Shown one piece after another: positions 1-64,000 of a stretch of 64,000 nucleotides of DNA. Numbering within the stretch: the stretch's first letter is position 1; the number at the start of each line of letters is the position of its first letter. Source of the stretch: Escherichia coli (GTDB lineage: Bacteria; Pseudomonadota; Gammaproteobacteria; Enterobacterales; Enterobacteriaceae); NCBI RefSeq assembly GCF_046105845.1, contig NZ_CP151004.1, one strand, 5' to 3'. The notes under the pieces are model-generated. The model ran no database searches. It had not been told where the DNA came from and was given only the letters and a program-made list of their open reading frames with translations. The translations under genes were made by a program, and so were the position numbers.

Positions 1-379
1 TACTGCTGGTCTGCTGTTGTTGCCAGGCTGCTTCCAGTTTTTGCAGCATCCCGGTAATGCGTGACTCCTGATACGGTTTGAGAATGTAGTCAAACGCTTC
101 CAGTTCAAATGCTTCTACCGCATGTTCTTTCCACGCGGTGATGAACACAATAAACGGTTTATGGGCGAACTGGCTGATGTTTTGCGCCAGCAACACACCG
201 TCCAGCGACGGAATATTGATATCCAGAAAAATGGCGTCGACGCGGTTATGCTGCAAAAACTTCAACACGTCCAGACCGTCGTCAAAGGTGCCGACAATCT
301 CCATCTGGCTGTGCTCTTTAATTAGCCAGCTCAGTTCCTGTTGTGCCAGGAATTCGTCTTCAACAATGATGACTTTCAC
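1..379 (-). CDS. ypdB: LytTR-family response regulator, N-terminal receiver part (3' end outside window)
   Basis: Minus-strand ORF starting GTG at 379 (VKVIIVEDEFLAQQEL...) with receiver-domain motifs; immediately downstream of ypdA as in the K-12 ypdABC operon. Confidence 0.85.
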   Translation of the reverse strand, partial: MKVIIVEDEFLAQQELSWLIKEHSQMEIVGTFDDGLDVLKFLQHNRVDAIFLDINIPSLDGVLLAQNISQFAHKPFIVFITAWKEHAVEAFELEAFDYILKPYQESRITGMLQKLEAAWQQQQTSS

Positions 380-393
380 AATATCACTCCGGC

Positions 394-2091
394 TCAAAGC
401 AATAACGTAGCCTGTGAGGCGACTGGGGTGCGTTGGTTAGGAATGTAAAACGCAATTTCCGTCCCCGGTTCCAGGCGGCGGATATGCAGCCCCTCGCCAT
501 ACAATAACTTCACGCGATGATGGACATTCAGCAGGCCAATTTTATTGCCCGGCATTTCGTTCGCTTCGACCCGCTCAATCACCTTTGGATCGATGCCGTG
601 CCCGGTATCCCGCACCGCAATGCGTACCCGATTACCGCACTCTGCAACGCTGATGGTGACAACGCCTTTACCTTTGCAAGGCTGAATACCGTGGACAATG
701 GCGTTCTCCACCAGCGGCTGGATCAGCAGGCTGGGAATGCAGCAATTCACCTCTTCATCAATATCATAGATAACCGTCAGCTTGTCGCCAAAGCGGGCCT
801 GCTCAATGGCAATATAGTCTTTAATTTGATACAGCTCTTTTTTGATATCGATTTGCTCATCATCTTTTAATTCAATGTTATAGCGCAGATAACGCGACAG
901 ATTAAAGATCAGCTGGCGAGCGGTATCCGGATTCAGACGGATTGACGATGAAATAGCGTTCAAAGCGTTAAACAGGAAATGGGGATTAATTTTGCTTTGC
1001 AGGGCGCGAAGCTCTGCCTTATTTGCCATTTCACGTAGCTGCTCGGCGCGTGAAACCTCCAGTTGCGTGGAGATGATTTGCGACAGACCGACCGCCATTT
1101 CCTGTAATGATGACGTAATCTGATGCGCGTGGCAGTAGTAAATTTTCAGTGTTCCGGTCACAACGCCTTTCTCCCACAATGGGATCACCAGCATGGAATG
1201 AATCTCTGGTGTGCGGTGGGCTTCATCATTGTTTTTAATGATGATTTTTCCGTAATTCATCGCCTGTCGGGTAGTCGGGCTAATGAAGTCATCGCCATTC
1301 TGATAGTTGTGTTCACCCACGCCAACATAGGCCAGCACATGATCGGTATTGGTAATCGCCACCGCATCGGCGTGAATATCATCGCGGATAATTTCACAAA
1401 CTTTGCGTAATGACTCGCTATTGACATGGCGAAACAGCGGCAGCGTTTTGTTGGCGATATCCAGCGCCAGCTTGGCCTGCCGCGCGGCGCTGGCCTCTTT
1501 TTCGCCCTCAACGCTTTGTACCAGCAACACAATAAAGCCGATACAGACGCTGCCGAGGATCATTGGAATCCCGATTTTAGAGACGATATCGATCCCCAAC
1601 GCGGTAGTTGGTGCCCAGACAATCACCAGAATCATGGTCAACGTTTCACATAACATGCCGCCGAGAATACCGACGCGCCAGCGCTGTGCTTTAGGGATTT
1701 TCAGGTTGATCCAGCCCGATATACAACCCGCCAGAATGCTGGTGATAAAGCAGGGGATCGCCGTCACGCCGCCGATATCAATTAAATAACGGTGAATACC
1801 TGCGATCACGCCGGTAATAATGCCTACCCACGGGCCAAACAGAATTCCGCCTGACATCACCGCGATAATACGTACGTTCACCAGCGAGCCTTCTACGGGA
1901 ACGCCGGACCAGGTGCTGAACAGGGCGAACAGCGAGAAAATGGCGGTAACGGCGAGCAGCTCTTTCGGTGAGTGTGCCGACTTGTGCAACAGTTCGCGAA
2001 ACAGGCGGATACGGATGAGAAAGAACAGGCAGATAAGCATTAACGCTGCCCGATCGAAGACCGCCAGCAGCATGTTGAATATTTCGTGCAC
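394..2091 (-). CDS. ypdA: LytS-type sensor histidine kinase
   Basis: 565-aa ORF with N-terminal multi-TM region, GAF-like middle and His-kinase/HATPase C-terminus; synteny with alaC and lpxP. Confidence 0.9.
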
Positions 2092-2467
2092 GGGTGACTC
2101 TGAATAAGGATTAAACCTCTATGATAGGTAACCTGAAGGCTGATGACCAGCAGGCCGTTTTTGAGGAAAAACCACAATTTTAAAAGGGGATTGAAAGATA
2201 AATGGTGTATTAGCAATGCATCTCTTGATAATGCACATCTGCTTGGTAAATTTATTGAAATTATAATGTTAATAAAATGAGTGGTAATTTTCTTGTTAGC
2301 GCAGATAAATTTCCTGTTTTTGAAGTGGAGTTCCTCATTTAAAGCCATTGATAAAAATGTTCTAAAACGCTGGACAGACAGAAATTAATCAGGCTATTTT
2401 CAAAACAGCCACCATCGTGGCAGCGTCGCTCGGACGGTCCGGGCGCTAACGTTAATCTGAGGAAATT

Positions 2468-3706
2468 ATGGCTGACACTCGCCCTGAACGTCGCTTTACG
2501 CGCATTGATCGTCTCCCGCCCTACGTTTTTAATATTACCGCTGAACTGAAAATGGCTGCGCGTCGGCGCGGCGAAGATATTATCGATTTCAGTATGGGTA
2601 ACCCGGACGGTGCGACTCCGCCGCACATCGTCGAAAAATTATGTACGGTGGCCCAGCGCCCGGACACGCATGGTTACTCCACTTCACGCGGCATTCCGCG
2701 GCTACGTCGCGCCATTTCACGCTGGTATCAGGATCGCTACGACGTTGAAATCGACCCGGAATCAGAAGCCATCGTCACTATTGGTTCGAAAGAGGGACTG
2801 GCACATCTGATGCTGGCGACGCTGGATCATGGTGACACGGTGCTGGTGCCGAATCCAAGCTACCCCATTCATATTTATGGCGCGGTGATTGCCGGGGCGC
2901 AGGTACGCTCAGTGCCGCTGGTGGAAGGTGTCGATTTCTTCAATGAACTGGAGCGCGCCATTCGCGAAAGTTATCCGAAACCGAAGATGATGATCCTCGG
3001 CTTCCCGTCGAATCCAACCGCGCAATGCGTGGAGCTGGAGTTCTTCGAAAAGGTTGTGGCGCTGGCGAAACGCTACGATGTGCTGGTGGTCCATGACCTG
3101 GCCTATGCCGATATCGTCTACGATGGCTGGAAAGCGCCGTCAATCATGCAGGTGCCGGGTGCACGCGATGTGGCGGTCGAGTTCTTTACGCTGTCGAAAA
3201 GCTACAACATGGCGGGCTGGCGTATCGGCTTTATGGTTGGCAACAAAACGCTGGTCAGCGCGCTGGCACGTATTAAAAGCTATCACGATTACGGCACCTT
3301 TACGCCGTTGCAGGTGGCAGCGATTGCGGCGCTGGAGGGCGATCAACAGTGCGTGCGCGACATTGCTGAACAGTACAAACGCCGCCGTGATGTACTGGTA
3401 AAAGGGCTGCATGAAGCGGGCTGGATGGTCGAAATGCCGAAGGCTTCGATGTATGTCTGGGCGAAAATCCCGGAACCGTATGCTGCCATGGGCTCGCTGG
3501 AATTTGCCAAGAAGCTGCTGAACGAAGCGAAGGTCTGTGTCTCTCCGGGGATTGGCTTTGGCGACTACGGCGACACGCATGTTCGCTTTGCACTGATTGA
3601 AAACCGCGACCGTATTCGTCAGGCGATTCGTGGAATTAAAGCGATGTTCCGTGCCGATGGTTTACTACCCGCCAGCAGCAAACATATTCACGAAAATGCG
3701 GAATAA
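2468..3706 (+). CDS. alaC: glutamate-pyruvate aminotransferase (PLP-dependent class I aminotransferase)
   Basis: 412-aa ORF starting [21 protein letters not shown]; aminotransferase fold motifs; K-12 synteny. Confidence 0.9.
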
Positions 3707-3728
3707 ACACCGACCTCAAAAATGCAAA

Positions 3729-3755
3729 CAGGAGCCTGATGGCTCCTGTTTTTCA
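3729..3755 (+). terminator. rho-independent terminator downstream of alaC
   Basis: Hairpin CAGGAGCC-TGAT-GGCTCCTG followed by a T-run. Confidence 0.7.
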
Positions 3756-3770
3756 TTGCACAGTTTGCTT

Positions 3771-3842
3771 TTAGATCATCAGGGCAAAAGTACCGGCCCA
3801 AACGATGACCATAAAAGAAATGCCCATAAAGAAATATTTCAC
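3771..3842 (-). CDS. ypdK: small membrane protein (23 aa)
   Basis: Minus-strand 24-codon ORF translating to (V/M)KYFFMGISFMVIVWAGTFALMI, matching the recalled K-12 YpdK small protein; GTG start. Confidence 0.5.
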   Translation of the reverse strand: MKYFFMGISFMVIVWAGTFALMI

Positions 3843-4197
3843 TTTACATCTCTCCGCGTAATTACTGTTACGCCTGAATGACTTCATTACACCTGATACA
3901 GTGAGTTGACACCGGGCAAAACGACCTTAAAAGTCCTGTATTTTACCGTGGGCATCACCCCAGAATTCTGAGCTAAACTGCTCCAGACGGCGCTAATGTA
4001 CGCCTAAAACTGAAACGAGACAAGAGGCATTTTCTTATTTACTTTTAGTAACTTACAGGTGTCTCATATCGGCGACAGTTTAATTTCTGGCGGTAATAAT
4101 TAGAGATTCAGCGAAGGAAAAAACCTTAAGAAAAAAGCCATAAAAACCATGAGGTTATTATGGCTGATTTGAGGAGGGAAAGAGTAAGAGCAGTTTG

Positions 4198-5118
4198 TTA
4201 AATGTATAGCGACGATTCTCCCACCGGGCGCGTTTTAAAGCGACGGTGGATCCAGAGGTACTGCTCCGGTGCGCGCATGATCTCTTTTTCGATAATCTTG
4301 TTCATATAGGCAGCGGCTTGATTTTCATCTGCCGGGTAGCCTTCCATCTCTGGGGTGATGTACAAACGATATCCGCTGTAATCCGCTTTTCTTACCATCG
4401 TTACGGTTAACATGGCTGCGCCAGAGAGACGTGAAAGGACATACGTACCATTGGTTGTGGCAACATTTTCCACCGCAAAGAACGGCGCGAAGGAGCTGCC
4501 TTTACGACCATAATCCTGATCGGGAGCAAACCATACCGCTTCACCTTTCTTCAGTGCACCGACAATGCCGCGCAGATTATTTCTGCCGATCATCGCTTTG
4601 TTAGAGCGCATGCGCCCACGGGTCTGCACCCATTCCATCAGCTGATTATTATGTGGACGATAGGTAGCCATCATTGGTTGGCACAGTCCCATCACGCGGC
4701 CGCCCAGTTCCAGCGACATAAAATGGACGCCGACAACCATTACGCCGCGATTTTGCATTTGTGCGCGTTTAAGGTTATCCAACCCTTCAACATCAAACCA
4801 TTTACGTACGCGACTGTCGGGCCAGAACCACGCCATGCCGGTTTCTACCAGCGCCATGCCGAGTGAACGAAAGTTTTCGGCAATCATCTTCTCGCGTTCT
4901 TCCGCAGAATGCTGTGGGAAACAAAGTTCCAGGTTTTTACGGGCGATAGATTCACGCCGTTTCAGGAATGGTCGCGCTATTGCGCCAATACGCGTGCCGA
5001 GAAAGCAGAGAACAGGATAAGGAAGCTGTACCCAAAGCCAGAGTACACCAAGCCCAAACCATGTGAGCCAGTAGCGAGGATGTAGAAACTCGCGGGAAAA
5101 TTTGCATTGTGGAAACAT
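4198..5118 (-). CDS. lpxP: lipid A palmitoleoyl acyltransferase (cold-induced)
   Basis: ORF track 4198..5184; the start is placed at the internal Met (MFPQCKFSREFLHPRYW...) to give the 306-aa length recalled for LpxP; LpxL/LpxP family. Confidence 0.85.
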   Translation of the reverse strand: MFPQCKFSREFLHPRYWLTWFGLGVLWLWVQLPYPVLCFLGTRIGAIARPFLKRRESIARKNLELCFPQHSAEEREKMIAENFRSLGMALVETGMAWFWPDSRVRKWFDVEGLDNLKRAQMQNRGVMVVGVHFMSLELGGRVMGLCQPMMATYRPHNNQLMEWVQTRGRMRSNKAMIGRNNLRGIVGALKKGEAVWFAPDQDYGRKGSSFAPFFAVENVATTNGTYVLSRLSGAAMLTVTMVRKADYSGYRLYITPEMEGYPADENQAAAYMNKIIEKEIMRAPEQYLWIHRRFKTRPVGESSLYI

Positions 5119-5470
5119 AGTTACCTTCTGTAGATACGAATTGTTGTATCGCAGAAGATTCCATGTCGACAGCGGTACACTCAATTGGTTGGGCCATCAT
5201 GTACGACAATGGTTCCTGTAAAGAGTGTAAAGACTAGTCAGGACATAACCACGAGGAGCATGAATGCGGTGGCTCTACTTTATCACTGGCTGACTGCTTT
5301 CAGCTACTGATTATTAATCGTGCAAAGTAAAAAGTTTTCCCCACGCAATAGTGTTGCATTTAAGGTGCTGTTTTCATTGATGCTTAGCAAAAATTGCCAG
5401 AGGTTAAGGATTGTCTTACTATTAAAGTGACTGAAGTTACAGGTTTTTTAGCGCGGCAGGAGGTTGAGCT

Positions 5471-5713
5471 ATGATTTATTTATGGATGTTTCTCGCCCTG
5501 TGTATTGTCTGCGTAAGCGGCTACATTGGTCAGGTCCTGAACGTGGTATCGGCGGTCTCTTCTTTCTTCGGCATGGTGATCCTCGCTGCACTCATTTATT
5601 ACTTCACCATGTGGTTAACTGGCGGTAATGAACTGGTGACGGGGATATTTATGTTTCTTGCCCCTGCTTGTGGCTTGATGATTCGCTTTATGGTGGGGTA
5701 TGGCAGGCGGTAG
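5471..5713 (+). CDS. yfdY: small inner-membrane protein
   Basis: 80-aa hydrophobic ORF; position between lpxP and ypdI as in K-12. Confidence 0.75.
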   Translation: MIYLWMFLALCIVCVSGYIGQVLNVVSAVSSFFGMVILAALIYYFTMWLTGGNELVTGIFMFLAPACGLMIRFMVGYGRR

Positions 5714-5789
5714 TGGGTCAGGATGGTTCATTTGGGCAGGTGTTCACATCAGCATCAGACATGATTGTTCACCTGCCATGTGACAGACG

Positions 5790-6065
5790 CTATCGCACAG
5801 GATGAATAAGATAATTCGCCTTTGTCGAAAAAGGGGGCGTAATGTCTTCTGTGAGATTTAATGGTGGCGCATCTTCTCTCATCTTAAACAAAATCGCCTG
5901 TGATGGCTGAAGTTTTGTAGAGTGTGTGGTCGTCATCGCTGACGTTTTTTCCGTCTCTTTATAGCTCGCCTCACTACCACCACCAGAAATAGAAAATGCA
6001 AAAACATTGCATGCCATAATAGAGACCAATAAAAATAAGCTAAAAAGCATTAAGTTTACTTTCAT
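5790..6065 (-). CDS. ypdI: predicted lipoprotein
   Basis: 91-aa ORF with signal peptide and lipobox (SIMAC); K-12 synteny. Confidence 0.75.
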   Translation of the reverse strand: MKVNLMLFSLFLLVSIMACNVFAFSISGGGSEASYKETEKTSAMTTTHSTKLQPSQAILFKMREDAPPLNLTEDITPPFSTKANYLIHPVR

Positions 6066-6207
6066 AGAAAGTTATCCTGAAAATGGTTCACTGAAAACCT
6101 ACGACGTTATTGCTGTATTTACATATAATTAATCAGTATTTACATCGATATAATAAATGACATCTCTTTTTGGTATATAAGAATAGTTCTCTGTGACAGG
6201 AAGCATA

Positions 6208-6225
6208 TTCCTACAATTGTAAGAC
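6208..6225. promoter_or_regulatory. EvgA box upstream of yfdX
   Basis: TTCCTACAATTGTAAGAC matches the 18-bp EvgA inverted-repeat consensus TTCPyTACA-N2-TGTAPuGAA. Confidence 0.65.
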
Positions 6226-6360
6226 TAAAATACTTCTTGCGATAATAACTACAACTGTAAGATAACCCTTTCAAAATGACCGTTGCTCTCTGATTTCTCA
6301 TTTCATACTCACCCAATATGATGGCGGCGTTTTCTAAAACTGTTAAAGAATGAGGTAAGT

Positions 6361-6993
6361 ATGAAACGTTTAATTATGGCTACGATGGTCACAGCAATTC
6401 TGGCATCTTCAACTGTATGGGCGGCTGATAATGCACCGGTAGCGGCACAACAGCAAACTCAGCAAGTTCAGCAAACCCAGAAAACGGCAGCAGCAGAGCG
6501 TATCTCTGAACAAGGTTTATATGCGATGCGTGACGTGCAGGTAGCGCGCCTGGCTCTGTTTCATGGCGATCCGGAAAAGGCAAAAGAACTGACCAATGAA
6601 GCTTCAGCTTTGTTGTCAGATGACAGTACCGAATGGGCAAAGTTCGCTAAGCCAGGTAAAAAAACCAATGTCAATGATGACCAATATATTGTCATTAATG
6701 CATCTATCGGAATTTCTGAGAGTTATGTAGCGACACCCGAAAAAGAAGCCGCGATAAAAATTGCCAACGAAAAAATGGCGAAAGGGGATAAAAAGGGCGC
6801 AATGGAAGAGCTTCGCCTGGCCGGTGTTGGCGTAATGGAAAACCAATATCTGATGCCGCTCAAACAGACTCGTAATGCACTTGCTGATGCGCAGAAACTG
6901 CTTGATAAAAAGCAATACTACGAGGCAAACCTGGCGCTTAAAGGTGCGGAAGATGGAATCATCGTCGATAGCGAAGCACTGTTTGTGAACTAA
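6361..6993 (+). CDS. yfdX: EvgA-regulated periplasmic protein (YfdX family)
   Basis: 210-aa ORF with signal peptide ([21 protein letters not shown]); K-12 synteny. Confidence 0.85.
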
Positions 6994-7236
6994 TGCTGAC
7001 AGGCAGTATATTGAGGTAAAGGATTTAACTCCCTCCAGCCGACAATTTTTTATGACCACAATACGACAGATTGTGGTCATAAAATTATTTGGCGCTCGCG
7101 GTTCTATAAACTCGCATTTTATCTTCCTCAAAGTAAACCGCAATAATCCCGTGTCATCACAAATCATTTATTATGTTATGTTTTATGGTACGCTTTAAAA
7201 AGCGTAATCATACCCTTACTTGTAAATCACCGGCGC

Positions 7237-7254
7237 TTCTTACAGTTGTAAGAA
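7237..7254. promoter_or_regulatory. EvgA box upstream of frc
   Basis: TTCTTACAGTTGTAAGAA is a perfect match to the EvgA inverted-repeat consensus. Confidence 0.7.
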
Positions 7255-7505
7255 TAACATCACAAATGTCGCGGCTCTCTCTGATTACCGCGAACCAATA
7301 TTTATCATATTCTTCTTTTCGTCCTCACTACTTACCATGCAGAAAGGAATTGGAAGTGGCGATGAAATGATTTTCAGCACTTGATACAGGAATTTAAAAA
7401 TATCGAGTGCAGCTACGACGATATTTTGCGGATTATTTATAGAGGGCGTTATGCCTTAAATAAACGCTAAATTAACATATATTTAATTAACTAATAGGTA
7501 TTGCT

Positions 7506-8756
7506 ATGTCAACTCCACTTCAAGGAATTAAAGTTCTCGATTTCACCGGTGTGCAATCTGGCCCATCTTGTACTCAAATGCTGGCCTGGTTTGGCGCTGA
7601 CGTCATTAAAATTGAACGTCCCGGCGTTGGTGACGTAACGCGTCACCAGCTGCGAGATATTCCTGATATCGATGCGCTTTACTTCACCATGCTTAACAGT
7701 AACAAACGTTCTATTGAATTAAATACCAAAACAGCGGAAGGCAAAGAGGTAATGGAAAAGCTGATCCGCGAAGCTGATATCTTAGTCGAGAACTTTCATC
7801 CTGGGGCCATTGATCACATGGGCTTCACCTGGGAGCATATTCAAGAAATCAATCCACGTCTGATTTTTGGTTCGATCAAAGGGTTTGATGAGTGTTCGCC
7901 TTATGTGAATGTAAAAGCCTATGAAAACGTTGCTCAGGCAGCGGGTGGCGCGGCATCCACTACGGGTTTTTGGGACGGTCCGCCGCTGGTAAGCGCTGCA
8001 GCGTTGGGTGACAGCAACACCGGAATGCATTTACTGATCGGTTTACTTGCTGCTTTGCTGCATCGCGAAAAAACGGGGCGTGGGCAACGAGTCACCATGT
8101 CAATGCAGGATGCCGTATTGAACCTTTGCCGCGTGAAATTACGCGACCAGCAGCGTCTCGATAAATTGGGTTATCTGGAAGAATACCCGCAGTATCCGAA
8201 TGGCACATTTGGTGATGCAGTTCCCCGCGGAGGTAATGCGGGTGGTGGCGGTCAGCCTGGCTGGATCCTGAAATGTAAAGGCTGGGAAACCGATCCTAAC
8301 GCCTATATTTATTTCACTATTCAGGAGCAAAACTGGGAAAACACCTGTAAAGCCATCGGCAAACCAGATTGGATTACCGATCCGGCATACAGTACAGCCC
8401 ATGCCCGACAGCCACATATTTTCGATATTTTTGCTGAAATCGAAAAATACACTGTCACTATTGATAAACATGAAGCGGTGGCCTATTTGACTCAGTTTGA
8501 TATTCCTTGTGCACCGGTTTTAAGTATGAAAGAAATTTCACTTGATCCCTCTTTGCGCCAAAGTGGCAGTGTTGTTGAAGTGGAACAACCGTTGCGTGGA
8601 AAATATCTGACAGTTGGTTGTCCAATGAAATTCTCTGCCTTTACGCCGGATATTAAAGCTGCGCCGCTATTAGGTGAACATACCGCTGCTGTATTGCAGG
8701 AGCTGGGTTATAGCGACGATGAAATTGCTGCAATGAAGCAAAACCACGCCATCTGA
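7506..8756 (+). CDS. frc: formyl-CoA:oxalate CoA-transferase
   Basis: 416-aa ORF, family III CoA-transferase ([40 protein letters not shown]); synteny with oxc. Confidence 0.9.
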
Positions 8757-8809
8757 TATTAACGGGGGCTTCTGGCTCCCAATTTATAAAAATTTCGAGG
8801 TTATTAATC

Positions 8810-10504
8810 ATGTCAGATCAACTTCAAATGACAGATGGTATGCATATCATCGTTGAAGCATTAAAACAGAATGATATTGACACTATTTATGGTGTTGTAG
8901 GTATTCCTGTGACGGATATGGCACGCCATGCCCAGGCGGAAGGCATTCGTTATATTGGTTTTCGTCATGAGCAGTCGGCAGGCTATGCCGCTGCGGCAAG
9001 CGGTTTTCTTACCCAAAAACCGGGGATCTGCCTGACAGTTTCTGCGCCAGGATTCCTCAATGGTTTGACCGCATTGGCCAATGCAACGGTAAATGGTTTT
9101 CCGATGATCATGATTAGCGGCTCCAGCGACCGCGCGATCGTCGACCTACAGCAAGGTGATTATGAAGAGCTGGACCAAATGAATGCGGCAAAACCGTATG
9201 CCAAAGCAGCATTCCGCGTTAATCAGCCGCAGGATCTTGGCATTGCATTGGCACGCGCTATCCGGGTCTCAGTATCGGGTCGCCCTGGCGGAGTTTATCT
9301 TGATTTACCAGCAAATGTCCTGGCCGCGACGATGGAAAAAGACGAAGCGTTAACCACGATTGTAAAAGTTGAAAATCCGTCGCCAGCATTATTGCCATGC
9401 CCGAAGTCAGTCACTAGCGCAATTTCGCTTTTAGCAAAAGCTGAACGTCCATTAGTTATCCTTGGCAAAGGCGCGGCGTATTCACAAGCGGATGAACAGC
9501 TTCGTGAATTTATTGAAAGTGCCCAGATTCCATTCCTGCCAATGTCTATGGCGAAAGGGATCCTCGAAGATACACATCCACTTTCTGCGGCAACTGCGCG
9601 TTCGTTTGCCCTGGCAAATGCTGACGTTGTCATGCTTGTTGGTGCACGACTGAATTGGTTACTGGCACACGGTAAAAAAGGATGGGCGGCAGATACACAG
9701 TTTATTCAACTGGATATTGAACCGCAGGAAATTGACAGCAACCGCCCCATTGCTGTGCCAGTCGTTGGCGATATTGCATCCAGTATGCAAGATATGCTGG
9801 CAGAACTGAAAAAAAACACATTTACGACTCCACTGGTATGGCGCGATATTTTAAATATCCACAAGCAGCAAAATGCACAAAAAATGCATGAAAAATTAAG
9901 TACAGATACTCAACCATTAAATTACTTTAATGCATTAAGTGCTGTGCGCGATGTATTGCGCGAGAACCAGGATATTTATTTAGTTAATGAAGGTGCAAAT
10001 ACCCTGGATAATGCACGAAATATTATTGATATGTATAAACCACGTCGCCGTCTGGATTGTGGTACCTGGGGTGTCATGGGCATCGGTATGGGCTATGCCA
10101 TCGGTGCTAGCGTGACCTCTGGTTCTCCGGTTGTCGCCATTGAAGGTGATAGTGCTTTTGGTTTCAGTGGGATGGAGATTGAAACGATTTGTCGATATAA
10201 CCTGCCGGTGACGGTCGTTATTTTTAATAATGGCGGCATCTACAGAGGAGACGGTGTTGATCTCAGTGGCGCTGGTGCACCATCACCAACAGATCTATTG
10301 CACCATGCAAGGTATGACAAATTAATGGATGCGTTTCGTGGCGTTGGCTATAACGTCACTACGACAGATGAACTTCGTCATGCTTTAACCACCGGTATTC
10401 AGTCGCGCAAACCGACCATTATTAATGTGGTCATCGACCCTGCAGCAGGAACTGAAAGTGGCCATATTACCAAACTTAACCCAAAACAAGTCGCTGGTAA
10501 TTAA
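8810..10504 (+). CDS. oxc: oxalyl-CoA decarboxylase (ThDP-dependent)
   Basis: 564-aa ORF with ThDP-binding motif ([31 protein letters not shown]). Confidence 0.9.
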
Positions 10505-10572
10505 ATACTGACATCGTCTCCTCTTGCCAACTCATTATCGATGGTGAGGGGACCCTTATCGGAAATACTATT

Positions 10573-11517
10573 ATGCTAACATTTTTTATTGGCGATTTAT
10601 TGCCTATTATCGTAATCATGCTGTTGGGTTATTTTAGCGGCAGACGAGAAACTTTTTCAGAAGATCAAGCCCGGGCATTTAATAAACTGGTATTAAACTA
10701 CGCTCTTCCTGCGGCCCTATTTGTTTCTATTACCCGGGCAAATAGGGAAATGATTTTTGCGGACACTCGCCTGACCCTTGTATCACTTGTGGTTATTGTC
10801 GGATGTTTCTTTTTCTCCTGGTTTGGTTGCTACAAATTTTTTAAACGTACTCATGCAGAAGCAGCAGTATGTGCATTAATTGCAGGTTCACCTACCATCG
10901 GATTCCTGGGATTTGCAGTTCTCGATCCTATTTATGGTGATTCCGTATCAACAGGTTTAGTTGTAGCAATTATTTCTATTATTGTTAACGCAATTACTAT
11001 TCCTATTGGTCTGTATTTGCTGAATCCTTCCTCAGGAGCAGATGGTAAGAAGAATAGTAATCTGAGCGCATTAATTTCTGCGGCAAAGGAGCCAGTAGTA
11101 TGGGCACCTGTTCTGGCAACGATCCTGGTGTTGGTTGGGGTAAAAATTCCGGCAGCATGGGACCCAACCTTTAATCTGATTGCGAAGGCTAACTCAGGGG
11201 TAGCGGTATTCGCTGCGGGGTTGACTCTGGCTGCACATAAATTCGAGTTCAGTGCTGAAATTGCTTATAACACCTTCCTGAAGCTGATTCTGATGCCACT
11301 GGTGCTGCTTCTCGTGGGTATGGCATGTCATTTGAACAGCGAACATTTGCAGATGATGGTACTGGCAGGCGCCTTACCGCCGGCATTCTCCGGAATCATT
11401 ATTGCCAGCCGGTTTAATGTCTACACCCGCACTGGTACAGCATCATTGGCTGTGAGCGTACTGGGCTTTGTCGTCACGGCTCCTTTGTGGATTTATGTCA
11501 GTCGACTGGTTTCATAA
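10573..11517 (+). CDS. yfdV: AEC-family membrane transporter
   Basis: 314-aa polytopic membrane ORF; K-12 synteny. Confidence 0.85.
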
Positions 11518-11590
11518 TTAATCATGTTATTGATTTTACATAAATGCCGAAGTGTCTTTTCACCTTCGGCTTTTTTCAAGGCATAAGCAA

Positions 11591-12736
11591 ATGACAAATA
11601 ATGAATGCAAAGGGCCGTTTGAAGGCTTATTAGTTATCGATATGACACATGTCCTTAATGGACCTTTCGGAACTCAACTTCTTTGTAATATGGGCGCAAG
11701 GGTAATTAAAGTTGAGCCGCCGGGCCATGGTGATGATACCCGCACATTTGGTCCCTATGTGGATGGACAGTCACTCTATTACAGTTTTATTAATCATGGC
11801 AAAGAGAGTGTGGTTCTTGATTTAAAGAATGATCACGATAAAAGTATATTTATAAATATGCTTAAACAAGCTGATGTATTAGCTGAGAATTTTCGCCCTG
11901 GTACAATGGAAAAACTGGGGTTTTCATGGGAAACGCTACAAGAAATCAACCCGCGTCTCATATATGCTTCATCGTCAGGTTTTGGGCATACCGGCCCGCT
12001 AAAAGATGCTCCTGCCTACGATACCATCATTCAGGCAATGAGCGGGATAATGATGGAAACGGGATACCCTGATGCTCCGCCAGTTCGCGTGGGTACCTCT
12101 CTTGCGGATTTATGTGGCGGTGTCTATTTATTCAGTGGAATAGTGAGTGCACTTTATGGCCGCGAAAAGAGCCAACGAGGGGCGCATGTCGATATAGCGA
12201 TGTTTGATGCCACTCTGAGTTTTCTGGAGCACGGACTGATGGCATATATCGCGACTGGGAAGTCACCACAACGTCTGGGAAATCGTCACCCCTACATGGC
12301 ACCTTTTGATGTTTTCGATACTCAGGATAAGCCGATTACGATTTGTTGTGGTAATGACAAGCTTTTTTCTGCGTTATGTCAGGCACTGGATCTGACGGAG
12401 CTGGTTGATGATCCCCGATTTATCAGCAATATTTTACGCGTACAAAACCAGGCTATTCTTAAACAATATATTGAGCGGACGTTAAAAACACAGGCAGCTG
12501 AAGTTTGGTTAGCCAGAATACATGAAGTTGGTGTACCCGTAGCGCCGTTATTAAGTGTGGCTGAGGCCATTAATTTGCCACAAACTCAGGCGAGAAATAT
12601 GTTGATTGAAGCCGGGGGAATAATGATGCCGGGTAATCCGATAAAAATCAGCGGCTGCGCGGACCCGCATGTTATGCCGGGAGCGGCAACGCTCGACCAG
12701 CATGGGGAACAAATTCGCCAGGAATTCTCATCGTAA
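11591..12736 (+). CDS. yfdE: acetyl-CoA:oxalate CoA-transferase (family III CoA-transferase)
   Basis: ORF track 11552..12736; start placed at the internal ATG (MTNNECKGPFEGLLVIDMTHVLNGPFG...); paralogous to Frc. Confidence 0.85.
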   Translation: MTNNECKGPFEGLLVIDMTHVLNGPFGTQLLCNMGARVIKVEPPGHGDDTRTFGPYVDGQSLYYSFINHGKESVVLDLKNDHDKSIFINMLKQADVLAENFRPGTMEKLGFSWETLQEINPRLIYASSSGFGHTGPLKDAPAYDTIIQAMSGIMMETGYPDAPPVRVGTSLADLCGGVYLFSGIVSALYGREKSQRGAHVDIAMFDATLSFLEHGLMAYIATGKSPQRLGNRHPYMAPFDVFDTQDKPITICCGNDKLFSALCQALDLTELVDDPRFISNILRVQNQAILKQYIERTLKTQAAEVWLARIHEVGVPVAPLLSVAEAINLPQTQARNMLIEAGGIMMPGNPIKISGCADPHVMPGAATLDQHGEQIRQEFSS

Positions 12737-12790
12737 ATTAAGATGTGCTGGTAAATAGCTCCCACATTTGAACATTGTGGGAGCCGCTAT

Positions 12791-15700
12791 TTAGTCATTT
12801 TGTTGACAGAAAACAGCAATCTCCTGGTCTAACTCTGCAATGTGTTCTTTAACAGAGTTCAGCAACTTAAGAATTTCAGGCTTGCTGTCATCTGAAACGG
12901 GCGTTATTTCTAACTGATGGCTAAGATTAATCAACTTTTGCAAATTCAGGATGTTAGCCGCACCGTGGATGCGATGAATACACTGATGGAAAATTCTGTT
13001 GTCGCCAGCTTCTAGTGCATGAAACGCAGCGGGTAGATCTTTATGCGTTTCATGCTGGAAAGTCATGAGAATCTCCTGCATCAGTTGTAGATCGTTCGCC
13101 GTATTATTTTTCAGGGCCTCGATATCAAGGTGGCGATACTGAGGTGCAATATGCGCAACCTGGTGTAACTGACTTAAATGTGTTTTCAGTACATCCAGGG
13201 TCAACGGTTTGAACAAACATAAGTTCATGCCGCAATTTAACCCTTTTTCACGTTCGTTAGCCTGTGCGTTGGCTGTAAGCCCCCAGATAGGTAAGGAAGA
13301 ATTTTGCTCACGGAGTTTGCGAGTCAACTCAAAACCATCCATATTCGGCATATTAACGTCAGTAATAAGCAGATCATAATGTTGCATACTGACTTTGTGT
13401 AGCGCTTGCACACCATCAGTGGCTTCATCAACATCATATCCTAATAGGTTTAGCTGGCGTTTGAGTAATAGCCTGTTGGTCGGATGATCATCCGCGATTA
13501 ATATACTCAACTTTTCAGGGAGTGTCATAGGTTGTTCTGCTTTTGCCTCGACAGTCGCCACTTGTTGGGTAATTTCTACCGGGATTGTGATCGTAAATGT
13601 CGTTCCTATGCCTGGATGACTTTCTAATGACAAATCGCCCTGCATGTTTTTAATTAATTCTTTGCAGATCATTAAGCCTAAACCAGAACCTGTTTGCTGA
13701 CGACCTGCACTTGTTTGGCTATAGCGTTTAAACAGTTGTTGTTGTTCTTCCTGCGATAATCCACTTCCAGAATCCATAATCGTCATTTTGATAACAGCGT
13801 GGTTGTCATCAATGTCACCCAGGGAGGTCGTAATTTTTACTGCCCCCTCGGTGGTAAATTTGAGAGCATTGCTCAGTAAATTAGATAAGACCTGCTTAAA
13901 CGCCTGAGGGTCGATCTTAACCTGGTAATGTTCAGGAAACGTACTGCTGCAACTTAATGCGATGGATTTGCTTGCAGCAATCGCACCGAAAGAGTGACAA
14001 GTGTTCTGGACTAAAGTAGGGATATCGACCCATTGTGGTTGAAGTTGATAGTTACCCGACTCAATTTTGTCGACATCAAGGATTTCACCAATTAAGCCGA
14101 GGAGTGATTGTCCGGTGGCGTAGGCAAGTGAAATCGCCTCCACCCGTTGCTCCTTGCTAAGACCAGAACCCGACAAAAGTTCCAGGAAGCCCATAATGGA
14201 GCTTATTGGTGTTCTTATTTCGTGACTCATTGTTGCCAGAAACTGGCTTTTTGCGACAGTTGCATTGATCGCTTTATTTCTCTCTACTTCGAGTGCATGA
14301 ATTAAATCACGCGTCTCGGTAATATCTTGCCAACCACAAATATAAACAGCATGATCGCTGGCTGGCAGATTGCATAATGTATGCCAGTGATTAATGCATC
14401 TTTTCTCGATGCCATTATCAATTTCAAATACCTGTGTGTATATTGTTCGATTTTCTTTCGTTTCTGCTGTGACTTCATGCGCATTAGAAAAAACATCTTT
14501 AAAGGGTGAGTCACTGTTTTCTAATGGTAACATTGCATTTTTGTAGTAATCCGCAGTGAAATAATGTTCAAAAGCACTATTATGACTAATGACATTACCT
14601 TGCCAGTTTACAACATAAGTTGGATTCGGTAAGGAATCCGAGAGTGCTTTTCGGAATGATATTTGGTTTTCTAAATCACCCTGAATGACTTTACGACGAC
14701 GAACTGAGCGTAACAGGTAGAATCCCCATAAAAGGCTACTGCCAACTAATAAAACGGATAATGTCGTGACAATATAAAATTGCTCGCTATAGAGGTCCCA
14801 TGTGTCAATGGTCACATTGGGCATTTTAATCCATTTTTCCGTCAGGCGCAGAACTTCGCTTGGGGGAATTGCATTCAGTGCTTTATTAATAATATCCTTA
14901 AGTTCCGGTTCTCCGCGAGGAAAAGCGAACGAAAGCGATGCATTCTGAACGCCGGGAATAAGAAAATGATAAAGTTCATTAGGATAGTAATGGTCGATCA
15001 TGTAACGCGAATTTAGCTGTGTCGCGACCAGAGCATCAAGTTCACCTTCTTTAACCTTGTGAAATGCAGCGCTGGCATTATCGACTTTTATCCACTCTAC
15101 CTCCGGATACATCTCTTTTAATTGCGAATGAAGCTCATAATAATATGGAATGGCAACTTTCATTCCTTTTTTTAATGTTTGTTCACTGTCAGGCGCTTTT
15201 TGCATGACAAAAACGTAAGGCGTTGTTATGAAGGCTTCAGCAAATGAAACATTATTTTCTCGATCTTCACTATAAATAGCGGCGGGCAATATATCCCATC
15301 CACCGGGATTAAGCTGTGTCCCCGCATGAATATTGTGTGAAACGGTGATCGGAGAAAAATTTAAACCTGTTTGCAAGGTAATAATATTAAGAATATCACC
15401 CATCACGCCCCGAACTGAGCCAGTTTCATCTGTCATAGAATAGGGTGGCGAGTAAGGATTTTCCAGCACCTTTAAATCGGGATGCTGCTTAATCCACTGT
15501 TTTTCATGTTCAGTGAGTTCTAATGGTTTGTTCAGAAAGGCCAGGTTTCCTGTATCAAGCCAATTTTGTGATACTTCATAGCGAACTTCATTTGTTAAAG
15601 CATCAACAAATCGATTGAGTACTTCATTAAGAACGACTGAATCTTTTCTGGTTAAGAAAAAGTTATATTGACGCGGCGAGTTATAATATTTCACTACATT

Positions 15701-16384
15701 TAAGGAGTGAGTGAAATAGCGGGAAATCATACTGCTGGTAATAATGTTACTACCAATAAAGTAATCATTCTGTCCGGCTGAGACGGATGCTAATGCCTGA
15801 TATAAATTTGTAAAAGAGATAATTGTTGCTTTTGGAAATGATTGATGAATTACCTCATCTGGAGGGTAATTTGCTACCCGAGCAATATTTACTGGTTTTG
15901 ATGAGGTAAGCGGTCTCATTGAATCGTGAAGGGTGGTGACCAGCGCCGGAAAGGTAATTATCAGCGGTTTGGTTGCAGCAATGTCATCATTAAGAGGCGG
16001 CGAAGCAACTAAATGTGATAACACTATATCGACTTCCCCTTCTGTAAGCGCGTCCATTGCTTTTTGATGATCTGCGTATTCCCGGAGTGTTAATTTGATA
16101 TTTAACGCTCTTTTTAAAAGATTTAAATAATCAGCATTAATACCACGAACCCGTTGCTGCGAATCGGTATGCAACAAAGTAGCCGTTTGGGACTTGTGTA
16201 CTGCAATCACAAGATTTTTTTTGCTCGCTAACCAACGTAATTCCTTGTTGCTCAGACGTAGTGGATCAAGCGTGACACGGTTGTTACTACTGATGCCACG
16301 ATATTCGATGTAATCTTCGTCTGCGAAAATTATGGTCGACCAAAGACCACAACAGAGAAGAATAATATAGGGTAAAAACTTCAT
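12791..16384 (-). CDS. evgS: hybrid sensor histidine kinase (periplasmic sensor, HisKA, HATPase, receiver, HPt)
   Basis: 1197-aa ORF with H-box (ATMSHEIRTP), receiver and HPt domains. Confidence 0.92.
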   Translation of the reverse strand: MKFLPYIILLCCGLWSTIIFADEDYIEYRGISSNNRVTLDPLRLSNKELRWLASKKNLVIAVHKSQTATLLHTDSQQRVRGINADYLNLLKRALNIKLTLREYADHQKAMDALTEGEVDIVLSHLVASPPLNDDIAATKPLIITFPALVTTLHDSMRPLTSSKPVNIARVANYPPDEVIHQSFPKATIISFTNLYQALASVSAGQNDYFIGSNIITSSMISRYFTHSLNVVKYYNSPRQYNFFLTRKDSVVLNEVLNRFVDALTNEVRYEVSQNWLDTGNLAFLNKPLELTEHEKQWIKQHPDLKVLENPYSPPYSMTDETGSVRGVMGDILNIITLQTGLNFSPITVSHNIHAGTQLNPGGWDILPAAIYSEDRENNVSFAEAFITTPYVFVMQKAPDSEQTLKKGMKVAIPYYYELHSQLKEMYPEVEWIKVDNASAAFHKVKEGELDALVATQLNSRYMIDHYYPNELYHFLIPGVQNASLSFAFPRGEPELKDIINKALNAIPPSEVLRLTEKWIKMPNVTIDTWDLYSEQFYIVTTLSVLLVGSSLLWGFYLLRSVRRRKVIQGDLENQISFRKALSDSLPNPTYVVNWQGNVISHNSAFEHYFTADYYKNAMLPLENSDSPFKDVFSNAHEVTAETKENRTIYTQVFEIDNGIEKRCINHWHTLCNLPASDHAVYICGWQDITETRDLIHALEVERNKAINATVAKSQFLATMSHEIRTPISSIMGFLELLSGSGLSKEQRVEAISLAYATGQSLLGLIGEILDVDKIESGNYQLQPQWVDIPTLVQNTCHSFGAIAASKSIALSCSSTFPEHYQVKIDPQAFKQVLSNLLSNALKFTTEGAVKITTSLGDIDDNHAVIKMTIMDSGSGLSQEEQQQLFKRYSQTSAGRQQTGSGLGLMICKELIKNMQGDLSLESHPGIGTTFTITIPVEITQQVATVEAKAEQPMTLPEKLSILIADDHPTNRLLLKRQLNLLGYDVDEATDGVQALHKVSMQHYDLLITDVNMPNMDGFELTRKLREQNSSLPIWGLTANAQANEREKGLNCGMNLCLFKPLTLDVLKTHLSQLHQVAHIAPQYRHLDIEALKNNTANDLQLMQEILMTFQHETHKDLPAAFHALEAGDNRIFHQCIHRIHGAANILNLQKLINLSHQLEITPVSDDSKPEILKLLNSVKEHIAELDQEIAVFCQQND

Positions 16385-16388
16385 GTGG

Positions 16389-17003
16389 TTAGCCGATTTT
16401 GTTACGTTGTGCGAATGTGTAAAGATCCATCAGTGATTTACATTCTAATTTTTCCATCAGGCGACTTTTATAAGTGCTGACAGTTTTGTTGCTGATGAAC
16501 ATTTTTTCCGCAATATCATTATTATCCTTGCCATCAAGAATATATCGCATGACACTAATTTCTTGTTTCGATAAGGAGTCGAGTTTTTGCTGGTCGGACG
16601 TTAAACTTCCAACAAACCGGTTGAGAGAGAAGGGGAAATAGCAGTAGCCATTTTTTGCAGCTTCAATAGCCGCAATGATATTGTTCATGCCTTCTTTTTT
16701 ACTCACGAATCCATTAGCGCCAGCATCAGCACAATGTTTCCCGTAAAAATGGTCATTTTTAGCGGAGACGATAATAATAATTCCGCTATATTGGCGCTTC
16801 CTCAGCGTTTCTAACACCTGGATACCGTTAACTCCGGGGATATCGACATCAATGATGACGATATCAGGTTTAAGTGTTTCCACCCGCTGAACGGCACTTC
16901 CCCCTTCAGTCAACTCCGCTAAGATTTCAATATCGTTTTTGATCAATAAATTACGAATTGCTGCGATAGCAAGAGGATGGTCATCAATAATTATTGCGTT
17001 CAT
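16389..17003 (-). CDS. evgA: NarL/FixJ-family response regulator
   Basis: 204-aa ORF with receiver and LuxR-type HTH; immediately upstream of evgS. Confidence 0.92.
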   Translation of the reverse strand: MNAIIIDDHPLAIAAIRNLLIKNDIEILAELTEGGSAVQRVETLKPDIVIIDVDIPGVNGIQVLETLRKRQYSGIIIIVSAKNDHFYGKHCADAGANGFVSKKEGMNNIIAAIEAAKNGYCYFPFSLNRFVGSLTSDQQKLDSLSKQEISVMRYILDGKDNNDIAEKMFISNKTVSTYKSRLMEKLECKSLMDLYTFAQRNKIG

Positions 17004-17227
17004 AGATTATTCCCTTTGCAATGAAGCATCTCCCTTCTCCCTGTAGTAATACAGACATAAGGCATCATCTCATTTTCTCAATAAAAATAAGAAAATTTGA
17101 GCTTCCTTTAAGATAATTCGACAAGTATACCATATAAATAGTCGGCATATATGAAATGTCAACAATAAAATCAGGGATTGTACCGATTATTTATAGTTTC
17201 ACATTAGTACTATAAGTCTTCTCACTA

Positions 17228-17245
17228 ATCCTACATGCGTAAGAA
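17228..17245. promoter_or_regulatory. EvgA box-like site in the evgA-emrK divergent region
   Basis: ATCCTACATGCGTAAGAA, one mismatch per half-site to the EvgA consensus. Confidence 0.5.
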
Positions 17246-17418
17246 TTGTATTGCAAAAGCCACGGTTTAGTCCTCTGTTGTTTTTTTTGCACCTCATTTA
17301 AATTAGGCCTCCAACGTTCCTGGGATAATGTGCAACACATGCACTGTGTTTGATATGAAGAATGAATAATCATTTCATTCAATTCATAAATTTCATCTAT
17401 GCGAAATGAGAGATAATA

Positions 17419-18582
17419 GTGGAACAGATTAATTCAAATAAAAAACAATCTAACAGAAGAAAATACTTTTCTTTATTGGCGGTAGTTTTATTTATTGCGT
17501 TTTCAGGTGCCTATGCCTATTGGTCAATGGAATTAGAAGACATGATTAGTACAGATGACGCCTATGTCACGGGGAATGCAGATCCAATTTCTGCACAAGT
17601 CTCAGGTAGTGTCACTGTCGTTAATCATAAAGATACGAACTACGTTCGACAAGGTGACATTTTAGTCTCACTGGATAAGACTGATGCCACTATCGCACTC
17701 AATAAAGCTAAAAATAATCTGGCCAATATTGTTCGGCAAACGAATAAACTGTACTTACAGGATAAACAATACAGTGCCGAAGTCGCTTCAGCTCGTATTC
17801 AGTATCAACAATCTTTAGAAGATTATAACCGTCGTGTACCTTTAGCGAAGCAGGGGGTTATTTCAAAAGAAACGCTGGAGCATACCAAAGATACGTTAAT
17901 AAGTAGCAAAGCGGCATTGAATGCTGCTATTCAGGCTTATAAAGCGAATAAAGCTTTAGTAATGAACACACCATTAAACCGTCAGCCACAAGTCGTTGAA
18001 GCGGCGGATGCAACCAAAGAAGCCTGGTTAGCGCTTAAACGTACGGATATTAAGAGTCCGGTTACCGGCTATATTGCCCAGCGAAGTGTTCAGGTCGGCG
18101 AAACAGTGAGTCCCGGACAATCGTTAATGGCTGTCGTACCGGCACGTCAAATGTGGGTTAATGCCAACTTTAAAGAAACACAACTCACGGATGTACGGAT
18201 TGGTCAATCGGTCAATATTATCAGCGATCTTTATGGTGAAAATGTTGTGTTTCATGGTCGGGTGACAGGGATCAATATGGGAACCGGCAATGCGTTCTCC
18301 TTATTACCTGCACAAAATGCGACAGGGAACTGGATCAAAATCGTTCAGCGTGTACCGGTTGAAGTTTCTCTTGATCCAAAAGAACTCATGGAACATCCCT
18401 TACGTATTGGTTTATCGATGACAGCAACTATTGATACGAAGAACGAAGACATTGCCGAGATGCCTGAGCTGGCTTCAACCGTGACGTCCATGCCTGCTTA
18501 TACCAGTAAGGCTTTAGTTATCGATACCAGCCCGATAGAAAAAGAAATTAGCAACATTATTTCGCATAATGGACAACTTTAA
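17419..18582 (+). CDS. emrK: multidrug efflux membrane fusion protein (EmrA/HlyD family)
   Basis: 387-aa ORF with N-terminal TM anchor and periplasmic coiled-coil; paired with an MFS pump gene. Confidence 0.9.
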   Translation: MEQINSNKKQSNRRKYFSLLAVVLFIAFSGAYAYWSMELEDMISTDDAYVTGNADPISAQVSGSVTVVNHKDTNYVRQGDILVSLDKTDATIALNKAKNNLANIVRQTNKLYLQDKQYSAEVASARIQYQQSLEDYNRRVPLAKQGVISKETLEHTKDTLISSKAALNAAIQAYKANKALVMNTPLNRQPQVVEAADATKEAWLALKRTDIKSPVTGYIAQRSVQVGETVSPGQSLMAVVPARQMWVNANFKETQLTDVRIGQSVNIISDLYGENVVFHGRVTGINMGTGNAFSLLPAQNATGNWIKIVQRVPVEVSLDPKELMEHPLRIGLSMTATIDTKNEDIAEMPELASTVTSMPAYTSKALVIDTSPIEKEISNIISHNGQL

Positions 18583-20120
18583 TGGCAATCACTAAATCAA
18601 CTCCGGCACCATTAACCGGTGGGACGTTATGGTGCGTCACTATTGCATTGTCATTAGCGACGTTTATGCAAATGTTGGATTCCACTATTTCTAACGTCGC
18701 AATACCGACAATATCTGGCTTTCTGGGAGCATCAACAGACGAAGGCACCTGGGTTATCACTTCGTTTGGCGTAGCAAATGCCATTGCGATCCCTGTTACC
18801 GGCAGGCTGGCACAAAGAATAGGCGAATTAAGATTATTTTTACTTTCAGTCACTTTTTTTTCGCTGTCTTCATTAATGTGTAGCCTATCGACCAATCTTG
18901 ATGTGCTGATATTTTTTAGAGTCGTTCAGGGGTTAATGGCGGGGCCGTTAATTCCACTGTCACAGAGTTTATTATTAAGGAATTATCCGCCAGAAAAAAG
19001 AACATTTGCTTTGGCATTATGGTCAATGACCGTAATTATCGCTCCGATATGTGGGCCGATATTGGGCGGCTATATTTGCGATAACTTTAGCTGGGGTTGG
19101 ATATTTTTAATCAATGTCCCTATGGGGATTATCGTTCTGACATTATGCTTAACCTTACTTAAAGGAAGAGAAACTGAGACTTCACCGGTCAAAATGAATC
19201 TACCAGGACTAACCCTGTTAGTGCTCGGTGTTGGTGGCTTGCAGATAATGCTTGATAAAGGGCGCGACCTGGATTGGTTCAACTCGAGTACAATAATAAT
19301 ACTAACAGTAGTGTCAGTTATTTCTCTGATTTCTTTAGTCATTTGGGAGTCGACCTCAGAGAACCCGATTCTTGATCTCAGTTTGTTTAAGTCCCGTAAT
19401 TTCACCATTGGTATTGTGAGTATCACATGCGCGTATTTATTTTACTCTGGAGCGATCGTCCTTATGCCGCAGTTACTCCAGGAAACTTTGGGGTATAATG
19501 CGATATGGGCCGGACTTGCTTATGCGCCCATCGGCATCATGCCACTATTAATTTCACCTTTGATAGGACGTTATGGCAACAAAATAGACATGCGGGTGTT
19601 AGTGACATTTAGTTTTTTGATGTATGCGGTTTGCTATTACTGGCGTTCTGTGACATTTATGCCAACGATTGATTTTACAGGCATTATTTTGCCACAGTTT
19701 TTCCAGGGATTCGCCGTTGCCTGTTTCTTTTTACCCTTAACAACGATTTCGTTTTCAGGGTTGCCAGATAATAAATTTGCCAATGCCTCGAGTATGAGTA
19801 ATTTTTTTCGTACCTTGTCAGGATCAGTTGGTACGTCGTTGACAATGACGCTGTGGGGACGACGCGAATCGTTACACCATAGTCAGTTGACAGCAACCAT
19901 CGATCAATTTAACCCCGTGTTTAATTCATCGTCACAAATTATGGATAAATACTATGGTTCGCTTTCAGGAGTTCTTAATGAGATTAATAATGAAATAACC
20001 CAGCAGTCACTTTCTATTTCTGCAAATGAGATTTTCCGTATGGCGGCTATTGCTTTTATCTTACTTACGGTTTTGGTTTGGTTTGCGAAACCGCCCTTTA
20101 CAGCGAAAGGCGTTGGGTGA
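18582..20120 (+). CDS. emrY: MFS multidrug efflux pump (EmrB family, 14 TM)
   Basis: 512-aa polytopic ORF; start overlaps the emrK stop. Confidence 0.9.
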   Translation: MAITKSTPAPLTGGTLWCVTIALSLATFMQMLDSTISNVAIPTISGFLGASTDEGTWVITSFGVANAIAIPVTGRLAQRIGELRLFLLSVTFFSLSSLMCSLSTNLDVLIFFRVVQGLMAGPLIPLSQSLLLRNYPPEKRTFALALWSMTVIIAPICGPILGGYICDNFSWGWIFLINVPMGIIVLTLCLTLLKGRETETSPVKMNLPGLTLLVLGVGGLQIMLDKGRDLDWFNSSTIIILTVVSVISLISLVIWESTSENPILDLSLFKSRNFTIGIVSITCAYLFYSGAIVLMPQLLQETLGYNAIWAGLAYAPIGIMPLLISPLIGRYGNKIDMRVLVTFSFLMYAVCYYWRSVTFMPTIDFTGIILPQFFQGFAVACFFLPLTTISFSGLPDNKFANASSMSNFFRTLSGSVGTSLTMTLWGRRESLHHSQLTATIDQFNPVFNSSSQIMDKYYGSLSGVLNEINNEITQQSLSISANEIFRMAAIAFILLTVLVWFAKPPFTAKGVG

Positions 20121-20227
20121 TGGTAAAAGCAAGGGGTTATAGCGGGTAAGACCGGGGATCTTAAGTCTGCGCCATCGGCAGCATCGCTCACCCAGGGAAA
20201 GGATGGCGATGCTGCATTGAAAATTAA

Positions 20228-21556
20228 TTAGCGGCCTTTTGCCAGATATTGCTCCATCTCTTCTTCCGGCACCATTCCACCTCCCGTCGCCCACACCAGA
20301 TGAGTGGCATTACGCAGTTGTTCTGCGCTGAAACCGTGCATCTGTTGGTAACTTACTGATGCACACACGCGCTGAGGTCCGGCCATACCCGCCAGTGCCG
20401 AAGGTTCAAGACGAATACCTTCTTCCTGCGCCAGCCAGCCAAGCATGTCATACATGGATTGATCGCTAAGGGTATAGAAGCCATCCAGTAGACGCTCCAT
20501 TGCCCGCCCGACAAAGCCTGATGCGCGACCAACTGCAAGGCCATCCGCTGCGGTAAGGTTGTCGATACCAATATCCTGAACAGAAATCTGATCGTGTAAT
20601 CCTGTATGGACGCCTAACAGCATACAAGGGGAGTGCGTTGGTTCGGCAAAAAAGCAGTGAACATGATCGCCAAATGCCAGTTTAAGCCCGAATGCGACGC
20701 CACCAGGACCACCGCCAACACCACACGGCAGATAGACAAACAGAGGGTTATCAGCATCGACAATACGACCTTGCTCGGCAAATTGCGCTTTAAGACGCTG
20801 GCCTGCGACGGAATACCCAAGGAACAACGTGCGGGAATTTTCGTCATCAATAAAGAAACAGTTCGGGTCAGACTGCGCTGCTTTACGTCCTTCCTCGACG
20901 GCAACACCATAATCTTGCTCATATTCCACGACCGTAACGCCATGGCTGCGCAGTTTCGCTTTTTTCCATGCCCGGGCATCAGCAGACATATGCACTGTCA
21001 CCTTAAAGCCAATGCGGGCGCTCATTATGCCGATTGATAACCCCAGATTTCCGGTTGAGCCCACAGCAATGCTGTATTGACTAAAGAACTGTTTAAACTC
21101 CGGAGACAGTAGTTTGCTGTAGTCATCTTCAGGCGTCAGCAACCCCGCTTCCAGAGCCAGTTTTTCTGCGTGTGCCAGGACTTCATAAATCCCGCCGCGT
21201 GCTTTTATGGAGCCGGAAATGGGCAAATGGCTATCTTTTTTCAGTAACAGTTGTCCGCTGATCGGTTGTTGATATTCCTTTTCCAGCCGTTTTTGCATAG
21301 CCGGAATGGCAACCAGTTCTGATTCAATAATCCCCCCAGTGGCAGCAGTTTCAGGAAATGCTTTTGCCAGATAGGGTGCAAAACGAGATAAGCGCGCATG
21401 GGCGTCCTGAACATCCTGTTCGGTCAGGCCAACATAAGGTAAACCTTCAGCCAATGAGGTCGTGCCAGGATTAAACCAGGTGGTTTCTTTAAGAGCAACC
21501 AGATCCTTTACCAACGGATACTGGGCGATGAGCGAGTTCATTTTAGCGTTTTCCAT
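20228..21556 (-). CDS. dsdA: D-serine ammonia-lyase (D-serine dehydratase), PLP-dependent
   Basis: 442-aa ORF containing SGSIKARGG (PLP-lysine motif). Confidence 0.92.
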
Positions 21557-21573
21557 AGTACGTCTCTTTGCGC

Positions 21574-21792
21574 TTAGATGATAAATGACAGCAGGAATGT
21601 GCCCGCCAGAGCGACGACTGAAGCGATAAATGTCGCTGTCGTATAGTATTTAAATGTTTCATTGAGCGTAGCGCCGCAATATTGCTTCACCAGCCAGAAA
21701 AGCGAGTCTGTAACGATCGTGCAGCCAATCGCACCTGAACCGATAGCAATCGCAATAATTTCCGGGCTGATGTCGGGATACAGCGGCAGCAC
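21574..21792 (-). pseudogene. dsdX: 3' remnant of D-serine permease gene (GntP family), truncated by the csc insertion
   Basis: Only a 72-aa hydrophobic C-terminal segment upstream of dsdA; the reading frame hits an in-frame TAA just upstream of 21792; full dsdX (about 445 aa) and dsdC are absent. Confidence 0.75.
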
Positions 21793-22034
21793 AATGATCC
21801 ATATTTATATTTTCTTCTCCAGGTTGGCGATGCCAGTTGGCATGTTTTACCTACTTGCCTATATGGTTACTCGTTGGCGAGAACAGAGGCGGAATTGGGC
21901 ACAATTGTCCGGGAATTATTGTTATTTTTTATTGTATTGCCGTGTCGGGTGATAGGGCGTTGAGAATATCGTTGGATCTCGCCAGTGACGTCTGTTTCTG
22001 CTACAGTGCCCGTTTTACGGCAAACGGCTTGGGT

Positions 22035-23030
22035 ATGGCTTCATTAAAGGATGTCGCACGCCTGGCGGGAGTGTCGATGATGACAGTCTCCCGGGTGATG
22101 CATAATGCAGAATCTGTGCGTCCTGCAACGCGTGACCGCGTATTGCAGGCAATCCAGACCCTGAATTATGTTCCTGATCTTTCCGCCCGTAAGATGCGCG
22201 CTCAAGGACGTAAGCCGTCGACTCTCGCCGTGCTGGCGCAGGACACTGCTACCACTCCTTTCTCTGTTGATATTCTGCTTGCCATTGAGCAAACCGCCAG
22301 CGAGTTCGGCTGGAATAGTTTTTTAATCAATATTTTTTCTGAAGATGACGCTGCCCGCGCGGCACGTCAGCTGCTTGCCCACCGTCCGGATGGCATTATC
22401 TATACTACAATGGGGCTGCGACATATCACGCTGCCTGAGTCTCTGTATGGTGAAAATATTGTATTGGCGAACTGTGTGGCGGATGACCCAGCGTTACCCA
22501 GTTATATCCCTGATGATTACACTGCACAATATGAATCAACACAGCATTTGCTCGCGGCGGGCTATCGTCAACCGTTATGCTTCTGGCTACCGGAAAGTGC
22601 GTTGGCAACAGGGTATCGTCGGCAGGGATTTGAGCAGGCCTGGCGTGATGCTGGACGAGATCTGGCTGAGGTGAAACAATTTCACATGGCAACAGGTGAT
22701 GATCACTACACCGATCTCGCAAGTTTACTCAATGACCACTTCAAATCTGGCAAACCAGATTTTGATGTTCTGATATGTGGTAACGATCGCGCAGCCTTTG
22801 TCGCTTATCAGGTTCTCCTGGCGAAGGGGGTACGTATCCCGCAGGATGTCGCCGTAATGGGCTTTGATAATCTGGTTGGCGTCGGGCATCTGTTTTTACC
22901 GCCGCTGACCACAATTCAGCTTCCACATGACATTATCGGGCGGGAAGCTGCATTGCATATTATTGAAGGTCGTGAAGGGGGAAGAGTGACGCGGATCCCT
23001 TGCCCGCTGTTGATCCGTTGTTCCACCTGA
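22035..23030 (+). CDS. cscR: LacI-family sucrose-operon repressor
   Basis: 331-aa ORF from the ATG at 22035 (MASLKDVARLAGVSMMTVSRVMHN, LacI-type HTH) with periplasmic-binding-protein-like core. Confidence 0.88.
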   Translation: MASLKDVARLAGVSMMTVSRVMHNAESVRPATRDRVLQAIQTLNYVPDLSARKMRAQGRKPSTLAVLAQDTATTPFSVDILLAIEQTASEFGWNSFLINIFSEDDAARAARQLLAHRPDGIIYTTMGLRHITLPESLYGENIVLANCVADDPALPSYIPDDYTAQYESTQHLLAAGYRQPLCFWLPESALATGYRRQGFEQAWRDAGRDLAEVKQFHMATGDDHYTDLASLLNDHFKSGKPDFDVLICGNDRAAFVAYQVLLAKGVRIPQDVAVMGFDNLVGVGHLFLPPLTTIQLPHDIIGREAALHIIEGREGGRVTRIPCPLLIRCST

Positions 23031-23037
23031 TATTATG

Positions 23038-24471
23038 TTAACCCAGTTGCCAGAGTGCTCCATGTTGCAGCACAGCCACTCCGTGGGAGGCATAGAGCGA
23101 CAGTTCCCGTTCTTCTGGCTGCGGATAGATTCGGCTACTCATCACCGTTTCCCCGTCGTTAATAAATACTTCCACGGATGATGTATCGATAAATATCCTT
23201 AGGGCGAGCGTGTCACCCTGCGGGAGGGGAATACTACGGTAGCCGTCTAAATTCTCGTGTGGGTAATATCGCCACAAAACAAGTCGCTCAGATTGGTTAT
23301 CAATATACAGCCGCATTCCAGTGCCGAGCTGTAATCCGTAATGTTCGGCATCACTGTTCTTCAGCGCCCACTGCAACTGAATCTCAACTGCTTGCGCGTT
23401 TTCCTGCAAAACATATTTATTGCTGATTGTGCGGGGAGAGATAGATTGATGCTGCTGGCGTAACGACTCAGCTTCGTGTACCGGGCGTTGTAGGAGTTTG
23501 CCATTGCTCTCTGATAGCTCGCGCGCCAGCGTCATGCAGCCTGCCCAGCCTTCACGTTTTGAGGGCATTGGCGATTCCCACATATCCATCCAGCCGATAA
23601 CAATACGCCGACCATCCTTCGCTACAAAGCTTTGTGGTGCATAAAAGTCATGCCCGTTATCAAGTTCAGTAAAATGCCCGGATTGTGCAAAAAGTCGTCC
23701 AGGCGACCAAATTCCGGGTATTACGCCACTTTGAAAGCGATTTCGATAACTGTATCCCTCGGCATTCATTCCCTGCGGGGAAAACATCAGATAATGCTGA
23801 TCGCCAAGGCTGAAAAAGTCCGGACATTCCCACATATAGCTTTCACCCGCATCAGCGTGGGCCAGTACGCGATCGAAAGTCCATTCACGCAATGAACTGC
23901 CGCGATAAAGCAGGATCTGCCCCGTGTTGCCTGGGTCTTTCGCCCCGACTACCATCCACCATGTGTCGGCTTCACGCCACACTTTAGGATCGCGGAAGTG
24001 CATGATGCCTTCTGGTGGAGTGAGGATCACACCCTGTTTCTCGAAATGAATACCATCCCGACTGGTAGCCAGACATTGTACTTCGCGAATTGCATCGTCA
24101 TTACCTGCACCATCGAGCCAGACGTGTCCGGTGTAGATAAGTGAGAGGACACCATTGTCATCGACAGCACTACCTGAAAAACACCCGTCTTTGTCATTCT
24201 CGTCTCCTGGCGCTAGCGCAATAGGCTCATGCTGCCAGTGGATCATATCGTCGCTGGTGGCATGTCCCCAGTGCATTGGCCCCCAGTGTTCGCTCATCGG
24301 GTGATGTTGATAAAACGCGTGATAACGATCGTTAAACCAGATCAGGCCGTTTGGATCGTTCATCCACCCGGCAGGAGGCGCGAGGTGAAAATGGGGATAG
24401 AAAGTGTTACCTCGGCGCTCGTGAAGTTTTGCTAGTGCGTTTTGCGCCGCATGTAATCGAGATTGCGTCAT
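23038..24471 (-). CDS. cscA: sucrose-6-phosphate hydrolase / invertase (GH32)
   Basis: ORF track 23038..24480; start placed at MTQSRLHAAQ...; GH32 motifs (WMNDPNG, FRDP, WECPD). Confidence 0.9.
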   Translation of the reverse strand: MTQSRLHAAQNALAKLHERRGNTFYPHFHLAPPAGWMNDPNGLIWFNDRYHAFYQHHPMSEHWGPMHWGHATSDDMIHWQHEPIALAPGDENDKDGCFSGSAVDDNGVLSLIYTGHVWLDGAGNDDAIREVQCLATSRDGIHFEKQGVILTPPEGIMHFRDPKVWREADTWWMVVGAKDPGNTGQILLYRGSSLREWTFDRVLAHADAGESYMWECPDFFSLGDQHYLMFSPQGMNAEGYSYRNRFQSGVIPGIWSPGRLFAQSGHFTELDNGHDFYAPQSFVAKDGRRIVIGWMDMWESPMPSKREGWAGCMTLARELSESNGKLLQRPVHEAESLRQQHQSISPRTISNKYVLQENAQAVEIQLQWALKNSDAEHYGLQLGTGMRLYIDNQSERLVLWRYYPHENLDGYRSIPLPQGDTLALRIFIDTSSVEVFINDGETVMSSRIYPQPEERELSLYASHGVAVLQHGALWQLG

Positions 24472-24505
24472 TTTTATCATCCTGGTTAAGCAAACTTGGT
24501 GAATT

Positions 24506-24581
24506 GTTAACGTTAACCTTTATAAAAATAAAGTCCCTTGCTTTCATAAATGCGATGAATATCACAAATGTTAACGTTAAC
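24506..24581. promoter_or_regulatory. cscA-cscKB divergent promoter region with two identical 12-bp palindromes (candidate CscR operators)
   Basis: GTTAACGTTAAC occurs at 24506-24517 and 24570-24581; each is a perfect palindrome. Confidence 0.55.
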
Positions 24582-24686
24582 TATGACGTTTTGTGATCGA
24601 ATATGCATGTTTTAGTAAATCCATGACGATTTTGCGAAAAAGAGGTTTATCACTATGCGTAAGTCAGATGAATTTAAGGGAAAAAA

Positions 24687-25610
24687 ATGTCAGCCAAAGT
24701 ATGGGTTTTAGGGGATGCGGTCGTAGATCTCTTGCCAGAATCAGACGGGCGGCTACTGCCTTGTCCTGGCGGTGCGCCAGCTAACGTTGCGGTGGGAATC
24801 GCCAGATTAGGCGGAATAAGTGGGTTTATAGGTCGGGTGGGGGATGATCCTTTTGGTGCGTTAATGCAAAGAACGCTGCTAACTGAGGGTGTCGATATCA
24901 CGTATCTGAAGCAAGATGAATGGCACCGGACATCCACGGTGCTTGTCGATCTGAACGATCAAGGAGAACGTTCATTTACGTTTATGGTCCGCCCCAGTGC
25001 CGATCTTTTTTTAGAGACGACAGACTTGCCCTGCTGGCGACATGGCGAATGGTTACATCTCTGTTCAATTGCGTTGTCTGCCGAGCCTTCGCGTACCAGC
25101 GCATTTACAGCGATGACGGCGATCCGGCATGCCGGAGGTTTTGTCAGCTTCGATCCCAATATTCGTGAAGATCTATGGCAAGACGAGCATTTGCTCCGCT
25201 TGTGTTTGCGGCAGGCGCTACAACTGGCGGATGTCGTCAAGCTCTCGGAAGAAGAATGGCGACTTATCAGTGGAAAAACACAGAACGATCGGGATATATG
25301 CGCCCTGGCAAAAGAGTATGAGATCGCCATGCTGTTGGTGACTAAAGGTGCAGAAGGGGTGGTGGTCTGTTATCGAGGACAAGTTCACCATTTTGCTGGA
25401 ATGTCTGTGAATTGTGTCGATAGCACGGGGGCGGGAGATGCGTTCGTTGCCGGGTTACTCACAGGTCTGTCCTCTACGGGATTATCTACAGATGAAAGAG
25501 AAATGCGACAAATTATCGATCTCGCTCAACGTTGCGGAGCGCTTGCAGTAACAGCGAAAGGGGCAATGACAGCGCTGCCATGTCGACAAGAACTGGAAAG
25601 TGAGAAGTAA
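24687..25610 (+). CDS. cscK: fructokinase (PfkB/ribokinase family)
   Basis: 307-aa ORF with PfkB signatures (GGAPANVAVG, DSTGAGDAF). Confidence 0.9.
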   Translation: MSAKVWVLGDAVVDLLPESDGRLLPCPGGAPANVAVGIARLGGISGFIGRVGDDPFGALMQRTLLTEGVDITYLKQDEWHRTSTVLVDLNDQGERSFTFMVRPSADLFLETTDLPCWRHGEWLHLCSIALSAEPSRTSAFTAMTAIRHAGGFVSFDPNIREDLWQDEHLLRLCLRQALQLADVVKLSEEEWRLISGKTQNDRDICALAKEYEIAMLLVTKGAEGVVVCYRGQVHHFAGMSVNCVDSTGAGDAFVAGLLTGLSSTGLSTDEREMRQIIDLAQRCGALAVTAKGAMTALPCRQELESEK

Positions 25611-25671
25611 ACGGCGAGGCCGCTCTTATCTCTAAATAGGACATGAATTTTTTAACGACAGGCAGGTAATT

Positions 25672-26919
25672 ATGGCACTGAATATTCCATTCAGAAATGC
25701 GTACTATCGTTTTGCATCCAGTTACTCATTTCTCTTTTTTATTTCCTGGTCGCTGTGGTGGTCGTTATACGCTATTTGGCTGAAAGGACATCTAGGATTA
25801 ACAGGGACTGAATTAGGTACACTTTATTCGGTCAACCAGTTTACCAGCATTCTATTTATGATGTTCTACGGCATCGTTCAGGATAAACTCGGTCTGAAGA
25901 AACCGCTCATCTGGTGTATGAGTTTCATTCTGGTCTTGACCGGACCGTTTATGATTTACGTTTATGAACCGTTACTGCAAAGCAATTTTTCTGTAGGTCT
26001 AATTCTGGGGGCGCTCTTTTTTGGCCTGGGGTATCTGGCGGGATGCGGTTTGCTTGACAGCTTCACTGAAAAAATGGCGCGAAATTTTCATTTCGAATAT
26101 GGAACAGCGCGCGCCTGGGGATCTTTTGGCTATGCTATTGGCGCGTTCTTTGCCGGTATATTTTTTAGTATCAGTCCCCATATCAACTTCTGGTTGGTCT
26201 CGCTATTTGGCGCTGTATTTATGATGATCAACATGCGTTTTAAAGATAAGGATCACCAGTGCATAGCGGCGGATGCGGGAGGGGTAAAAAAAGAGGATTT
26301 TATCGCAGTTTTCAAGGATCGAAACTTCTGGGTTTTTGTCATATTTATTGTGGGGACGTGGTCTTTCTATAACATTTTTGATCAACAACTCTTTCCTGTC
26401 TTTTATGCAGGTTTATTCGAATCACACGATGTAGGAACGCGCCTGTATGGTTATCTCAACTCATTCCAGGTGGTACTCGAAGCGCTGTGCATGGCGATTA
26501 TTCCTTTCTTTGTGAATCGGGTAGGGCCAAAAAATGCATTACTTATCGGTGTTGTGATTATGGCGTTGCGTATCCTTTCCTGCGCGCTGTTCGTTAACCC
26601 CTGGATTATTTCATTAGTGAAGCTGTTACATGCCATTGAGGTTCCACTTTGTGTCATATCCGTCTTCAAATACAGCGTGGCAAACTTTGATAAGCGCCTG
26701 TCGTCGACGATCTTTCTGATTGGTTTTCAAATTGCCAGTTCGCTTGGGATTGTGCTGCTTTCAACGCCGACTGGGATACTCTTTGACCACGCAGGCTACC
26801 AGACAGTTTTCTTCGCAATTTCGGGTATTGTCTGCCTGATGTTGCTATTTGGCATTTTCTTCTTGAGTAAAAAACGCGAGCAAATAGTTATGGAAACGCC
26901 TGTACCTTCAGCAATATAG
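25672..26919 (+). CDS. cscB: sucrose:H+ symporter (MFS, LacY family)
   Basis: 415-aa 12-TM ORF, LacY-like. Confidence 0.9.
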   Translation: MALNIPFRNAYYRFASSYSFLFFISWSLWWSLYAIWLKGHLGLTGTELGTLYSVNQFTSILFMMFYGIVQDKLGLKKPLIWCMSFILVLTGPFMIYVYEPLLQSNFSVGLILGALFFGLGYLAGCGLLDSFTEKMARNFHFEYGTARAWGSFGYAIGAFFAGIFFSISPHINFWLVSLFGAVFMMINMRFKDKDHQCIAADAGGVKKEDFIAVFKDRNFWVFVIFIVGTWSFYNIFDQQLFPVFYAGLFESHDVGTRLYGYLNSFQVVLEALCMAIIPFFVNRVGPKNALLIGVVIMALRILSCALFVNPWIISLVKLLHAIEVPLCVISVFKYSVANFDKRLSSTIFLIGFQIASSLGIVLLSTPTGILFDHAGYQTVFFAISGIVCLMLLFGIFFLSKKREQIVMETPVPSAI

Positions 26920-27360
26920 ACGTAAACTTTTTCCGGTTGTTGTCGATATCTCCATATCCCTCAACCGGAAAATAGTAATACAAAAATGCTTAGCCCAACT
27001 AATAATCACCTAATCCAAACGCCTCATTCATGTTCTGGTACAGTCGCTCAAATGTACTCCGGATACGCGGTTCGCTGATTTCCAGGACATTGTCGTCATT
27101 CAGCGACCTGTCCCGAGTATCACGGGCCTGCGAATTCATCAAGGAATGCATTGCAGAGTGAAGTATCGAGTCACGCCATATTTCGCTATCAGGATTCTGT
27201 ATGATGGTTACATCGCCCGGCCCAGGGCTGTTTAGTCATCAGCGCTTTCTGACAGTGCTGAGATTTCAACCTGTTGCAGTAAAAATGAGTAGATATAGGG
27301 CAAGTGTGCTGCCAAACCCATCTTTTACGGGGTGAAGGTAGATATTGTTAGAAGGGTATC

Positions 27361-27375
27361 TGGTGTCCCCTGCAG
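27361..27375 (-). repeat. attR core: duplicated 3' end of tRNA-Arg (argW)
   Basis: TGGTGTCCCCTGCAG is the reverse complement of the argW acceptor 3' end CTGCAGGGGACACCA (recalled tRNA sequence). Confidence 0.7.
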
Positions 27376-27448
27376 ACATCTACTTGACGCGGCAGGGGAT
27401 TGATTGGAATGGTGTTTTTTGGATGTGAGAAATATTTTACCCGCTATT

Positions 27449-27649
27449 TTACCCATTGGCGCGGCTTAAGAGCTTATTTTTGAATTCACAATGGTCACGA
27501 TATAACCATCTTGCTCGCCCGTGGATAACTTTAGCTTTTGGCAGGTCGCCGGACTTAATCCGGTCATAGATGAAGGTTTTACCGAAGCCAGTATCGGCCA
27601 TGATGAATTTCAAATCAACCAGTGAATCAGGTTGTAGTTCGTGTTGCAT
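27449..27649 (-). CDS. torI: excisionase / recombination directionality factor (TorI family, winged helix)
   Basis: 66-aa product MQHELQPDSLVDLKFIMADTGFGKTFIYDRIKSGDLPKAKVIHGRARWLYRDHCEFKNKLLSRANG matches recalled K-12 KplE1 TorI; the ORF track gives a longer 27449..27664 version. Confidence 0.85.
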   Translation of the reverse strand: MQHELQPDSLVDLKFIMADTGFGKTFIYDRIKSGDLPKAKVIHGRARWLYRDHCEFKNKLLSRANG

Positions 27650-27706
27650 GAGTGCTATCTCCAAATAGGGAATCGAACCTGCAAATCAGGCAATAAAAAA
27701 CCGCCA

Positions 27707-27874
27707 TCAGGCGGCTTGATGTTCTTTCAGTTCTTCAATTCGAATATTGGTTACGTCTGCATGTGCTATCTGCGCCCATATCATCCAGTGGTCATAGCAG
27801 TCGTTGATGTTCTCTGCTTCGATAACTCTGTTGAATGGTTCTCCATTCCATTCACCTGTGACTCGGAAGTGCAT
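27707..27874 (-). CDS. small hypothetical prophage protein (55 aa)
   Basis: ORF MHFRVTGEWNGEPFNRVIEAENINDCYDHWMIWAQIAHADVTNIRIEELKEHQAA, below the ORF-track cut-off; followed on the minus strand by hairpin CCGCC-TGAT-GGCGG plus T-run. Confidence 0.4.
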   Translation of the reverse strand: MHFRVTGEWNGEPFNRVIEAENINDCYDHWMIWAQIAHADVTNIRIEELKEHQAA

Positions 27875-27962
27875 TTATCATCTCCATAAAACAAAACCCT
27901 CCGTAGCGAGTTCAGATAAAAGAAATCCCCGCGAATGCGAGGATTGTTATGTAATATTTGGT

Positions 27963-28244
27963 TTAATCATCTATATGTTTTGTACAGAGAGGGCAAGTAT
28001 CGTTTCCACCGTACTCGTGATAATAATTTTGCACGGTAGCAGTCATTTCTCGCACATTGCAGAATGGGGATTTGTCTTCATTAGACTTATAAACCTTCAT
28101 GGAATATTTGTATGCCGACTCTATATCTATACCTTCATCTACATAAACACCTTCGTGATGTCTGCATGGAGACAAGACACCGGATCTGCACAACATTGAT
28201 AACGCCCAATCTTTTTGCTCAGACTCTAACTCATTGATACTCAT
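27963..28244 (-). CDS. hypothetical Cys-rich protein (93 aa)
   Basis: ORF with AAGGAG RBS 8 nt upstream; five Cys including a CPLC pair; AT-rich; about 200 bp untranslated upstream. Confidence 0.5.
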   Translation of the reverse strand: MSINELESEQKDWALSMLCRSGVLSPCRHHEGVYVDEGIDIESAYKYSMKVYKSNEDKSPFCNVREMTATVQNYYHEYGGNDTCPLCTKHIDD

Positions 28245-28446
28245 TTATAAACTCCTTGCAATGTATGTCGTTTCAGCTAAACGGTATCAGCAATGTTTAT
28301 GTAAAGAAACAGTAAGATAATACTCAACCCGATGTTTGAGTACGGTCATCATCTGACACTACAGACTCTGGCATCGCTGTGAAGACGACGCGAAATTCAG
28401 CATTTTCACAAGCGTTATTTTTTACAAACCCGTATTCCTGCTCATA

Positions 28447-29070
28447 TCACTCTCCTTTGATGCGAATACCAGCAGTGCGCTCGGCTTCACTTTGTTCCCA
28501 AAACCACTTGTGAAGCTCCATAAGCTTTTCGTCAATCGGTGCATATTTGCGATTAAAGTAGGCCTGAGCATCTTTCTCAGATTCGTCCGGCAATTCGCCT
28601 GGGCCAAACAGTGTGTTATAAATCCATGCCAGTCCGCTTTTAGCGTCGCCAGTTGCCTGCCATTCGATAATCGCAGCCTGCATGACCAGAATGTTTTTCC
28701 CGATTAACAGGTCCAGTTCTTTGAACCGGTTGCGGATGTATGCATTCTCGCTTTGTAATTTTGCGTTGCGCTTCTCTGCGGCTTCCAGCTCAACACGCAG
28801 TTTCCCTACCGCTAGCGCAATTTCCTCGTTCTCCTGGTCGCGGCGTTTGATGTATTGCTGGTTTCTTTCCCGTTCATCCAGTAGTGCCAGCACGGTTTCT
28901 GGTCCGGCCAGAAATTTGAAGGCGTTGAGCGCATCAATATCCACACCGTAATCTTTAAGTTCCTGTTCACTTAACAAATCATCATCAGCTGGCAACATTA
29001 ACAGGCGTTCCATTGCTGGAATTGCACGTTCCGCCACCTCACGCAGTGCCTGGTAATTAATTTCGCTCAC
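28447..29070 (-). CDS. hypothetical prophage early protein, Ea22-like coiled-coil
   Basis: 207-aa ORF in the PL-distal region; central coiled-coil (ALAVGKLRVELEAAEKRNAKLQSEN); family assignment is by resemblance only. Confidence 0.5.
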   Translation of the reverse strand: MSEINYQALREVAERAIPAMERLLMLPADDDLLSEQELKDYGVDIDALNAFKFLAGPETVLALLDERERNQQYIKRRDQENEEIALAVGKLRVELEAAEKRNAKLQSENAYIRNRFKELDLLIGKNILVMQAAIIEWQATGDAKSGLAWIYNTLFGPGELPDESEKDAQAYFNRKYAPIDEKLMELHKWFWEQSEAERTAGIRIKGE

Positions 29071-29516
29071 TGGTTGCCTCCTTTGCGAAGCTGGGCAGCA
29101 AAGTCACGGATAGTGTCATCAAGGTCTGGGCACAACAGATGGTCAGCAAACATCTCTACCCCCTGCGCCCGTACTTCAGCCAGGAAAGCATCGGTGGTTG
29201 GGGTTTCAGTAACATCATCTTCCCATTCGCCAAACTCCTCACGACAAAAGTCATTAAATTCCTTCTCAGATTGCTTAAGCGAGGTATTTTCTGCAGCCAT
29301 CTTCGCGCATTTAGCCTCAAGGTTATCAATCGTGATTCCAGCAGAACGACACTCCCGCAACGCCGTTTCCAGTTTTGATTCAAGCTCACCGAACTTACGC
29401 ACCAGATATTCAGCGTTTGTTTCGTTAACCTTTAAATCTCGTGGAAAGCATTTACCTTTCAGAAAACCATCCATCTCAATTAGTGACATTAGTTTCATTT
29501 CTTCCCACTCCGCCAC
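29067..29516 (-). CDS. hypothetical prophage early protein (Ea22-like N-terminal type)
   Basis: 149-aa ORF overlapping the next gene by 4 bp (ATGA). Confidence 0.5.
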
Positions 29517-29655
29517 ATAGCATTCAGATATTTGTTGTCATTAACAGAACCGAAACTATTTCTCTTAAGTAATTCCTCTCTCGATGGCATTGGCTTTACG
29601 CGTTGGCGAATAATCATTTCTGCCGGAAGAATGCCGGGATTGTATGCAAGTCCTC

Positions 29656-29946
29656 TCATGATTTACTCTCCACGAACTGGTCAACAGCCATGCTAAGTGA
29701 CACACCTAAAGTCTCGATATGTTGCTGAATATCCTGTAGCGTCTGCGCCTGAGATAACAGGATTTCACGGTTGCATAACTCTTTAGCCAGATGCTCAAAC
29801 TTGCTGTAATAACCGATACGACTTAGTGTTTCTTTGCCTGCATTCTCGCCTTCTTTGATAATTCCTCTTTCGCTAAGAATCAGATCGTGTTTGGTTCCGG
29901 TAATAACGTATTTTCCGAGGTCGATGTTTAGCTTCATTGTTTTCAT
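29656..29946 (-). CDS. hypothetical early protein (96 aa), in the position of P22 abc genes
   Basis: ORF track 29656..30099; start placed at the internal ATG with GAGGAA RBS ([17 protein letters not shown]...); functional assignment is by synteny with erf only. Confidence 0.45.
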
Positions 29947-29956
29947 TGTTAATTCC

Positions 29957-30253
29957 TCAGTCATTACTGATAGCGCCATAGCGTGAGCGGTAATTACGCA
30001 GGCGCGGGTCGATATATTCAGGGAAGTGGGTATATGTGGCTTTGCGGAATGGTCGGATTGATGTCTGGTAAATTCGCTCGCGTTCTTCTTTCTCTGCAAG
30101 CCATATACAATGGCGAAATTCCTTTTCCTCTTTCGTTTCCTGCGGTAGCGACATTATCCGGTCGTAGTTTTTCCTGAATTTATCCAGCACCTCCGATACG
30201 GAATTGCCGGAACAGCGGCGCGGGTCATCCGCACCATACAGAGGCGCTGGCAT
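29957..30253 (-). CDS. hypothetical early protein (98 aa), in the position of P22 abc genes
   Basis: ORF in the PL operon downstream of erf. Confidence 0.45.
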   Translation of the reverse strand: MPAPLYGADDPRRCSGNSVSEVLDKFRKNYDRIMSLPQETKEEKEFRHCIWLAEKEERERIYQTSIRPFRKATYTHFPEYIDPRLRNYRSRYGAISND

Positions 30254-30276
30254 AATGGAATCCTTATGTTGCTAAT

Positions 30277-30660
30277 TTAGAAGGGAATTGAATCGTCGTA
30301 TTCAGGATGATTTTGATGATTGCTACTTTGTTGCTGTTGGCTGTTTCCTGAAGTTGCAAATCCAATCTTTGCATTCAGTAATTCAAGAGTGATTGATTGA
30401 CCATTTTGCCCCTGATAAACATCAACCCTGATGTTTTCTCCGGTAATTTCTACAATGCCACCTTCAACAAGAACACTACGGTAGTAATCCGCTTGCGCTC
30501 CCGGCTTGGCAAATACAACGGCGCTGTAGTTTGTCCATTCTTTCTTTTTTGTCTGGCGATCGTAATACTGAACGCCAGCACGGATGTTGAATCCGATATT
30601 TTCCCCGGCCTGAAACTCTCTTGCGGGCTTGTTTAGTCTTACAGTAATCGAATGTGCCAT
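30277..30660 (-). CDS. hypothetical early protein (127 aa), possibly OB-fold-like
   Basis: Start ATG overlaps the erf stop (TAATG coupling); product MAHSITVRLNKPAREFQAGENIGFNIRAGVQYYDRQTKKKEW... Confidence 0.5.
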   Translation of the reverse strand: MAHSITVRLNKPAREFQAGENIGFNIRAGVQYYDRQTKKKEWTNYSAVVFAKPGAQADYYRSVLVEGGIVEITGENIRVDVYQGQNGQSITLELLNAKIGFATSGNSQQQQSSNHQNHPEYDDSIPF

Positions 30661-31265
30661 TAAGCAGCCGCTCCTTCTAATTCGTCTCGTCTGATGTTGT
30701 AAACGTCCTGCGCTTTGTGCTGCTCCGGTGTGCCTTCGAGCATCTTCCACGCTTTGGCGAACGCCTGTTTAAGCTCTTCTACGGTGTTTTTCTGCAATGC
30801 TGCGTCAGTGAATGCTTTTAGAACCTGTTCAGATGTAGGTGATGGTTTTGATTGCTTTGCTGCTGCGTTCTGCTGATGTTTATGCTCGTCGGTATCTGCA
30901 TCTTTCGCATCATCAATGCCGAACAAACCATTGAGGCAATACTTGCGTGCATAAGAGCTTGTAGCTCCAGTAACTTGTGCAGAATCCATTCCTTTCTTGC
31001 TTTCTTCCTCTCGTGCAAGGGCGGTTGCTGTATGACTGTTTTCGCCATCAGTAATAGTTGCTGTTGCTTTCACGTAATACCGATCACCAATCAACACAAC
31101 TTCATCGCTGATTGATAAAAACAGGCCATTCAGTAACGGCTTAACGCCTTCAAGAATGTCTTCGCAGCTTCTGTATTTATATTTACCGAATGAGTTGTAC
31201 TGATTCTTTGGCGCGTTCAGATTCTCCTGAATGGCTGCCAGTCTTGCGTAAAATTCTTTGCTCAT
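30660..31265 (-). CDS. erf: ssDNA-annealing recombinase (Erf family)
   Basis: Product MSKEFYARLAAIQENLNAPKNQYNSFGKYKYRSCEDILEGVKPLL... closely matches recalled P22 Erf; ORF track 30660..31295 with an upstream alternative start. Confidence 0.85.
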   Translation of the reverse strand: MSKEFYARLAAIQENLNAPKNQYNSFGKYKYRSCEDILEGVKPLLNGLFLSISDEVVLIGDRYYVKATATITDGENSHTATALAREEESKKGMDSAQVTGATSSYARKYCLNGLFGIDDAKDADTDEHKHQQNAAAKQSKPSPTSEQVLKAFTDAALQKNTVEELKQAFAKAWKMLEGTPEQHKAQDVYNIRRDELEGAAA

Positions 31266-31366
31266 ATGTTTGTTCTCAGAATGGACACGGCCCAAGGAAA
31301 TAACGCTGATTTAATACTTCGACTCGGGACAAATTAAGGCATACCCGCATTCCTTCGCGGTCACCA

Positions 31367-31525
31367 TTATGGCGATACCAGAGAGCTTTCTGCGTGTACA
31401 TGCGTCTCTGTAACTTGCTCTCCTTCACTGTGGTTGCAAGTGACATGAATATCTCCTTCGTTACCGATTAAATCTTTCATCTGACGAATGAATTCTTCGT
31501 CTGACCAGTTATCTGTAAAACTCAT
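31367..31525 (-). CDS. small protein in the position of P22 arf (52 aa)
   Basis: ORF MSFTDNWSDEEFIRQMKDLIGNEGDIHVTCNHSEG... whose ATG overlaps the kil stop (ATGA); assignment by synteny. Confidence 0.35.
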   Translation of the reverse strand: MSFTDNWSDEEFIRQMKDLIGNEGDIHVTCNHSEGEQVTETHVHAESSLVSP

Positions 31526-31674
31526 TTCCTGCGATACCACGGAAGGTTGATAGCTGATTTCATCGCTTTATTTGCTTCAAGCCACATTTTGGAATCACCA
31601 ATAAATCTGGCTATTACTGCTTTGTTTTGTGCCGCACGAAGCATCTGGTGATTAATGGCTATTTCATTTCGCAT
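31522..31674 (-). CDS. kil: Kil-like host cell-division inhibitor (50 aa)
   Basis: ORF MRNEIAINHQMLRAAQNKAVIARFIGDSKMWLEANKAMKSAINLPWYRRK; the FIGD-KM...EA...A-K pattern resembles recalled lambda Kil; lies in the c3-kil-erf order. Confidence 0.45.
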   Translation of the reverse strand: MRNEIAINHQMLRAAQNKAVIARFIGDSKMWLEANKAMKSAINLPWYRRK

Positions 31675-31793
31675 AACGCCTCCAGTTGTTTCTTTGCTGC
31701 TCTGATTAATTGTTTAACTCGGCGTGATAATTCAGATTCGTGCGGGTAGAAAGCGGACATGACGCCGCTACCCGCGAGCTGAAAGTGCATCAT
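31659..31793 (-). CDS. CIII-like protease inhibitor (P22 c3 position)
   Basis: Short ORF MMHFQLAGSGVMSAFYPHESELSRRVKQLIRAAKKQLEALCEMK, resembling the lambda CIII N-terminus (MQYAIAGWPVAGCPSESLLERI...); its 3' end overlaps the kil start. Confidence 0.5.
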   Translation of the reverse strand: MMHFQLAGSGVMSAFYPHESELSRRVKQLIRAAKKQLEALCEMK

Positions 31794-32019
31794 GGGTAAC
31801 TCCTTATATTTGATTGCATAACGAAAACGCCTCAAGTGAAGCGTTATTGGTATGCATATAAAAAAGCCCTCACACTGGAGGGCAAAGAAGATTTCCAATA
31901 ATCAGAACAAGTCGTCTCCTGTTTAGTTACGAGCGACATTGCTCCGTGTATTCACTCGTTGTAATGAATACACAGTGCAGTGTTTATTCTGTTGTTTATG
32001 CCAAAAATAAAGTCCACCG

Positions 32020-32220
32020 TCAGGCAGCCTTGTTATTCTGTTCACCAAGTTCTCTGGCAATCATTGCCGTCGTTCGTATTGCCCATTTATCGACATATTT
32101 CCCATTCTCCATTACAGGAAACATTTCTTCAGGCTTAACCATGCATTCCGATTGCAGCTTGCATCCATTGCATCGCTTGAATTGTCCACACCATTGATTT
32201 TTATCAATAGTCGTAGTCAT
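32020..32220 (-). CDS. ral: restriction alleviation protein Ral
   Basis: 66-aa ORF MTTTIDKNQWCGQFKRCNGCKLQSECMVKPEEMF... matches recalled lambda Ral. Confidence 0.7.
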   Translation of the reverse strand: MTTTIDKNQWCGQFKRCNGCKLQSECMVKPEEMFPVMENGKYVDKWAIRTTAMIARELGEQNNKAA

Positions 32221-32352
32221 AAGGATAGTCCTGGTATTGTTCCATCACATCCTGCGGATGCTCTTCGAACTCTTCAAATTCTTCTTCCATATATCACCTC
32301 AAATAAGTGGTTTGCTGCCAAAACAATGAACCATCCGGAAATTCCAGATAGT

Positions 32353-32580
32353 TCATAATTCACTCTTCAATACTTCCAACTTACTAATCGCCGATAGATA
32401 TCCGCGCTGATAGGGCATCATCATTCCTTCGAGCTTGACACTTCTTAACTCCTTCCTGAGCAATTGTATTGCTTGATCAATAACCTCTGCCTTAGCGTCC
32501 TTTATGGCTTGCTTGCGGGGCTTTGCTTTCTGCTTTGGCAGATTTCTCAAGCATGATGGAATGTATGTCTGATTCATCAC
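32353..32580 (-). CDS. hypothetical PL-operon protein (75 aa)
   Basis: ORF immediately downstream of the N-like gene. Confidence 0.4.
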   Translation of the reverse strand: MMNQTYIPSCLRNLPKQKAKPRKQAIKDAKAEVIDQAIQLLRKELRSVKLEGMMMPYQRGYLSAISKLEVLKSEL

Positions 32581-32853
32581 TTACCTCGCTGTCAGTTGTT
32601 TTGATTTCCGATAGCCTGCCGCGTAAATAGCTACGTTTGGCAGGCAAATACTTCCACTGCATTCATCTGCCTTCTTGCAGCAAAGGCTTCCTAGTGATGC
32701 TGCTTTGTCTGCTCTGACGCAACCAGAGAGCTTTAGCGCAATTTTTCGCGCCAGTGCTTCATTACTGCGTCGCTCGGCAATAAGTTCTGCTCTGCGAGCT
32801 TTGTAGCGGCTTTTTGCCGTACCTTTGGATTCTTTCCAGACAATGGTTACCAT
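32581..32853 (-). CDS. N-type transcription antiterminator (P22 gene 24-like)
   Basis: Arg-rich N-terminus (KSRYKARRAELIAERR) and C-terminus LPNVAIYAAGYRKSKQLTAR resembling P22 gp24; AAGGAG RBS before the ATG at 32853. Confidence 0.7.
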   Translation of the reverse strand: MVTIVWKESKGTAKSRYKARRAELIAERRSNEALARKIALKLSGCVRADKAASLGSLCCKKADECSGSICLPNVAIYAAGYRKSKQLTAR

Positions 32854-33050
32854 GATGGTCTCCTTTAAGTGGCTTTGGCGCATGACGCGTCGAGGTGCTT
32901 ATCTTCTCGATCGCTGTCTTGCAGCTGCAATTCGCGCCATCCCCAAAACCACTCAAGTTCTGGTCTCAACGGTTAGGTTGAGAGTCCGTCGATGTTAAAG
33001 AGCCTGCCAATCTGTTCCGTTTGGCTTCCAGCGTCCTGCTGATGGCTTAA

Positions 33051-33068
33051 ATTTAAGACTTCTTAATT
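33051..33068. promoter_or_regulatory. OL-type operator for the C2 repressor
   Basis: ATTTAAGACTTCTTAATT fits the P22 operator pattern AnTnAAGnnnnCTTnAnT. Confidence 0.55.
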
Positions 33069-33142
33069 TATTGGTCAAGTGCATTTTTGAAGAAAACTTA
33101 ATTTTATGGGCGTGAATTTAGTTTGCCTTTGATTTTTAACGG

Positions 33143-33167
33143 GAAATAAAAAAGGGGCGAAAGCCCC
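33143..33167 (-). terminator. rho-independent terminator immediately after c2
   Basis: GGGGC-GAAA-GCCCC hairpin followed by a U-run on the minus strand. Confidence 0.6.
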
Positions 33168-33818
33168 TTAAGGAAGGTTTGCTAGCTTGGCATCAACGAC
33201 AACGCCAATGATTTTACAGTTCCCATTGATTTCAATCATTGGGTATTGTGGATTGAGTGGTTTCAGGAATTTTCTACCGGCATCAATAACTAACTTTTTG
33301 AATGTCGCCTCGTTTTCTCCTTCAAGTTTGGCGACTACCAGCTTTCCATTACGTGGTTCGACTTCTGGGTCGACGAGAATAATCATCCCCTCAGGAATAC
33401 TCAGTCCTGCCGGGGCAGTCATTGAATCGCCTTTAACGTCGAGCCAAAAAGAGTCTTCAGAACAATCTACCGTTGTGTCGTACCAGTTATCTATTGCACG
33501 CCTATGATATGGCTCTACAGCTTCCATCCAACATCCTGCGCTTACCCAACTAATTAGAGGATACGAACCTCTTGGATCATGCCTGCTGTGATAGGCAATG
33601 TTTGAAAGACTATCCTCTCCTTTCAACAGGTAATCAGGGGAGCACTGCAAAGCCTTGGCTAAGGCCAATAGGTTTTCGCCATTGGGCTCAGTTTCAGATC
33701 GCTCCCATTGGGAAATAGCAACATTAGACACGCCAACCATCTTGCCAAGGGCAGCCTGCCTAATCTTGAGTTCTTTTCTGCGAGCGCGAATACGCTCACC
33801 CATCAGTTGTGTATTCAT
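33168..33818 (-). CDS. c2: prophage repressor (P22 C2 / lambda CI functional equivalent), HTH plus LexA-like peptidase
   Basis: 216-aa ORF MNTQLMGERIRARRKELKIRQAALGKMVGVSNVAISQWERSE... with C-terminal S24-like domain; near-identical to recalled P22 C2. Confidence 0.9.
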   Translation of the reverse strand: MNTQLMGERIRARRKELKIRQAALGKMVGVSNVAISQWERSETEPNGENLLALAKALQCSPDYLLKGEDSLSNIAYHSRHDPRGSYPLISWVSAGCWMEAVEPYHRRAIDNWYDTTVDCSEDSFWLDVKGDSMTAPAGLSIPEGMIILVDPEVEPRNGKLVVAKLEGENEATFKKLVIDAGRKFLKPLNPQYPMIEINGNCKIIGVVVDAKLANLP

Positions 33819-33884
33819 AGTTAAGACATCTTAAATAAACTTGACTTAAGATTCCTTTGGTGGATAATTTAAGTGTTCTTTAAT
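33819..33884. promoter_or_regulatory. OR operators and PRM/PR in the c2-cro intergenic region
   Basis: Two 18-bp sites fit AnTnAAGnnnnCTTnAnT: AGTTAAGACATCTTAAAT (33819-33836) and ATTTAAGTGTTCTTTAAT (33867-33884). Confidence 0.65.
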
Positions 33885-33898
33885 TTCGGAGCGAGTCT

Positions 33899-34084
33899 AT
33901 GTACAAAAAAGATGTTATTGACCACTTCGGAACCCAGCGTGCTGTTGCTAAAGCACTAGGCATTAGCGATGCAGCAGTCTCTCAGTGGAAAGAAGTTATC
34001 CCAGAGAAAGACGCCTATCGATTGGAAATCGTTACAGCTGGCGCCCTGAAGTATCAAGAAAGTGCTTACCGCCAAGCGGCATAA
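33899..34084 (+). CDS. cro: Cro repressor
   Basis: 61-aa HTH ORF (MYKKDVIDHFGTQRAVAKALGISDAAVSQWKE...) divergent from c2. Confidence 0.85.
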   Translation: MYKKDVIDHFGTQRAVAKALGISDAAVSQWKEVIPEKDAYRLEIVTAGALKYQESAYRQAA

Positions 34085-34199
34085 GCAAATTGCTCTTTAA
34101 CAGTTCTGGCCTTTCACCTCTAACAGGGTGAGCAAACATCAGCGGCAAATCCATTGGGTGTGCCGCTATAACTCAATATCAATATAGGAAAATTAACAA

Positions 34200-34496
34200 A
34201 TGGCACAAGCAAGCTACAGCAAGCCAACACAGCGAGAAATTGATCGCGCTGAAACTGATTTACTCATCAACCTGTCAACGCTTACCCAGCGCGGTCTGGC
34301 AAAGATGATTGGCTGTCATGAATCGAAGATAAGCAGAACGGACTGGAGATTTATTGCTTCGGTCTTGTGTGCTTTCGGAATGGCATCAGACATCAGTCCG
34401 ATTAGCAGGGCTTTTAAGTATGCATTGGATGGAATCGCAAAGAAAAAATCCCCGGCTGCCACCGAGGATTCTGAGCAAATTGATATGCAATTCTGA
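34200..34496 (+). CDS. CII-type transcriptional activator (P22 c1)
   Basis: 98-aa ORF; C-terminus KKKSPAATEDSEQIDMQF resembles the lambda CII C-terminus. Confidence 0.75.
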   Translation: MAQASYSKPTQREIDRAETDLLINLSTLTQRGLAKMIGCHESKISRTDWRFIASVLCAFGMASDISPISRAFKYALDGIAKKKSPAATEDSEQIDMQF

Positions 34497-34676
34497 GGTA
34501 ATTACTGGATCAATCCACAGGAGTAATTATGACAAAACGTCGTAAGAAATACCAGGAAAAAGAAGAGATTCGACACCCTGATTCACCTGAGGGATTAGTG
34601 GTAGCCGCAGCAAATAACAGGGCGTTCGCAGAGCGCCTTGTTGGTGTTTACAGACTAGCCAAAGCAGGAGTGAAAC

Positions 34677-35507
34677 ATGGGCGTCGTTAAGTTAGCTGAT
34701 TACAGGCCTCAACTGGAGGTCGTGGAGCATCGCGTGGCAGAACTCGAAGATGGCTACACTCGGACTGCAAACACACTGTTAGAAGCCGCCATGCTTTCTG
34801 GGCTTACTCTACATCAGTTACTGATTGTTATGGCTGTGTGGCGCAAGACATACGGTTACAACAAAAAAATAGATTGGATCGGAAACGAACAGTTCGCTGA
34901 ACTCACTGGCATGGCACCAACCAAATGTTCTACCGCCAAAAACGAGCTTATCAGAATGGGAGTTCTCATTCAGGTGGGGCGTCAAGTTGGTATGAATACA
35001 AACATTTCCGAGTGGAAAACGAAAGTTAACGGATTCGGTAAAACATTTACCAATTCGGTAAAACAAACCTTCACCAAATCGGTAAAAAGCAATTTACCGA
35101 ATCAGTCAAACACAAAAGACAATATACAAAAGACAATAAATACAAATACCCCCTTACCCCCTAACGGGGGCGGCGATGGGCAGGTTAAACCTGAACGTCG
35201 CAAGGCAGAACGAATCGACTATGAATCCTTCCTGAACGCCTACAACACCGAAGTCGGTGACAGACTGCCACACGCTGTTGCGGTCAACGAGAAACGCAAA
35301 CGCCGCCTGAAGAAAATCATCCCGCAACTGAAAACGCCAAACGTGGACGGTTTCAGAGCGTATGTCAGGGCGTTTGTACATCAGGCCAAGCCGTTTTACT
35401 TCGGAGACAACGACACTGGCTGGACGGCAGATTTTGATTACCTGCTGAGGGAAGATTCGTTAACGGGAGTACGGGAAGGGAAGTTTGCAGACAGGGGGAT
35501 TGCATGA
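34677..35507 (+). CDS. replication initiator (lambda O-like / P22 gene 18)
   Basis: 276-aa ORF immediately upstream of a DnaB-like helicase gene; N-terminal DNA-binding region. Confidence 0.7.
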
Positions 35508-36880
35508 GACAGGATATCGAAGCGAGCGTTATCGGTGGCCTGCTGATTGGTGGATTAACACCAACCGCCAGCGACGTTCTGGCAACGCTGGAGCCGGAAG
35601 CGTTTTCAATTCCGCTCTACCGGAAAGCCTTCGAGGTTATCCGCAAGCAGGCGAGAAACAGAAACCTAATCGACGCGCTGATGGTTGCAGAGGCGTGCGG
35701 AGAGGAGCATTTCACGTCAATCCTGATGACCAGCAAGAACTGCCCGAGTGCCGCAAACCTGAAGGGATATGCTGGAATGGTCGCGGATAACTATCACCGC
35801 CGTCTGGTGCTGGAAATCATGGACGAAATGCGTGAACCAATTCAGAGCGGAACCATCGACGCATCGAGTCAGGCGATGGACGAGCTGGTAAAGCGTCTTT
35901 CAGCCATCAGAAAGCCACGTGACGAGGTAAAACCTGTACGGTTAGGGGAAATCATCACCGACTACACTGACACGCTTGACAGGCGTCTGAGGAACGGAGA
36001 AGAGTCAGATACCCTGAAGACCGGAATCGAAGAACTTGATGCCATCACCGGAGGGATGAACGCGGAAGACCTGGTGATAATCGCTGCTCGTCCTGGTATG
36101 GGGAAAACCGAGCTGGCGCTGAAGATTGCCGAAGGCGTTGCAAGCCGCGTTATTCCTGGTTCTGACGTCCGGCGCGGGGTATTGATTTTCTCAATGGAAA
36201 TGAGCGCATTGCAGATTGCAGAGCGAAGCATTGCCAACGCCGGGAGGATGTCGGTTAGCGTACTGCGAAATCCTGCATCGATGGATGACGAAGGCTGGGC
36301 GCGTGTTGCTAACGGCATGAGTCAGCTTGCAGATTTGGATGTATGGGTAGTCGATGCCTCGCGGTTATCGGTAGAAGAAATTCGCTCAATCGCAGAGCGG
36401 CACAAACAGGAAAATCCAAACCTGTCACTCATCATGGCGGATTATCTTGGCCTGATTGAGAAGCCGAAAGCAGACCGCAACGACCTCGCAATTGCTCACA
36501 TCTCAGGAAGCCTGAAGGCGATGGCGAAAGACCTGAAAACGCCTGTTATCTCCCTAAGTCAGCTTTCGCGCGATGTTGAGAAGCGACCAAACAAACGCCC
36601 GACAAACGCAGATTTGCGTGATTCAGGAAGCATTGAGCAGGACGCAGACTCAATCATCATGCTCTATCGGGAAGCGGTATATGACGAGAACAGTAGCGCC
36701 GCGCCATTTGCTGAAATCATCGTGACGAAAAACCGTTTTGGCTCACTTGGTACGGTTTACCAGCGGTTCTGTAACGGACACTTTGTTGCATGTGACCAGG
36801 ATGAAGCCAGACAGATTTGCACAGCATCAAATGCACCTGCTGCGCGTGGCAGACGATATGCACAAGGGGCGGACGTATGA
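35504..36880 (+). CDS. replicative DNA helicase (DnaB family, P22 gene 12-like)
   Basis: 458-aa ORF with Walker A ([12 protein letters not shown]) and DnaB C-terminal motifs. Confidence 0.85.
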
Positions 36881-36905
36881 CCATCTACATCACTGAGCTA
36901 ATAAC

Positions 36906-36936
36906 AGGCCTGCTGGTAATCGCAGGCCTTTTTATT
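36906..36936 (+). terminator. rho-independent terminator after the replication genes
   Basis: AGGCCTGC-TGGTAATC-GCAGGCCT hairpin followed by a T-run. Confidence 0.6.
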
Positions 36937-36953
36937 TGGGGGAGAGGGAAGTC

Positions 36954-37394
36954 ATGAAAAAACTAACCTTTGAAATTCGATCTCCAGCACATCAGCAAAA
37001 CGCTATTCACGCGGTACAGCAAATTCTTCCAGACCCAACCAAACCAATCGTAGTAACCATTCAGGAACGCAACCGCAGCTTAGACCAGAATCGAAAGCTT
37101 TGGGCTTGCCTTGGTGACGTCTCTCGTCAGGTTGAATGGCATGGTCGCTGGCTGGATGCAGAAAGCTGGAAGTGTGTGTTTACCGCAGCATTAAAGCAGC
37201 AGGACGTTGTTCCTAACCTTGCCGGGAATGGCTTTGTGGTAATAGGCCAGTCAACCAGCAGGATGCGTGTAGGCGAATTTGCGGAGCTATTAGAGCTTAT
37301 ACAGGCATTCGGTACAGAGCGTGGCGTTAAGTGGTCAGACGAAGCGCGACTGGCTCTGGAGTGGAAAGCAAGATGGGGAGACAGGGCGGCATGA
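36954..37394 (+). CDS. ninB: NinB recombination protein
   Basis: 146-aa product [23 protein letters not shown]... matches the recalled NinB family. Confidence 0.8.
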
Positions 37395-37567
37395 GGCGAC
37401 AGCGACGAAGTATCACCGACATCATCTGCGAAAACTGCAAATACCTTCCAACGAAGCGCTCCAGAAATAAACGCAAGCCAATCCCAAAAGAATCTGACGT
37501 AAAAACCTTCAATTACACGGCTCACCTGTGGGATATCCGGTGGCTAAGACATCGTGCGAGGAAATGA
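37391..37567 (+). CDS. ninD: NinD-like small Zn-ribbon protein
   Basis: 58-aa ORF ([24 protein letters not shown]...) with ATGA overlap to ninB. Confidence 0.6.
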
Positions 37568-37971
37568 CAATGCTTTTAATTCAACTTGGATTTGGCCTTA
37601 GCATCAAAAAATGTCACATGTTTGGCGAGAAAGAGTCTCAACGAAAAATGGTGCTTATCAAGTTGCCATTTATCAGTATTTGTTGGCTAAACAGGGAGGC
37701 CGCAAATTATTTGTCTACATGCGCCAGAGCAGCATTTAACGACCCTGAGTGGTTTGTAGAAAACCATCACGCTGTTCGTCAGGCAAAGAGAAAGGCCGAA
37801 ACGACATACATGAAGGCGTATCGAAAAGCATGGAAAGAACACCGCGATCGATACCAACAAGACATGGAAAAGCTTGAATCAGAAAACATGGAATTAAGAC
37901 GAAAGCTCGGTGAAGCAAAACGAGACATTGATGCTTACAAGCGACTTTTTAATGGTGAAAGCCATGCTTAG
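37564..37971 (+). CDS. hypothetical nin-region protein (135 aa), hydrophobic N-terminus plus C-terminal coiled coil
   Basis: ORF coupled to the ninD stop (ATGA); C-terminal heptad-like [30 protein letters not shown]. Confidence 0.45.
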
Positions 37972-38140
37972 TCCATCCCAATCTCTTCAATACCAGAAAG
38001 AAAGCGTCGAGCGGGCTTTAACGTGCGCTAACTGCGGTCAGAAGCTGCATGTGCTTGAAGTTCACGTGTGCTCCGATTGCTGCGCAGAACTGATGAGCGA
38101 TCCGAATAGCTCAATGTACGAGGAAGAAGACGATGAGTGA
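37964..38140 (+). CDS. ninF: NinF
   Basis: 58-aa [39 protein letters not shown]... matches recalled lambda NinF. Confidence 0.7.
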   Translation: MLSPSQSLQYQKESVERALTCANCGQKLHVLEVHVCSDCCAELMSDPNSSMYEEEDDE

Positions 38141-38402
38141 TTTCGCTGAGCTTATTTCCTTCAAAAAAGACAGAGAAGAAATGCGGACTGAATCTGTCTA
38201 TTACGTTCAACACCGGAATAAACGCTCGGTGCTTGATCAGGAGTTGGTTATTACCGGAGACCTGGCATTCAGAACATATAAGGCCAGCATGGAAATGAAG
38301 GATTTCCCTAAATGTGGTTCTGAAAGAGAAGCCGCGTTAAAGCTGGCTGAGTGGATGCAGAGAATGGCTGCTGCAATTGAGAATTACTGGAGTGAACCAT
38401 AA
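38133..38402 (+). CDS. hypothetical nin-region protein (89 aa)
   Basis: ORF in the coupled nin gene string. Confidence 0.5.
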   Translation: MSDFAELISFKKDREEMRTESVYYVQHRNKRSVLDQELVITGDLAFRTYKASMEMKDFPKCGSEREAALKLAEWMQRMAAAIENYWSEP

Positions 38403-38692
38403 TGGCTAACCTACGCAAAGAAGCGCGCGGCAGAGAATGCCAGGTACGTATTTACGGCATATGCAATGGCAATCCTGAAACTACAGTTCTGGCACATTAC
38501 CGGATGGCTGGAATTTGCGGAACGGGAATGAAACCTGACGACCTGATTGGCGCATGGGCTTGTAGCGCGTGTCACGATGAAATCGACCGACGCACCCATA
38601 ATCTCGACAACAAAGACGCCAGACTTTACCACCTCGAAGGTGTGATCAGGACGCAGGCGATACTGCTGAAGGAGGGGAAGATTAAGCCATGA
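38402..38692 (+). CDS. hypothetical Cys/His-rich nin-region protein (96 aa)
   Basis: ORF with CxVRIxGxCNGNPETTVLAHYR...AWACSACHDEIDRR, suggesting a zinc-binding fold. Confidence 0.5.
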   Translation: MANLRKEARGRECQVRIYGICNGNPETTVLAHYRMAGICGTGMKPDDLIGAWACSACHDEIDRRTHNLDNKDARLYHLEGVIRTQAILLKEGKIKP

Positions 38693-39051
38693 ACGAATAT
38701 CAGTTTGTGCTTCCTTACCCGCCGTCGGTGAACACCTACTGGCGAAGACGGGGAAGCCAATACTACATCAGCGATAAAGGCCAGAAATACCGAAAAGACG
38801 TTCAGCAAATTATCCGCCAACTCAAGTTAGACATTTTCACCAAATCACGACTCCGCATCAAAGTCATCGCAGACGTTCCAGACTCACGCCGCCGCGACCT
38901 CGATAACATCCTGAAAGGTTTACTCGACTCCCTTATCCACGCCGGATTTGCGGAAGACGACGAGCAATTCGATGACATTCGCGTAATTCGTGGTGTGAAA
39001 GTACCAGGTGGAAGGCTTGGAATAAAAATCACCGAACTGGAGAACGCATGA
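38689..39051 (+). CDS. rusA: Holliday-junction resolvase RusA
   Basis: 120-aa ORF with RusA motifs (PDSRRRDLDNILKGLLDSL, GGRLGIKITEL). Confidence 0.85.
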   Translation: MNEYQFVLPYPPSVNTYWRRRGSQYYISDKGQKYRKDVQQIIRQLKLDIFTKSRLRIKVIADVPDSRRRDLDNILKGLLDSLIHAGFAEDDEQFDDIRVIRGVKVPGGRLGIKITELENA

Positions 39052-39236
39052 ACGCCACAATTCAAACGATACCAGAGCTTCTTATCCAGACACGAGGCAA
39101 TCAGACCGAAGTGGCAAGGATGCTTTCCTGCGCAAGAGGAACAGTGCTCAAGTACAACCGAGACAGCAAAGGCGAGCGTCATGTAATAGTTAACGGCGTC
39201 CTGATGGTCAAACAGGGCAAGAGGGGAAGACGATGA
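39048..39236 (+). CDS. ninH: NinH-like protein
   Basis: 62-aa ORF with GNQTEVARMLSCARGTVLKY resembling lambda NinH. Confidence 0.65.
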   Translation: MNATIQTIPELLIQTRGNQTEVARMLSCARGTVLKYNRDSKGERHVIVNGVLMVKQGKRGRR

Positions 39237-39856
39237 GACTCGAAAGCGTAGCTAAATTTCATTCGCCAAAAAGCCCGATGATGAGCGACTCACCACGGGC
39301 TACGGCTTCTGACTCTCTTTCCGGTACTGATGTGATGGCTGCTATGGGGATGGCACAATCACAGGCCGGATTCGGGATGGCTGCATTTTGCGGTAAGCAC
39401 GAACTCAGCCAGAACGACAAACAAAAGGCTATCAACTATCTGATGCAATTTGCACACAAGGTATCGGGGAAATACCGTGGTGTGGCAAAGCTCGAAGGAA
39501 ATACTAAGGCAAAGGTACTGCAAGTGCTCGCAATATTCGCTTATGCGGATTATTGCCGTAGTGCCGCGACGCCGGGTGCAAGATGCAGAGATTGCCACGG
39601 TACAGGCCGTGCGGTTGATATAGCCAAAACGGAGCAGTGGGGGAGAGTTGTTGAGAAAGAGTGCGGAAGATGCAAAGGTGTCGGCTATTCAAGAATGCCA
39701 GCAAGCGCCGCATATCGCGCTGTAACGATGCTAATCCCAAACCTTACCCAACCCACCTGGTCACGCACTGTTAAGCCGCTGTATGACGCTCTGGTGGTGC
39801 AATGCCACAAAGAAGAGTCAATCGCAGACAATATTTTGAATGCGGTCACACGTTAG
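39233..39856 (+). CDS. Q: late-gene antiterminator Q (lambda type)
   Basis: 207-aa ORF MRLESVAKFHSPKSPMMSDSPRATASDSLSG... near-identical to recalled lambda Q. Confidence 0.9.
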   Translation: MRLESVAKFHSPKSPMMSDSPRATASDSLSGTDVMAAMGMAQSQAGFGMAAFCGKHELSQNDKQKAINYLMQFAHKVSGKYRGVAKLEGNTKAKVLQVLAIFAYADYCRSAATPGARCRDCHGTGRAVDIAKTEQWGRVVEKECGRCKGVGYSRMPASAAYRAVTMLIPNLTQPTWSRTVKPLYDALVVQCHKEESIADNILNAVTR

Positions 39857-39898
39857 CAGTATGATTGCCACGGATGGCAACATATTAACGGCATGATA

Positions 39899-39927
39899 TT
39901 GACTTATTGAATAAAATTGGGTAAATT
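39899..39927 (+). promoter_or_regulatory. late promoter PR' with adjacent qut region
   Basis: TTGACT(-35)...TAAATT(-10), identical to the recalled lambda PR' core. Confidence 0.7.
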
Positions 39928-39961
39928 TGACTCAACGATGGATAAATGCACTCGTTAAATA

Positions 39962-39994
39962 AAGCCCTGAGTTAATAGCTCGGGGCTTTTTGCG
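39962..39994 (+). terminator. tR'-type terminator downstream of PR'
   Basis: AGCCCTGAG-TTAATAG-CTCGGGGCT hairpin followed by a T-run. Confidence 0.65.
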
Positions 39995-40289
39995 TTTTAA
40001 ACACGACCTTTCTGAAAGCACATCAAACCAAATACCAGACAGACAAAAATAATCACCTTATCCGCTGTGGCTACGGTGCGGTGTGCTTTGCATAAAAGAA
40101 AACCAGCTCAATGGCTGGCTTCGTGAAAGCGGGTGGCAAGAGGTTGCGCTAACAACCTCCTGCCGTTTTGCCCGTGCATATCGGTCACGAACAAATCTGA
40201 TTACTAAACACAGTAGCCTGGATTTGTTCTATCAGTAACCGACCTTATTCCTAATTAAATAGAGCAAATCCCCTTATTGGGGGTAAGAC

Positions 40290-40613
40290 ATGAAGATGCC
40301 AGAAAAACATGACCTGTTAGCCGCCATTCTCGCGGCAAAGGAACAAGGCATCGGGGCAATCCTTGCGTTTGCAATGGCGTACCTTCGCGGCAGATATAAT
40401 GGCGGTGCGTTTACAAAAACAGTAATCGACGCAACGATGTGCGCCATTATCGCCTGGTTCATTCGTGACCTTCTCGACTTAGCAGGACTAAGTAGCAATC
40501 TCGCTTATATAACGAGCGTGTTCATCGGCTACATCGGTACTGACTCGATTGGTTCGCTTATCAAACGCTTCGCTGCTAAAAAAGCCGGAGTAGAAGATGG
40601 TGGAAATCAATAA
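40290..40613 (+). CDS. S: class I holin (lambda S type)
   Basis: 107-aa [23 protein letters not shown]... with the dual-start Met1/Met3 motif. Confidence 0.9.
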
Positions 40614-41073
40614 TCAACGTAAGGCGTTCCTCGATATGCTGGCGTGGTCAGAGGGAACAGATAACGGACGACAGAAAACCAGAAATCATGGTTATGACGT
40701 CATTGTTGGCGGAGAGCTATTCACTGATTACTCCGATCACCCTCGCAAACTTGTCACGCTAAATCCAAAACTCAAATCAACAGCAGCCGGGCGCTATCAG
40801 CTTCTTTCCCGTTGGTGGGATGCCTACCGTAAGCAGCTTGGCCTGAAAGACTTCTCTCCCAAAAGCCAGGACGCTGTTGCGCTGCAGCAGATTAAGGAAC
40901 GTGGCGCTTTGCCGATGATTGATCGCGGTGATATTCGTCAGGCTATCGACCGTTGCAGCAATATCTGGGCTTCACTGCCGGGCGCTGGCTATGGCCAGTT
41001 CGAGCATAAGGCTGACAGCCTGATTGCAAAATTCAAAGAAGTTGGCGGAACGGTCAGAGAGATTGAGGTATGA
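40597..41073 (+). CDS. R: endolysin (lambda R lytic transglycosylase)
   Basis: 158-aa [27 protein letters not shown]... Confidence 0.9.
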
Positions 41074-41537
41074 GCAGAGTAACCGCGATTATCTCAGCTC
41101 TGGTTATCTGCATCATCGTTTGCCTGTCATGGGCTGTTAATCATTACCGTGATAACGCCATCGCCTACAAAGAACAGCGTGATAAAAAAGTCAGTGAGCT
41201 GAAGCAGGCGACCGCCACCATTACTGACATGCAGCAACGCCAGCGTGCTGCTGATGCACTCGATGCTAAATACACGAAGGAGTTAGCTGATGCGAAAGCT
41301 GAAAATGATGCTCTTCGGCGCAAGCTTGATAATGGTGGCAGGGTGCTCGTCAAAGGAAAATGCCCTGTGCCATCCTCAGCCGAAACCTCCGGCGCCTCCG
41401 GCATGGGCAATGATGCCACCGTCGAACTCTCTCCAGTTGCTGGACGAAACGTTCTCGGTGTCCGGGACGGAATTATCCGCGACCAAACAGCACTGAGAAC
41501 GCTTCAGGAATACATCAGGACGCAATGCCTTCGATGA
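41070..41537 (+). CDS. Rz: i-spanin
   Basis: 155-aa ORF with N-terminal TM helix and coiled-coil periplasmic domain. Confidence 0.85.
41290..41496 (+). CDS. Rz1: o-spanin lipoprotein embedded in Rz (+1 frame)
   Basis: Embedded [24 protein letters not shown]... with lipobox and a Pro-rich segment. Confidence 0.75.
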
Positions 41538-41711
41538 TAGCGATAATTTTACTCATCATCCTTCACATCTGGCTCTGTAGACAGGGTGGTGAACACTTCT
41601 GGAGTGAATCCAGATTAAACATCTCATTGCTGATGCTTGATATTGAGCATCTGGCGCGCGGTAAGGGGCTGCGTTGAGATAAGAGCCAGTCATTACAAAT
41701 ACCAGGATTTA

Positions 41712-41736
41712 GCCTCGCATTTGCGGGGCTTTTTTA
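41712..41736 (+). terminator. terminator-like hairpin downstream of the lysis cassette
   Basis: GCCTCGC-ATTT-GCGGGGC followed by TTTTTT. Confidence 0.5.
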
Positions 41737-41880
41737 CATCTGCAGTAAACCGCGCATCGCAGCGCGTAACAATCCCGAGTCTTTCAGAAAGCTGAGCCTG
41801 AGAACTGCCGTATATGGTGGCGACCATCTCGGGGCGGCTTTTCTGTGCGAACAGGCTCATCTTTCTAAAAGGTAAACGCT

Positions 41881-52088: not shown

Positions 52089-52936
52089 TGGCGGATTCGA
52101 ATCTCAATGTGCCGGTAATCATCCAAGCTACGCGGCTCGATACATCAATCCTTCCACGCAATATCTTCTCGCAGTCATATCTGCTGTACGTTATTGCACA
52201 GGGTACTGATGTTGGTAACGTGGCTAACAAGGCCAACGAGGCCGGACAGGGCGCTTATGATGCACAAGTCAGGAACGATGAGCAGGATGTGATTCTCGCT
52301 GACCATGAGCAGCGAATTTCTGCTGCGGAAGCAACGCTTGTTAATCATGAGGAGCGAATCAGCCAGGCAGAATCAACTCTTCAGGAACATGAAACGCGAA
52401 TCGCTCAGAATGAAAGCGATATTGCGTCGCTTGATACCAGAGTTCAGTCGCTGGAATCGCAGGTTTCAGAACATGAAACGCGCATCGATGCTCTGGAGTA
52501 TGCCACTACTCGCAAGAAGTCAGAGGTTGTTTACTCTGGCGTATCAGTAACCATCCCGACAGCGCCGACCAACCTTGTTAGCCTGCTGAAAACGCTCACG
52601 CCGTCATCCGGCTCGTTGACACCATTCTTCGACACCGTTAACAACAAGATGGTTGTGTTCAACGAGAACAAAACCCTGTTCTTCAAGCTGTCGATTGTCG
52701 GGACGTGGCCCAGCGGAACCGCCAACAGGTCAATGCAGCTAACCTTTTCCGGCTCTGTTCCTGACACTCTGGTAAGCAGTCGTAACTCGGCGACAGCAAC
52801 CGATAACATCTTGTTAGCTACGTTCTTCAGCGTGGATAAAGACGGATTTCTTGCCACAAATGGCAGTACGTTAACCATCCAGTCAAATGGTGCGGCGTTT
52901 ACTGCCACAACCATCAAGATAATCGCGGAGCAGTGA
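52088..52936 (+). CDS. tail needle (P22 gp26 / Sf6 gp9-like) with C-terminal knob
   Basis: 282-aa ORF; conserved N-terminus ([34 protein letters not shown]) followed by trimeric coiled-coil heptads ([47 protein letters not shown]). Confidence 0.85.
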
Positions 52937-53391
52937 TGATTCAGTTCAAACCAACGCGAAACATCGACCTGATCGAAGCAGTCGGAAATCACCCTGACAT
53001 TATCGCCGGGAGCAACAACGGTGATGGATACGACTACAAACCTGATTGCCGTTACTTTGAGGTGAACGTGCACGGGCAGTTCGGCGGCATTGTTTACTAT
53101 CAGGAGATTCAGCCGCTGACATTCGATTGCCACGCCATGTACCTGCCAGAGGTTCGTGGATTCAGCAAGGAAATCGGGCTGGCGTTCTGGCGATACATTC
53201 TGACTAACACCACCGTTCAGTGCGTCACATCGTTCGCCGCACGCAAATTCCGCCACGGTCAGATGTACTGCGCAATGATTGGACTTAAGCGTGTAGGAAC
53301 CATCAAGAAATACTTCAAAGGCGTGGATGACGTGACATTTTACAGTGCTACACGCGAAGAACTAATCGAATTCCTGAATCACGGGAGATAG
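52933..53391 (+). CDS. head assembly protein (P22 gp14-like)
   Basis: 152-aa ORF in the gp14 position. Confidence 0.65.
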
Positions 53392-53393
53392 CC

Positions 53394-54086
53394 ATGTTAT
53401 ATGCATTTAAGCTGGGCAGAAAACTGCGCGGCGAGGAACCTTATTGCCCTGAAAAAGGCGGGAAAGGTGGCAGCTCTGATAAAAGCGCAAAGTATGCAGC
53501 AGAAGCTCAGAAGTATGCCGCAGACCTGCAAAATCAGCAGTGGCAGACGATCATGAAAAACCTTGCTCCGTTCACGCCACTCGCTCAGCAGTACGTATCA
53601 CAATTGCAGAATCTTTCCTCTCTTCAGGGGCAAGGCCAGGCACTTAACCAGTATTACAACTCTCAGCAGTACAAAGATCTTGCTGGTCAGGCTCGCTATC
53701 AGAGTCTGACTGCAGCGGAAGCAACAGGTGGATTGGGTTCCACTGCAACCGGTAATCAGTTAGCAACAATCGCACCAACGCTTGGTCAGCAGTGGCTGTC
53801 TGGTCAGATGAACAACTACCAGAATCTGGCAAACGTTGGGCTTGGTGCTCTGCAAGGTCAGGCAAACGCAGGGCAGACATATGCCAACAACATGAGTCAG
53901 ATTTCGCAGCAAAGTGCGGCTCTTGCAGCGGCAAATGCCAACAGACCATCAGCAATGCAATCTGCTATTGGCGGAGGTGCGTCTGGTGCTATTGCTGGGG
54001 CCGGACTTGCGAAATTAATTGGTTCATCAACTCCGTGGGGGGCTGCGATCGGCGGCGGTCTTGGTCTGCTTGGCTCGTTGTTTTAA
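53394..54086 (+). CDS. ejection (internal virion) protein, P22 gp7-like
   Basis: 230-aa Gln/Ala-rich ORF with Gly-rich hydrophobic C-terminus. Confidence 0.7.
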   Translation: MLYAFKLGRKLRGEEPYCPEKGGKGGSSDKSAKYAAEAQKYAADLQNQQWQTIMKNLAPFTPLAQQYVSQLQNLSSLQGQGQALNQYYNSQQYKDLAGQARYQSLTAAEATGGLGSTATGNQLATIAPTLGQQWLSGQMNNYQNLANVGLGALQGQANAGQTYANNMSQISQQSAALAAANANRPSAMQSAIGGGASGAIAGAGLAKLIGSSTPWGAAIGGGLGLLGSLF

Positions 54087-54096
54087 GGGGTAATCA

Positions 54097-55512
54097 ATGG
54101 CTACGTGGCAACAGGGTATTAATTCTGGTGGTTTTCTGGCTGGCATCGGTACGCAAAATGAGAATGCGCCAAAGGCAAGCGACATTAACGCAACGCTTGG
54201 TCTGATCCGCGAAAACAATGAACTGGCTCGCTCAGGTGCAAATAACGTTAGTCTGACCGCGTTACGTGGTCTGGCTGGAGTTGCTGATATTTACAATCAG
54301 GAACAGCAACAGAAAGCGATTAGTGCGTTCAATAAGGTTCACGCTGATGCATGGGCTTCTGGTGATCCATCGGGACTATTTAAGTTTGCCCAGGAAAATC
54401 CAGCGTTTGTTGCACAGGCACAACAGGCGTTTTCCGGTCTTAATGATCAGCAACGCAACGATATGGGCGATTTAGCCATGAGGGCTAACGTCGCTCTTTC
54501 TCAGGGACCGGAAGCCTACAGTAAATTCATTACTGACAACAAGGACAGGTTAAATCGCGTGGGGGCGAATGCTGACTGGATGATTCAGACAGGTATCCAG
54601 AATCCAGAGCAGCTATCACACATGCTGACTACTATGTCTCTCGGTGCGCTTGGACCAGAAAAGGCGTTTGCTGTTCAGGACAAGATGGCTGGTCGTGAAA
54701 TTGACCGAGGCAAACTTGCAGAGACAATCCGCAGCAATCAGGCTGGAGAAGCACTTCAGGCGAGAGGGCAAAACCTTTCCTATCAGTCAGCAATGACTGG
54801 ACACAATATCGCAGCACAACGCTTGGCTCTGGATCAGCAAGAGTTCGGGTTTAAGATGCAGCAAGCGCAGGAAAAGGCTCAGCAGTTGATTAGCGAAGCA
54901 CCTAAGCTGTCAGTAAACATGGAAAAAGGCATCGAGACGGCTGTAAACAATGCCACAGCATCATCAAACTCAGCCAATTCCATGAGTGCGCTTGCTCAAC
55001 AGTTCAGAGCAGAAAAACCAACGACAGGTTTGTTCGGTAACGCACAGAACATGTTCGCAAAACTTACCGGAAGCGATACGACATTGCGTGATTTGCGCAT
55101 TCGCCAAAATGCCCTTGTTAACAGTCAGGTTCTTAAATTCCTACCTCCCGGCCCAGCAACGGATAAAGACGTTGAGATCGTTAGACAGGGTGCGCCAACT
55201 GACATGGATAACCCTGAGACGGTCGCAAGATGGCTTGATGCAATGGCAAACCTTGAGCGACGAAACGCGCAGTTTAATGAGTTTAAAGCTGAGTGGATGA
55301 GCGCGAATGGCAACCCTGGACAATCGCGTAATGGCGGTCAGATATTGGGGTTGGATGTTAAAAAAGGTGAATCATTGGGGAGTGCCGTTAAGCGGTATAT
55401 GTCATTGAATACTGACGCAGCGCCAGCACAAGATTCGATACCTTCAGGAGAACCACGGAATCAGGTTGGATCATATACCTCAAAATCAGGCATTCAATTT
55501 ACGGTGGAATGA
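54097..55512 (+). CDS. ejection protein, P22 gp20-like
   Basis: 471-aa ORF, same length and position as P22 gp20. Confidence 0.7.
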
Positions 55513-57350
55513 TGAAAGTAACTGCAAACGGAAAGACATTTACCTTCCCTGATGGTACGAGCACGGAAGATATTGGCACCGCCATTGATGAGTATTTTGC
55601 TGGTCAGGCTGTTCAGCAACAAACAGTTAATCAGGCCAATAATGCACCAACACGGGAAGAACCATCATTGATGCAACAAGCTGGCGATTGGCTCACAGGT
55701 GGTCAAAGTGCAGGGCAAATTGCAGAGCAGGCTGGTCGTGGTCTGGTAAACATACCATTTGACGTATTGCAGGGTGGCGCAAGTCTGATTAATGCAATCA
55801 GCCAGGGGCTTGGTGGCCCCAAGGTTTTGGACGATGTCTATCGTCCAGTAGATCGACCAACAGACCCTTATGCGCAAGCTGGAGAAACAATTGGCGGGTA
55901 TTTAGTTCCAGGAGTTGGAACTGCAGGAAGCATGGCTATTGGATCACTGGCAGAAGCCGCAAACCAGAAAGGCGATTTCGCGCAAAATGCAGCCATAAAC
56001 GCCGGAGTTAACCTTGCCGCTCAGGGTGTTCTTTCCGCAGCAGCAAAGGGAATAGGGCGTGGAATAACGGCTATAAAAGGCGATATCGCGCCAGAAGTAG
56101 CGAAAAAAATTGCCACCTCAGAATCGATGGGCGTGACACCAATGACATCTGATGTTATCCCGCCGAAAAATGCTTTCACTCGCGGCCTTACTCAGGATGC
56201 CGAGGGGGCTTTGCTCGGGACAGGCTCAAAGCGAGCGGAGCAATATGCAACGCGTAGTAAGTTGGTAAGTAATTATTTTGACCGTTTTGGTGAGTACAAC
56301 CCGGATGATGTGGTGAAATCTCTGACCACCACGTTAAGGGGACGGAAGGATGCCGCTGGCGCTGTTATCAATGACGTCACCAATAAAATGGGTAATGCCG
56401 CAGTTGATACCACAAACACTATGAATGCTCTGAATACAGCGATCGCAAGACAGGAACGGCTTGGGACGTCTGCCAATCAAAGCCTGCTTACATCCTTGCG
56501 TAACCTACGTGAAGAATTAGCAAACCCTGCAACTGATTTGGATGTTACGTTTGATCTCTTGCGTCAGCACAGAACAGCATTTAGATCTAATGTTCAGGGA
56601 GATGCTATGGTCTTCCCCAACCAGGCAAAAGCAGCTACCAATATGGTAGAGAATGCAATGTCAAAAGACCTTCGTAACGCAGTTGCTAAAAACCTCGGTG
56701 CATCAGACGCAGCAAAATACCTTAAAGCAAATTCAGATTATGCAAACGTTTATAATAAGGTGCTTAATAAAAACATTGCTAACAAGCTCAACAAGGCAAG
56801 CAGTGAAGCCAGTCCTGAACTTATAAATACCGTTGTATTAAGCAGAAAACCATCTGACGTGAAACGAATCTGGAGCGCATTGGATGATAAAGGGAAAGAT
56901 GCTATGCGTGCAGCTTACGTCAGCAAAATAGCGGAAAAGGCCGGTGACTCTCCAGCCAAGTTCATCACTGAAGTTAATAAGCTGAAATCTCAGTCAGGCG
57001 GTGAAATTTACAACACTATTTTTTCTGGAAAGCACATGAAAGAACTTGATGCTCTTCATGAAGTTCTGCAGCAAACAGCAAGGTCAGACACCGCAAATGT
57101 AGTAACTCAGACGGGGCAATCGCAAGCCAACAGGATAAGGACGATTGGCGCAACTGCGACTCTTGGCGTATCAATGGGGCTTGAGGCTGGTTTCGGTGCA
57201 ATGATGCGCTTGTATGAGTCTAAAGCAGCAAGAAACATGCTTCTCCGCCTTGCAAACGTCAAGCCTGGAACTCCGGCATATGAGCGAGCGTTAAATCAGG
57301 CTGCTAACGCCGTTCGCCCTCTCCTAACTAACGAAGCTACCAGGCAGTAG
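55509..57350 (+). CDS. ejection protein, P22 gp16-like
   Basis: 613-aa ORF in the gp16 position. Confidence 0.7.
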
Positions 57351-57369
57351 AAATGAACGCCAAGGAAGG

Positions 57370-57699
57370 CTATTTAATTCTCTTTTCAATGGCTGCAATT
57401 ATTGCTTTTCCTGATGTTTCAGGAGATTTTGTAGCCATATAAGACGAAAAAATCATGTCGGTCATTCTTTCATAACTTACTATTTCCCACTTAGCCAATG
57501 CATGGGACAGTTTGTAGTTGTCATCAGTTAGTGCCCTTATGGAATTTTTTAAGTGTTTATTCTCTTCTGTTAATCGCGCAATTTTTGTATCAATTTCATG
57601 TGAGCGATCTAATTCCTTAACCTGTTTCTTGAGGGCAGCTAACCCTGCATATAGTACGCAACAGGATATCCCAAGAGCGAGTACGACTATTTCTAACAC
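57370..57699 (-). CDS. hypothetical membrane-anchored coiled-coil protein (109 aa)
   Basis: N-terminal TM helix (MLEIVVLALGISCCVLYAGLAAL) plus coiled-coil; convergent with the ejection genes; low GC. Confidence 0.55.
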   Translation of the reverse strand: MLEIVVLALGISCCVLYAGLAALKKQVKELDRSHEIDTKIARLTEENKHLKNSIRALTDDNYKLSHALAKWEIVSYERMTDMIFSSYMATKSPETSGKAIIAAIEKRIK

Positions 57700-57817
57700 A
57701 CCAACCTCCTTAGTTTTTCGCAGGATACCATGAAAAAAGTAAACATCTTTTGCCTACTTCACATTTGAATGGTTTGTCATTAGGATGTTTCCGGTTTTTT
57801 CAAATATGGAAATTGAT

Positions 57818-58237
57818 ATGAAGAGGATTATCGGCGTTGTTGCTGGCGCTATATTGTTATCTGGGTGCGCAACTATTGTTGGTGACGAAACACAGCTCGT
57901 GCAAGTGAACAGCAATCCTTCCGGTGCGAGCTTTAAAGTAAAAGACGAATCAGGCGTGATTGTTGCGCAAGGCAAGACCCCGCAAGGAGTAACTCTTGCC
58001 AAGTCAGATGGGAGTTATTTTGGCAAAAAGAGCTACCAGATCACTATGGAAAAGGATGGGTACGAACCAGTTACCCTGCCAATCAAAGCCAATGCTAATG
58101 GTTGGTATATTGGTGGAAACCTTGTGTTTGGTGGGTTAATTGGTTGGCTTGCTGTAGATCCTTTTAATGGTGGGATGTATACCTTGAAGCCAAAAGAGGC
58201 AAACGCATCTCTTATACCATCAACAAAGCAAGACTAA
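57818..58237 (+). CDS. predicted lipoprotein with PEGA-like beta domain and Gly-zipper C-terminus (140 aa)
   Basis: Signal peptide and lipobox MKRIIGVVAGAILLSGC; PSGASFKVKDESGVIVAQGKTPQGVTL...KDGYEPVTLPI resembles a PEGA domain; ORF track offers a longer 57785 start. Confidence 0.6.
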   Translation: MKRIIGVVAGAILLSGCATIVGDETQLVQVNSNPSGASFKVKDESGVIVAQGKTPQGVTLAKSDGSYFGKKSYQITMEKDGYEPVTLPIKANANGWYIGGNLVFGGLIGWLAVDPFNGGMYTLKPKEANASLIPSTKQD

Positions 58238-58245
58238 TAAATAGG

Positions 58246-58268
58246 ACCCACCTTCAGGTGGGTTTTTT
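58246..58268 (+). terminator. terminator after the lipoprotein gene, overlapping the mnt 3' end
   Basis: ACCCACC-TTCA-GGTGGGT hairpin followed by TTTTTT. Confidence 0.65.
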
Positions 58269-58505
58269 GTACAAATCCTTCAGCGTATCAAACACCATCT
58301 TCTTAACAAGCTCTGACTGCTCATCAGCGAGTCGTTCTGCATCGTCGCGATATCCAGTCACAGGCGATGGTTTTGATAGAGCATCTTGGACGATTTGTAA
58401 CAACTCGGAGTTCATTGATCTCCCATTCGCCTCCGCCCTGAATTTTAATTTCTCCCTTACTTCCATAGGCATACGGAAGTTAAAGTGCGGATCATCTCTA
58501 GCCAT
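58254..58505 (-). CDS. mnt: Mnt repressor (ribbon-helix-helix), immI
   Basis: 83-aa ORF MARDDPHFNFRMPMEVREKLKFRAEANGRSMNSELLQIVQDALSKP... near-identical to recalled P22 Mnt. Confidence 0.9.
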   Translation of the reverse strand: MARDDPHFNFRMPMEVREKLKFRAEANGRSMNSELLQIVQDALSKPSPVTGYRDDAERLADEQSELVKKMVFDTLKDLYKKPT

Positions 58506-58527
58506 GCCATCACTCCAAGTTAGTGTA

Positions 58528-58579
58528 TTGACATGATAGAAGCACTCTACTATATTCTCAATAGGTCCACCGTGGACCT
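58528..58579. promoter_or_regulatory. Pant promoter with Oarc and Omnt operators
   Basis: TTGACA (58528-58533), 17-bp spacer, TATATT (58551-58556); Oarc ATGATAGAAGCACTCTACTAT (58533-58553) as recalled for P22; Omnt palindrome AGGTCCACCGTGGACCT (58563-58579). Confidence 0.8.
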
Positions 58580-58595
58580 ATATTGTGAGGTGAAT

Positions 58596-58757
58596 ATGAA
58601 AGGAATGAGCAAGATGCCGCAGTTCAATTTGCGGTGGCCTAAAGAAGTATTGGATTTGGTACGCAAGGTGGCGGAAGAGAATGGTCGGTCTGTTAACTCT
58701 GAGATTTATCAGAGAGTAATGGAAAGCTTTAAGAAGGAAGGGCGCATTGGCGCGTAA
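58596..58757 (+). CDS. arc: Arc repressor (ribbon-helix-helix), immI
   Basis: 53-aa product [53 protein letters not shown] matches recalled P22 Arc. Confidence 0.9.
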
Positions 58758-58825
58758 AGTTGAAGCCCCAACTGCGGGAACAGTCAGGGCTTCGGTATCA
58801 ACAAATCGGATTAGGAAATATTGAC

Positions 58826-59704
58826 ATGAAAAGTATAGCAAAGGCACAAAACGATTTCACCATCTTCAAATTCGGCGACAGTGAAATCCGCGTCATCAAC
58901 AAATGCGGTGAGCCGTGGTTTGTAGCAAAAGATGTTTGTGATGCTTTAACCCTGACTAACTCACGCAAGGCGCTTACTGCACTTGATGACGATGAAAAGG
59001 GAGTAACTTTAAGTTACACCCTTGGTGGTGAGCAGAATCTAAGCATTGTTAGCGAATCAGGTATGTATACATTGGTTCTGCGCTGCCGCGATGCTGTCAA
59101 TAAAGGTTCGGTCCCGCACAAATTCCGCAAGTGGGTAACAGCAGAAGTTCTACCTTCAATTCGCAAACATGGCGAGTATGTGAAAGGCAAGAAAACCACT
59201 GTTGAGGAAAGAACGCCGCTACGCGATGCAGTAAACATGCTGGTAGGAAAGAAAGGACTTCGCTATGACGATGCATACAATATGGTTCATCAGCGTTTTG
59301 GTATTGACAGCATTGATGAACTTTCAATTGAACAAATCCCGCTGGCCGTAGAGTACATCCACAGGGTAGTGCTTGAAGGCGAGTTTATCGGCAAACAAGA
59401 GAAGAAAGCAAACGAGCTTTCTGCAAAAGAAGCAAACAGCCTTGTATGGCTATGGGATTATGCTAACCGTTCACAGGCATTATTCCGCGAACTGTATCCG
59501 GCATTAAAACAAATTCAATCGAACTATTCCGGCAGATGCTACGACTACGGTCATGAATTCTCGTATGTTATCGGAATGGCGAGAGACGTTTTAATCAATC
59601 ACACACGAGATGTTGATATCAATGAGCCAGACGGACCAGCGAATCTTTCCGCATGGATGAGACTTAAGAATAAAGAATTACCTCCTTCAGTACATAACTA
59701 CTGA
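58826..59704 (+). CDS. ant: antirepressor Ant
   Basis: About 292-aa ORF from [41 protein letters not shown], immediately downstream of arc. Confidence 0.8.
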
Positions 59705-59804
59705 CAGATAACCAACGCGACAACCCAGCTTCGGCTGGGTTTTTTTATGCCCAAAATTCATCGTAGCCATGCTTCGGTGATTCCTTGTATCTGGAGCAAA
59801 TTAA

Positions 59805-62144
59805 ATGACAGATTCAATAAATGCCAATGTTGTGGTAAGCATGCCTTCGCAACTCTTCACTATGGCTCGTTCTTTTAAAGCCGTAGCCAATGGCAAAATT
59901 TATATCGGTAAAATTGACACGGACCCGGTAAATCCTGAAAACCAGATTCAGGTTTATGTGGAGAACGAAGACGGTTCTCACGTTCCTGTTTCGCAACCAA
60001 TAATCATTAACGCTGCTGGATATCCGGTATATAACGGACAGATTGCCAAATTCGTTACCGTGCAAGGCCATTCTATGGCTGTTTATGATGCGTATGGTTC
60101 GCAGCAGTTCTATTTTCCGAATGTGTTGAAGTACGACCCTGATCAGTTTTCCTTGTGGGCAAAGGGAAATTTCGAAATATCAGAATACAGTCGAATAATT
60201 GATGGCGATTTTGCGTCTGGATATACTATTACCAATAGAAAACAGGTCCTTAAATACACTGATGGACTTTATTACCAATGGCTTGGTTCCCTTCCGAAAA
60301 CTGTAGCGCCAACAGAAAATCCAAATCTTAATAGTCAATGGTTATGCGTCATGGATGGTTCTAATTTCAATGATGCGATCATGTGCAGTCGCTACATTCA
60401 TAGCGGAGTTGACTGCGCATCGGTAATAAATAAATTACAAATATTATCAGAATATAAAAGGGTTCCTCTAGATTTTAGAGGTATAGATGTGATCTCGTTT
60501 AGTGGTAGTGTGCAAATTGGCGACTGGTTTCATTGGATTGGTGCAGGGAAGTCAAGTACTACTATCAGACCAATCTCACTAACAAAGCAAGACGTTGAGA
60601 ATAATGGCTTTGGCTATTACTCTTGGTTCATCCGTAAGAACCCTGACAAGGATCTATATTTTGCGATGCTGCAGGATATTTGTTTTGATGGACAATACCA
60701 AGACGGTTACGAAATAAATAACATTGCGCCGCAGAAGATTATTCGCGCATTCTGCTGGCATTTCAATAACGGTGCCATTGGTCGCAATATTACTGCTTTA
60801 AGATGTCATTTCAAAAACTGCCCACATGAAGCATGGGAAGGATACACAACTAATGGTGGAATGATTGATGGTATTAATTATTTGTATTGTTCATCAGAGG
60901 GAACAGACCCAATGCTTACCGCTGTTGGATTCAATGCATTTAAGTGTATGAATGGCTCTATTGATTCACCTGGCGAATACGGTACATATACCATTAAAAA
61001 CATCTTCAGTTTCGGCAACACTGCTTTCGGCCATCGTACATTGAATGACTTTAAGAGAGGTTGCGAAAATTGGGTTATCGATGCATGCCAAACATTCGAC
61101 ATGAACGATTGCCATCACTCTACGGATGGTTCACGCCGTGGTGTATTCCTTGCTGGCAATATCGGAATTCAAACAGGAAAATCAAAAGCAACTAAAAATT
61201 TTCTTGAAATTCAAGGAGAGAATATTGATGTTCTTGGTGGAAAGTATGTTGCTGCAGCAACCAGTGTGGCTGGCTTGGCTGGTATATTCGTGACTAATTA
61301 CTCGTATCCTTCTGAGTCTACAGACTTCCAATCACAGCACATTCGAATTAAAAATGTCTATGTCGAAAGGGTAAACAATAATGCGGTACGCATTGTCAAT
61401 GGGTATGACATCAACGTTGAAGATATCACGGCTGTTAGCTGTAACGGTGTTGGTGTATCATTCGAATTTGTGCCTGGACTAATTAGCGGAATTGACAATC
61501 AAGAGATAAAACCAAGATTTAACTCTGTAGGTAAGATCATAACTAGTTCGTGTTCAGGTGAAGTGCTTGTAGACAATAACCAAGACGTATTTATCACTGC
61601 CAATAGCCAGAATACAGGAGGTGGTTTTCGTGTTGGAAGAAGTGATGCTGTCCATAGTACTAACCCTCTACCGATGCGTTCCATAGCTGGTCATATTCTA
61701 GCTAATCAGGATAGATTTTTTCAGTCTGTTATATCTATTGCGCCAGAGAAAACAGATGCAACTACAAAGCCTGTAGGTACGCCTTATGCATTCACTCTTA
61801 ACGATAAGAATACCGCATCAGTACAGAGTTTATTAGTGGCAACACTTCGAGTAGCTCAACGAAGCGCTGTCTATGTAAGACTATGGACGTTATCAGAAAC
61901 ATCAATATCATCGGCGGTCATTTTTCGCGAATTGGATTCTACAGGTAATTCGTTATCTAATACTGCAATAAAATTATTATCTGATAATTCGTGGCTTGAG
62001 CGTCAGGCAATATATCATGTTAAAAGATCAGAATGTGTAGCTGTAGAGGTTTTTCTTGCTCCTGCTTGTGATGAACGCATGGATATTTCCTTGACAGGAA
62101 CAACTAGTTTTGCTGATGTTAGAGTAAGTAATTATCCAATCTGA
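59805..62144 (+). CDS. tailspike protein (P22 gp9-type head-binding N-terminus plus divergent receptor-binding domain)
   Basis: 779-aa ORF; the first ~110 aa ([47 protein letters not shown]...[10 protein letters not shown]) match the recalled P22 tailspike N-terminus, the remainder does not. Confidence 0.85.
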
Positions 62145-62152
62145 AAAGGCGA

Positions 62153-62180
62153 GTCCACGCCCGCCTTTTTATTACCAACA
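62153..62180. terminator. bidirectional terminator between tailspike and acyltransferase genes
   Basis: GGCG-n6-CGCC hairpin flanked by an A-run and a T-run. Confidence 0.5.
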
Positions 62181-62203
62181 ACCATCTCATTTGTGAGGTG
62201 GTT

Positions 62204-63382
62204 TTACTGAAGTTTTCTTCTTGTGTATGTTAGTACATTAAATTTTTTAAACTTACTACACGGTGTCTCAATATATCTAAAACATAGCAATGATATAAGC
62301 GTGATAAACCCAGAGAGGATTATAATAATAGCTGAAAATACAAGGCTGTTAATTTGATTAACATAGCTAACCGGAAGTATTATTTTAAATGTTATAAAAA
62401 GTATAATGCCATGTAGAAGATACATGCTATATGTAGCTTCTCCAAAAACTTGACAGGTTTTTATCTTAAGAACTCCAAAAATATCGCATCCATTTGATAT
62501 CAGAATAAATGCAATACCACAGAGTGATATTGTTATTGGATTGTAAGGATTTGGAATTAAAAAACAAGTTACACATAAGATAACGATGACGAATAAGCTT
62601 GATAATATTTTATTGAAAGGCAAGCCGTTAGGCAGTTTGTGATTTATTTTTGCTGCCAGATAACCAAAAACAAATGATAAAATATGTATTTTTAATGATG
62701 GATAGAAAATAAAAGCAAATACACTCGCAATACTAAGAATTGTGTAAGTATTAAATTTGTCTCTTCTCATTATAAAAGCCATAAAAGGAAGAGATAAATA
62801 AAAAAACCATTCATAAACAAGTGACCACGGAACTCCGGCCATGATAAGCGACGTCTTGTGAAGACCGTTAACATCAGGCATTCCAAGGAAAGAAAAAGGA
62901 ACCCATCTCGCCATAGATATTATGAGATTGGCAATTCCTGTGTTAATTTTCCAATCAGAAACATAGAACACAATTATGAATAGTAGAGATAACGAAACCA
63001 GATACATAGGTGTTAGTCTCATTATTCTTGACCAAAATAAATCTTCCCAATTTACTGATTTATTCGAAATCAATTTCCCGAAGAACAAGAAGCCTGTAAT
63101 CATAAAAAAGAAAATAACAGCTATTTTTCCAATATTAGTATAAAATAACGAATCAGGATCAGACCAAACCCCAGTATGTATGTATTGCCACCAGAAACTG
63201 GAATGATGAAGGAAAACCATTAAAGCAAGAAATCCTCTAAGCCCATCAATTGATTCACTCCTTCCTTTGATAGGTGATAAGTGTGTTTCTGTGACAAATA
63301 TTCTTGCAACCGAAAGTGAAGTAATCACCGATAAAGAAGCAATTAAAAAGCCATTAAATCCGTCAAACATAGAAATCTCCAT
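62204..63382 (-). CDS. oac: integral-membrane acyltransferase (acyltransferase-3 family), probable O-antigen acetylase
   Basis: 392-aa polytopic ORF; very AT-rich; position between tailspike and integrase as recalled for Sf6 oac. Confidence 0.75.
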   Translation of the reverse strand: MEISMFDGFNGFLIASLSVITSLSVARIFVTETHLSPIKGRSESIDGLRGFLALMVFLHHSSFWWQYIHTGVWSDPDSLFYTNIGKIAVIFFFMITGFLFFGKLISNKSVNWEDLFWSRIMRLTPMYLVSLSLLFIIVFYVSDWKINTGIANLIISMARWVPFSFLGMPDVNGLHKTSLIMAGVPWSLVYEWFFYLSLPFMAFIMRRDKFNTYTILSIASVFAFIFYPSLKIHILSFVFGYLAAKINHKLPNGLPFNKILSSLFVIVILCVTCFLIPNPYNPITISLCGIAFILISNGCDIFGVLKIKTCQVFGEATYSMYLLHGIILFITFKIILPVSYVNQINSLVFSAIIIILSGFITLISLLCFRYIETPCSKFKKFNVLTYTRRKLQ

Positions 63383-63698
63383 TACCCCTGTGTTTTTTGT
63401 ACAATCAAAGATTTTGTGGGCACTAAGAAAATTAGTGTATATAAACCATGCTTAAATTGCATAAATATTGAATATGGCATCGATGGCTCACTATCCTTAC
63501 GTTATCAAAAAAATGTGTATACCGTGATTATGCTTGATAATTATTTGACCGCAGTGTTGTATAGTCTACTGCTTTCTAATCTACAAGCATCATGGCATAA
63601 ATCCAGTATCTAGAACTAATAAGATTAACAATTGGAGATCACAAGTGATTGGCTTAGTTCACTGAGCCATGCATTGTTACCCTCTGATTAAAGATTAA

Positions 63699-64000
63699 TT
63701 ACTCAGCCTTCCCATCAAGCCAGTCCGCCCACCACTGCATCATTTCTCTGCGCTTATCGAGATACTGAGCATGGTTGTAAATCCCGCGCACAGATCCGCC
63801 GTTGGCATGTGCCAGTTGCACTTCAATAGCATCAGCAGGCCATTCGTGCTCGTTCATAATCGTGCTGAATTCATGCCTGAATCCGTGACCGCTTTCCAGA
63901 CCTTCATAGCCGATTTGTTTGATCACAAGCAATACCGCGTTCTCGCAGATTGGCTTCTTCTTATCGTTACGCCCGGAAAAAACAAACTCTGATACTGGTT
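63699..64000 (-). CDS. intS: tyrosine integrase, C-terminal catalytic part (5' end outside window)
   Basis: Frame is open to the window edge; C-terminal catalytic motifs HGFRHEF and GIYNHAQY; at the prophage end opposite torI. Confidence 0.8.
   Translation of the reverse strand, partial: PVSEFVFSGRNDKKKPICENAVLLVIKQIGYEGLESGHGFRHEFSTIMNEHEWPADAIEVQLAHANGGSVRGIYNHAQYLDKRREMMQWWADWLDGKAE

Follow-up and report, generated by a model that had tools for sequence, protein, structure and literature searches.

Between the kil and erf genes of an Escherichia coli prophage two short open reading frames overlap in different frames, and the locus raises the question of which of them is a gene, and of whether the tight overlaps that link it to its neighbours are in any way unusual. 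The DNA analysed, referred to here as the window, is a stretch of 64,000 nucleotides. A sequence-only reading had singled out positions 31367–31793 of it as a string of overlapping c3, kil, arf and erf genes, and had posed the choice between the arf-like frame and a second possible frame. The two are termed ORF-A and ORF-B below, and their reading frames, frame A and frame B. The explanation which, taken as a whole, we consider to be very probably correct on the comparative sequence evidence is that both are genuine genes, that only frame B is conserved where the two overlap, and that the 26-codon tail of ORF-A in this region is unselected read-through.

By the same explanation the flagged interval very probably opens the recombination module that a lambdoid prophage carries in its leftward early (pL-type) operon, here on the minus strand. 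The prophage repressor is of the P22 type, with c2 at 33168–33818 on the minus strand and cro at 33899 on the plus strand. A terminator-like hairpin on the minus strand (31866–31883; GCCCTCCAGTGTGAGGGC followed by a T run) lies upstream of c3; its counterpart in HK97 is annotated as a "putative terminator" before cIII.

All of the genes described from here on are on the minus strand. The c3 gene (31793–31659) specifies a 44 amino acid CIII-type FtsH inhibitor (MMHFQLAG...; Pfam PF08134, cIII, E=2e-30), and an AAGGAG is found 6 nt 5' of its first ATG. It is followed by kil (31674–31522), the 50 amino acid product of which is a host division inhibitor (PF06301, Lambda_Kil, E=2e-20), while erf (31265–30660) codes for a 201 amino acid single-strand annealing protein (PF04404, ERF, E=2e-44). 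The CIII, Kil and ERF profile scores are 104.7, 72.6 and 152 bits, against curated Pfam cut-offs of 25, 27.6 and 25, respectively, which places each protein in its family and upholds the c3-kil-erf string as first described. Next to erf lies an SSB-like gene (30660–30277; 127 amino acids, C-terminus DDSIPF) matching phrog_44, single-strand DNA binding protein (E=2e-28). In older records the SSB-like gene downstream of erf is labelled Gp40 or "analog of Abc1".

Read from the sequence, stop and start codons overlap or abut at three junctions, each as had been claimed. The kil ATG falls 16 nt within c3 (31674 as against the c3 end at 31659); the kil TGA (31524–31522) and the ORF-A ATG (31525–31523) together form ATGA (31525–31522); and the erf TAA (30662–30660) and the ATG of the downstream gene (30660–30658) form TAATG, this last junction lying outside the flagged interval. 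Similar arrangements are found in related phages. In HK97, where seven successive junctions are listed between cIII and gene 37, four are overlaps, of −16, −4, −1 and −4 nt, and P22 has junction overlaps of −20, −11, −4 and −1 nt. ATGA at the kil/ORF-A junction is also annotated in HK97, HK022 and Sf6, and the 1-nt overlap of TAATG type between erf and the next gene in HK97, HK022 and P22; at one further locus, L095, TAGTG with a GTG start takes the place of the kil/ORF-A ATGA. Compact overlapping junctions are thus the rule in such operons and no local oddity. The overlaps are all real but ordinary, and in the curated genomes of Sf6 and HK022 both overlapping genes had already been annotated.

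Overlapping stop and start codons permit coupling of translation through termination and reinitiation. A single polycistronic mRNA would carry c3, kil, ORF-A, ORF-B, erf and ssb; c3-kil-ORF-A and erf-ssb are each chained by their overlapping codons and, to judge from the architecture, may be coupled by reinitiation. The three junctions have the ATGA and TAATG architecture of translationally coupled phage and bacterial operons, the likeness being one of sequence only. The ORF-A/ORF-B junction differs from classical coupling in that ORF-A overruns the ORF-B start by 80 nt; reinitiation there is therefore unlikely, and ORF-B would rely on its own Shine-Dalgarno sequence.

ORF-A (31525–31367), which corresponds to Sf6 gene 30 and HK022 gp42.1, specifies 52 amino acids, namely MSFTDNWSDEEFIRQMKDLIGNEGDI and a 26-residue tail, and matches phrog_2123 (E=1e-41). 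The name arf given to it at the outset agrees with its position, since like P22 arf it is a small ORF coupled to kil and set between kil and the gene for the annealing protein, and with a motif of about ten residues that it has in common with P22 Arf (WSDEEFI as against FSDEEFI). Homology to P22 Arf is not established: hhalign returned a probability of 11% (E=0.0026) over 16 columns only, and the match to the PHROG Arf family, phrog_2445, is weak (E=0.011, residues 5–26). By position and short motif ORF-A may, tentatively, be called Arf-like. Its first 26 or so codons would yield a peptide with the conserved acidic motif W-S-D-E/D-x-F-I-R-x-M-K-D-L, and ribosomes translating it would then run on through 26 codons to the first in-frame stop.

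The second frame is real and is displaced by +1 relative to ORF-A, but its extent had been given as 31447–31281 and 55 amino acids; ORF-B occupies 31446–31276, stop codon included, and specifies 56 amino acids (MSLATTVKES...RYFLGPCPF). It is the equivalent of Sf6 gene 29 and HK022 gp42, and matches phrog_1723 (E=9e-36). Six nucleotides before its ATG is the Shine-Dalgarno sequence AAGGAG (31458–31453), which lies within the ORF-A codons N-E-G-D; in divergent loci, including loci without ORF-A, a purine-rich GGAG or AGGAG is present at the same distance from the ORF-B start. ORF-B would thus initiate independently, inside ORF-A, at its own strong AAGGAG-N6-ATG. Gating of this start by RNA structure was considered and rejected: the fold of the region that includes the start (MFE −38.7 kcal/mol) is not significant, with z=−1.3 and 21 of 200 shuffled sequences folding equally well.

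An alignment of relatives had been proposed as one means of deciding which frame is conserved. The relatives informative for the overlap are Sf6, HK022, HK97 and HK620; P22 has neither ORF-B nor the overlap, and lambda is uninformative. Selection was evaluated from Nei-Gojobori counts pooled over all pairs of the six loci that keep both ORFs, these being the present prophage, HK022, Enterobacter phage vB_Ecl_MII_001 and three metagenomic or assembly loci. Across the loci compared, ORF-B is 60–82% identical to that of this prophage. The segments are short (13–26 codons) and the pairs phylogenetically non-independent, which applies to all of the ratios given below. A scan of viral contigs returned 80 loci, all with an identical ORF-B and hence useful for tail variants only; the divergent loci were gathered protein by protein.

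In the unique 13-codon core of ORF-A (W-S-D-E-E-F-I-R-Q-M-K-D-L) frame A has a pS of 0.635 and a pN of 0.192 (pN/pS 0.30), as against 0.296 and 0.295 (1.00) in frame +1 and 0.207 and 0.304 (1.47) in frame +2. This speaks against the proposal that only ORF-B is a gene, with ORF-A spurious and the 78 nt from kil to ORF-B a leader. Such a proposal would agree with the unconstrained tail of ORF-A, with the call of ORF-B alone made by the NCBI automatic pipeline (PGAP) in O111:H8 02-3334, and with the several lineages in which kil is joined straight to ORF-B, a kil-like ORF ending on the ORF-B ATG (ATGA) in Serratia, Yersinia and HK620. Beyond the core itself, however, it is at odds with the retention of ORF-A in divergent Enterobacter and metagenomic loci, where its start still overlaps the preceding stop codon, as ATGA or as TAGTG with a GTG start. 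It is at odds, too, with the recurrence of the N-terminal peptide in HK140 and SEN22, where it is joined to a different acidic tail and precedes modules of the RecT or exonuclease VIII type, and with the presence at the same place in Pantoea and Erwinia of a 49 amino acid ORF which has the related motif FDF(I/L)RALYEM and ends on the ORF-B ATG (ATGA). We consider it unlikely that ORF-B is the only gene.

In the 80-nt overlap (31446–31367) it is frame B that is conserved, with a pS of 0.67 and a pN of 0.22 (pN/pS 0.33), as against a pS of 0.215 and a pN of 0.345 (pN/pS 1.60) in frame A. The variable columns, counted by ORF-B codon position, number 15, 10 and 23, which in frame A becomes 23, 15 and 10, third positions of frame A being the least variable; taken alone, such column counts depart from uniformity only marginally (p=0.07 and 0.05). 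The alignment thus gives a divided answer. The core of the arf-like ORF is conserved in its own frame, and a different conserved frame, which would have counted against that ORF, was found within the overlap only.

True dual coding, in which both frames of the overlap encode a functional and selected peptide, would account for the retention of an overlap of 80–92 nt in four divergent lineages and for the uniformly hydrophilic, acidic character of the ORF-A tails. It is opposed by the frame A ratio and codon-position pattern just given, and by the synonymous divergence of ORF-B, which is alike inside the overlap (0.67) and beyond it (pS 0.72, pN 0.19, pN/pS 0.27), so that ORF-A appears to impose no second constraint. 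Even the Serratia loci that lack ORF-A have frame A open to +80, which indicates that the open tail arises incidentally from the ORF-B sequence, and among sequences with an identical ORF-B the tail variants change freely. Purifying selection in both frames, the mark of an overprinted pair, was not detected in the aligned overlaps, and dual coding is accordingly rated as quite improbable. The invariance of the overlap between this prophage and HK022 was also tried as a sign of double constraint and was rejected, since it marks the boundary of a mosaic patch whose flanks are equally invariant.

It is very unlikely that programmed +1 frameshifting joins ORF-A and ORF-B into one protein of about 82 amino acids, and the two do not have the characteristics of a frameshift pair. 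The idea is suggested by the HK97 record, in which two extra bases fuse the ORFs in frame into the 83 amino acid gp42.1, by several fused proteins of 81–82 amino acids found in public assemblies, including one that was read on 24 contigs, and by two independent indels at one near-palindrome, GCATGTACACGC. The HK97 insertion, however, occurs in none of the 844 matching records of complete E. coli genomes, and gp42.1 was rejected as evidence of natural fusion or frameshifting, the extra bases being attributed either to a mutation private to HK97 or to an error of sequencing. Likewise, the fused variant seen most often, which has lost 1 nt at GCATGTACACGC, is in no full-length match from complete E. 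coli genomes. Points of fusion are dispersed throughout the overlap, as sporadic indels or assembly errors would give, and inspection by eye, as distinct from a formal scan, revealed no slippery or stop-codon-stimulated shift site; nor is the RNA fold of the region significant. The position of the ORF-A stop shifts between +80, +86 and +92 among lineages, ORF-B retains a Shine-Dalgarno sequence, an ATG and a conserved N-terminus that fusion would discard, and the ATGA of Pantoea and Erwinia represents plain coupling.

Finally, the notion that only ORF-A is a gene and ORF-B a chance open frame, which could appeal to the ATGA coupling of ORF-A to kil and to the PGAP call of ORF-A alone in E. coli UTME-2, is refuted by the comparative data on ORF-B, namely clear purifying selection (pN/pS 0.27–0.33), a near-constant length, a conserved start with its own Shine-Dalgarno sequence in eight genera, and its existence in phages without ORF-A (Serratia, Yersinia, HK620 and Salmonella S9-5).

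With ORF-A and ORF-B both accepted as probable genes, the affiliation of ORF-B can be considered. Homologues occur in Enterobacterales prophages of E. coli, Salmonella, Enterobacter, Klebsiella, Serratia, Pantoea, Erwinia and Yersinia, and across these eight genera the N-terminus is conserved. The phrog_1723 family is narrow, with 25 representative clusters at 50% identity among 1.84 billion. Most members have 56 amino acids and nearly all of the wider family 56–62, with outliers of 65 and 73. ORF-B shows no matches in Pfam, NCBIfam or PADLOC, and a profile search against PDB gave a best E-value of at least 0.84. The AlphaFold (AF2) model is a two-helix hairpin (helices 7–27 and 30–51, pLDDT 92), for which Foldseek retrieved from PDB only generic helical hairpins and designed mini-binders (E>1). 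When ORF-B was compared with HkaM of phage HK620 using hhalign, significant similarity was found (probability 96.7%, E=3e-10), and on this profile evidence ORF-B, and with it phrog_1723, Sf6 gp29 and HK022 gp42, is assigned to the HkaM family.

The C-terminus of the family takes the form FLGxxPF-COOH, with G52, P55 and F56 invariant (n=26 sequences). The PF ending, often preceded by Glu or Asp, is present in 63 of the 74 family proteins retrieved, most of the remainder being either truncated or frameshifted or else long proteins that match weakly. At 14 loci, among which the downstream protein is of four types, ORF-B precedes the adjoining gene of the recombination module by 7–12 nt, the distance to erf being 10 nt here. 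These partners are Erf, Rad52-type and AAA_24-type proteins and the Sak4-type ATPase of HK620. Salmonella S9-5 is an exception, in that an endonuclease gene has been inserted between ORF-B and the gene for the annealing protein. A strict link between ORF-B and the C-terminal domain shared by annealing proteins was also considered, and was rejected on two counts: P22 Erf has the domain without ORF-B, and the ATPases of HK620 and of locus L004 have ORF-B or HkaM without the domain.

Stimulation of Sak4 recombineering in HK620 was reported to need ssb but no other of the neighbouring genes, hkaM and abc2 included (PMC5928155), which argues against a strong direct role of the HkaM family in annealing. 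ORF-A and ORF-B may be non-essential accessory factors of a recombination module made up of the annealing protein and SSB. The free Pro-Phe terminus of ORF-B resembles the tips of SSB proteins (DDDIPF; NDYPPF in HK620 SSB; DDSIPF in the SSB of this prophage), and one speculative idea, to which we give a low but not negligible probability, is that ORF-B acts as an SSB-tail mimic. It might dock in the SSB-tail pocket of the phage annealing protein or of host SSB-client enzymes, and so tune the hand-over of single-stranded DNA in phage recombination. Such mimicry, if true, would explain why ORF-B travels with four types of annealing protein, most of them encoded beside an SSB gene.

The 257-nt kil-erf interval is present in 1112 of 5426 complete E. 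coli genomes (about a fifth), in which PGAP annotation is inconsistent: ORF-A only (UTME-2), ORF-B only (O111:H8 02-3334), or neither. The comparison supports calling both, and supplies the starts. What is added here is the frame-resolved selection result, the link between ORF-B and HkaM, and the speculative suggestion of SSB-tail mimicry; the current picture of phage operon organisation is unchallenged. Sf6 gp29, HK022 gp42 and HK620 HkaM are joined as one small family which accompanies annealing proteins of unrelated folds. The HkaM family is a tractable candidate for an accessory factor of Erf/Sak4/Rad52-type recombination, systems that are used for recombineering.

Among known systems P22 arf, an accessory recombination function (Poteete et al. 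1991, as cited in PMC12315714), resembles ORF-A as a small acidic ORF between kil and erf that overlaps its neighbours. It differs in having 47 amino acids, in filling the entire kil-erf gap, ORF-B being absent from P22, and in overlapping erf by ATGA and kil by 11 nt. HkaM of HK620 was at first labelled "arf" on account of its position and was subsequently described as an orphan (PMC5928155). Like ORF-B it is encoded directly upstream of the annealing protein and has a Pro-Phe end, and it follows kil via ATGA; it differs in its length (62 amino acids, 32% identity), in its partner, which is Sak4 and not Erf, and in the lack of an accompanying ORF-A.

The closest relatives are found in HK106, HK97 and HK022, which are 94–98.6% identical to the prophage over the 700 nt around the interval, and in Sf6-like phages, which are 97–98% identical in the kil-to-erf part. 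The junctions of HK97 (genes 44-43-42.1/42-erf) and HK022 (genes 44-43-42.1-42-41) are as in the prophage, and in HK022 the two overlapping ORFs are annotated. HK022 differs in that the central patch of ORF-B has diverged, mostly by changes synonymous in frame B, and in that the ORF-A tail ends at +92. In Sf6 the downstream gene specifies a 235 amino acid annealing protein which, except for its C-terminal domain, is unlike the Erf of the prophage; a near-homologue of this protein, at locus L096, carries Pfam Rad52_Rad22. The order and overlaps of c3, kil, ORF-A and ORF-B are nevertheless the same in Sf6 genes 32-31-30-29-28 (Casjens annotation, AF547987), in which both overlapping genes are annotated and their products are identical to those of the prophage at 98% (ORF-A) and 100% (ORF-B).

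The two reading frames between kil and erf, ORF-A (31525-31367, 52 aa) and ORF-B (31446-31276, 56 aa, HkaM family), both on the minus strand, are joined in phage HK97 into a single protein, gp42.1, by two extra single bases in its GenBank record (AF069529, locus L001; positions 2001-2012, CATGT[C]ACACGC[G]AG). The corresponding site in the window, 31392-31403, has the plus-strand sequence gcgtgtacatgc and lies at an imperfect palindrome, GCATGTACACGC. The two bases are missing from every one of the 844 records that match in complete E. coli genomes; the 2000 record probably contains a sequencing error here, or else a private mutation. Another, independent variant that fuses the two frames, a 1-nt deletion accompanied by substitutions, lies at the same palindrome in loci L106 and L107, where it specifies protein P0045; this variant occurs on at least 24 contigs of draft assemblies. 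The palindrome may be a local indel hotspot.

Automatic annotation with PGAP treats the same kil-erf interval in three ways across E. coli genomes L101, L102 and L103, calling ORF-A alone, ORF-B alone or no gene at all (leaving a 257-nt gap), and in none of these genomes were both frames called together. An unannotated 35-aa ORF (MSFTDNWSDEEFIRQMNKMLNQHKEQEKDDDSDSE) at nucleotides 1201-1308 of the HK140 locus (L099), and in the same position in SEN22 (L100), shares the N-terminus of ORF-A but has a different acidic tail. It is coupled through ATGA to a preceding 56-aa ORF, which is labelled CIII in SEN22 and "hypothetical" in HK140. The module in these two phages is of RecT or exonuclease VIII type, and ORF-B is absent.

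Comparison of window 31172-31276 with HK022 revealed a patch of approximately 70 nt inside ORF-B (alignment columns 172-242) which is about 30% diverged, whereas both flanks are near-identical, a pattern suggestive of intragenic mosaic exchange. The 3' end of ORF-B (EVLNQRYFLGPCPF), which is conserved, may mark the boundary at which different annealing-protein modules recombine.

Just upstream of c3 are two terminator-like hairpins (31866-31883 and 31826-31845, minus strand), matching the "putative terminator" of the HK97 annotation, and the c3-to-ssb string therefore probably requires N-type antitermination.

The last 50 or so residues of Erf (30663-30812, minus strand) follow the pattern ...EQVLKAFT..A....EELK.AF..AW..L.G..EQ.KA..VY.IR..ELE.AA, which recurs in seven other loci (L005, L095, L097, L094, L096, L086 and P22 erf, L003). 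Since this homology spans three catalytic cores, namely Erf, Sf6 gp28/Rad52-type and AAA_24-type ATPases, unrelated recombinases have a portable C-terminal domain in common. The presence of this domain is not strictly tied to that of ORF-B.

The HK97 and HK022 records list the gene following erf (30277-30660, minus strand) as Gp40 or as a "likely analog of P22 Abc1", and PGAP calls it "hypothetical". Its product hits the PHROG SSB family (E=2e-28), and the terminal residues, DDSIPF, form an SSB-type tip. The C-terminus of ORF-B (31276-31284, minus strand) was compared with proteins P0058-P0071 and HK620 HkaM (L105, 5754-5942). Every intact family member ends in Pro-Phe-COOH, often preceded by Glu or Asp, and the P and F codons vary synonymously, so that conservation acts at the protein level. 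This ending resembles the SSB tips DDDIPF and NDYPPF, and that of this prophage's own SSB-like gene.

Follow-up and report, generated by a model that had tools for sequence, protein, structure and literature searches.

The span at 37564-38692 of a stretch of Escherichia coli DNA (GCF_046105845.1 NZ_CP151004.1; 64,000 nucleotides, all of which is called the window here) is probably an ordinary mosaic part of a lambdoid nin operon, in which NinE, a cassette, NinF, a second cassette, YbcO and RusA follow one another. A preliminary description had singled out two of its genes as having no assignable function: an open reading frame (ORF) of 135 codons and one of 96 codons directly 5′ of rusA. Both are present, and both are already known as ordinary lambda-like prophage cargo that has been sequenced hundreds of times. 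Judged by sequence similarity, the 96-aa protein is YbcO/DUF1364, a named family with a crystal structure, and the 135-codon gene, a known 'conserved hypothetical', encodes a member of the small, uncharacterised phage family phrog_1511. The latter gene is called ORF135 when counted from its first ATG (37564-37971) and ORF133 when read from its probable start at 37570.

At 34.6-40 kb, the + strand of the window carries the early-right arm of a lambdoid prophage, with the following features.

34677-35507, + strand: O-like replication protein (PF04492)
35504-36880, + strand: DnaB-like helicase gene
36906-36929, + strand: terminator-like hairpin in the interval between the helicase gene and ninB, at the position of lambda tR2
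36954-37394, + strand: NinB
37391-37567, + strand: NinE, 58 aa (PF05322, E 7e-44, full length)
37570-37971, + strand: ORF133 cassette gene, 133 aa, or 135 aa if the start is 37564 (phrog_1511, E 7e-80)
37964-38140, + strand: NinF, 58 aa, zinc-ribbon-like (PF05810, E 8e-14)
38133-38402, + strand: ORF89, conserved hypothetical, 89 aa (phrog_1258)
38402-38692, + strand: YbcO/DUF1364, 96 aa (PF07102, E 2.8e-44; phrog_131)
38689-39051, + strand: RusA Holliday-junction resolvase (PF05866, E 1e-16; phrog_34)
39048-39236, + strand: NinH
39233-39856, + strand: Q
39899-39927, + strand: PR'-like promoter 3′ of Q, at the end of the nin operon
39961-39989, + strand: tR'-like terminator 3′ of Q, at the end of the nin operon

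The two genes had been described as coupled into the nin string by overlapping stop and start codons, and the string is indeed packed. The NinE stop and the first ATG of ORF135 overlap as ATGA at 37564-37567, the TAG of ORF135 lies 8 nt within NinF, the TGA of NinF lies 8 nt within ORF89, ORF89 and YbcO meet in TAATG at 38400-38404, and the YbcO stop overlaps the rusA start as ATGA at 38689-38692. The first of these overlaps does not hold for ORF133, which, read from 37570, has a 2-nt gap after the NinE stop. Since no promoter-like or terminator-like sites were found from the hairpin at 36906-36929 to the end of Q, transcription of the nin genes from PR, past the tR2-like terminator, is probable, and the genes would be translated as a coupled string. 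By analogy with lambda, we infer that they make up a single antitermination-dependent delayed-early operon. In lambda, the nin region is dispensable (nin5).

The region had also been called non-canonical. It does differ from that of lambda, but its arrangement is usual among lambdoid phages. For instance, the string NinE-ORF133-NinF-ORF89-YbcO-RusA-NinH-Q of the window recurs in phage ECP1 at ~97% identity, and the sole difference is a Dam methylase between ninB and ninE. The span also holds NinF and ORF89; the latter is the second optional cassette, and HK629 and mEpX2 carry Roi in its slot.

For the 96-aa protein, an assignment is readily made. It matches PF07102 with 149.5 bits (cut-off 29.9), residues 3-92 aligning with profile positions 2-91 of 92, as well as phrog_131 'HNH endonuclease', and 67 of 95 residues (71%) are identical, in a gap-free alignment, to E. 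coli DLP12 YbcO (crystal structure PDB 3G27; E 3.5e-40). It thus has plain homology to a named family, an outcome that the preliminary description had itself listed as a refutation. DLP12 YbcO has the same length and the same place next to rusA, and the two proteins show allelic differences only; C13, C21, H32, C39, C54, C57, H58 and H66 are all conserved between them. Of the Cys/His arrangement noted previously, the CxxCH part is present (C54-x2-C57-H58), while the first spacing is C13-x7-C21 and not x6; H32 and C39 complete the set. YbcO stands directly upstream of rusA, with an ATGA overlap, in the window, 611R6, HK629, mEpX2, ECP1 and Tbat2_3, and in the window rusA is followed by NinH and Q. 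At megablast sensitivity, the window allele was found in 956 of 5426 complete E. coli genomes, where it is annotated 'DUF1364 domain-containing protein'.

On the basis of the 3G27 structure, DUF1364 and DUF968 have been placed together as group 7 of the His-Me finger superfamily; the usual neighbours of DUF1364 are RusA, Q and antirepressor genes, and a role in recombination and repair has been proposed for it (Jablonska et al. 2017, PMC5714182). With its fold taken from this literature on 3G27, the window YbcO is predicted to be a zinc-stabilised His-Me (HNH-type) finger. By analogy with zinc-containing HNH domains, the likeliest ligands of a structural zinc are C13, C21, C54 and C57, and the HNH-type histidines would be H32 and H58. 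No sequence-level match between YbcO and other HNH structures was obtained, and a literature search found no biochemical test or nuclease activity of YbcO. As the most likely role, we infer by analogy that YbcO would bind DNA intermediates, or cut or nick them, alongside the adjacent RusA resolvase and in the same pathway.

The upstream neighbour of the 135-codon gene had been taken for ninD, and the gene itself for a substitute standing where lambda has ninE. In fact, the 58-aa ORF at 37391-37567 is NinE, near-identical to lambda NinE, and lambda NinD is unrelated to it. ORF135 is not a ninE replacement, because ninE sits just upstream. The place that it does occupy was defined by aligning the window with lambda and with phage vB_EcoP-611R6 (611R6). 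All three agree over the 3′ part of ninE as far as GAGGAA, which is continued by the following features.

37558-37572, + strand: conserved junction GAGGAAATGACAATG, with a Shine-Dalgarno and two ATGs, identical in the NinX-carrying 611R6
37570, + strand: second ATG, within the GAGGAAATGACAATG junction, probable start of ORF133

The junction aligns with lambda GAGGAAAACAAGGTG, whose GTG is the start of NinF. Immediately past the second ATG, the window and 611R6 diverge fully, and they re-converge at the octamer ATGCTTAG, which contains the ninF start and the stop of the cassette gene. The 611R6 cassette is a P22-type NinX (PF10765, E 4e-22). In lambda, the slot is empty, and the ninF GTG aligns with the second ATG of the window. 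Since the window cassette is unrelated to the NinX of 611R6 and lambda has no cassette, the ninE-ninF slot exists in three states, namely empty (lambda), NinX (611R6) and ORF133 (window). ORF133 is, thus, an optional cassette between ninE and ninF.

The same comparison helps with the choice of the initiation codon. The true start is probably ATG 37570 (133 aa), and ATG 37564 is less likely, because of the shared junction, in which ATG 37570 aligns with the lambda NinF GTG and with the NinX ATG, because a GAGGA Shine-Dalgarno lies 8 nt 5′ of it, and because the majority of database homologs begin at MLLIQ, that is, at this codon. In the NCBI annotation of the homologs, both starts are in use.

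P22 NinX is the positional analogue of ORF133, being preceded by the same Shine-Dalgarno/ATG junction and passing into ninF through the same ATGCTTAG. An occupant of the exact NinX slot of P22-type phages, with the same start-codon junction, might be a diverged or extended NinX, or else a form of NinE, NinY or NinZ, but this origin is very improbable for ORF135. NinX has 119 aa, no coiled coil and no sequence similarity to ORF133: BLASTP gives no alignment of ORF135 with it at E<=100, and PF10765 matches NinX and not ORF135. NinE is a separate ORF upstream, and ORF135 has no NinE match, nor does it match NinY or NinZ in Pfam, PHROGs or NCBIfam. Among the 1.8 and 5.8 billion proteins searched with profiles, ORF135 has only unnamed relatives. 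In contrast to the 96-aa protein, therefore, ORF135 shows no homology to any named Nin protein.

The relatives that it does have form a coherent family. ORF135 matches phrog_1511 at E 7.2e-80, with residues 3-135 on profile positions 1-133 of 133. Homologs of ORF133 are present in 58 phage records, all of them labelled 'hypothetical', including those of HK629, HK630, mEpX2, ECP1, VT1-Sakai and other Stx phages, P22-like Salmonella phages and PY54; HK629 gp55, mEpX2_053, ECP1 gp08, VT1-Sakai H0039 and PY54 ORF53 are direct homologs within phrog_1511. The coliphage copies are 90-93% identical to that of the window and PY54 ORF53 is 40% identical, and the coliphage and Salmonella copies lie in the same ninE-ninF slot as in the window. 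Among complete E. coli genomes, 381 of 5426 (~7%) carry the gene, again annotated as 'hypothetical'. In PY54 and in phages from metagenomes, the identity of homologs falls to 22-40%. A phmmer search of 1.84 billion cluster representatives gave 37 matches at E<=1e-3, and the genuine ones all have 124-141 aa. Two multi-repeat matches, P0092 and P0107, were discarded as low-complexity translations of eukaryotic repeats with incoherent Pfam noise.

The earlier statement that this protein has no assignable function has been borne out. A profile search of 5.8 billion proteins found no named relative and no domain fusion except obvious prophage-deletion chimeras. In Pfam, NCBIfam and PADLOC, ORF135 has no match beyond sub-threshold coiled-coil noise (CENP-F, LmuB, GerR), and a literature search on the family (phrog_1511, HK629, mEpX2, nin region) found nothing.

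The position of the gene in an early operon is kept in distant relatives, which lie in the corresponding region of other temperate phages. In L011, for instance, Cro, a CII-like gene and replication genes are followed by ORF130, a relative of ORF133, and then by NinB, YbcO and a holin, and in L010 a relative is flanked by a ParB-like gene and a helicase. In PY54, the homolog is found among Lar-like, exonuclease and Dam genes, and in Tbat2_3 directly after a Dam methylase. The genes upstream of the distant homologs are unrelated to each other and to NinB, and the family has no conserved neighbour save ninF in the enterobacterial copies, where the adjacency is due to the cassette junction. One family copy is on a 400-kb contig.

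It is extremely unlikely that ORF135 is a chance ORF or a decaying prophage pseudogene. Frameshifted or truncated copies do occur (P0060, P0080), H-19B and AU5Stx1 are matched in two pieces, and the closest comparison, window against HK629, gives a dN/dS of 0.49; the window allele differs from that of HK629 by 10 substitutions, all within the N-terminal 77 residues. Nevertheless, the frame is intact in 58 phages, including the plaque-forming HK629, mEpX2 and ECP1. At meaningful divergence, against the copy of Salmonella phage SE1, dN/dS is 0.13-0.16 with a dS of ~0.85, and consequently ORF133 is considered to be under purifying selection. Length and motifs are kept down to 22% identity, and the structure is predicted with confidence.

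This structure was modelled as a monomer with AlphaFold2 from a 37-sequence alignment, with a mean pLDDT of 88. Three segments may be distinguished in the predicted protein.

37570-37764, + strand: N-terminal domain, aa 1-65, with four beta strands, a 16-residue helix and a short helix
37768-37863, + strand: basic N-terminal half of the long helix, aa 67-98, net charge ~+6, starting with A-V-R-x-A-K-R-K-A
37864-37950, + strand: leucine-zipper-like heptads, aa 99-127, with Asn106 at 'a'

The modelled strands span residues 2-6, 11-16, 26-31 and 35-40, and the helices span residues 42-57, 59-65 (short) and 67-129 (63 residues, pLDDT 93-97). Modelled alone, the N-domain reaches a pLDDT of 88.6 and a pTM of 0.64. 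Compared with solved folds, it gave no match and no recognisable DNA-binding fold, and a Pfam scan of 31 N-domains of the family, taken individually, gave no match either. The most conserved residues of the family lie at the junction between this domain and the long helix, D58-P-x-W61-x3-N65-x2-A-V-R-x-A-K-R-K-A. The first 33 residues past N65 carry a net charge of +3 to +9 in most family members, and in P0094, P0102, P0108 and P0109 the net charge of this 'basic' segment is barely positive or not positive at all.

The N-terminus had been described as hydrophobic, which is true locally but not in the sense of a membrane segment. A small membrane protein, with an N-terminal anchor and a cytoplasmic coiled coil, might act, for example, as an exclusion or lysis-timing factor, and two stretches of ORF135, its first 12 residues and residues 29-40, show local hydrophobicity, with Kyte-Doolittle means over 11 residues of up to 2.2. 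Still, the hydrophobic runs are of 5-6 residues, interrupted by Gly, Lys and Ser, and no 19-residue window exceeds a mean of 1.12, against a threshold of 1.6 for membrane segments. ORF135 has neither a lipobox nor a signal-peptide pattern, and most homologs carry Gly in place of C15. AlphaFold packs the N-terminus as four beta strands against a helix (pLDDT 84-91). Because the hydrophobic N-terminus corresponds to beta strands and the 19-residue maximum is 1.12, a membrane location is rejected as highly unlikely, and ORF133 is predicted to be a soluble, basic, leucine-zipper dimer.

The leucine-zipper-like C-terminus of the preliminary description was recovered as a heptad pattern in residues 99-127 (133-aa numbering). 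The 'a' positions are M99, N106, L113, I120 and F127, and the 'd' positions are L102, L109, A116 and Y123, which gives at least four heptads with hydrophobic a/d positions and a polar Asn at 'a', as in a parallel dimeric leucine zipper. The heptad register relative to N65 and the ENxxL motif, which holds the Asn at 'a', are conserved across 37 family members; in close relatives the motif stands at N65+41, and distant relatives have it exactly one heptad further along, at N65+48. A buried Asn at 'a' is known to favour parallel dimers in zippers of the GCN4 type. ORF133 is predicted to form a parallel dimer through its C-terminal GCN4-like zipper.

The eukaryotic bZIP factors GCN4 and C/EBP, too, have a basic helix that leads into a heptad zipper of parallel type with Asn at 'a'. 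The family profile gives weak matches in the PDB (E 0.015-0.1) to GCN4, C/EBP, HY5, ATF and Fos, mostly in the zipper part, and N65-x2-A68-V69-x2-A72-K73 resembles the base-contacting bZIP signature N-x2-A-A-x2-(S/C)-R. Nevertheless, membership of ORF133 in the bZIP group is rejected for its wrong register, the lack of a Pfam bZIP match and a helix break. The bZIP signature, as in GCN4, is N-x7-(R/K) with the first zipper Leu 9 residues later, that is, 18 after the Asn, in one continuous helix. In ORF133, N65 and K73 satisfy N-x7-K, but at +18 stands A83, outside the 'd' positions, which are M81, W88, Y95 and L102; the distance from N65 to L102 is 37 residues rather than the 18 of bZIPs. The register is +2 in ORF133 against +4 in GCN4, so N65 is two residues, or about 200 degrees, off. 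Moreover, AlphaFold breaks the ORF133 helix at residue 66, right after an N-cap-like N65, whereas the bZIP helix is continuous, and the basic helix is preceded by a 65-residue folded domain, unlike in bZIPs. Neither bZIP_1 nor bZIP_2 of Pfam matches ORF133 at E<=0.1, and PDB sequence and profile searches with it returned only coiled-coil or bZIP noise. The resemblance is, in short, an architectural analogy and not membership.

As for what ORF133 does, its predicted architecture allows a tentative proposal, the favoured one though less likely than not, that it binds nucleic acid in the replication and recombination setting of the nin region. Each of the two subunits of a zipper dimer would present a basic helix and a small beta-rich N-domain, and the protein would act as a non-essential accessory factor that binds DNA or a recombination or replication intermediate. 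Its link to DNA consists of charge and architecture; against the proposal stand the four family members that largely lack this charge, the N-domain, in which no DNA-binding fold is recognisable, and the failure to find a conserved partner gene.

The same surfaces could instead serve host takeover or counter-defence, with the basic helix and the N-domain binding and inhibiting a host protein and not a nucleic acid; candidate targets would be, for example, a nuclease of acidic character, part of a restriction or defence system, or a factor in division or transcription. Such a role is possible but doubtful. As is typical of accessory or 'moron'-type genes, ORF133 is a cassette of one gene that is optional, can be swapped and lacks a conserved partner. 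Its PY54 copy has a Lar-like restriction-alleviation gene on one side and a Dam methylase on the other, and its Tbat2_3 copy comes directly after a Dam methylase. Moreover, not all family members are basic in the helix, and the fold of the N-domain is unmatched. By contrast, neighbourhood is weak evidence in mosaic phages, and ORF133 has no PADLOC match and resembles no known anti-defence protein. In addition, the most conserved motif, DPxW...N..AVRxAKRKA, is the start of the basic helix and fits the binding of a polyanion at least equally well. Besides nucleic-acid binding and host takeover, the remaining probability falls to some other function of ORF133, or to none discernible under laboratory conditions.

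For annotation, these results give the 58-aa ORF as NinE and not NinD, a ninE-ninF slot with three states, and a probable ORF133 start at 37570. It is improbable, though worth stating, that phrog_1511 represents an unrecognised class of phage DNA-binding proteins, in which a basic helix and zipper dimer would be combined with a new beta-rich N-terminal fold. If this were true, the class would act on replication or recombination intermediates or regulate the delayed-early programme, and it would span lambdoid phages, N15/PY54-like phages and some phages of jumbo size. In any case, phrog_1511 is a tractable unknown, since it is small and confidently modelled, with an unmatched N-domain and a basic zipper, and its carriers include Stx phages as well as the plaque-forming laboratory phages HK629, mEpX2 and ECP1, in which a clean deletion would be easy.

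Directly after Q, a PR'-like promoter (TTGACT-17-TAAATT) is followed by a strong terminator with a 13-bp stem, the same layout as in lambda PR'/6S/tR'. A further terminator-like hairpin separates the helicase gene from ninB, where lambda has tR2.

Operon signals and genes around the nin region
36906-36929, + strand: terminator-like hairpin
39899-39927, + strand: PR'-like promoter
39961-39989, + strand: strong terminator
40290-40613: holin
40597-41073: lysozyme
41070-41537: Rz-like
41881-42366, + strand: 161-aa ORF, MUG113/T5orf172 (GIY-YIG-like) domain

The 161-aa ORF (domain matches at E 4e-13 and 1e-9) stands just 3' of the lysis genes, which is a typical moron location. Beyond the nin and lysis region, the + strand carries large ORFs (for instance, 470, 711, 423, 472, 471, 613, and 779 aa) whose sizes give the appearance of a P22-like morphogenesis block (within 27000-63400). 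By the same measure, the first ~27 kb (1-27000) suggest ordinary chromosomal genes. There are no tRNA genes in the window.

ORF133 is the cassette gene between ninE and ninF. When window 37570-37800 was compared with HK629 (locus L002, 2507-2737), all ten amino-acid differences from HK629/mEpX2 (L6P, C15G, L29S, K31Q, C38L, A45T, L48W, S49Y, E60D, and E77N) fell within residues 1-77, and none in the leucine-zipper-like C-terminal half. Pairwise dN/dS was 0.49 against HK629/mEpX2 and 0.13-0.16 against Salmonella phage SE1. The N-domain (residues 1-65) could be a recombinant allele, shared with the database homologue P0001, or could be under relaxed or diversifying selection. In addition, several database copies of the gene are frameshifted; in P0060 and P0080, an alternative-frame peptide (a stretch of 25 residues), whose counterpart is the +3 frame of window 37611-37739, is joined to the normal C-terminal half, and matches to H-19B and AU5Stx1 are split into two pieces. 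Mistakes in sequencing or decay of the prophage copy probably account for these cases.

A second gene, ORF89, lies between ninF and ybcO; it falls inside the span covered by the preliminary description, where it went unmentioned.

38133-38402, + strand: ORF89, 89 aa

It is a conserved hypothetical protein of the phrog_1258 family (E 6e-38), with no match in Pfam or PDB. Copies 97-99% identical occur in mEp235, ECP1, 611R6, and P22-like Salmonella phages, and relatives at 35-44% in P1-like phages, N15 (gp44/45 region), phiKO2, and HK225. In HK629 and mEpX2, by contrast, this slot is occupied by Roi (KilAC antirepressor-like), and it thus constitutes a second cassette position.

NinE itself is present in SE1, where an intact copy (L012 2331-2507; 58 residues) is encoded in an annotation gap and was merely left out of the deposited annotation. 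Upstream of ninE, ECP1 (L014 892-1419), APEC_AN-25, and other nearest relatives carry a ~525-bp DNA N-6-adenine methyltransferase gene after ninB, whereas the window junction (37394/37391) lacks it. Consequently, the ninB-ninE junction is another optional cassette site.

Follow-up and report, generated by a model that had tools for sequence, protein, structure and literature searches.

The window, i.e., the whole stretch of Escherichia coli DNA analyzed here (64,000 nucleotides), contains a late regulatory region located between the prophage gene Q and the holin gene S; Table 1. E. coli chromosomal sequence, carrying evgS, ypdA, oxc, emrY, and dsdA, makes up the initial ~24 kb of the window, and bases 1-24000 were found to be 98.8% identical to many genomes. 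A 24-kb query spanning 33000-57000 revealed a P22-like prophage match; the best phage matches were vB_EcoP-611R6, HK620, Kapi1, CUS-3, and Sf6, each with 42-66% coverage and 94.5-97% identity. On the minus strand, 58758-58824 matches Rfam family RF00262 (sar RNA, 71.6 bits), the antisense RNA that belongs to the immI/ant region of P22, which is consistent with a P22-like prophage.

The Q protein matches Pfam family PF03589 but gave no match to PF06530, the family found for QuuD, a Q homologue of K-12; it is identical to lambda Q at 205 of 207 residues. The S and R products are each 98% identical in amino-acid sequence to those of lambda, whereas Rz is 62% identical (72% at the nucleotide level), indicating a mosaic joint at the R/Rz boundary. 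An earlier, preliminary description of this DNA had called Q and the downstream S-R-Rz genes lambda-like, which holds for Q (99%), S, and R, but not for Rz. Just 3′ of Rz lies a 161-aa ORF (41881-42366); the equivalent place in a DH5alpha prophage with the same late module is occupied by an annotated gene of the GIY-YIG nuclease family. Inside Q, the minus strand carries a CII-type site, TTGCGAGCACTTGC, at 39520-39533, and, close to the gene's 5′ end, a strong hairpin followed by a T-run (-19.1 kcal/mol) at 39272-39296. The positions of this site and hairpin within the gene are equivalent to those of the annotated a23 antisense promoter and terminator of P22, and the antisense unit resembles paQ annotated in phage 21.

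From 39899 to 39941, the window is identical at every base to the lambda segment comprising PR′, the Q-binding site, and the pause element. PR′ is annotated at the same site in HK544, HK140, HK620, and P22. A generic promoter scan returned four promoter-like sites versus 2.9 expected, which is not significant by itself; the evidence for PR′ thus rests on the base-for-base match to lambda. The putative Q-binding site is identical to that of lambda itself and to the lambda Qut quoted in the mEp234 and mEp213 records.

Table 1. Coordinates of the late regulatory region and neighboring genes in the window (+1, A39934, assigned by homology to lambda).
Feature	Position	Strand	Remarks
Late-gene antiterminator Q, lambda family	39233-39856	+	207 aa; Pfam PF03589, E = 9e-57
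PR′ late promoter	39899-39927	+	-35 TTGACT, 39899-39904; -10 TAAATT, 39922-39927; 17-bp spacer; promoter scan and identity to lambda
Q-binding site (qut/QBE), putative	39905-39925	+	TATTGAATAAAATTGGGTAAA; between the two promoter hexamers; by sequence
Sigma-70 pause element	39928-39939	+	-35-like TTGACT and -10-like AACGAT (+1 to +6); identical to lambda
5′ stem-loop of leader, predicted	39934-39956	+	AACGA pairing with UCGUU; in the minimum-energy fold
Probable tR′ intrinsic terminator	39961-39998	+	+28 to +65; hairpin 39961-39989 and U-tract TTTTTGCGTTTT (39987-39998)
HK022-type spacer in place of the lambda sequence 3′ of tR′	39995-40125	+	Alignment with lambda, HK022, and HK544
Second, weaker hairpin	40135-40169	+	GGCAAGAGGTT...AACCTCCTGCC, then GTTTTG; common to lambda
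Lysis genes S, R, and Rz	40290-41537	+	S 40290-40613, R 40597-41073, Rz 41070-41537; ORFs; first late genes under control of the predicted terminator

The transcription start was assigned, by homology to lambda, as A39934 (+1). In lambda, the start so assigned places the U-run at +188 to +193, and this register agrees with the published lambda end, since lambda tR′ termination is given at +193 (PMC4914094; the paper treats the pause position rather than the terminator distance). The P22 record annotates the base homologous to A39934 as the 5′ nucleotide of the late RNA. By analogy with lambda, RNA polymerase would be expected to pause near +16/+17 (39949-39950). The window is identical to lambda through +8 and again from +18 to +23, but five of the nine bases at +9 to +17 differ, and the base at +17 is A rather than the G of lambda, so the exact pause position is only assumed.

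The predicted start is followed by a hairpin of 13 base-pairs (6 G-C) with a 3-nt loop, which spans +28 to +56 and runs into TTTTTGCGTTTT. The preliminary description had reported a strong hairpin and T-run behind a lambda-type PR′, about 35 nt downstream of the start, and both statements were borne out, with the stem beginning at +28 and its G-C core at +31. Folding energies of -18.6 kcal/mol for the hairpin alone and -23.3 kcal/mol for the 63-nt leader (z = -5.3) were calculated, and none of 200 shuffled sequences folded as well as the leader. When strong sites were defined as a T5 run combined with a hairpin at least as stable as -14 kcal/mol, and both strands of the 64-kb window (128 kb in total) were searched, eight such sites were found, four of them on the plus strand, and the tR′ hairpin ranked fourth overall; the chance of such a strong site falling within 100 nt after the promoter is roughly 0.6%. 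A generic terminator scan, which returned five terminator-like sites versus 3.2 expected and is not significant by itself, called the tR′ hairpin as the sole plus-strand site between PR′ and S. The first U-run, at +54 to +58, consists of only five U before GCG, and termination at tR′ may therefore be incomplete. The RNA released without Q is predicted to be ~58-62 nt long, compared to 193-194 nt in lambda; together with the near-identity of the two Q proteins, this agrees with the earlier proposal of a Q-antiterminated leader much shorter than the ~194-nt 6S RNA of lambda.

In the calculated fold, the leader consists almost wholly of two hairpins joined by a 4-nt linker. The lambda, short, third-type, and phi80 leaders all retain the CGTT complement of the 5′ stem, the spacing in phi80 being different by 2 nt. 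Compensatory changes in the 5′ stem-loop pairing were not seen among the compared leaders; such changes would be invisible in this stem, because AACG is fixed by the pause element. The 5′ stem-loop might stabilize the late mRNA. For the terminator hairpin, 95% of the alignment cells stay paired over 16 distinct leader variants, including phi80, compared to 20-58% in slid controls, and three pairs are changed on both sides. The support from covariation is modest, since the leader sequences are closely related, and the main grounds for regarding the hairpin as a structure are its thermodynamics, its position, and its homology to the terminator annotated in P22. In the third-type leaders (loci L062, L114, and L063), a hairpin of different sequence occupies the same position, and in phi80 the hairpin found there likewise differs in sequence.

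Comparison with known phages indicates that 39961-39998 is, with high probability, the terminator tR′ belonging to a Q cassette of the lambda family, here in the form of the P22/HK97/HK022 allele. The hallmarks of such a cassette are all present, namely a PF03589 Q directly upstream, a QBE between the -35 and -10 hexamers, the AACGAT element, and an intrinsic terminator before the late genes. Genes for lysis and morphogenesis come after this predicted terminator. The short type of leader is recognized by homology from +1 to ~+65 and by a hairpin located ~30 nt after the RNA start, both of which were found. In contrast, the 6S body that defines the lambda type of leader (+24 to ~+187) is absent, and the leader, at ~60 nt, does not end near +193. 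The 65-nt leader is 100% identical in HK97, HK544, HK542, mEpX1, and N7, 98.5% identical in HK022 and HK140, 95.5% identical in P22 and its relatives, and 92% identical in epsilon34 and Sf101.

The terminator of the short leader was already known, since the P22 RefSeq record (NC_002371) labels the homologous hairpin "t late or tR′; antiterminated by gene 23 protein", in agreement with X78401; the RefSeq record also annotates the late promoter, a lambda-like qut, and the 5′ nucleotide of the late RNA. Judged by homology, the element is thus the ordinary, already annotated short late leader of P22, HK97, and HK022, and is not new. Public labels for it are inconsistent. The hairpin is tR′ in P22, but is left unannotated in the HK022, HK544, HK140, and ECP1 records and in RefSeq E. 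coli genomes, the HK and mEp records marking PR′ and Qut only. In HK620 (AF335538, locus L126), the hairpin interval (3111-3153) is labeled "qut; putative Q-utilization site", and "tQ" is placed ~650 nt downstream (3742-3768). A paper mapping the 3′ end of an HK97/HK022/P22-type leader was not found.

The P22 late region (gene 23, P late/PR′, and t late/tR′; NC_002371 37852-37945, X78401) carries the same allele, with promoter, qut, start, and 65-nt leader 95.5% identical to the window, and this match ruled out the possibility that P22 has a long, lambda-like leader. The P22 hairpin is annotated at +31 to +59, compared with +28 to +56 in the window; its loop and upper stem read GAGTTTAACCGCTC instead of GAGTTAATAGCTC, while the leader otherwise aligns base for base. 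P22 also has two substitutions in the Q-binding region, and its holin (gene 13) and downstream spacer differ from those of the window. In HK97, HK022, HK544, HK140, mEpX1, mEp213, and ECP1, the leader is 98.5-100% identical, and Q and the holin are lambda-like; the HK022 stem contains a U-U mismatch that the window does not have. Alignment with the lambda late region, which had been suggested as a check, revealed identity to +8 and the absence of ~135 bases that lambda carries between +24 and its own longer, composite tR′ hairpin.

The preliminary description had assigned the leader to the "82/21 type" and had proposed a comparison with phage 21. Phage 21 (OL657228) does have a short leader, of ~45-47 nt, with the start annotated at 39541, the terminator at 39543-39590 (+2 to +50), and the U-run at ~+40 to +46. 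However, its Q belongs to PF06530 rather than PF03589, its QBE is a tandem ATTGAGCA/AATGAGCA, its promoter, QBE, and hairpin are unrelated in sequence to those of the window, and tRNA genes follow the terminator, so that only the analogy in length stands. A locus of the phage 82 type would carry a Q of family PF06323, a pause at +25, and an 82-type terminator; judged by Q family alone (PF03589), the window is not of this type. The late region of phi80 (NC_021190 41989-42098) shares an AACGCT pause-like element at the start, the CGTT complement, and a related hairpin, AAGCCCGAGG...CCTTGGGCTTTTTTT, which is a putative terminator. Its leader is ~72 nt long, its Q-like protein is diverged (~269 aa by the annotated coordinates), and its promoter differs from that of the window. 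M3 RNA, a phi80-induced RNA that is a classic substrate of RNase P, is presumably the phi80 late leader. An identity of the short leader with M3 RNA was considered and dropped, as the match in DH5alpha belongs to a prophage with a lambda-type Q and not to a phi80 late region, and the phi80 leader differs. The prophage in question lies in DH5alpha assembly CP026085 (locus L127, 1454744-1459935), where the lambda-type Q is accompanied by a 99% identical short leader.

Downstream of tR′, the full spacer from Q to S (433 bp) is 96-98% identical in ECP1, HK544, HK140, HK106, mEp234, mEp213, and HK022, and homology to lambda resumes ~170 bp upstream of S. For the second hairpin (40135-40169), the calculated energy is -17.8 kcal/mol in the window, compared to -28.2 kcal/mol in lambda, where the stem is perfect; it was missed by the terminator scan because it is followed by only four T. 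It may be a back-up terminator that shares the job, or an mRNA structure upstream of S. Within the HK022-type spacer, a minus-strand terminator-like hairpin, GAAGCCAGCCATTGAGCTGGTTTTCTTTTAT, is located at 40089-40122; its G-U pairs favor the minus-strand fold over the plus-strand one, and neither a promoter nor a gene reading leftward was found for it to serve. A 51-aa GTG ORF at 40083-40238, listed as a hypothetical protein in the records of HK140 and ECP1, overlaps non-coding sequence common to lambda.

The short leader is widespread. In the phage collection, the 65-nt leader was present in 88 records, compared to 30 with the lambda 6S body, most of them lambda itself, lambda hybrids, and DE3. 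IMG/VR was scanned for the exact pattern of a lambda-type PR′; at least 120 stretches, to which the window and three reference loci (lambda, HK022, and HK544) were added, gave 72 short, 49 lambda-type, and 3 third-type leaders among the matches listed. A 192-nt query for the short module matched 333 of 5,426 complete E. coli genomes; the lambda 6S segment is present in 416 of them, a count that includes laboratory lysogens. Among phages with a lambda-type PR′, the short leader is the commoner allele, and the 194-nt 6S leader is in the minority.

Free shuffling of promoter and QBE variants is seen among the leader types. The U-run of the short hairpin is followed immediately by at least eight different sequences, one of which is the post-tR′ sequence of lambda itself (locus L107), indicating that short and lambda leaders behave as alternative alleles between conserved flanks, and that the joint of the mosaic lies at the terminator. 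Immediately behind the terminator U-run, the motif ACAACAGGTAAGAGCATT is found in lambda (locus L003, about 995-1015) and in the short-leader loci L107, L043, L030, and L054, and it reappears further downstream in HK620 (L126, 3493-3512). By its sequence, it looks like a conserved flank where leader alleles are exchanged.

A working model for the locus can be proposed from the biology of lambda and P22. PR′ would fire constitutively in the lysogen, and the need to stop this transcription before the holin gene is one argument for the tR′ assignment. Without Q, RNA polymerase would pause near +16/+17, resume, and be released at ~+58 to +62; the product would be a short leader RNA, and S, R, and Rz would stay silent. 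After induction, Q would bind its site and load onto the sigma-paused complex. Lambda Q recognizes DNA (the QBE between the -35 and -10 hexamers) and the sigma-paused complex, and forms a nozzle through which the RNA is threaded at a length of 12-16 nt (PMC9388147). If Q acts in the window likewise, as a nozzle on the RNA-exit channel through which RNA threads from 12-16 nt onward, the terminator stem could not fold, because it emerges only from +28, after threading, and polymerase would read into the late operon. The short spacing between start and stem should be no obstacle, since the 5′ arm of the phage 21 terminator begins at ~+4, ahead of the pause. P22 gp23 and lambda Q are interchangeable (PMC8022706); as the two proteins substitute for each other, a lambda-type Q would be expected to act on the short leader type, which lends indirect support to Q-dependent read-through of the window tR′. 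The 6S body appears dispensable for Q control, since the segment from +24 to +187 is naturally absent here.

Other roles for the hairpin and leader were weighed against, or alongside, that of tR′. If the HK620 labels were taken literally, the hairpin would be an RNA-level Q-utilization (qut) element, and the real Q-regulated terminator would be located further downstream, like the tQ of that record. However, lambda-family Q recognizes QBE DNA and the sigma-paused complex and not an RNA hairpin (PMC9388147); moreover, the hairpin carries a U-run and has terminator-grade stability, the same hairpin is tR′ in the P22 records, and the window contains neither the HK620 spacer nor its tQ, the 433-bp spacer being of the HK022 type. 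A qut function of the hairpin is thus highly improbable. The possibility that the hairpin is bidirectional, and also stops leftward transcription from the lysis region so that Q and the early genes are shielded from antisense transcription, would be compatible with the tR′ assignment. An A-run (AAATAAA) 5′ of the stem presents the reverse strand as a hairpin followed by TTTATTTAA, and 110 nt further to the right (40122-40099) there is a second terminator-like site on the minus strand. In the reverse orientation, however, C-A mismatches take the place of the two G-U pairs, so that the fold drops to -13.5 kcal/mol, the promoter scan detected no minus-strand promoter-like site in 39995-40300, and the ORF list contains no leftward gene ending here, which leaves a bidirectional role possible but unlikely.

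It is also conceivable, and again compatible with termination at tR′, that the ~60-nt leader RNA builds up in lysogens and is functional in its own right, either as a trans-acting RNA or as a processed hairpin RNA. PR′ is constitutive in lysogens, the terminated product is abundant in lambda and Stx phages, and the 65 nt are identical in HK97, HK544, and mEpX1. A precedent is provided by StxS, a 258-nt transcript from the Stx-phage PR′-tR′ that arises by termination at tR′, is processed to 74 nt, binds Hfq, and regulates host genes (PMC7547250). The window leader would resemble StxS as a terminated by-product of an antiterminated late promoter, produced in lysogens, but no similarity between the two sequences was found. 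An Rfam scan of 39700-40400 at a permissive threshold gave only chance-level matches to terminator-containing sRNA models, the best at 21 bits versus a gathering score of 55. In addition, two hairpins and a 4-nt linker leave little single-stranded seed, the 3′ U-run has just five U, and the conservation can be explained by constraints on promoter, pause, and terminator together with recent common ancestry. A function of the leader beyond termination therefore seems unlikely, and slightly less likely still is the broader proposal that the constitutive ~60-nt leader acts as a functional sRNA in prophages of the P22/HK97/HK022 type, which are very common, whether as a StxS-like host regulator or as a processed hairpin RNA. 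If the leader were functional, the lambda 6S and short leaders would be alternative cargo alleles exchanged at the terminator. Under the preferred assignment, 39961-39998 as tR′, the finding changes little, and the locus would represent the textbook Q/PR′/tR′ switch in its most common natural allele.

What the first reader, a model, noticed from the sequence alone, without database searches (positions are those of the whole stretch)
57370..58237. Divergent membrane-protein / lipoprotein pair at the P22 sieA position
Between the last ejection-protein gene and mnt, where P22 is known to carry the superinfection-exclusion gene sieA, this prophage has two divergently transcribed genes separated by 118 bp: a 109-aa N-terminally anchored coiled-coil protein (minus strand, low GC) and a 140-aa lipoprotein with a PEGA-like beta domain and Gly-zipper C-terminus. 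Neither resembles SieA as I recall it. The lipoprotein gene's terminator hairpin overlaps the mnt coding end, indicating tight integration. Envelope-localised prophage proteins at this locus are prime candidates for blocking DNA injection or receptor access.
Basis: partly seen in the sequence, partly recalled or inferred. Interest (0 to 1): 0.65.

Follow-up and report, generated by a model that had tools for sequence, protein, structure and literature searches.

The report
Two swappable prophage envelope-protein cassettes
Between the last DNA-ejection gene and mnt of this E. coli P22-like prophage lie two real but unrelated accessory genes, an inner-membrane coiled-coil protein in the sieA slot and a self-contained outer-membrane lipoprotein cassette; both are plausible but untested phage-exclusion or envelope-modifying factors, and they are not a co-evolved pair.

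Summary
A 109-aa gene (57370-57699, minus) and a 139-aa lipoprotein gene (57818-58237, plus) lie 118 bp apart between the gene 16 homologue and mnt of an E. coli P22-like prophage. Neither resembles SieA.

They are not a functional pair. Each recombines independently: 11 of 37 ORF-A loci carry ORF-B, 11 of 80 ORF-B loci carry ORF-A, and 9 of 5426 complete E. coli genomes have both.

ORF-A sits in the sieA slot. It shares sieA's -10 region, leader, ribosome-binding site and GTG start. The same leader precedes at least five unrelated predicted envelope proteins: SieA, HkcB-like, ORF-A, a 129-aa secreted protein and a 62-aa membrane protein.

ORF-B is epsilon34 gene 15. It is a promoter-gene-terminator moron that replaced hkcC, leaving a 12-codon stub. 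Close relatives sit at two other sites in siphophage tail modules. It belongs to a very large, uncharacterised bacterial lipoprotein family with a PEGA/transthyretin-like sandwich and an invariant Gly-rich C-terminal motif.

The terminator hairpin at the mnt end also exists in P22, so it does not indicate tight integration.

Function is untested. Superinfection exclusion is a reasonable hypothesis, stronger for ORF-A than for ORF-B. Both genes are already in PHROGs with unknown function. Interest is modest.

The parts
55509..57350 (+). Gene 16 homologue, the last DNA-ejection protein gene; left boundary of the accessory region
   Evidence: ORF. PGAP name 'P22-gp16 family phage DNA ejection protein' in a 99.6% identical E. 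coli genome.
57370..57699 (-). ORF-A: 109-aa bitopic membrane protein. TM is about residues 3-22 (57634-57693), followed by a long helix/coiled coil and a conserved C-terminal segment. It occupies the sieA slot.
   Evidence: phrog_8100 at E = 1.4e-69. Only 14 homologue clusters in 5.8 billion proteins. Same position and strand as P22 sieA.
57700..57746 (-). Shared 'sieA-slot' leader: -10-like TGGTATCCT, 5' leader and AAGGAGG ribosome-binding site, ending at the GTG start
   Evidence: Near-identical upstream of P22 sieA, HK620 hkcB, epsilon34 gene 14 and the ST160 ORF-A homologue. Also upstream of a 129-aa and a 62-aa gene in IMG/VR loci. Overlaps the annotated P22 sieA promoter at its -10 end only.
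57731..57769 (+). Remnant of the hkcC 5' end (MKKVNIFCLLHI*), left when the lipoprotein cassette replaced hkcC
   Evidence: Alignment with P22, HK620 and ST160, where ATGAAAAAAGTTAACATTGG begins the full hkcC/orf64 gene.
57758..57786 (+). Sigma-70-like promoter of the lipoprotein cassette (TTCACA, 17 nt, TAGGAT)
   Evidence: Hexamers are conserved in position in phage Gally despite a divergent spacer. The -10 and downstream sequence TAGGATGTTTCCGATTTTTT is shared with siphophage copies.
57818..58237 (+). ORF-B: 139-aa lipoprotein. Signal peptide with lipobox LSGC, Cys17 at 57866-57868. Beta-sandwich over residues 25-93 and 121-131. Invariant motif NGWYIGGNxxFGGLIGWxxVDPFNGGMYTL over residues 94-123 (58097-58186).
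   Evidence: phrog_6823 at E = 6.1e-86. 97.8% identical to epsilon34 gp15.
58245..58269 (.). Intrinsic terminator hairpin with T-run, bidirectional, overlapping the mnt stop codon and last codons
   Evidence: Annotated as a terminator in the epsilon34 record. A weaker version is present at the P22 mnt end.
58254..58505 (-). mnt repressor gene; right boundary of the accessory region

Best explanation
The locus holds two independent accessory ('moron') cassettes in the hypervariable region between gene 16 and mnt of a P22-like prophage.

(1) ORF-A
- Shown: ORF-A fills the sieA slot. It starts at the same GTG, behind the same ribosome-binding site, leader and -10 element that precede sieA in P22.
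- Shown: that same socket carries at least five unrelated genes, all predicted to encode envelope proteins.
- Inferred: ORF-A is a bitopic inner-membrane protein with its N-terminus out and its C-terminus in. The coiled coil and the conserved C-terminal segment would face the cytoplasm.
- Inferred: it is made at a low level in the lysogen, as SieA is. It interferes at the inner membrane with an incoming phage, most likely at DNA delivery by P22-like ejection proteins. I put this at about 0.4.

(2) ORF-B
- Shown: ORF-B is a self-contained promoter-lipoprotein-terminator cassette that replaced hkcC. Close relatives lie at two other sites in siphophage tail modules.
- Shown: it was recruited from a very large family of bacterial lipoproteins.
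- Inferred: Ala at position +2 sends it to the inner leaflet of the outer membrane. There the sandwich domain and a Gly-rich re-entrant helical hairpin would bind a conserved host envelope component, changing the cell surface of the lysogen.
- Not decided: whether the selected benefit is phage exclusion (about 0.35) or envelope robustness / host fitness (about 0.4).

The two proteins probably act separately, in different compartments.
For: Architecture and mosaicism:
- Megablast splits the 1-kb region into two halves with different phage relatives. ST160 and SE1 match the ORF-A half. Epsilon34, Gally and vB_EcoP-720R6 match the ORF-B half. The junction is in the shared leader.
- In IMG/VR, 37 ORF-A loci have ORF-B as partner in 11, hkcC in 10 and neither in 16.
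- In 80 ORF-B loci, the slot after gene 16 holds a Gally gp13-type lipoprotein in 17, a 129-aa secreted protein in about 18, an HkcB-like gene in 12, ORF-A in 11 and a 62-aa membrane protein in 4.
- In complete E. coli genomes, ORF-B is in 125 of 5426, ORF-A in 16 and both in 9.

Shared leader:
- Searches show the common leader. The P22 sieA promoter is annotated at NC_002371 13861-13891.
- A fragment of 85 bp upstream plus sieA sufficed for exclusion in single copy (PMC10883804).

Precedents at this locus:
- BTP1's lysogen-expressed leftward transcript STnc6030 excludes BTP1, with escape changes in the gene 16 homologue (PMC7067206).

ORF-A topology:
- There are no K or R residues before the TM and 3-4 after it, in ORF-A and its homologues.
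- AlphaFold2 models a long helix.

ORF-B as a moron:
- A promoter and a terminator are found in every context examined.
- The gene lies between tail chaperone T and the tape-measure gene in E. coli and Proteus prophages, and between tail genes I and J in Pseudescherichia and related prophages.
- A 12-codon hkcC stub remains.

ORF-B family breadth:
- 728 clusters at 90% identity and 5485 clusters at 50% identity with E <= 1e-3.
- Relatives occur across phyla.
- The two distant members examined lie in ordinary chromosomal contexts.

ORF-B constraint: dN/dS is 0.03.
Against: - There are no expression data and no phenotype for either gene.
- In this window and in epsilon34, the annotated -35 of the sieA promoter is replaced. 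Only the -10, leader and ribosome-binding site remain, so ORF-A may be poorly transcribed here.
- ORF-A has no similarity to SieA and one TM instead of three. Its dN/dS of 0.64 rests on only 27 changes and could reflect weak constraint rather than an arms race.
- ORF-B is nearly invariant (97-100% identical in 75 P22-like loci). It rides with tailspikes whose receptor-binding part is unrelated to this window's in 69 of 69 loci and with siphophage tails in other genera. This does not fit a receptor-specific self-exclusion protein such as Cor or Llp.
- Neither gene has a significant match (E <= 0.001) in PADLOC defence models; ORF-B has none at all and ORF-A only a weak LmuB match (E = 0.0014).
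- The Gly-rich segment is modelled with low confidence, pLDDT 51-62.
Confidence: 0.5

Rival explanations
1. The two genes form one two-component, envelope-spanning exclusion system: an inner-membrane coiled-coil protein plus an outer-membrane lipoprotein acting together. This is what the first reader's 'pair' implies.
For: - The genes are adjacent and divergent, so co-regulation is possible.
- Epsilon34 has an architecturally similar pair: gp14, with an N-terminal TM and a coiled coil, next to the same lipoprotein.
- ORF-A and gp14 share 33% identity over 67 aa.
Against: - Their distributions are independent: 11 of 37 ORF-A loci, 11 of 80 ORF-B loci and 9 of 5426 genomes carry both.
- ORF-B pairs with at least five different neighbours, and in siphophages with none of them.
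- The ORF-A soluble part is predicted to be cytoplasmic and ORF-B to be at the outer membrane, so contact is unlikely.
- The ORF-A/HkcB profile match is confined to 37 coiled-coil columns at 64% probability.
Confidence: 0.07
2. ORF-B is a host-fitness (lysogenic-conversion) factor rather than an anti-phage protein. It would be an extra copy of a widespread bacterial envelope lipoprotein that improves outer-membrane robustness, stress tolerance or serum resistance of the lysogen, in the manner of Bor or Lom.
For: - The family is very large, spans phyla, and the two distant members examined lie in ordinary chromosomal, non-phage contexts.
- Purifying selection is very strong.
- It is carried by phages with unrelated tails and hosts.
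- In E. coli siphophage loci it sits near a porin moron.
- It has no PADLOC match.
Against: - No phenotype is known for any family member.
- No paper was found on the family.
- All insertion sites seen in phages are within tail or ejection modules, where known exclusion morons such as Cor, HK97 gp15 and SieA also lie. This last point is from established knowledge plus PMC10883804.
Confidence: 0.35
3. ORF-A is not an exclusion protein. It could be a membrane-anchored regulator or abortive-infection-type toxin, a factor for the phage's own lytic cycle, or a decaying, weakly constrained ORF.
For: - dN/dS is 0.64 against the ST160 copy.
- The annotated sieA -35 element is lost in this arrangement.
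- The family is tiny, with 14 clusters.
- The soluble domain is predicted to be cytoplasmic, so it would not face an incoming phage in the periplasm.
- There are weak DivIC and ZapB-like coiled-coil matches.
Against: - The C-terminal 40 residues are invariant across homologues down to 50% identity. The ORF is intact in all 37 IMG/VR loci and in 16 E. coli genomes at >= 99.4% identity.
- It has a strong ribosome-binding site.
- It shares its socket with a proven exclusion gene.
- SieA's own conserved motif is also predicted to be cytoplasmic (PMC10883804).
Confidence: 0.25
4. One or both genes encode virion or assembly components of the tail/ejection module.
For: - They lie inside the late-operon region between an ejection-protein gene and the tailspike gene.
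- ORF-B has the late-operon orientation.
- Fold matches include phage structural proteins, but only at E > 1e-3.
Against: - Both are absent from well-studied, fully viable P22-like phages: tblastn finds neither in P22 or HK620, and their gene 16-to-tailspike intervals carry other genes.
- ORF-B has a lipoprotein signal peptide, its own promoter and its own terminator.
- ORF-A is on the opposite strand to the late operon.
- The same lipoprotein occurs in podophage and siphophage genomes.
Confidence: 0.03

Closest known systems
P22 SieA (superinfection exclusion A; Leavitt et al. 2024, PMC10883804)
   Same: - ORF-A has the same genomic slot and strand, directly after gene 16.
- It has the same -10, leader, ribosome-binding site and GTG start.
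- It is a small membrane protein, and its conserved part is predicted to be cytoplasmic.
   Different: - There is no sequence similarity.
- It has one TM instead of three and a long coiled coil.
- It lacks the FxRYPxEAxxFNK motif.
- Its function is untested.
- Here the annotated sieA -35 element is replaced.
HK620 HkcB / epsilon34 gp14 (phrog_5962, function unknown)
   Same: - Same slot, same leader and about the same length (107-109 aa).
- N-terminal TM followed by a coiled coil.
- In epsilon34 it is also next to the ORF-B lipoprotein.
   Different: - They fall in different PHROG families.
- The profile-profile match covers only 37 coiled-coil columns at 64% probability.
- The C-terminal conserved segments differ.
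Epsilon34 gene 15 (Villafane et al. 2008, PMC2629481)
   Same: ORF-B is this gene, at 97.8% amino-acid identity, in the same position and with the same terminator. The paper lists it as of unknown function, matching 'numerous bacterial genes'.
   Different: The neighbour on the minus strand differs (gp14, not ORF-A), as do the host species and the tailspike.
Moron elements as defined for HK97/HK022 (Juhala et al. 2000), e.g. HK97 gp15, lambda bor/lom, and cor of phi80/N15
   Same: - ORF-B is a promoter-gene-terminator unit inserted between conserved late genes and is present or absent among relatives.
- The E. coli siphophage copy lies between the tail chaperone and tape-measure genes, which from my own recollection is where HK97 gene 15 lies.
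   Different: - It has no homology to HK97 gp15, Cor, Bor or Lom. The phrog_1119 'Cor' match covers the signal peptide only, at E = 0.0034.
- Unlike cor, it is not tied to one receptor type.
PEGA / transthyretin-like (CarboxypepD_reg) beta-sandwich lipoproteins of bacteria
   Same: - The fold of residues 25-93 matches.
- UniProt relatives are named 'PEGA domain-containing protein'.
- PGAP names the E. coli protein 'peptidase associated/transthyretin-like domain-containing protein'.
   Different: - The Pfam PEGA score is below threshold at E = 0.031.
- The defining feature of this family is the invariant Gly-rich C-terminal motif, which no Pfam or NCBIfam model covers.
- No member has a solved structure or a known function.

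Membership tests
SieA superinfection-exclusion family (types A-C) | Sequence homology to SieA, including the conserved FxRYPxEAxxFNK motif | tested here: not met
   BLASTP of ORF-A and ORF-B against P22 SieA gives a best E-value of 0.2. The motif is absent from both sequences (read directly). Type B and C SieA were not compared.
SieA superinfection-exclusion family (types A-C) | Three or four predicted transmembrane helices | tested here: not met
   ORF-A has one hydrophobic segment, against three in P22 SieA, by the same hydropathy scan.
SieA superinfection-exclusion family (types A-C) | Located between gene 16 and the tailspike gene of a P22-like prophage, on the opposite strand, behind the sieA leader | tested here: met
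   Only the -10, leader and ribosome-binding-site part of the promoter region is retained in this window.
SieA superinfection-exclusion family (types A-C) | Blocks DNA injection by P22-like phages | not testable with these tools
   Needs plating and DNA-entry assays.
Moron (autonomous promoter-gene-terminator insertion in a phage late operon) | Own promoter upstream and own terminator downstream | tested here: met
   For ORF-B: TTCACA, 17 nt, TAGGAT, conserved across contexts, with an intrinsic terminator in all 12 contexts examined. These are consensus matches only; the transcription start is not mapped.
Moron (autonomous promoter-gene-terminator insertion in a phage late operon) | Present or absent between otherwise conserved flanking genes, and found at different sites in different phages | tested here: met
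   ORF-B is absent from P22, HK620 and ST160. It is present between gene 16 and mnt in this window and in epsilon34, between T and the tape-measure gene, and between I and J.
Bacterial lipoprotein (Lgt/LspA substrate), outer-membrane sorted | Signal peptide ending in lipobox [LVI][ASTVI][GAS]C, with no Asp at +2 | tested here: met
   MKRIIGVVAGAILLSG|C-A-T. Cys17 and Ala18 are invariant in 46 homologues. The Pfam LPAM_1 model matches in some members. Lipidation itself was not tested.
PEGA domain (Pfam PF08308) | Significant match to the Pfam model | tested here: inconclusive
   E = 0.031 for this protein. None of 46 members reaches E <= 0.001, and 7 reach E <= 0.1. The fold is consistent with the transthyretin-like clan.
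Cor / Llp receptor-blocking lipoproteins | Homology to Cor or Llp, and carriage by phages that use the blocked receptor | tested here: not met
   The phrog_1119 (Cor) match covers residues 1-20 only, at E = 0.0034. ORF-B occurs with unrelated tailspikes and with siphophage tails in several genera.
HkcB family (phrog_5962) | Profile-level homology over most of the protein | tested here: inconclusive
   hhalign gives probability 64% and E = 6.8e-5 over 37 of about 109 columns, all in the coiled coil. The architecture is the same.
YceK / DUF1375 lipoproteins (a label some sources give to ORF-B relatives) | Homology beyond the signal peptide | tested here: not met
   hhalign matches 16 columns, namely the lipobox and the first mature residues.
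Known anti-phage defence systems (PADLOC-DB) | Match to a defence-system protein model | tested here: not met
   ORF-B has no match. ORF-A has only a coiled-coil match to LmuB at E = 0.0014.

The most novel reading that the evidence does not exclude
The conserved sieA leader (-10, 5' leader, ribosome-binding site and GTG) may be an 'expression socket' at which P22-like phages exchange unrelated envelope proteins. The known occupants are SieA, HkcB-like, ORF-A, a 129-aa periplasmic protein and a 62-aa membrane protein. Under this reading each occupant is a distinct blocker of DNA delivery, matched to different ejection-protein types. Separately, ORF-B would define a new, very large family of outer-membrane lipoproteins whose phage-borne copies protect lysogens broadly by acting on a conserved envelope component.
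Probability: 0.2. Interest if true: 0.65.

Novelty: new member of a known kind. Interest (0 to 1): 0.38.

Why it matters
Only 22 of 66 sequenced P22-like phages carry sieA (PMC10883804). What the others carry in its place has not been studied functionally.

This locus gives concrete, easily cloned candidates. It also shows that the slot is filled through a shared leader by several unrelated envelope proteins.

If ORF-A or its co-occupants block injection, they would be new exclusion families. They could also serve as probes of how the gp7/gp20/gp16 conduit crosses the inner membrane.

ORF-B belongs to a family of thousands of bacterial lipoproteins with an invariant motif and no known role. 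A phenotype for the phage-borne copy would give the first functional handle on that family.

If neither gene shows a phenotype, this is an ordinary moron locus.

Tried and rejected
- Family libraries. Pfam, NCBIfam, PHROGs and PADLOC gave only unknown-function PHROGs and sub-threshold matches for both proteins.
- Solved structures. A PDB sequence search with the ORF-B profile found nothing beyond generic CnaB-like repeats.
- ORF-A fold search. The ORF-A model is essentially one long helix, so I ran no further search on it.
- Literature. Searches for 'PEGA domain' papers (the OCTIN paper PMC5915273 is unrelated), hkcB/hkcC, the protein accessions and PHROG ids, and combinations of moron, lipoprotein and exclusion found no functional study of either gene.
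- Promoter source. The original sieA paper (PMC176996) is not held, so I took the promoter position from the RefSeq annotation.
- 'YceK' label. It reflects lipobox similarity only, so I rejected it.
- ORF-A/HkcB homology could not be established.
- BTP1 lead. I checked whether the 62-aa slot occupant explains BTP1's STnc6030 exclusion transcript. The protein is found in other phages, but BTP1 was not among the records, so the lead is unresolved.
- Tailspike comparison. It shows only that ORF-B loci do not share this window's receptor-binding domain. It does not count tailspike types.
Full report
**What is there**

The window region 55.5-62.1 kb is the right end of the late region of a P22-like (Lederbergvirus) prophage of Escherichia coli. 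The 1-kb segment 57300-58300 is 99.6-99.9% identical, end to end, to nine complete E. coli chromosomes. PGAP annotates the flanking genes there as 'P22-gp16 family phage DNA ejection protein', 'Arc family DNA-binding protein' (mnt and arc), an antirepressor and a tailspike, followed by integrase IntS. Rfam finds sar RNA at 58758-58824 on the minus strand, so the immI region is complete.

- ORF-A, 57370-57699, minus strand, 109 aa.
- ORF-B, 57818-58237, plus strand, 139 aa.
- They are separated by 118 bp.

**Are they genes?**

ORF-A has a GTG start five bases after AAGGAGG. It matches phrog_8100 over its whole length at E = 1.4e-69. It has only 14 homologue clusters among 5.8 billion proteins, from Salmonella, E. 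coli and Klebsiella. Its last 40 residues are invariant in relatives down to 50% identity.

ORF-B matches phrog_6823 at E = 6.1e-86. It is 97.8-100% identical to epsilon34 gp15 and to proteins of phages Gally and vB_EcoP-720R6. Against the epsilon34 copy it shows 25 synonymous and 3 non-synonymous differences, giving dN/dS 0.03. ORF-A against its ST160 copy shows 8 and 19, giving 0.64. Both are therefore real genes. ORF-B is under strong constraint. ORF-A is under weak or diversifying selection in its N-terminal two-thirds.

**ORF-A protein**

- A single hydrophobic segment covers about residues 3-22.
- AlphaFold2 predicts one continuous helix over residues 2-91 and a short helix over 97-108, with mean pLDDT 85.6.
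- Pfam gives only weak coiled-coil matches, such as DivIC at E = 0.009 and ZapB.
- No Lys or Arg precedes the TM and three to four follow it, in ORF-A, its relatives, HkcB and epsilon34 gp14.
- By the positive-inside rule this predicts N-terminus out and C-terminus in. The coiled coil and conserved C-terminus would then be cytoplasmic. This is an inference.

**ORF-B protein**

- The signal peptide ends in lipobox LSGC. Cys17 and Ala18 are invariant, and the mature N-terminus CATIVG is nearly invariant.
- Ala at +2 predicts sorting to the outer membrane. This follows from the established +2 rule.
- AlphaFold2 with 46 sequences gives mean pLDDT 77. It models a confident beta-sandwich (residues 25-93, pLDDT above 90) that is completed by a hairpin at 121-131. 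Two short, low-confidence helices at 95-112 contain the most conserved part of the family, NGWYIGGNxxFGGLIGWxxVDPFNGGMYTL.
- Foldseek against AFDB50 returns hundreds of 'PEGA domain-containing protein' or 'Lipoprotein' entries at 36-67% identity. They come from Enterobacterales, Neisseria, Pseudomonas, Vibrio, Acinetobacter, Bacteroidota and Desulfobacterota.
- The Pfam PEGA score itself is sub-threshold at E = 0.031.
- A profile search of 1.84 billion representatives finds 5485 clusters at E <= 1e-3 and 2047 at E <= 1e-10.
- No member has a solved structure.
- The 'YceK' label that some sources attach reflects lipobox similarity only.

**The pair is a mosaic, not a unit**

Megablast against phage genomes finds no phage that covers 80% of the 1-kb segment:
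- ST160, SE1, ST-32 and others match the ORF-A half, where the gene is often unannotated.
- Epsilon34, Gally and 720R6 match the ORF-B half.
- HK620 and P22 match only a roughly 50-bp piece in between.

In IMG/VR:
- Of 37 loci with ORF-A, ORF-B is the divergent neighbour in 11, hkcC in 10, and neither in 16.
- Of 80 loci with ORF-B, the minus-strand gene after gene 16 is a Gally gp13-type lipoprotein in 17, a 129-aa signal-peptide protein in about 18, an HkcB-like protein in 12, ORF-A in 11 and a 62-aa membrane protein in 4.
- The remaining ORF-B loci have other contexts, including siphophages.

Among 5426 complete E. coli genomes, ORF-B is in 125, ORF-A in 16 and both in 9. ORF-A also occurs with at least three different gp16 C-terminal variants, at 99-100%, 77-79% and 56% identity.

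**The sieA slot and its shared leader**

In P22, sieA lies on the minus strand directly after gene 16, just as ORF-A does. Aligning the upstream regions shows the following:
- The 47 bp before the start codon are ATGTT(T/A)ACTTTTTTCATGGTATCCTGC..AAAACTAAGGAGGTTGG(T/C)GTG.
- This sequence is essentially identical for P22 sieA, HK620 hkcB, epsilon34 gene 14, the ST160 ORF-A homologue and the window's ORF-A.
- The same leader precedes the 129-aa and 62-aa genes in IMG/VR loci.
- The Gally gp13-type lipoprotein has a different upstream region.

At least five unrelated coding sequences, all predicted envelope proteins, therefore begin at the same GTG behind the same leader. All but SieA belong to unknown-function PHROGs.

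The RefSeq P22 record annotates the sieA promoter at 13861-13891. Leavitt et al. showed that sieA with 85 bp of upstream DNA excludes P22 in single copy (PMC10883804). ST160-type phages keep this whole fragment ahead of their ORF-A homologue. In the window and in epsilon34, only the -10 end, the leader and the ribosome-binding site remain. The annotated -35 (TTGGTA) is replaced by unrelated sequence. Expression of ORF-A in this prophage is therefore plausible but less secure.

**ORF-B is a mobile moron that replaced hkcC**

On the plus strand, the shared leader contains the start of hkcC (ATGAAAAAAGTTAACATTGG...), which is a full gene in P22, HK620 and ST160. The window and epsilon34 keep only a 12-codon stub at 57731-57769. 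The ORF-B cassette follows it.

The cassette has a sigma-70-like promoter, TTCACA, 17 nt, TAGGAT, at 57758-57786:
- Its hexamers are conserved in position in Gally although the spacer differs.
- Its -10 and downstream sequence, TAGGATGTTTCCGATTTTTT, recurs upstream of siphophage copies.
- In all 12 contexts examined the gene is followed by an intrinsic terminator, with different sequences in different contexts.

Homologues at 68-78% identity lie in lambda-like siphophage prophages:
- between the tail chaperone T and the tape-measure gene in E. coli and Proteus;
- between tail genes I and J in Pseudescherichia and relatives.

The two more distant members whose contexts I checked (Enterobacter huaxiensis and Zoogloea) are stand-alone chromosomal genes with no phage neighbours and no conserved partner.

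**The terminator**

The hairpin at 58245-58263 with its T-run is a good intrinsic terminator. Its right arm and T-run encode the last Mnt residues (KKPT) and the stop codon. The epsilon34 record annotates it as a terminator.

P22, which lacks ORF-B, has a weaker version of the same hairpin and T-run at its mnt end. HK620's record annotates a tMNT terminator associated with its mnt remnant. The hairpin therefore looks like a feature of the mnt module that the cassette abuts, not a sign of tight integration.

**What they probably do**

Nothing here tests function. For ORF-A the argument is guilt by position:
- It shares an expression socket with the one characterised occupant, SieA. [quoted passage not shown]
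- In the P22-like prophage BTP1, a leftward, lysogen-expressed transcript from the same interval excludes BTP1. Its escape mutations change the gene 16 homologue (PMC7067206).
- I therefore favour an inner-membrane block of incoming P22-like phages, at about 0.4. The caveats are the truncated promoter and the weak constraint.

For ORF-B the evidence points to a lysogen-expressed outer-membrane lipoprotein that binds something conserved:
- It shows extreme conservation.
- It belongs to a very large bacterial family.
- It is carried by phages with unrelated tails and hosts, and none of 69 ORF-B loci shares this window's tailspike receptor-binding region.

This fits a general envelope effect, or exclusion through a conserved host component. 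It fits better than a receptor-specific self-exclusion protein such as Cor or Llp does. I cannot separate phage exclusion (about 0.35) from host fitness (about 0.4). A joint two-component system is unlikely (0.07), and virion roles are very unlikely (0.03).

**Comparison with what is known, and novelty**

The variability of this 'ant moron' region, and epsilon34 genes 14 and 15 as unknowns, were described in 2008 (PMC2629481). The absence of sieA from most P22-like phages was noted in 2024. Both genes are in PHROGs. I found no functional study of either.

The finding is thus a correct description of an ordinary kind of locus, with two uncharacterised cargo genes. The analysis adds four things:
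- the shared-leader socket with at least five cargoes;
- the hkcC stub;
- the moron anatomy of ORF-B and its multiple insertion sites;
- the size of the ORF-B family.

Interest is modest (0.38). It would rise if the simple plating experiments show exclusion.

Noticed in passing
window 57700-57746 (minus strand); loci L016, L017, L001, L002, L090, L105: The same roughly 47-bp leader (-10-like TGGTATCCT, AAGGAGG ribosome-binding site, GTG start) precedes at least five unrelated genes in P22-like phages: sieA, hkcB/epsilon34 gene 14, ORF-A, a 129-aa signal-peptide protein (phrog_2651) and a 62-aa membrane protein (phrog_21338). The recombination joint lies exactly at the start codon.
   Followed up: partly
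window 57731-57769 (+): A 12-codon remnant of the hkcC 5' end (MKKVNIFCLLHI*) marks where the lipoprotein cassette displaced hkcC. The same stub is present in epsilon34.
   Followed up: yes
L002 3401-3766 (ST160 orf64) and L017 2540-2905 (HK620 hkcC): HkcC, the alternative plus-strand occupant of this locus (phrog_1365, function unknown), contains an HExxH-like motif (HECAH). It has no signal peptide or TM, so it may be a small cytoplasmic metallopeptidase-like protein.
   Followed up: no
L002 about 3041-3370 (ST160), NC_011802 38479-38805 (SE1): The ORF-A homologue (82.6% identical) is intact but not annotated in the GenBank records of phages ST160, SE1 and SE1Spa.
   Followed up: partly
L004, L006, L007 and L008, about 10261-11424: In the E. 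coli siphophage prophages that carry the ORF-B paralogue between the tail chaperone and tape-measure genes, a second moron encoding a porin (Pfam Porin_1/Porin_4) lies between the minor tail gene and tail gene L.
   Followed up: no
literature: BTP1 prophage, PMC7067206: The exclusion transcript STnc6030 of BTP1 arises from the same interval between gene 16 and the tailspike gene. All its escape mutations are non-synonymous changes in the gene 16 homologue, as for SieA escape mutants. A small protein product rather than an antisense RNA may deserve a check. The 62-aa slot protein was not found to be from BTP1.
   Followed up: partly
alignment A1 (for example P0107, P0110, P0115, P0119): Some ORF-B homologues carry a conserved 30-45-residue C-terminal extension (...DGSISIxLIQDVPxSLRNKM...) that is absent from the phage copies.
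   Followed up: no
window 58758-58824 (-): sar antisense RNA (Rfam RF00262, 71.6 bits) is present between arc and ant, so the immI region of this prophage looks intact.
   Followed up: yes
L003 2425-2940 (Gally gp13), L018 1919-2404: Another alternative occupant of the slot after gene 16 is itself a lipoprotein (lipobox LLAGC, 171 aa, phrog_6067). It has its own upstream region, different from the shared leader.
   Followed up: partly

Follow-up and report, generated by a model that had tools for sequence, protein, structure and literature searches.

The question raised by this locus is whether an E. coli prophage holds, in addition to the immC repressor region, a complete P22-type immI region, and whether its Ant protein would act as the Ant of P22 does. 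The window is the whole 64-kb stretch of E. coli DNA that was analysed, and all positions refer to it. Positions 58254-59741 very probably constitute a complete P22-type immI region, also known as the 'ant moron', in an HK620/Sf6-like prophage of the P22 family. Every DNA, RNA, and protein element of the region is present, intact, in position, and near-identical to P22, and nothing in the sequence contradicts the immI reading. The immI system is already known and has reached the textbooks; the copy in the window is closely related to that of P22 and is widespread in E. coli. The sole departure from P22 is a recombinant locus, with a swapped N-terminal domain of Ant and a different 5' hairpin of the sar RNA.

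Organization of the immI region

Analysis of the open reading frames and their orientation showed the gene layout of a P22-type immI region, with mnt divergent from arc and ant. The region is located between the DNA-injection genes and the tailspike gene, as in P22. Its neighbours encode homologues of DNA-transfer proteins on the upstream side and, on the downstream side, a tailspike that has the P22 head-binding domain. A megablast search against phage genomes matched 113 records, with epsilon34 and P22 at the top. The genes and the terminators that flank them are as follows.

58246-58263, no strand assigned: G+C-rich hairpin, probably a bidirectional terminator (perfect 8+2+8 inverted repeat; T-runs on both strands)
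58254-58505, minus strand: mnt, 83 aa, ribbon-helix-helix repressor with the Mnt C-terminal domain (Pfam Arc, 3.9e-30; Repressor_Mnt, 7.2e-19)
58596-58757, plus strand: arc, 53 aa (Pfam Arc, 9.8e-31)
58826-59704, plus strand: ant, 292 aa, Bro-N and P22_AR_C domains (Pfam Bro-N, 5.7e-20; P22_AR_C, 3.6e-29)
59722-59741, plus strand: intrinsic terminator between ant and the tailspike gene (8-pair stem, then TTTTTAT)

The hairpin at 58246-58263 separates an upstream plus-strand gene (57785-58237) from mnt. The terminator scan found it terminator-like on the minus strand, and TTTTTTG follows it on the plus strand. The equivalent site of epsilon34 is annotated as a terminator, and the counterpart of the terminator after ant is annotated in both P22 and epsilon34.

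Annotated positions for Pant, Pmnt, O_arc, O_mnt, the sar RNA, its terminator, and Psar were taken from the curated P22 record and transferred to the window by a constant offset. This placed Pant at 58528-58556, Pmnt at 58533-58561, O_arc at 58533-58553, and O_mnt at 58557-58579; the sar RNA fell at 58756-58825, the sar terminator at 58756-58793, and Psar at 58832-58860. A sequence-only reading of this DNA had claimed a complete P22-type immI control region, and all of the elements that it listed were found where it had put them or a few bases away. Its inventory holds for these elements and lacks two promoters, Pmnt (58561..58533, minus strand) and Psar (58860..58832, minus strand).

The repressors Mnt and Arc and their control elements

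Mnt is identical to P22 Mnt at 81 of 83 residues, with an unaltered N-terminal DNA-reading strand. Arc is identical to P22 Arc at 52 of 53 residues, and the one change, R16K, also occurs in epsilon34. All the Mnt and Arc substitutions relative to P22 lie outside the operator-reading N-terminal β-strands. An alignment including epsilon34 showed that the 91-bp mnt-arc intergenic region has only two substitutions relative to P22, at the O_mnt centre and at one outer base; no position of Pant, Pmnt, or O_arc departs from the P22 sequence. The control elements in this spacer are the following.

58528-58556, plus strand: Pant, the arc-ant promoter, TTGACA-17-TATATT (promoter scan, 11/12; P22 annotation at the same position with the same sequence)
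58533-58561, minus strand: Pmnt, divergent from and overlapping Pant, TTGAGA-17-TATCAT (promoter scan, 10/12; exactly on the annotated P22 mnt promoter)
58533-58553, no strand assigned: O_arc, 21 bp, ATGATAGAAGCACTCTACTAT, between the two Pant hexamers, overlapping Pmnt (21/21 against the annotated P22 O_arc)
58561-58581, no strand assigned: O_mnt, a perfect 10+1+10 palindrome, ATAGGTCCAC C GTGGACCTAT, centred on C58571 (inverted-repeat search)

The near-consensus promoter that had been recognized from the letters alone is thus present as P22 Pant, with 11 of 12 consensus positions, and the arc operator claimed for the same spacer agrees with the annotated P22 O_arc at all 21 positions. With 4 promoter-like sites versus 3.4 expected, the region shows no excess over chance, so the significance of the promoters rests on their base-for-base identity to the mapped promoters of P22.

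O_arc occurs once in the 64-kb window, with a chance expectation of 0.00, and is kept in 43 of 46 related control regions. The O_mnt palindrome overlies the predicted transcription start of Pant. Its 17-bp core (58563-58579) also has one occurrence in the window, versus 0.08 expected. All 16 bases of the core half-sites are those of P22, with C instead of G at the centre; across 46 related loci the centre base is C in 10 and G in the remainder. The O_mnt of P22 has a G centre and a broken outermost pair. The palindrome in the window is longer than that of P22 because one outer base is changed. The Mnt operator had been described as a perfect 8+1+8 palindrome; the palindrome was confirmed, but its real extent is 10+1+10.

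The sar antisense RNA and the arc-ant hairpin

A whole-window Rfam scan at gathering thresholds gave one match only, to sar (RF00262), at 58824..58758 on the minus strand. The match scored 71.6 bits (gathering threshold 43; E=6.4e-13), covered model positions 1-68 of 68, and was not truncated. A hairpin between arc and ant had been noted where P22 makes sar and its terminator, and the full-length match falls on exactly that hairpin, on the minus strand. The sar elements, together with the ribosome-binding site of ant, are listed below.

58756-58825, minus strand: sar antisense RNA, about 68-70 nt (Rfam RF00262; ends transferred from the P22 annotation)
58762-58793, minus strand: sar 3' hairpin and predicted sar terminator, GAAGCCC...GGGCTTC (inverted repeat, fold, Rfam, P22 sar-terminator annotation)
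58797-58825, minus strand: sar 5' hairpin of the Kapi1 type (alignment and fold; Rfam places its 6-pair stem on the model stem)
58813-58816, plus strand: Shine-Dalgarno sequence AGGA of ant, 9 nt before the ATG and within the sar-complementary stretch (direct reading of the sequence)
58832-58860, minus strand: Psar, GTGAAA-17-TATACT with an upstream TG (extended -10), in ant codons 3-12 (promoter scan, 9/12; P22 Psar position)

The sar RNA is complementary to the entire arc-ant spacer, including the ribosome-binding site of ant, and stops 1 nt short of the ATG at 58826. The 70-nt minus-strand RNA folds into two hairpins with a predicted energy of -29.7 kcal/mol, whereas shuffled sequences averaged -11.4 (z = -7.3). 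At Psar, the -10 matches that of P22 exactly; the -35 (GTGAAA) has 4 of 6 consensus bases versus 3 of 6 in P22 (GTGTTA). With the predicted start of sar near 58825, the whole ant leader and the AGGA would be covered by the antisense RNA. The Rfam match, the fold, and the promoter at the P22 position agree on a P22-type sar, with its own promoter inside ant and its terminator in the spacer. Psar falls just beyond the interval 58506-58830 to which the sequence-only reading had been assigned.

Compared with RF00262, the sar of the window matches the full model, with two hairpins antisense to the ant leader. However, the primary sequence of its 5' hairpin differs, and the loop is 1 nt shorter than the model consensus. 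The pairing of the 5' stem is kept despite the changed sequence, being UCAAUA/UGUUGA in the window versus GUUGGU/ACUGAC in P22.

The arms of the GAAGCCC...GGGCTTC hairpin (58762-58774 and 58781-58793) are 13 nt each and 85% complementary in DNA, and the minus-strand RNA forms a 14-pair stem. A generic terminator scan of the region did not flag this hairpin, whose tail has three U only. Because that scan missed the low-T tail, the evidence for the hairpin as the predicted sar terminator on the minus strand comes from the fold, the P22 annotation, and the Rfam model.

Plus-strand termination of Pant transcripts by the same hairpin was ruled out as a candidate: GGTATCAAC follows, with no T-run, and the scan was negative on the plus strand. 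A broader alternative is that the main role of the hairpin lies on the plus strand, where it would serve as an attenuator or processing site for transcripts from Pant or of the late operon, and not as the sar terminator. The structure does exist in the sense transcript too, and the ant moron has been proposed to modulate late-promoter read-through into the tailspike gene (PMC2629481). However, the downstream sequence and the scan just described also count against this broader role, the minus-strand RNA fits the Rfam sar model end to end, and a minus-strand promoter lies at the correct distance. A mainly plus-strand role is therefore very improbable.

The ant gene and the mosaic origin of the locus

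A TTG-started ORF of 314 aa (58760-59704) was rejected as the real ant, since the ATG at 58826 aligns with the P22 start, is preceded by AGGA 9 nt upstream, and is the start used by PGAP in a related genome, where the same 879-nt ant gene is called.

The Ant of the window shares 99% identity with Kapi1 Ant and 58% with P22 Ant, and has 292 aa versus 300 aa in P22. By segment, residues 1-119 are 25% and residues 120-292 are 84% identical to P22 Ant. The full-length protein matches phrog_245, 'anti-repressor Ant' (9.3e-112). In the Pfam search P22 Ant gave P22_AR_N and P22_AR_C, whereas Bro-N replaces P22_AR_N in the window. The domain architecture is thus not that of P22, and the homology to P22 Ant is confined to the C-terminal 60%.

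The locus is a recombinant: beginning with mnt and up to the sar terminator it resembles epsilon34/P22, and from that terminator through ant it resembles Kapi1. Window positions 58240-58841 have 96% nucleotide identity to epsilon34 and 95% to P22, and these alignments decay right after GGGCTTCGGT. Positions 58756-59810 have 97% nucleotide identity to Escherichia phage Kapi1. The two blocks of similarity overlap in a 41-bp sar terminator stretch (58756-58796), and this shared stretch is probably the crossover site. Such a mosaic structure would account both for Bro-N in place of P22_AR_N in Ant and for the different sar 5' hairpin.

Comparison with the individual phages shows the same division. 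The gene order and orientation, Pant, Pmnt, O_arc, the O_mnt half-sites, the Psar -10, and the location of the region are all the same as in P22, and the sar terminators of the two are one loop base apart. In contrast, P22 differs in sequence from the window at the sar 5' hairpin, at the ribosome-binding site of ant, and at the -35 of Psar. The upstream neighbours in P22, sieA/orf59a, are absent upstream of the immI region in the window, and the host of the window is E. coli.

Salmonella phage epsilon34 (genes 16-18 and sar) is the closest match to the left part. The match takes in the bidirectional terminator as well as the gene upstream that encodes a lipoprotein, a homologue of gp15, and the Mnt and Arc of epsilon34 each differ from those of the window by one residue. 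Unlike the window, epsilon34 has a P22-type sar 5' hairpin and a P22_AR_N-type Ant.

Escherichia phage vB_EcoP_Kapi1 shares both the terminator and the 5' hairpin of sar, the ribosome-binding site of ant, and the complete ant (97% nucleotide identity), with its ant annotated from the upstream TTG as 314 aa. However, unrelated Arc-family proteins replace the P22-type Mnt and Arc in Kapi1, and its control region is much shorter, without O_arc and O_mnt. Published work on Kapi1 presents it as a P22-like podophage integrated at argW in E. coli (PMC8787464). The mnt analogue of Kapi1, a gene unrelated to the mnt of the window, was without detectable expression in lysogens of that phage (PMC12922286). 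Given Kapi1, regulation in the E. coli relatives may differ in detail from that of P22.

Variation and distribution among relatives

An exact copy of the 34-nt sar terminator was found in at least 120 IMG/VR viral contigs; the scan demanded this exact sequence and so shows the diversity around it, not the divergence rate of the terminator itself. Among the matches listed, at least four classes of the sar 5' half and ant start, and more than 10 kinds of upstream gene, surround this sequence. The kinds of upstream gene were obtained by clustering the ORF that ends at the hairpin, in place of an ungapped classification that had left many loci as 'other'. P22-type Arc is the commonest upstream gene, with 51 sequences among the matches listed, four annotated reference loci, and the window. 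Within these 51 sequences, the P22-type ant 5' end occurs in 34 and the window type in 16.

When each sar class was folded separately, the two-hairpin shape was obtained in all classes among the matches listed. A MAFFT alignment of the sar variants placed the P22-type 5' stem one column out of register versus the other classes, and the covariation is qualitative only. The 'ant moron' of P22-like phages has been described as a site of unusually high genetic flux, with ten types among sixteen genomes (PMC2629481). The modular shuffling and the position of the region in the window fit this published description.

These patterns allow a tentative proposal, which we consider possible and rather doubtful. 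A cassette of about 400 bp, comprising the 5' hairpin of sar, the ribosome-binding site of ant, the -35 of Psar, and the N-domain of Ant, might be swapped as a unit among P22-like phages by recombination between the sar terminator, which is highly conserved, and the likewise conserved P22_AR_C-coding half of ant. Such a swap might retarget Ant to other prophage repressors, and might give a private pair of sar and ant leader that is immune in trans to the sar of other cassettes. The joint exchange of the Ant N-terminal domain and the sar 5' hairpin is in itself only a mildly new point.

Among complete E. coli genomes, 43 of 5426 carry the full arrangement seen in the window, with identities of 96-99.7%. 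In those genomes PGAP gives generic gene names, and sar is not annotated.

The immC region and the prophage

The prophage was also claimed to carry a second immunity system, and a P22/phage 21-type immC region with c2, cro, and a cII-family gene was indeed found alongside immI.

33168-33818, minus strand: c2-type prophage repressor, the presumed target of Ant (Pfam HTH_3 and Peptidase_S24; 94% identical to P22 C2)
33819-33898, no strand assigned: O_R/P_RM/P_R control region (92/96 nt identical to P22 O_R1-3)
33899-34084, plus strand: cro (Pfam P22_Cro, 5.7e-28)
34200-34496, plus strand: c1/cII-type activator (Pfam Phage_CII, 2.9e-33)

This region has the LexA-like c2 divergent from cro, the P22-type O_R, and the c1/cII activator that mark a P22/phage 21-type immC. 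Its DNA (33168-34496) is 98-99% identical to that of phage 21 and mEp235. The late genes of the prophage are about 96% identical to those of HK620 and Sf6. In a related genome, the prophage family is located at argW/intS, adjoining the csc sucrose genes; csc sucrose genes are also present in the window (23038-26919).

The immI region could be an evolutionary remnant, unregulated or unused and passively carried, as in HK620 and Scho1 with their degraded ant or arc. Degraded ant morons are documented in related phages (PMC2629481), and a closely related E. coli genome holds the region at 99.7% identity in a prophage that has IS insertions and has lost virion genes. However, the three immI ORFs of the window are full length, the operators and promoters are identical or nearly so to those of P22, and the sar match is far above threshold. 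The terminase, portal, coat, injection, and tailspike ORFs of the surrounding prophage are also full length. We regard a remnant as highly unlikely, and an intact immI region remains the preferred reading.

The possible target of Ant

The Ant of the window may bind the c2-type repressor, but its N-terminal 119 residues belong to another Pfam family than those of P22 Ant. Bro-N is a fold usually associated with DNA binding. A sequence search of solved structures with Ant found none, so no interaction surface can be inferred for the protein. P22 Ant targets the C2 repressor of P22 itself as well as the repressors of the phages L, lambda, and 21 (PMC3121763).

It is therefore conceivable that the control elements are intact but that Ant is not an antirepressor of the resident c2. 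Bro-N could direct it elsewhere, for instance to another class of repressor, to DNA, or to a host factor, and the region would then be a regulated accessory module and not a second immunity system for this immC. The replacement of P22_AR_N by Bro-N, with 25% identity to P22 Ant over residues 1-119, is in line with such a view. So is the finding that, among the matches listed, the ant 5' ends fall into at least four classes that combine freely with many different upstream genes, and neither a solved structure nor a mapped interaction surface was found. However, over the C-terminal 173 residues the protein shares 84% identity with P22 Ant, and the full-length architecture is that of a large family annotated as Ant (phrog_245). 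The Ant of P22 is also promiscuous, with the phage 21 repressor among its targets (PMC3121763), and the immC of this prophage is of the 21/P22 type. A different target thus seems unlikely, though it is the least improbable of the alternatives considered here, and the antirepressor reading is preferred.

The suggestion that Ant could induce co-resident prophages is plausible, and is borrowed from P22 Ant, whose N-terminal domain differs. It is reasonable because P22 Ant hits the repressors of 21 and P22, and the resident immC belongs to that type. The broad repressor range of P22 Ant, however, cannot simply be assumed for the Ant of the window, because the N-terminal domain is Bro-N.

Proposed mechanism

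The roles of mnt, arc, sar, and ant in P22 have been summarized (PMC11016777), and the mechanism given below also draws on PMC2629481 and on the P22 annotation. We infer operator binding, transcription, and the target of Ant in the window only by carrying them over from P22. In a lysogen, Mnt made from Pmnt would sit on the palindromic O_mnt over the Pant start, arc and ant would be silent, and the c2 repressor of immC would stay active; Ant should thus be held off by Mnt. Upon infection or loss of Mnt, Pant would fire, and Arc would build up and bind O_arc in Pant/Pmnt, turning both promoters off. Psar in the start of ant would direct a sar RNA of about 69 nt, ended at the GAAGCCC...GGGCTTC hairpin. 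The sar RNA would pair with the ant leader and ribosome-binding site and block the translation of Ant. Any Ant produced despite these controls would bind and inactivate the c2-type repressor.

Implications

The main value of this analysis is in annotation: PGAP gives 'Arc family DNA-binding protein' and 'P22AR C-terminal domain-containing protein', with no sar and no operators. The exchange of the Ant N-domain and the sar 5' hairpin is the only part beyond the textbook system. It offers a natural experiment on which part of Ant sets repressor specificity. With an intact Mnt/Arc/sar/Ant circuit, an E. coli P22-like prophage would depend on two repressors for lysogeny, and c2-type repressors could be inactivated in trans by a phage that superinfects or escapes repression.

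Mosaic structure of the immI locus

By sequence comparison, the immI locus of the window is a recombinant. Left of the sar terminator the sequence is epsilon34/P22-like, and right of it Kapi1-like. Two segments were delimited by alignment and similarity blocks:

58756-58796, mosaic joint
58797-59190, swapped cassette

A single block was exchanged, comprising the sar 5' hairpin, the ribosome-binding site of ant, the -35 element of Psar and the N-terminal domain of Ant (Bro-N in place of P22_AR_N).

The ant gene of Escherichia phage Kapi1 (MT813197.1, 1505-2449) begins, as annotated, at a TTG that precedes the likely ATG by 66 nt, giving a product of 314 rather than 292 aa. The corresponding open reading frame in the window is:

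58760-59704, TTG-started ORF matching the Kapi1 ant annotation

An N-terminal extension from this TTG would cross the whole sar region. The start codon is more probably the ATG that aligns with the start of P22 ant.

Prophage composition and accessory genes

The immC region (33100-34520) shares 98-99% nucleotide identity with coliphages 21 and mEp235, and its repressor has 94% protein identity to P22 C2. Thus, the prophage combines an HK620/Sf6-like virion module with immunity of the 21/P22 type and with an immI that is a hybrid of epsilon34 and Kapi1.

The tailspike gene and its neighbour are convergent:

59805-62144, + strand, tailspike, 779 aa, residues 4-114 being the P22 head-binding domain
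62204-63382, - strand, Acyl_transf_3/O-acetyltransferase gene, just downstream of the tailspike gene

The receptor-binding part that comes after this domain is unlike that of P22 and gives only a weak match to Tail_spike_N; the tailspike is a typical mosaic. The acyltransferase gene probably serves in lysogenic conversion by modifying the O antigen, as Sf6 oac does.

The position held by sieA/orf59a in P22 is filled in the window by two genes of unknown function:

57370-57699, - strand, protein of 109 aa, hydrophobic at the N-terminus, with a coiled-coil-like region (phrog_8100)
57785-58237, + strand, predicted lipoprotein, 150 aa, with a Cys after a signal-like N-terminus (phrog_6823; epsilon34 gp15 homologue)

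The lipoprotein also gave a PEGA-domain match below the Pfam cut-off (E = 0.0045). Both genes are candidates for prophage-expressed exclusion or conversion genes.

Persistence of the immI and sar-ant modules

Among the matches listed, 46 P22-type control regions were compared. In 43 of them neither the Arc operator nor Pant varies, and the centre base of O_mnt (window 58571) is polymorphic (C in 10/46, G in 36/46). Viral contigs with an exact match to the 34-nt sar terminator were also compared, the upstream region being noted for L009, L006, L015, L021, L049 and other loci. In many of these contigs, among the matches listed, the genes directly upstream of the sar terminator and the start of ant are not arc; several encode Cys-rich C-termini (e.g. 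...KCSFCGKPQHECAMLIRAKAEIFICSSCVSLC...). Therefore, the sar-ant module persists without the Arc/Mnt control set, in agreement with CUS-3 and HS-1, where ant is present without arc (PMC2629481).

On its left side, the prophage is immediately adjoined by sucrose-utilisation genes:

23038-26919, cscA, cscK and cscB (GH32 hydrolase, PfkB kinase and LacY-type permease)

The same prophage junction falls between csc and torI/intS/argW in a related genome. A related argW prophage was found in E. coli VTB97022v (NZ_CP178670.1, 19329-42598). It has lost all head genes and most injection genes and carries IS903B, and its tailspike gene contains an IS2 insertion. Its mnt-arc-ant region is kept at 99.7% identity to the window. 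Therefore, immI can persist in defective prophages.

Follow-up and report, generated by a model that had tools for sequence, protein, structure and literature searches.

A chimeric tailspike and a convergent membrane acyltransferase gene in an Sf6-like prophage of Escherichia coli: a probable pairing of receptor recognition and O-antigen modification

Near one end of a 64,000-nucleotide stretch of Escherichia coli DNA (the window), a phage tailspike gene is followed on the opposite strand by an acyltransferase gene, which raises the question whether the phage recognizes a particular O-antigen and then modifies it in the lysogen, as the initial annotation proposed. The window holds the right-hand end of a Lederbergvirus prophage that resembles HK620 and Sf6 and lies at csc-dsdA in the E. 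coli chromosome, and both open reading frames were found exactly at the positions and on the strands described before. Coordinates of all features are given in Table 1. The virion module was ∼96% identical to that of Sf6 at the nucleotide level, and the tailspike gene occupied the place that it has in P22-like phages, that is, it closes the virion module and lies between immI/ant and the genes for conversion and integration. Of the immI region, mnt, arc and ant lay directly 5' of the terminator that precedes the spike gene. At the other side, backbone homology returned at position 63698, the stop codon of int. The swapped block between these conserved parts had no nucleotide match in phages or complete E. 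coli genomes, and searches of 5,426 complete E. coli genomes, in near as well as in distant mode, found neither the acyltransferase nor the receptor-binding part of the spike. GC content was 0.29-0.35 in the acyltransferase part (0.32 for the gene itself) and ∼0.40 in the spike, compared with 0.45-0.51 for the phage backbone. For the swapped block it was 0.32-0.40, against a backbone value of 0.45. As int adjoins the spike end, tandem prophages were suspected, and this possibility was rejected because attP lies beyond int in Sf6 and HK620.

Table 1. Features of the tailspike-acyltransferase region (positions in the window)
Feature	Position	Strand	Basis
Intrinsic terminator between ant and the tailspike gene	59722..59741	+	8-bp stem with 5 GC pairs, then T7 run
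Tailspike gene, 779 aa	59805..62144	+	ORF; GGAG 8 nt before ATG
Head-binding (virion anchor) domain, aa 1-115, conserved backbone part	59805..60149	+	Pfam PF09008, nucleotide identity, PDB matches
Swapped 3.55-kb block (approximate limits): receptor-binding part of the spike, terminator, acyltransferase and its 5' region	60150..63697	.	Nucleotide searches, GC
Partial Tail_spike_N (TSP1/Gp66-type) module, aa 131-173	60195..60323	+	Pfam PF18668, E 3e-5
Right-handed parallel beta-helix, ∼aa 205-630, presumed glycan-binding/cleaving domain	60417..61694	+	Predicted structure
Motif N434-444, candidate active-site rung	61104..61136	+	Invariant columns of alignment A1
C-terminal beta-sandwich, ∼aa 648-775	61746..62129	+	AF2 strands 533-660 (modelled-fragment numbering)
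Bidirectional intrinsic terminator common to both convergent genes (A-run, 10-bp stem, T-run)	62142..62171	.	Folding energy
AT3-only membrane acyltransferase, 392-aa ORF (likely start 63370, 388 aa)	62204..63382	-	Pfam PF01757, PHROG 3333
AT-rich region 5' of the acyltransferase, putative lysogen-active promoter	63383..63698	-	Position of the Sf6 oac promoter
Prophage integrase 3' end (IntS/HK620 type), truncated by the window end	63699..64000	-	95-97% nucleotide identity to int of HK620, HK633, CUS-3 and others

The tailspike was 99% identical to a cluster of 78 E. coli and E. albertii proteins; carriers of the spike include WP_289397013.1, WP_261785837.1, EFA6404241.1 and MEJ9961484.1. It had been proposed to keep the conserved P22-type head-binding N-terminus and to diverge in the remainder, which was borne out here: the Pfam Head_binding domain spanned residues 4-114 (E 4e-65), and tailspike structures of Sf6 and P22 matched residues 1-126 with E-values from 1e-64 to 1e-50. 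The PDB entries matched by the anchor were 7sg7 (E 2e-64), 2vky and 1lkt (E 2e-45). Nucleotide identity to HK620, Sf6, CUS-3 and other phages was 90-96% over the anchor and ended at nucleotide 345 of the gene, corresponding to residue 115. On the other hand, similarity to spikes of siphoviruses and of T7-like and T1-like phages began at residue 134 in BLASTP alignments. Thus, as judged from its sequence, the spike is chimeric and combines a genus-wide anchor with a foreign receptor-binding module that starts between about residues 116 and 134. The protein is also longer than the P22 tailspike, for which PDB gives the 667 residues stated in the initial annotation.

Modelled as a monomer, the spike contained a central right-handed parallel beta-helix, as had been expected, followed by a beta-sandwich that was the part varying most between relatives. 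Comparison of the helix with solved beta-helix proteins (CBA120 TSP2/3/4, Det7, HK620, K5 lyase, Klebsiella K1/K2 depolymerases and AlgE4 epimerase) gave structural matches at 8-14% identity, and the helix of the Sf6 spike was a distant match (Foldseek E ∼1e-5, 11% identity). No PDB chain matched the helix by sequence, either in the single-sequence search or in the search with the family profile. Because identities were this low and no relation of the helix could be detected by sequence, specificity and chemistry could not be transferred from these proteins; in none of the PDB sequence, family-profile and structure comparisons did the module match a well-characterized tailspike of known specificity. 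Within its own family, the module was marked by a shared invariant NDCHHSTDG motif. In alignment A1, D320, C321, H322, S324, D326 and G327 were invariant (115 is added for full-length numbering), which means that, within residues 434-444, D, C, the first H, S, D and G are fixed and the remaining positions nearly so. This rung may have a catalytic role and is considered a candidate active site. The catalytic motif of mannuronan epimerases is D-P-H-(D/E), and D-C-H-H could be viewed as its counterpart in an epimerase or lyase; as neither AlgE nor lyase sequences aligned in the family profile search, this comparison stays a conjecture.

The second gene had been described as a membrane acyltransferase of the acyltransferase-3 (AT3) family, in AT-rich DNA and placed like oac of Sf6. 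This description was confirmed by the Pfam Acyl_transf_3 domain, which covered residues 44-361 (E 2e-28; 326-position model), by a match to the PHROG 3333 'O-acetyltransferase' group (E 1e-52), by the low GC content and by the gene order of Sf6. The second ATG of the open reading frame, at 63370, is preceded by GGAG 6 nt upstream, and the product is therefore probably 388 residues long, which is the length of most database entries. The AF2 model of this form (pLDDT 92.3, pTM 0.91) showed 11 long helices and no fused SGNH or other extra domain. An R/K-X10-H motif with an invariant His has been described in the first core helix of such enzymes (PMC7448272), and its equivalent here, R49-X10-H60, was invariant in alignments A3 and A4. 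In addition, FFFMITG at residues 91-97 fits the FFxISG-type motif, with F and G kept and Thr in place of Ser; W73 and F100 were conserved; and R119-I-M-R122 (RxxR) aligned with R73/R76 of Oac and R116/R119 of OacB.

It should be noted that defective alleles of this gene circulate in other strains, including a +1 slip in the T5/A5 run (62647-62651 in the window), a -1 slip in the A7/T7 run (62800-62806; locus L008) and a 247-aa truncated form that was present in several assemblies on long contigs. The gene is therefore not under universal strong selection, and it might be asked whether it is decaying, non-functional cargo. This appears very improbable for the window, in which the reading frame is full length and 99.7% identical to its counterpart in L007, every family-invariant residue is retained and the structural model is confident, while most members of the cluster are of full length. 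The check for a frameshift or other inactivation came out in favor of the gene, whose coding sequence in the window is intact and keeps the catalytic motifs. As in serotype-conversion cassettes, the modifier gene lies directly 3' of the spike gene, adjoins int/att, is of low GC content and has its own terminator. The latter folds with -13.0 kcal/mol on the plus strand and -13.4 on the minus strand (none of 200 shuffled sequences folded as well), and an equivalent hairpin was found in all related loci. 5' of the acyltransferase gene, the best promoter-like element was a 9/12 match to the consensus (63568-63540), which was no better than in shuffled sequence.

Three characterized phages offer precedents for this arrangement. 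Sf101, another Lederbergvirus, has the same order of tailspike (orf15), convergent AT3-only oacB (orf16) and int, and its anchor is 91% identical over the first ∼345 nt of the spike gene, whereas the receptor-binding part of its spike is unrelated and the small ORF that separates its oacB from int is absent from the window. OacB of Sf101 was the closest characterized relative of the acyltransferase, with 40% identity over 95% of the length. OacB carries out 3/4-O-acetylation of RhaIII and 6-O-acetylation of GlcNAc in the O-antigen of S. flexneri, but at 40% identity neither the acetylated sugar nor the position can be assumed to be the same for the enzyme in the window. For OacB, 11 transmembrane segments have been predicted (PMC8952252). 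Six of the seven residues critical for it (PMC8952252; PMC7448272) were kept, namely R47, H58, W71, F98, R116 and R119 in OacB numbering, and the seventh, S146, aligned to Gly149. The layout of Sf6 is identical (gene 14 endorhamnosidase, oac and int, with attP beyond int), and its annotation separates the convergent genes by a terminator and places a putative oac promoter at the equivalent position before int; Oac itself was less close than OacB, with ∼30% identity over a 107-aa fragment. P22 shares the anchor domain, the immI region (mnt-arc-ant) 5' of it and the principle of placing an O-antigen modifier behind the spike, but its spike helix is unrelated in sequence, and its gp9 is followed by the gtrABC glucosylation operon instead of an acyltransferase. 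The arrangement in the window is thus a further example of the Sf6/Sf101/P22 paradigm, a design that is already familiar.

To place the receptor-binding module, its relatives and their gene neighborhoods were compared. Relatives without a described receptor occurred in the Enterobacter Kayfunaviruses vB_VIPECLMC06 and HHH, in the Drexlerviridae TR3 and ZL19 and in siphovirus-type prophages of Enterobacter and E. coli; they were 41-60% identical to the spike of the window over the helix and the C-terminal domain, and the N-terminal anchor differed in each, in keeping with the virion that carries it. The module belongs to a small uncharacterized family that is also carried on T7-like, T1-like and lambda-like tails. 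A scan of species-representative genomes found only two identical remnant loci of Xenorhabdus. In 11 of the 13 prophage loci, on both podovirus and siphovirus backbones, a convergent O-antigen modifier lay directly 3' of the related spike: an AT3 gene of class A (the window, L007, L008, L002 and L003/4), an AT3 gene of class B (L013 and L017/18) or gtrCBA (L009-L012 and L020-L022), the last being carried by the siphovirus-borne relatives. Lytic relatives had no modifier gene behind the spike. Thus, the same module serves four virion types, only its temperate carriers have an O-antigen modifier behind it, and the slot has been refilled with different modifiers.

Such refilling could also mean that spike and acyltransferase have no common target and that the slot is a permissive cargo site, in which the acyltransferase aids the host by antigenic variation or by defence against other phages and leaves the phage's own spike unaffected. 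In line with this, modifier class and spike lineage were shuffled, the spacers between the two genes were non-homologous across loci, the P22-like relative L019 and the Xenorhabdus copies had no modifier, and slot genes of Kapi1 failed to account for its O-antigen modification (PMC8787464). However, the nearest spike relatives carry the same AT3 class (65-67% identity), the slot was filled by O-antigen modifiers rather than varied cargo in the loci counted above, and self-exclusion has experimental precedents in Sf6, BTP1 and phiV10, so that we regard separate targets as improbable, slightly more so than either of the two readings discussed below.

The opposite claim, that spike and modifier are inherited as one unit, was not adopted as a firm conclusion because co-variation in the identity matrices was weak and the spacers lacked homology. 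The spike of the window was 59-60% identical to AT3-A-linked spikes and 55-57% to gtr-linked ones, and two AT3-B genes were 84.5% identical, whereas their adjacent spikes were just 47% identical. This idea survives in a minority reading with two separate parts. First, the module may represent a new enzymatic class of depolymerase for O-antigen or capsule: in shape, its helix most resembles uronate epimerases and lyases, and the invariant D-C-H-H rung may act as D-P-H-(D/E) does. Second, the spike module and a cognate class-A acyltransferase may move jointly, as a 'receptor plus anti-receptor' cassette of two genes, from podovirus to siphovirus backbones or the reverse and between Escherichia and Enterobacter. 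Taken jointly, this is unlikely.

A further alternative concerns the glycan itself. Spike and acyltransferase might act on another surface polysaccharide, such as capsule, O-antigen capsule, colanic acid or enterobacterial common antigen, and the helix might be a lyase rather than a hydrolase. The P22-like phage CUS-3 has a capsule-specific endosialidase on the same anchor, and AT3 proteins acylate non-LPS glycans too (PMC9558356). Against another target, the same slot of related prophages is occupied by gtrABC, whose annotation is that of a module for O-antigen conversion, and the closest characterized AT3 relatives are O-antigen acetylases; against a lyase, the rank of folds among beta-helices at ∼10% identity has no power to discriminate chemistry, and in the profile search the helix was not connected with any lyase by sequence. 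This alternative thus appears unlikely, about as much as the minority reading above. The rfb region lies outside the window.

The explanation that we favor, and consider likely as a whole, is that the spike targets a surface polysaccharide, most probably the O-antigen, and that the acyltransferase modifies the O-antigen in the lysogen. P22-like tailspikes are homotrimers that cleave O-antigen, and by analogy with every characterized spike of this design, the helix would bind and cleave a specific polysaccharide of the host surface and so allow the virion to reach the outer membrane. The acyltransferase, which is of the OacB/Oac type and presumably expressed from the prophage, would then use acetyl-CoA of the cytoplasm as donor and pass its acetyl groups through the inner membrane to the O-antigen repeat, a change that would alter the serotype. 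Hindrance of a phage's own spike by its own O-acetylation has been described for Sf6, which is the paradigm, BTP1 and phiV10 (PMC9558356), and from this analogy and the gene neighborhood we infer that acetylation may likewise block re-adsorption of the same or similar phages and provide superinfection exclusion. Serogroup-linked subtypes of receptor-binding proteins have also been described (PMC10408124).

Our results leave the current understanding unchanged and extend the Sf6/Sf101/P22 paradigm. If the favored explanation is true, the locus would couple receptor specificity to serotype conversion in a combination that has not been described before, present in E. coli and E. albertii. The spike domain could then be used as a serogroup-specific reagent or depolymerase, and the acyltransferase would account for an O-acetyl variant encoded outside the O-antigen gene cluster. 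Such a pairing would be relevant to serotyping, vaccine antigens and the host range of phages in therapy.

Window positions 20000-32000 matched the csc-dsdA region of the E. coli chromosome, and an HK620/Sf6-like Lederbergvirus prophage (virion module ~96% identical) occupied the sequence from ~27.4 kb onward. The spike was preceded by the DNA-transfer gene, two small genes (function unknown) and an immI region (mnt, arc and ant) like that of P22; the two small genes occupy the position of exclusion or cargo genes in P22-like phages. The annotated Sf6 order, in which gene 14 encodes the tailspike and is followed by a terminator, oac, a promoter and int, recurs in the window; in Sf101 it is spike, oacB and int. 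GC content fell to ~0.40 in the spike and to 0.29-0.35 in the acyltransferase gene, from 0.45-0.51 in the phage genes before them. The initial annotation, which had placed an acyltransferase-3 gene on the opposite strand, in very AT-rich DNA and in the position of Sf6 oac, was thus correct. An integrase adjoining the end of the spike, which might seem odd for an integrated prophage, was set aside as a difficulty, as attP of Sf6 lies beyond int. No tRNA gene was found in the whole 64-kb window; integration of the prophage at argW, the site used by Sf6, would require an intact tRNA gene past int and thus beyond the end of the window. Integration at argW has also been described for Kapi1 (PMC8787464).

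Features of the prophage and of its spike and acyltransferase region
Feature	Position	Strand	Remarks
AlpA/Xis-like ORF	27449-27664	-	71 aa; left prophage end, just past csc genes
Small gene	57370-57699	-	109 aa; phrog_8100
Small gene	57785-58237	+	150 aa; lipoprotein-like signal sequence MKRIIGVVAGAILLSGC; phrog_6823
immI region (mnt-like, arc-like, ant antirepressor)	58254-59704		intact; directly 5' of spike, P22-like
Intrinsic terminator	59722-59741		between immI and spike
Tailspike ORF	59805-62144	+	779 aa; convergent with acyltransferase ORF
Symmetric hairpin	62142-62171	both	A-run, 10-bp stem, T-run
Acyltransferase ORF	62204-63382	-	392 aa; convergent with spike
Integrase gene	stop codon at 63699		3' of acyltransferase; runs past window end

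The spike ATG is preceded by GGAG 8 nt upstream, and Pfam assigned residues 4-114 to Head_binding (E 4e-65) and residues 131-173 to a partial Tail_spike_N. The Sf6 and P22 spike sequences in the PDB matched residues 1-126 only. Likewise, nucleotide identity (90-96%) to ~30 phages and to 1,148 E. coli genomes, out of 5,426 complete ones, was confined to the first 341-345 nt; the rest of the gene had no nucleotide match among phages or these genomes. Since identity ends within the spike and returns at 63698, at the int stop codon, a 3.55-kb block (~60150-63697) flanked by two conserved anchors has been swapped. Published work on Lederbergviruses likewise describes a genus-level anchor that carries a swapped receptor-binding domain (PMC10408124; PMC4159516). 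A conserved P22-type head-binding N terminus, a divergent remainder and a length exceeding that of the P22 spike (667 aa) had been proposed from the sequence, and Pfam, the end of nucleotide identity, the ORF and the PDB sequence bore out all of them.

The receptor-binding module, that is, the spike beyond its anchor, belongs to a small, uncharacterised family. Full-length relatives detected by tblastn were limited to four phage records (47-53% identity): two Enterobacter Kayfunaviruses, TR3 and ZL19, the last classified in Drexlerviridae (Braunvirinae). A 99%-identical cluster in a collection of 5.8 billion proteins comprised 78 E. coli and E. albertii members and one record labelled Shigella flexneri, and no other relative in this collection exceeded 58% identity. 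Searched exhaustively with phmmer, 1.84 billion representatives yielded only 65 clusters at E <= 0.001, 25 of them at E <= 1e-30. The AlphaFold2 model, based on a 37-sequence alignment (pLDDT 91.3, pTM 0.85), was nearly all beta, and the top Foldseek neighbours were CBA120 TSP4/2/3 and K2 depolymerases (8-14% identity, TM 0.25-0.4), which confirms the expected right-handed beta-helix. A viral structure library contained nothing closer, and the family profile left the helix unmatched among PDB sequences, its matches being confined to the N-terminal adaptor of relatives; the C-terminal part therefore matched no well-characterised tailspike. In an N-D-C-H-H-S-T-D-G motif (residues 434-442), the D, C, first H, S, D and G do not vary across the family alignment; these positions, and several acidic residues on adjacent rungs that are also invariant, are candidate catalytic residues.

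With regard to the acyltransferase, an ATG at 63370 has a better-spaced GGAG and would give a product of 388 aa, the length in most database entries. Acyl_transf_3 spans residues 44-361 (Pfam, E 2e-28), and PHROG 3333 'O-acetyltransferase' was also matched (E 1e-52); no sequence relative was found in the PDB. The closest phage relative was OacB of Sf101 (40% identity over 95% of length), whereas Sf6 Oac matched only as a fragment (~30%). Mutagenesis of OacB identified seven critical residues (PMC8952252), six of which (R47, H58, W71, F98, R116 and R119) are kept as R49, H60, W73, F100, R119 and R122; the seventh, S146, is Gly149 at a variable position. The kept residues include the R/K-X10-H and RxxR motifs, which together with an FFxISG-type motif (FFFMITG here) define functional AT3 carbohydrate acetyltransferases (PMC7448272). 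An alignment of 61 sequences had 38 invariant positions. The AlphaFold model (pLDDT 92.3, pTM 0.91) showed 11 long helices, with no SGNH domain attached, in agreement with the 11 segments predicted for OacB and an AT3-only architecture. On the basis of motifs, critical residues, invariant positions and model, the window copy, which is full length, is intact and looks functional.

The hairpin between the two genes (~-13 kcal/mol on both strands) had a better energy than 200 of 200 shuffled sequences and is a bidirectional terminator that both genes share; Sf6 has a terminator annotated at this place. No convincing promoter candidate was found in a scan 5' of the acyltransferase. Frameshifted alleles occur elsewhere. 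In L008, a locus whose spike is 99.4% identical, the T5 run (window 62647-62651) has a +1 slip and the A7 run (window 62800-62806) a -1 slip, which introduce three stop codons into the acyltransferase (L008 8058-9233). The 247-aa protein P0177, found in several accessions on contigs of up to 783 kb, fits the same +1 slip. These alleles could reflect decay or slip-strand on/off switching; in L008, sequencing error is a further possibility.

Genomic contexts of receptor-binding-module relatives were collected and then scored. A convergent O-antigen modifier, separated by a hairpin, lay directly downstream of the spike in 11 of 13 prophage loci, most of which had tail genes of siphovirus type (phrog_469, J-like, NlpC_P60) instead of P22 type. 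Class-A AT3 genes (window, L007, L008, L002 from an Enterobacter hormaechei prophage, and L003/L004 from a metagenomic prophage adjoining thrS) were 65-72% identical among themselves and 40-44% to OacB. Class-B genes (L013, and L017/L018 from an E. coli prophage) were 84.5% identical to each other and 26-28% to Sf6 Oac over full length. The third type was gtrC-gtrB-gtrA (L009-L012, L020-L022). The two exceptions were L019, a P22-like prophage with the spike abutting host glnS, and L005/L006, identical Xenorhabdus remnants; lytic carriers (Kayfunavirus, Drexlerviridae) had no modifier gene. L005/L006, on two contigs of Xenorhabdus hominickii, carry a 590-aa anchor-less spike relative (45% identity) with integrase fragments and small IS-like ORFs on its flanks, and look like duplicated prophage remnants. 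In L002, a Cap4_nuclease-domain gene and AAA_15/AAA_21 ATPase genes (12993-15730) adjoin the prophage and are possible anti-phage defence cargo at its end. The L012 spike relative (5803-8021) is split into ORFs of 545 and 177 aa, with 55% identity in the first part and 44% in the last; the split points to a frameshift, a nonsense mutation or a C terminus acquired by recombination.

The view that the spike family targets O-antigen rests chiefly on the modifier genes in the neighbouring slot. The main alternative, a capsule or other acidic glycan, draws on the epimerase/lyase-like shape of the helix and the precedent of CUS-3. A second alternative takes the slot as permissive and the acyltransferase as unrelated cargo. 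Identity to the window spike was 59-60% for spikes linked to class A, 55-57% for those linked to gtr and 58% for a fibre of a lytic Kayfunavirus; the two class-B genes adjoin spikes only 47% identical, and the spacers between spike and modifier are non-homologous. Strict co-inheritance is thus not shown: the slot is conserved and its contents are exchanged.

The best-supported reading remains the Sf6/Sf101/P22 paradigm, from which we infer substrate, cleavage chemistry, expression and self-exclusion by analogy. The virion spike would bind and cleave host O-antigen, and the AT3 enzyme, expressed from the prophage, would acetylate the same O-antigen; the serotype would change, and spikes of this or a similar kind would be hindered. 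According to an AT3 review (PMC9558356), O-acetylation hinders the phage's own spike in Sf6 and BTP1, and the phiV10 O-acetylase modifies the O157 antigen. The initial observation is confirmed, and its interpretation, receptor specificity with serotype conversion, is supported as far as computation goes: the prophage is P22-like with a swapped spike and probably serotype-converting, a kind already well known.
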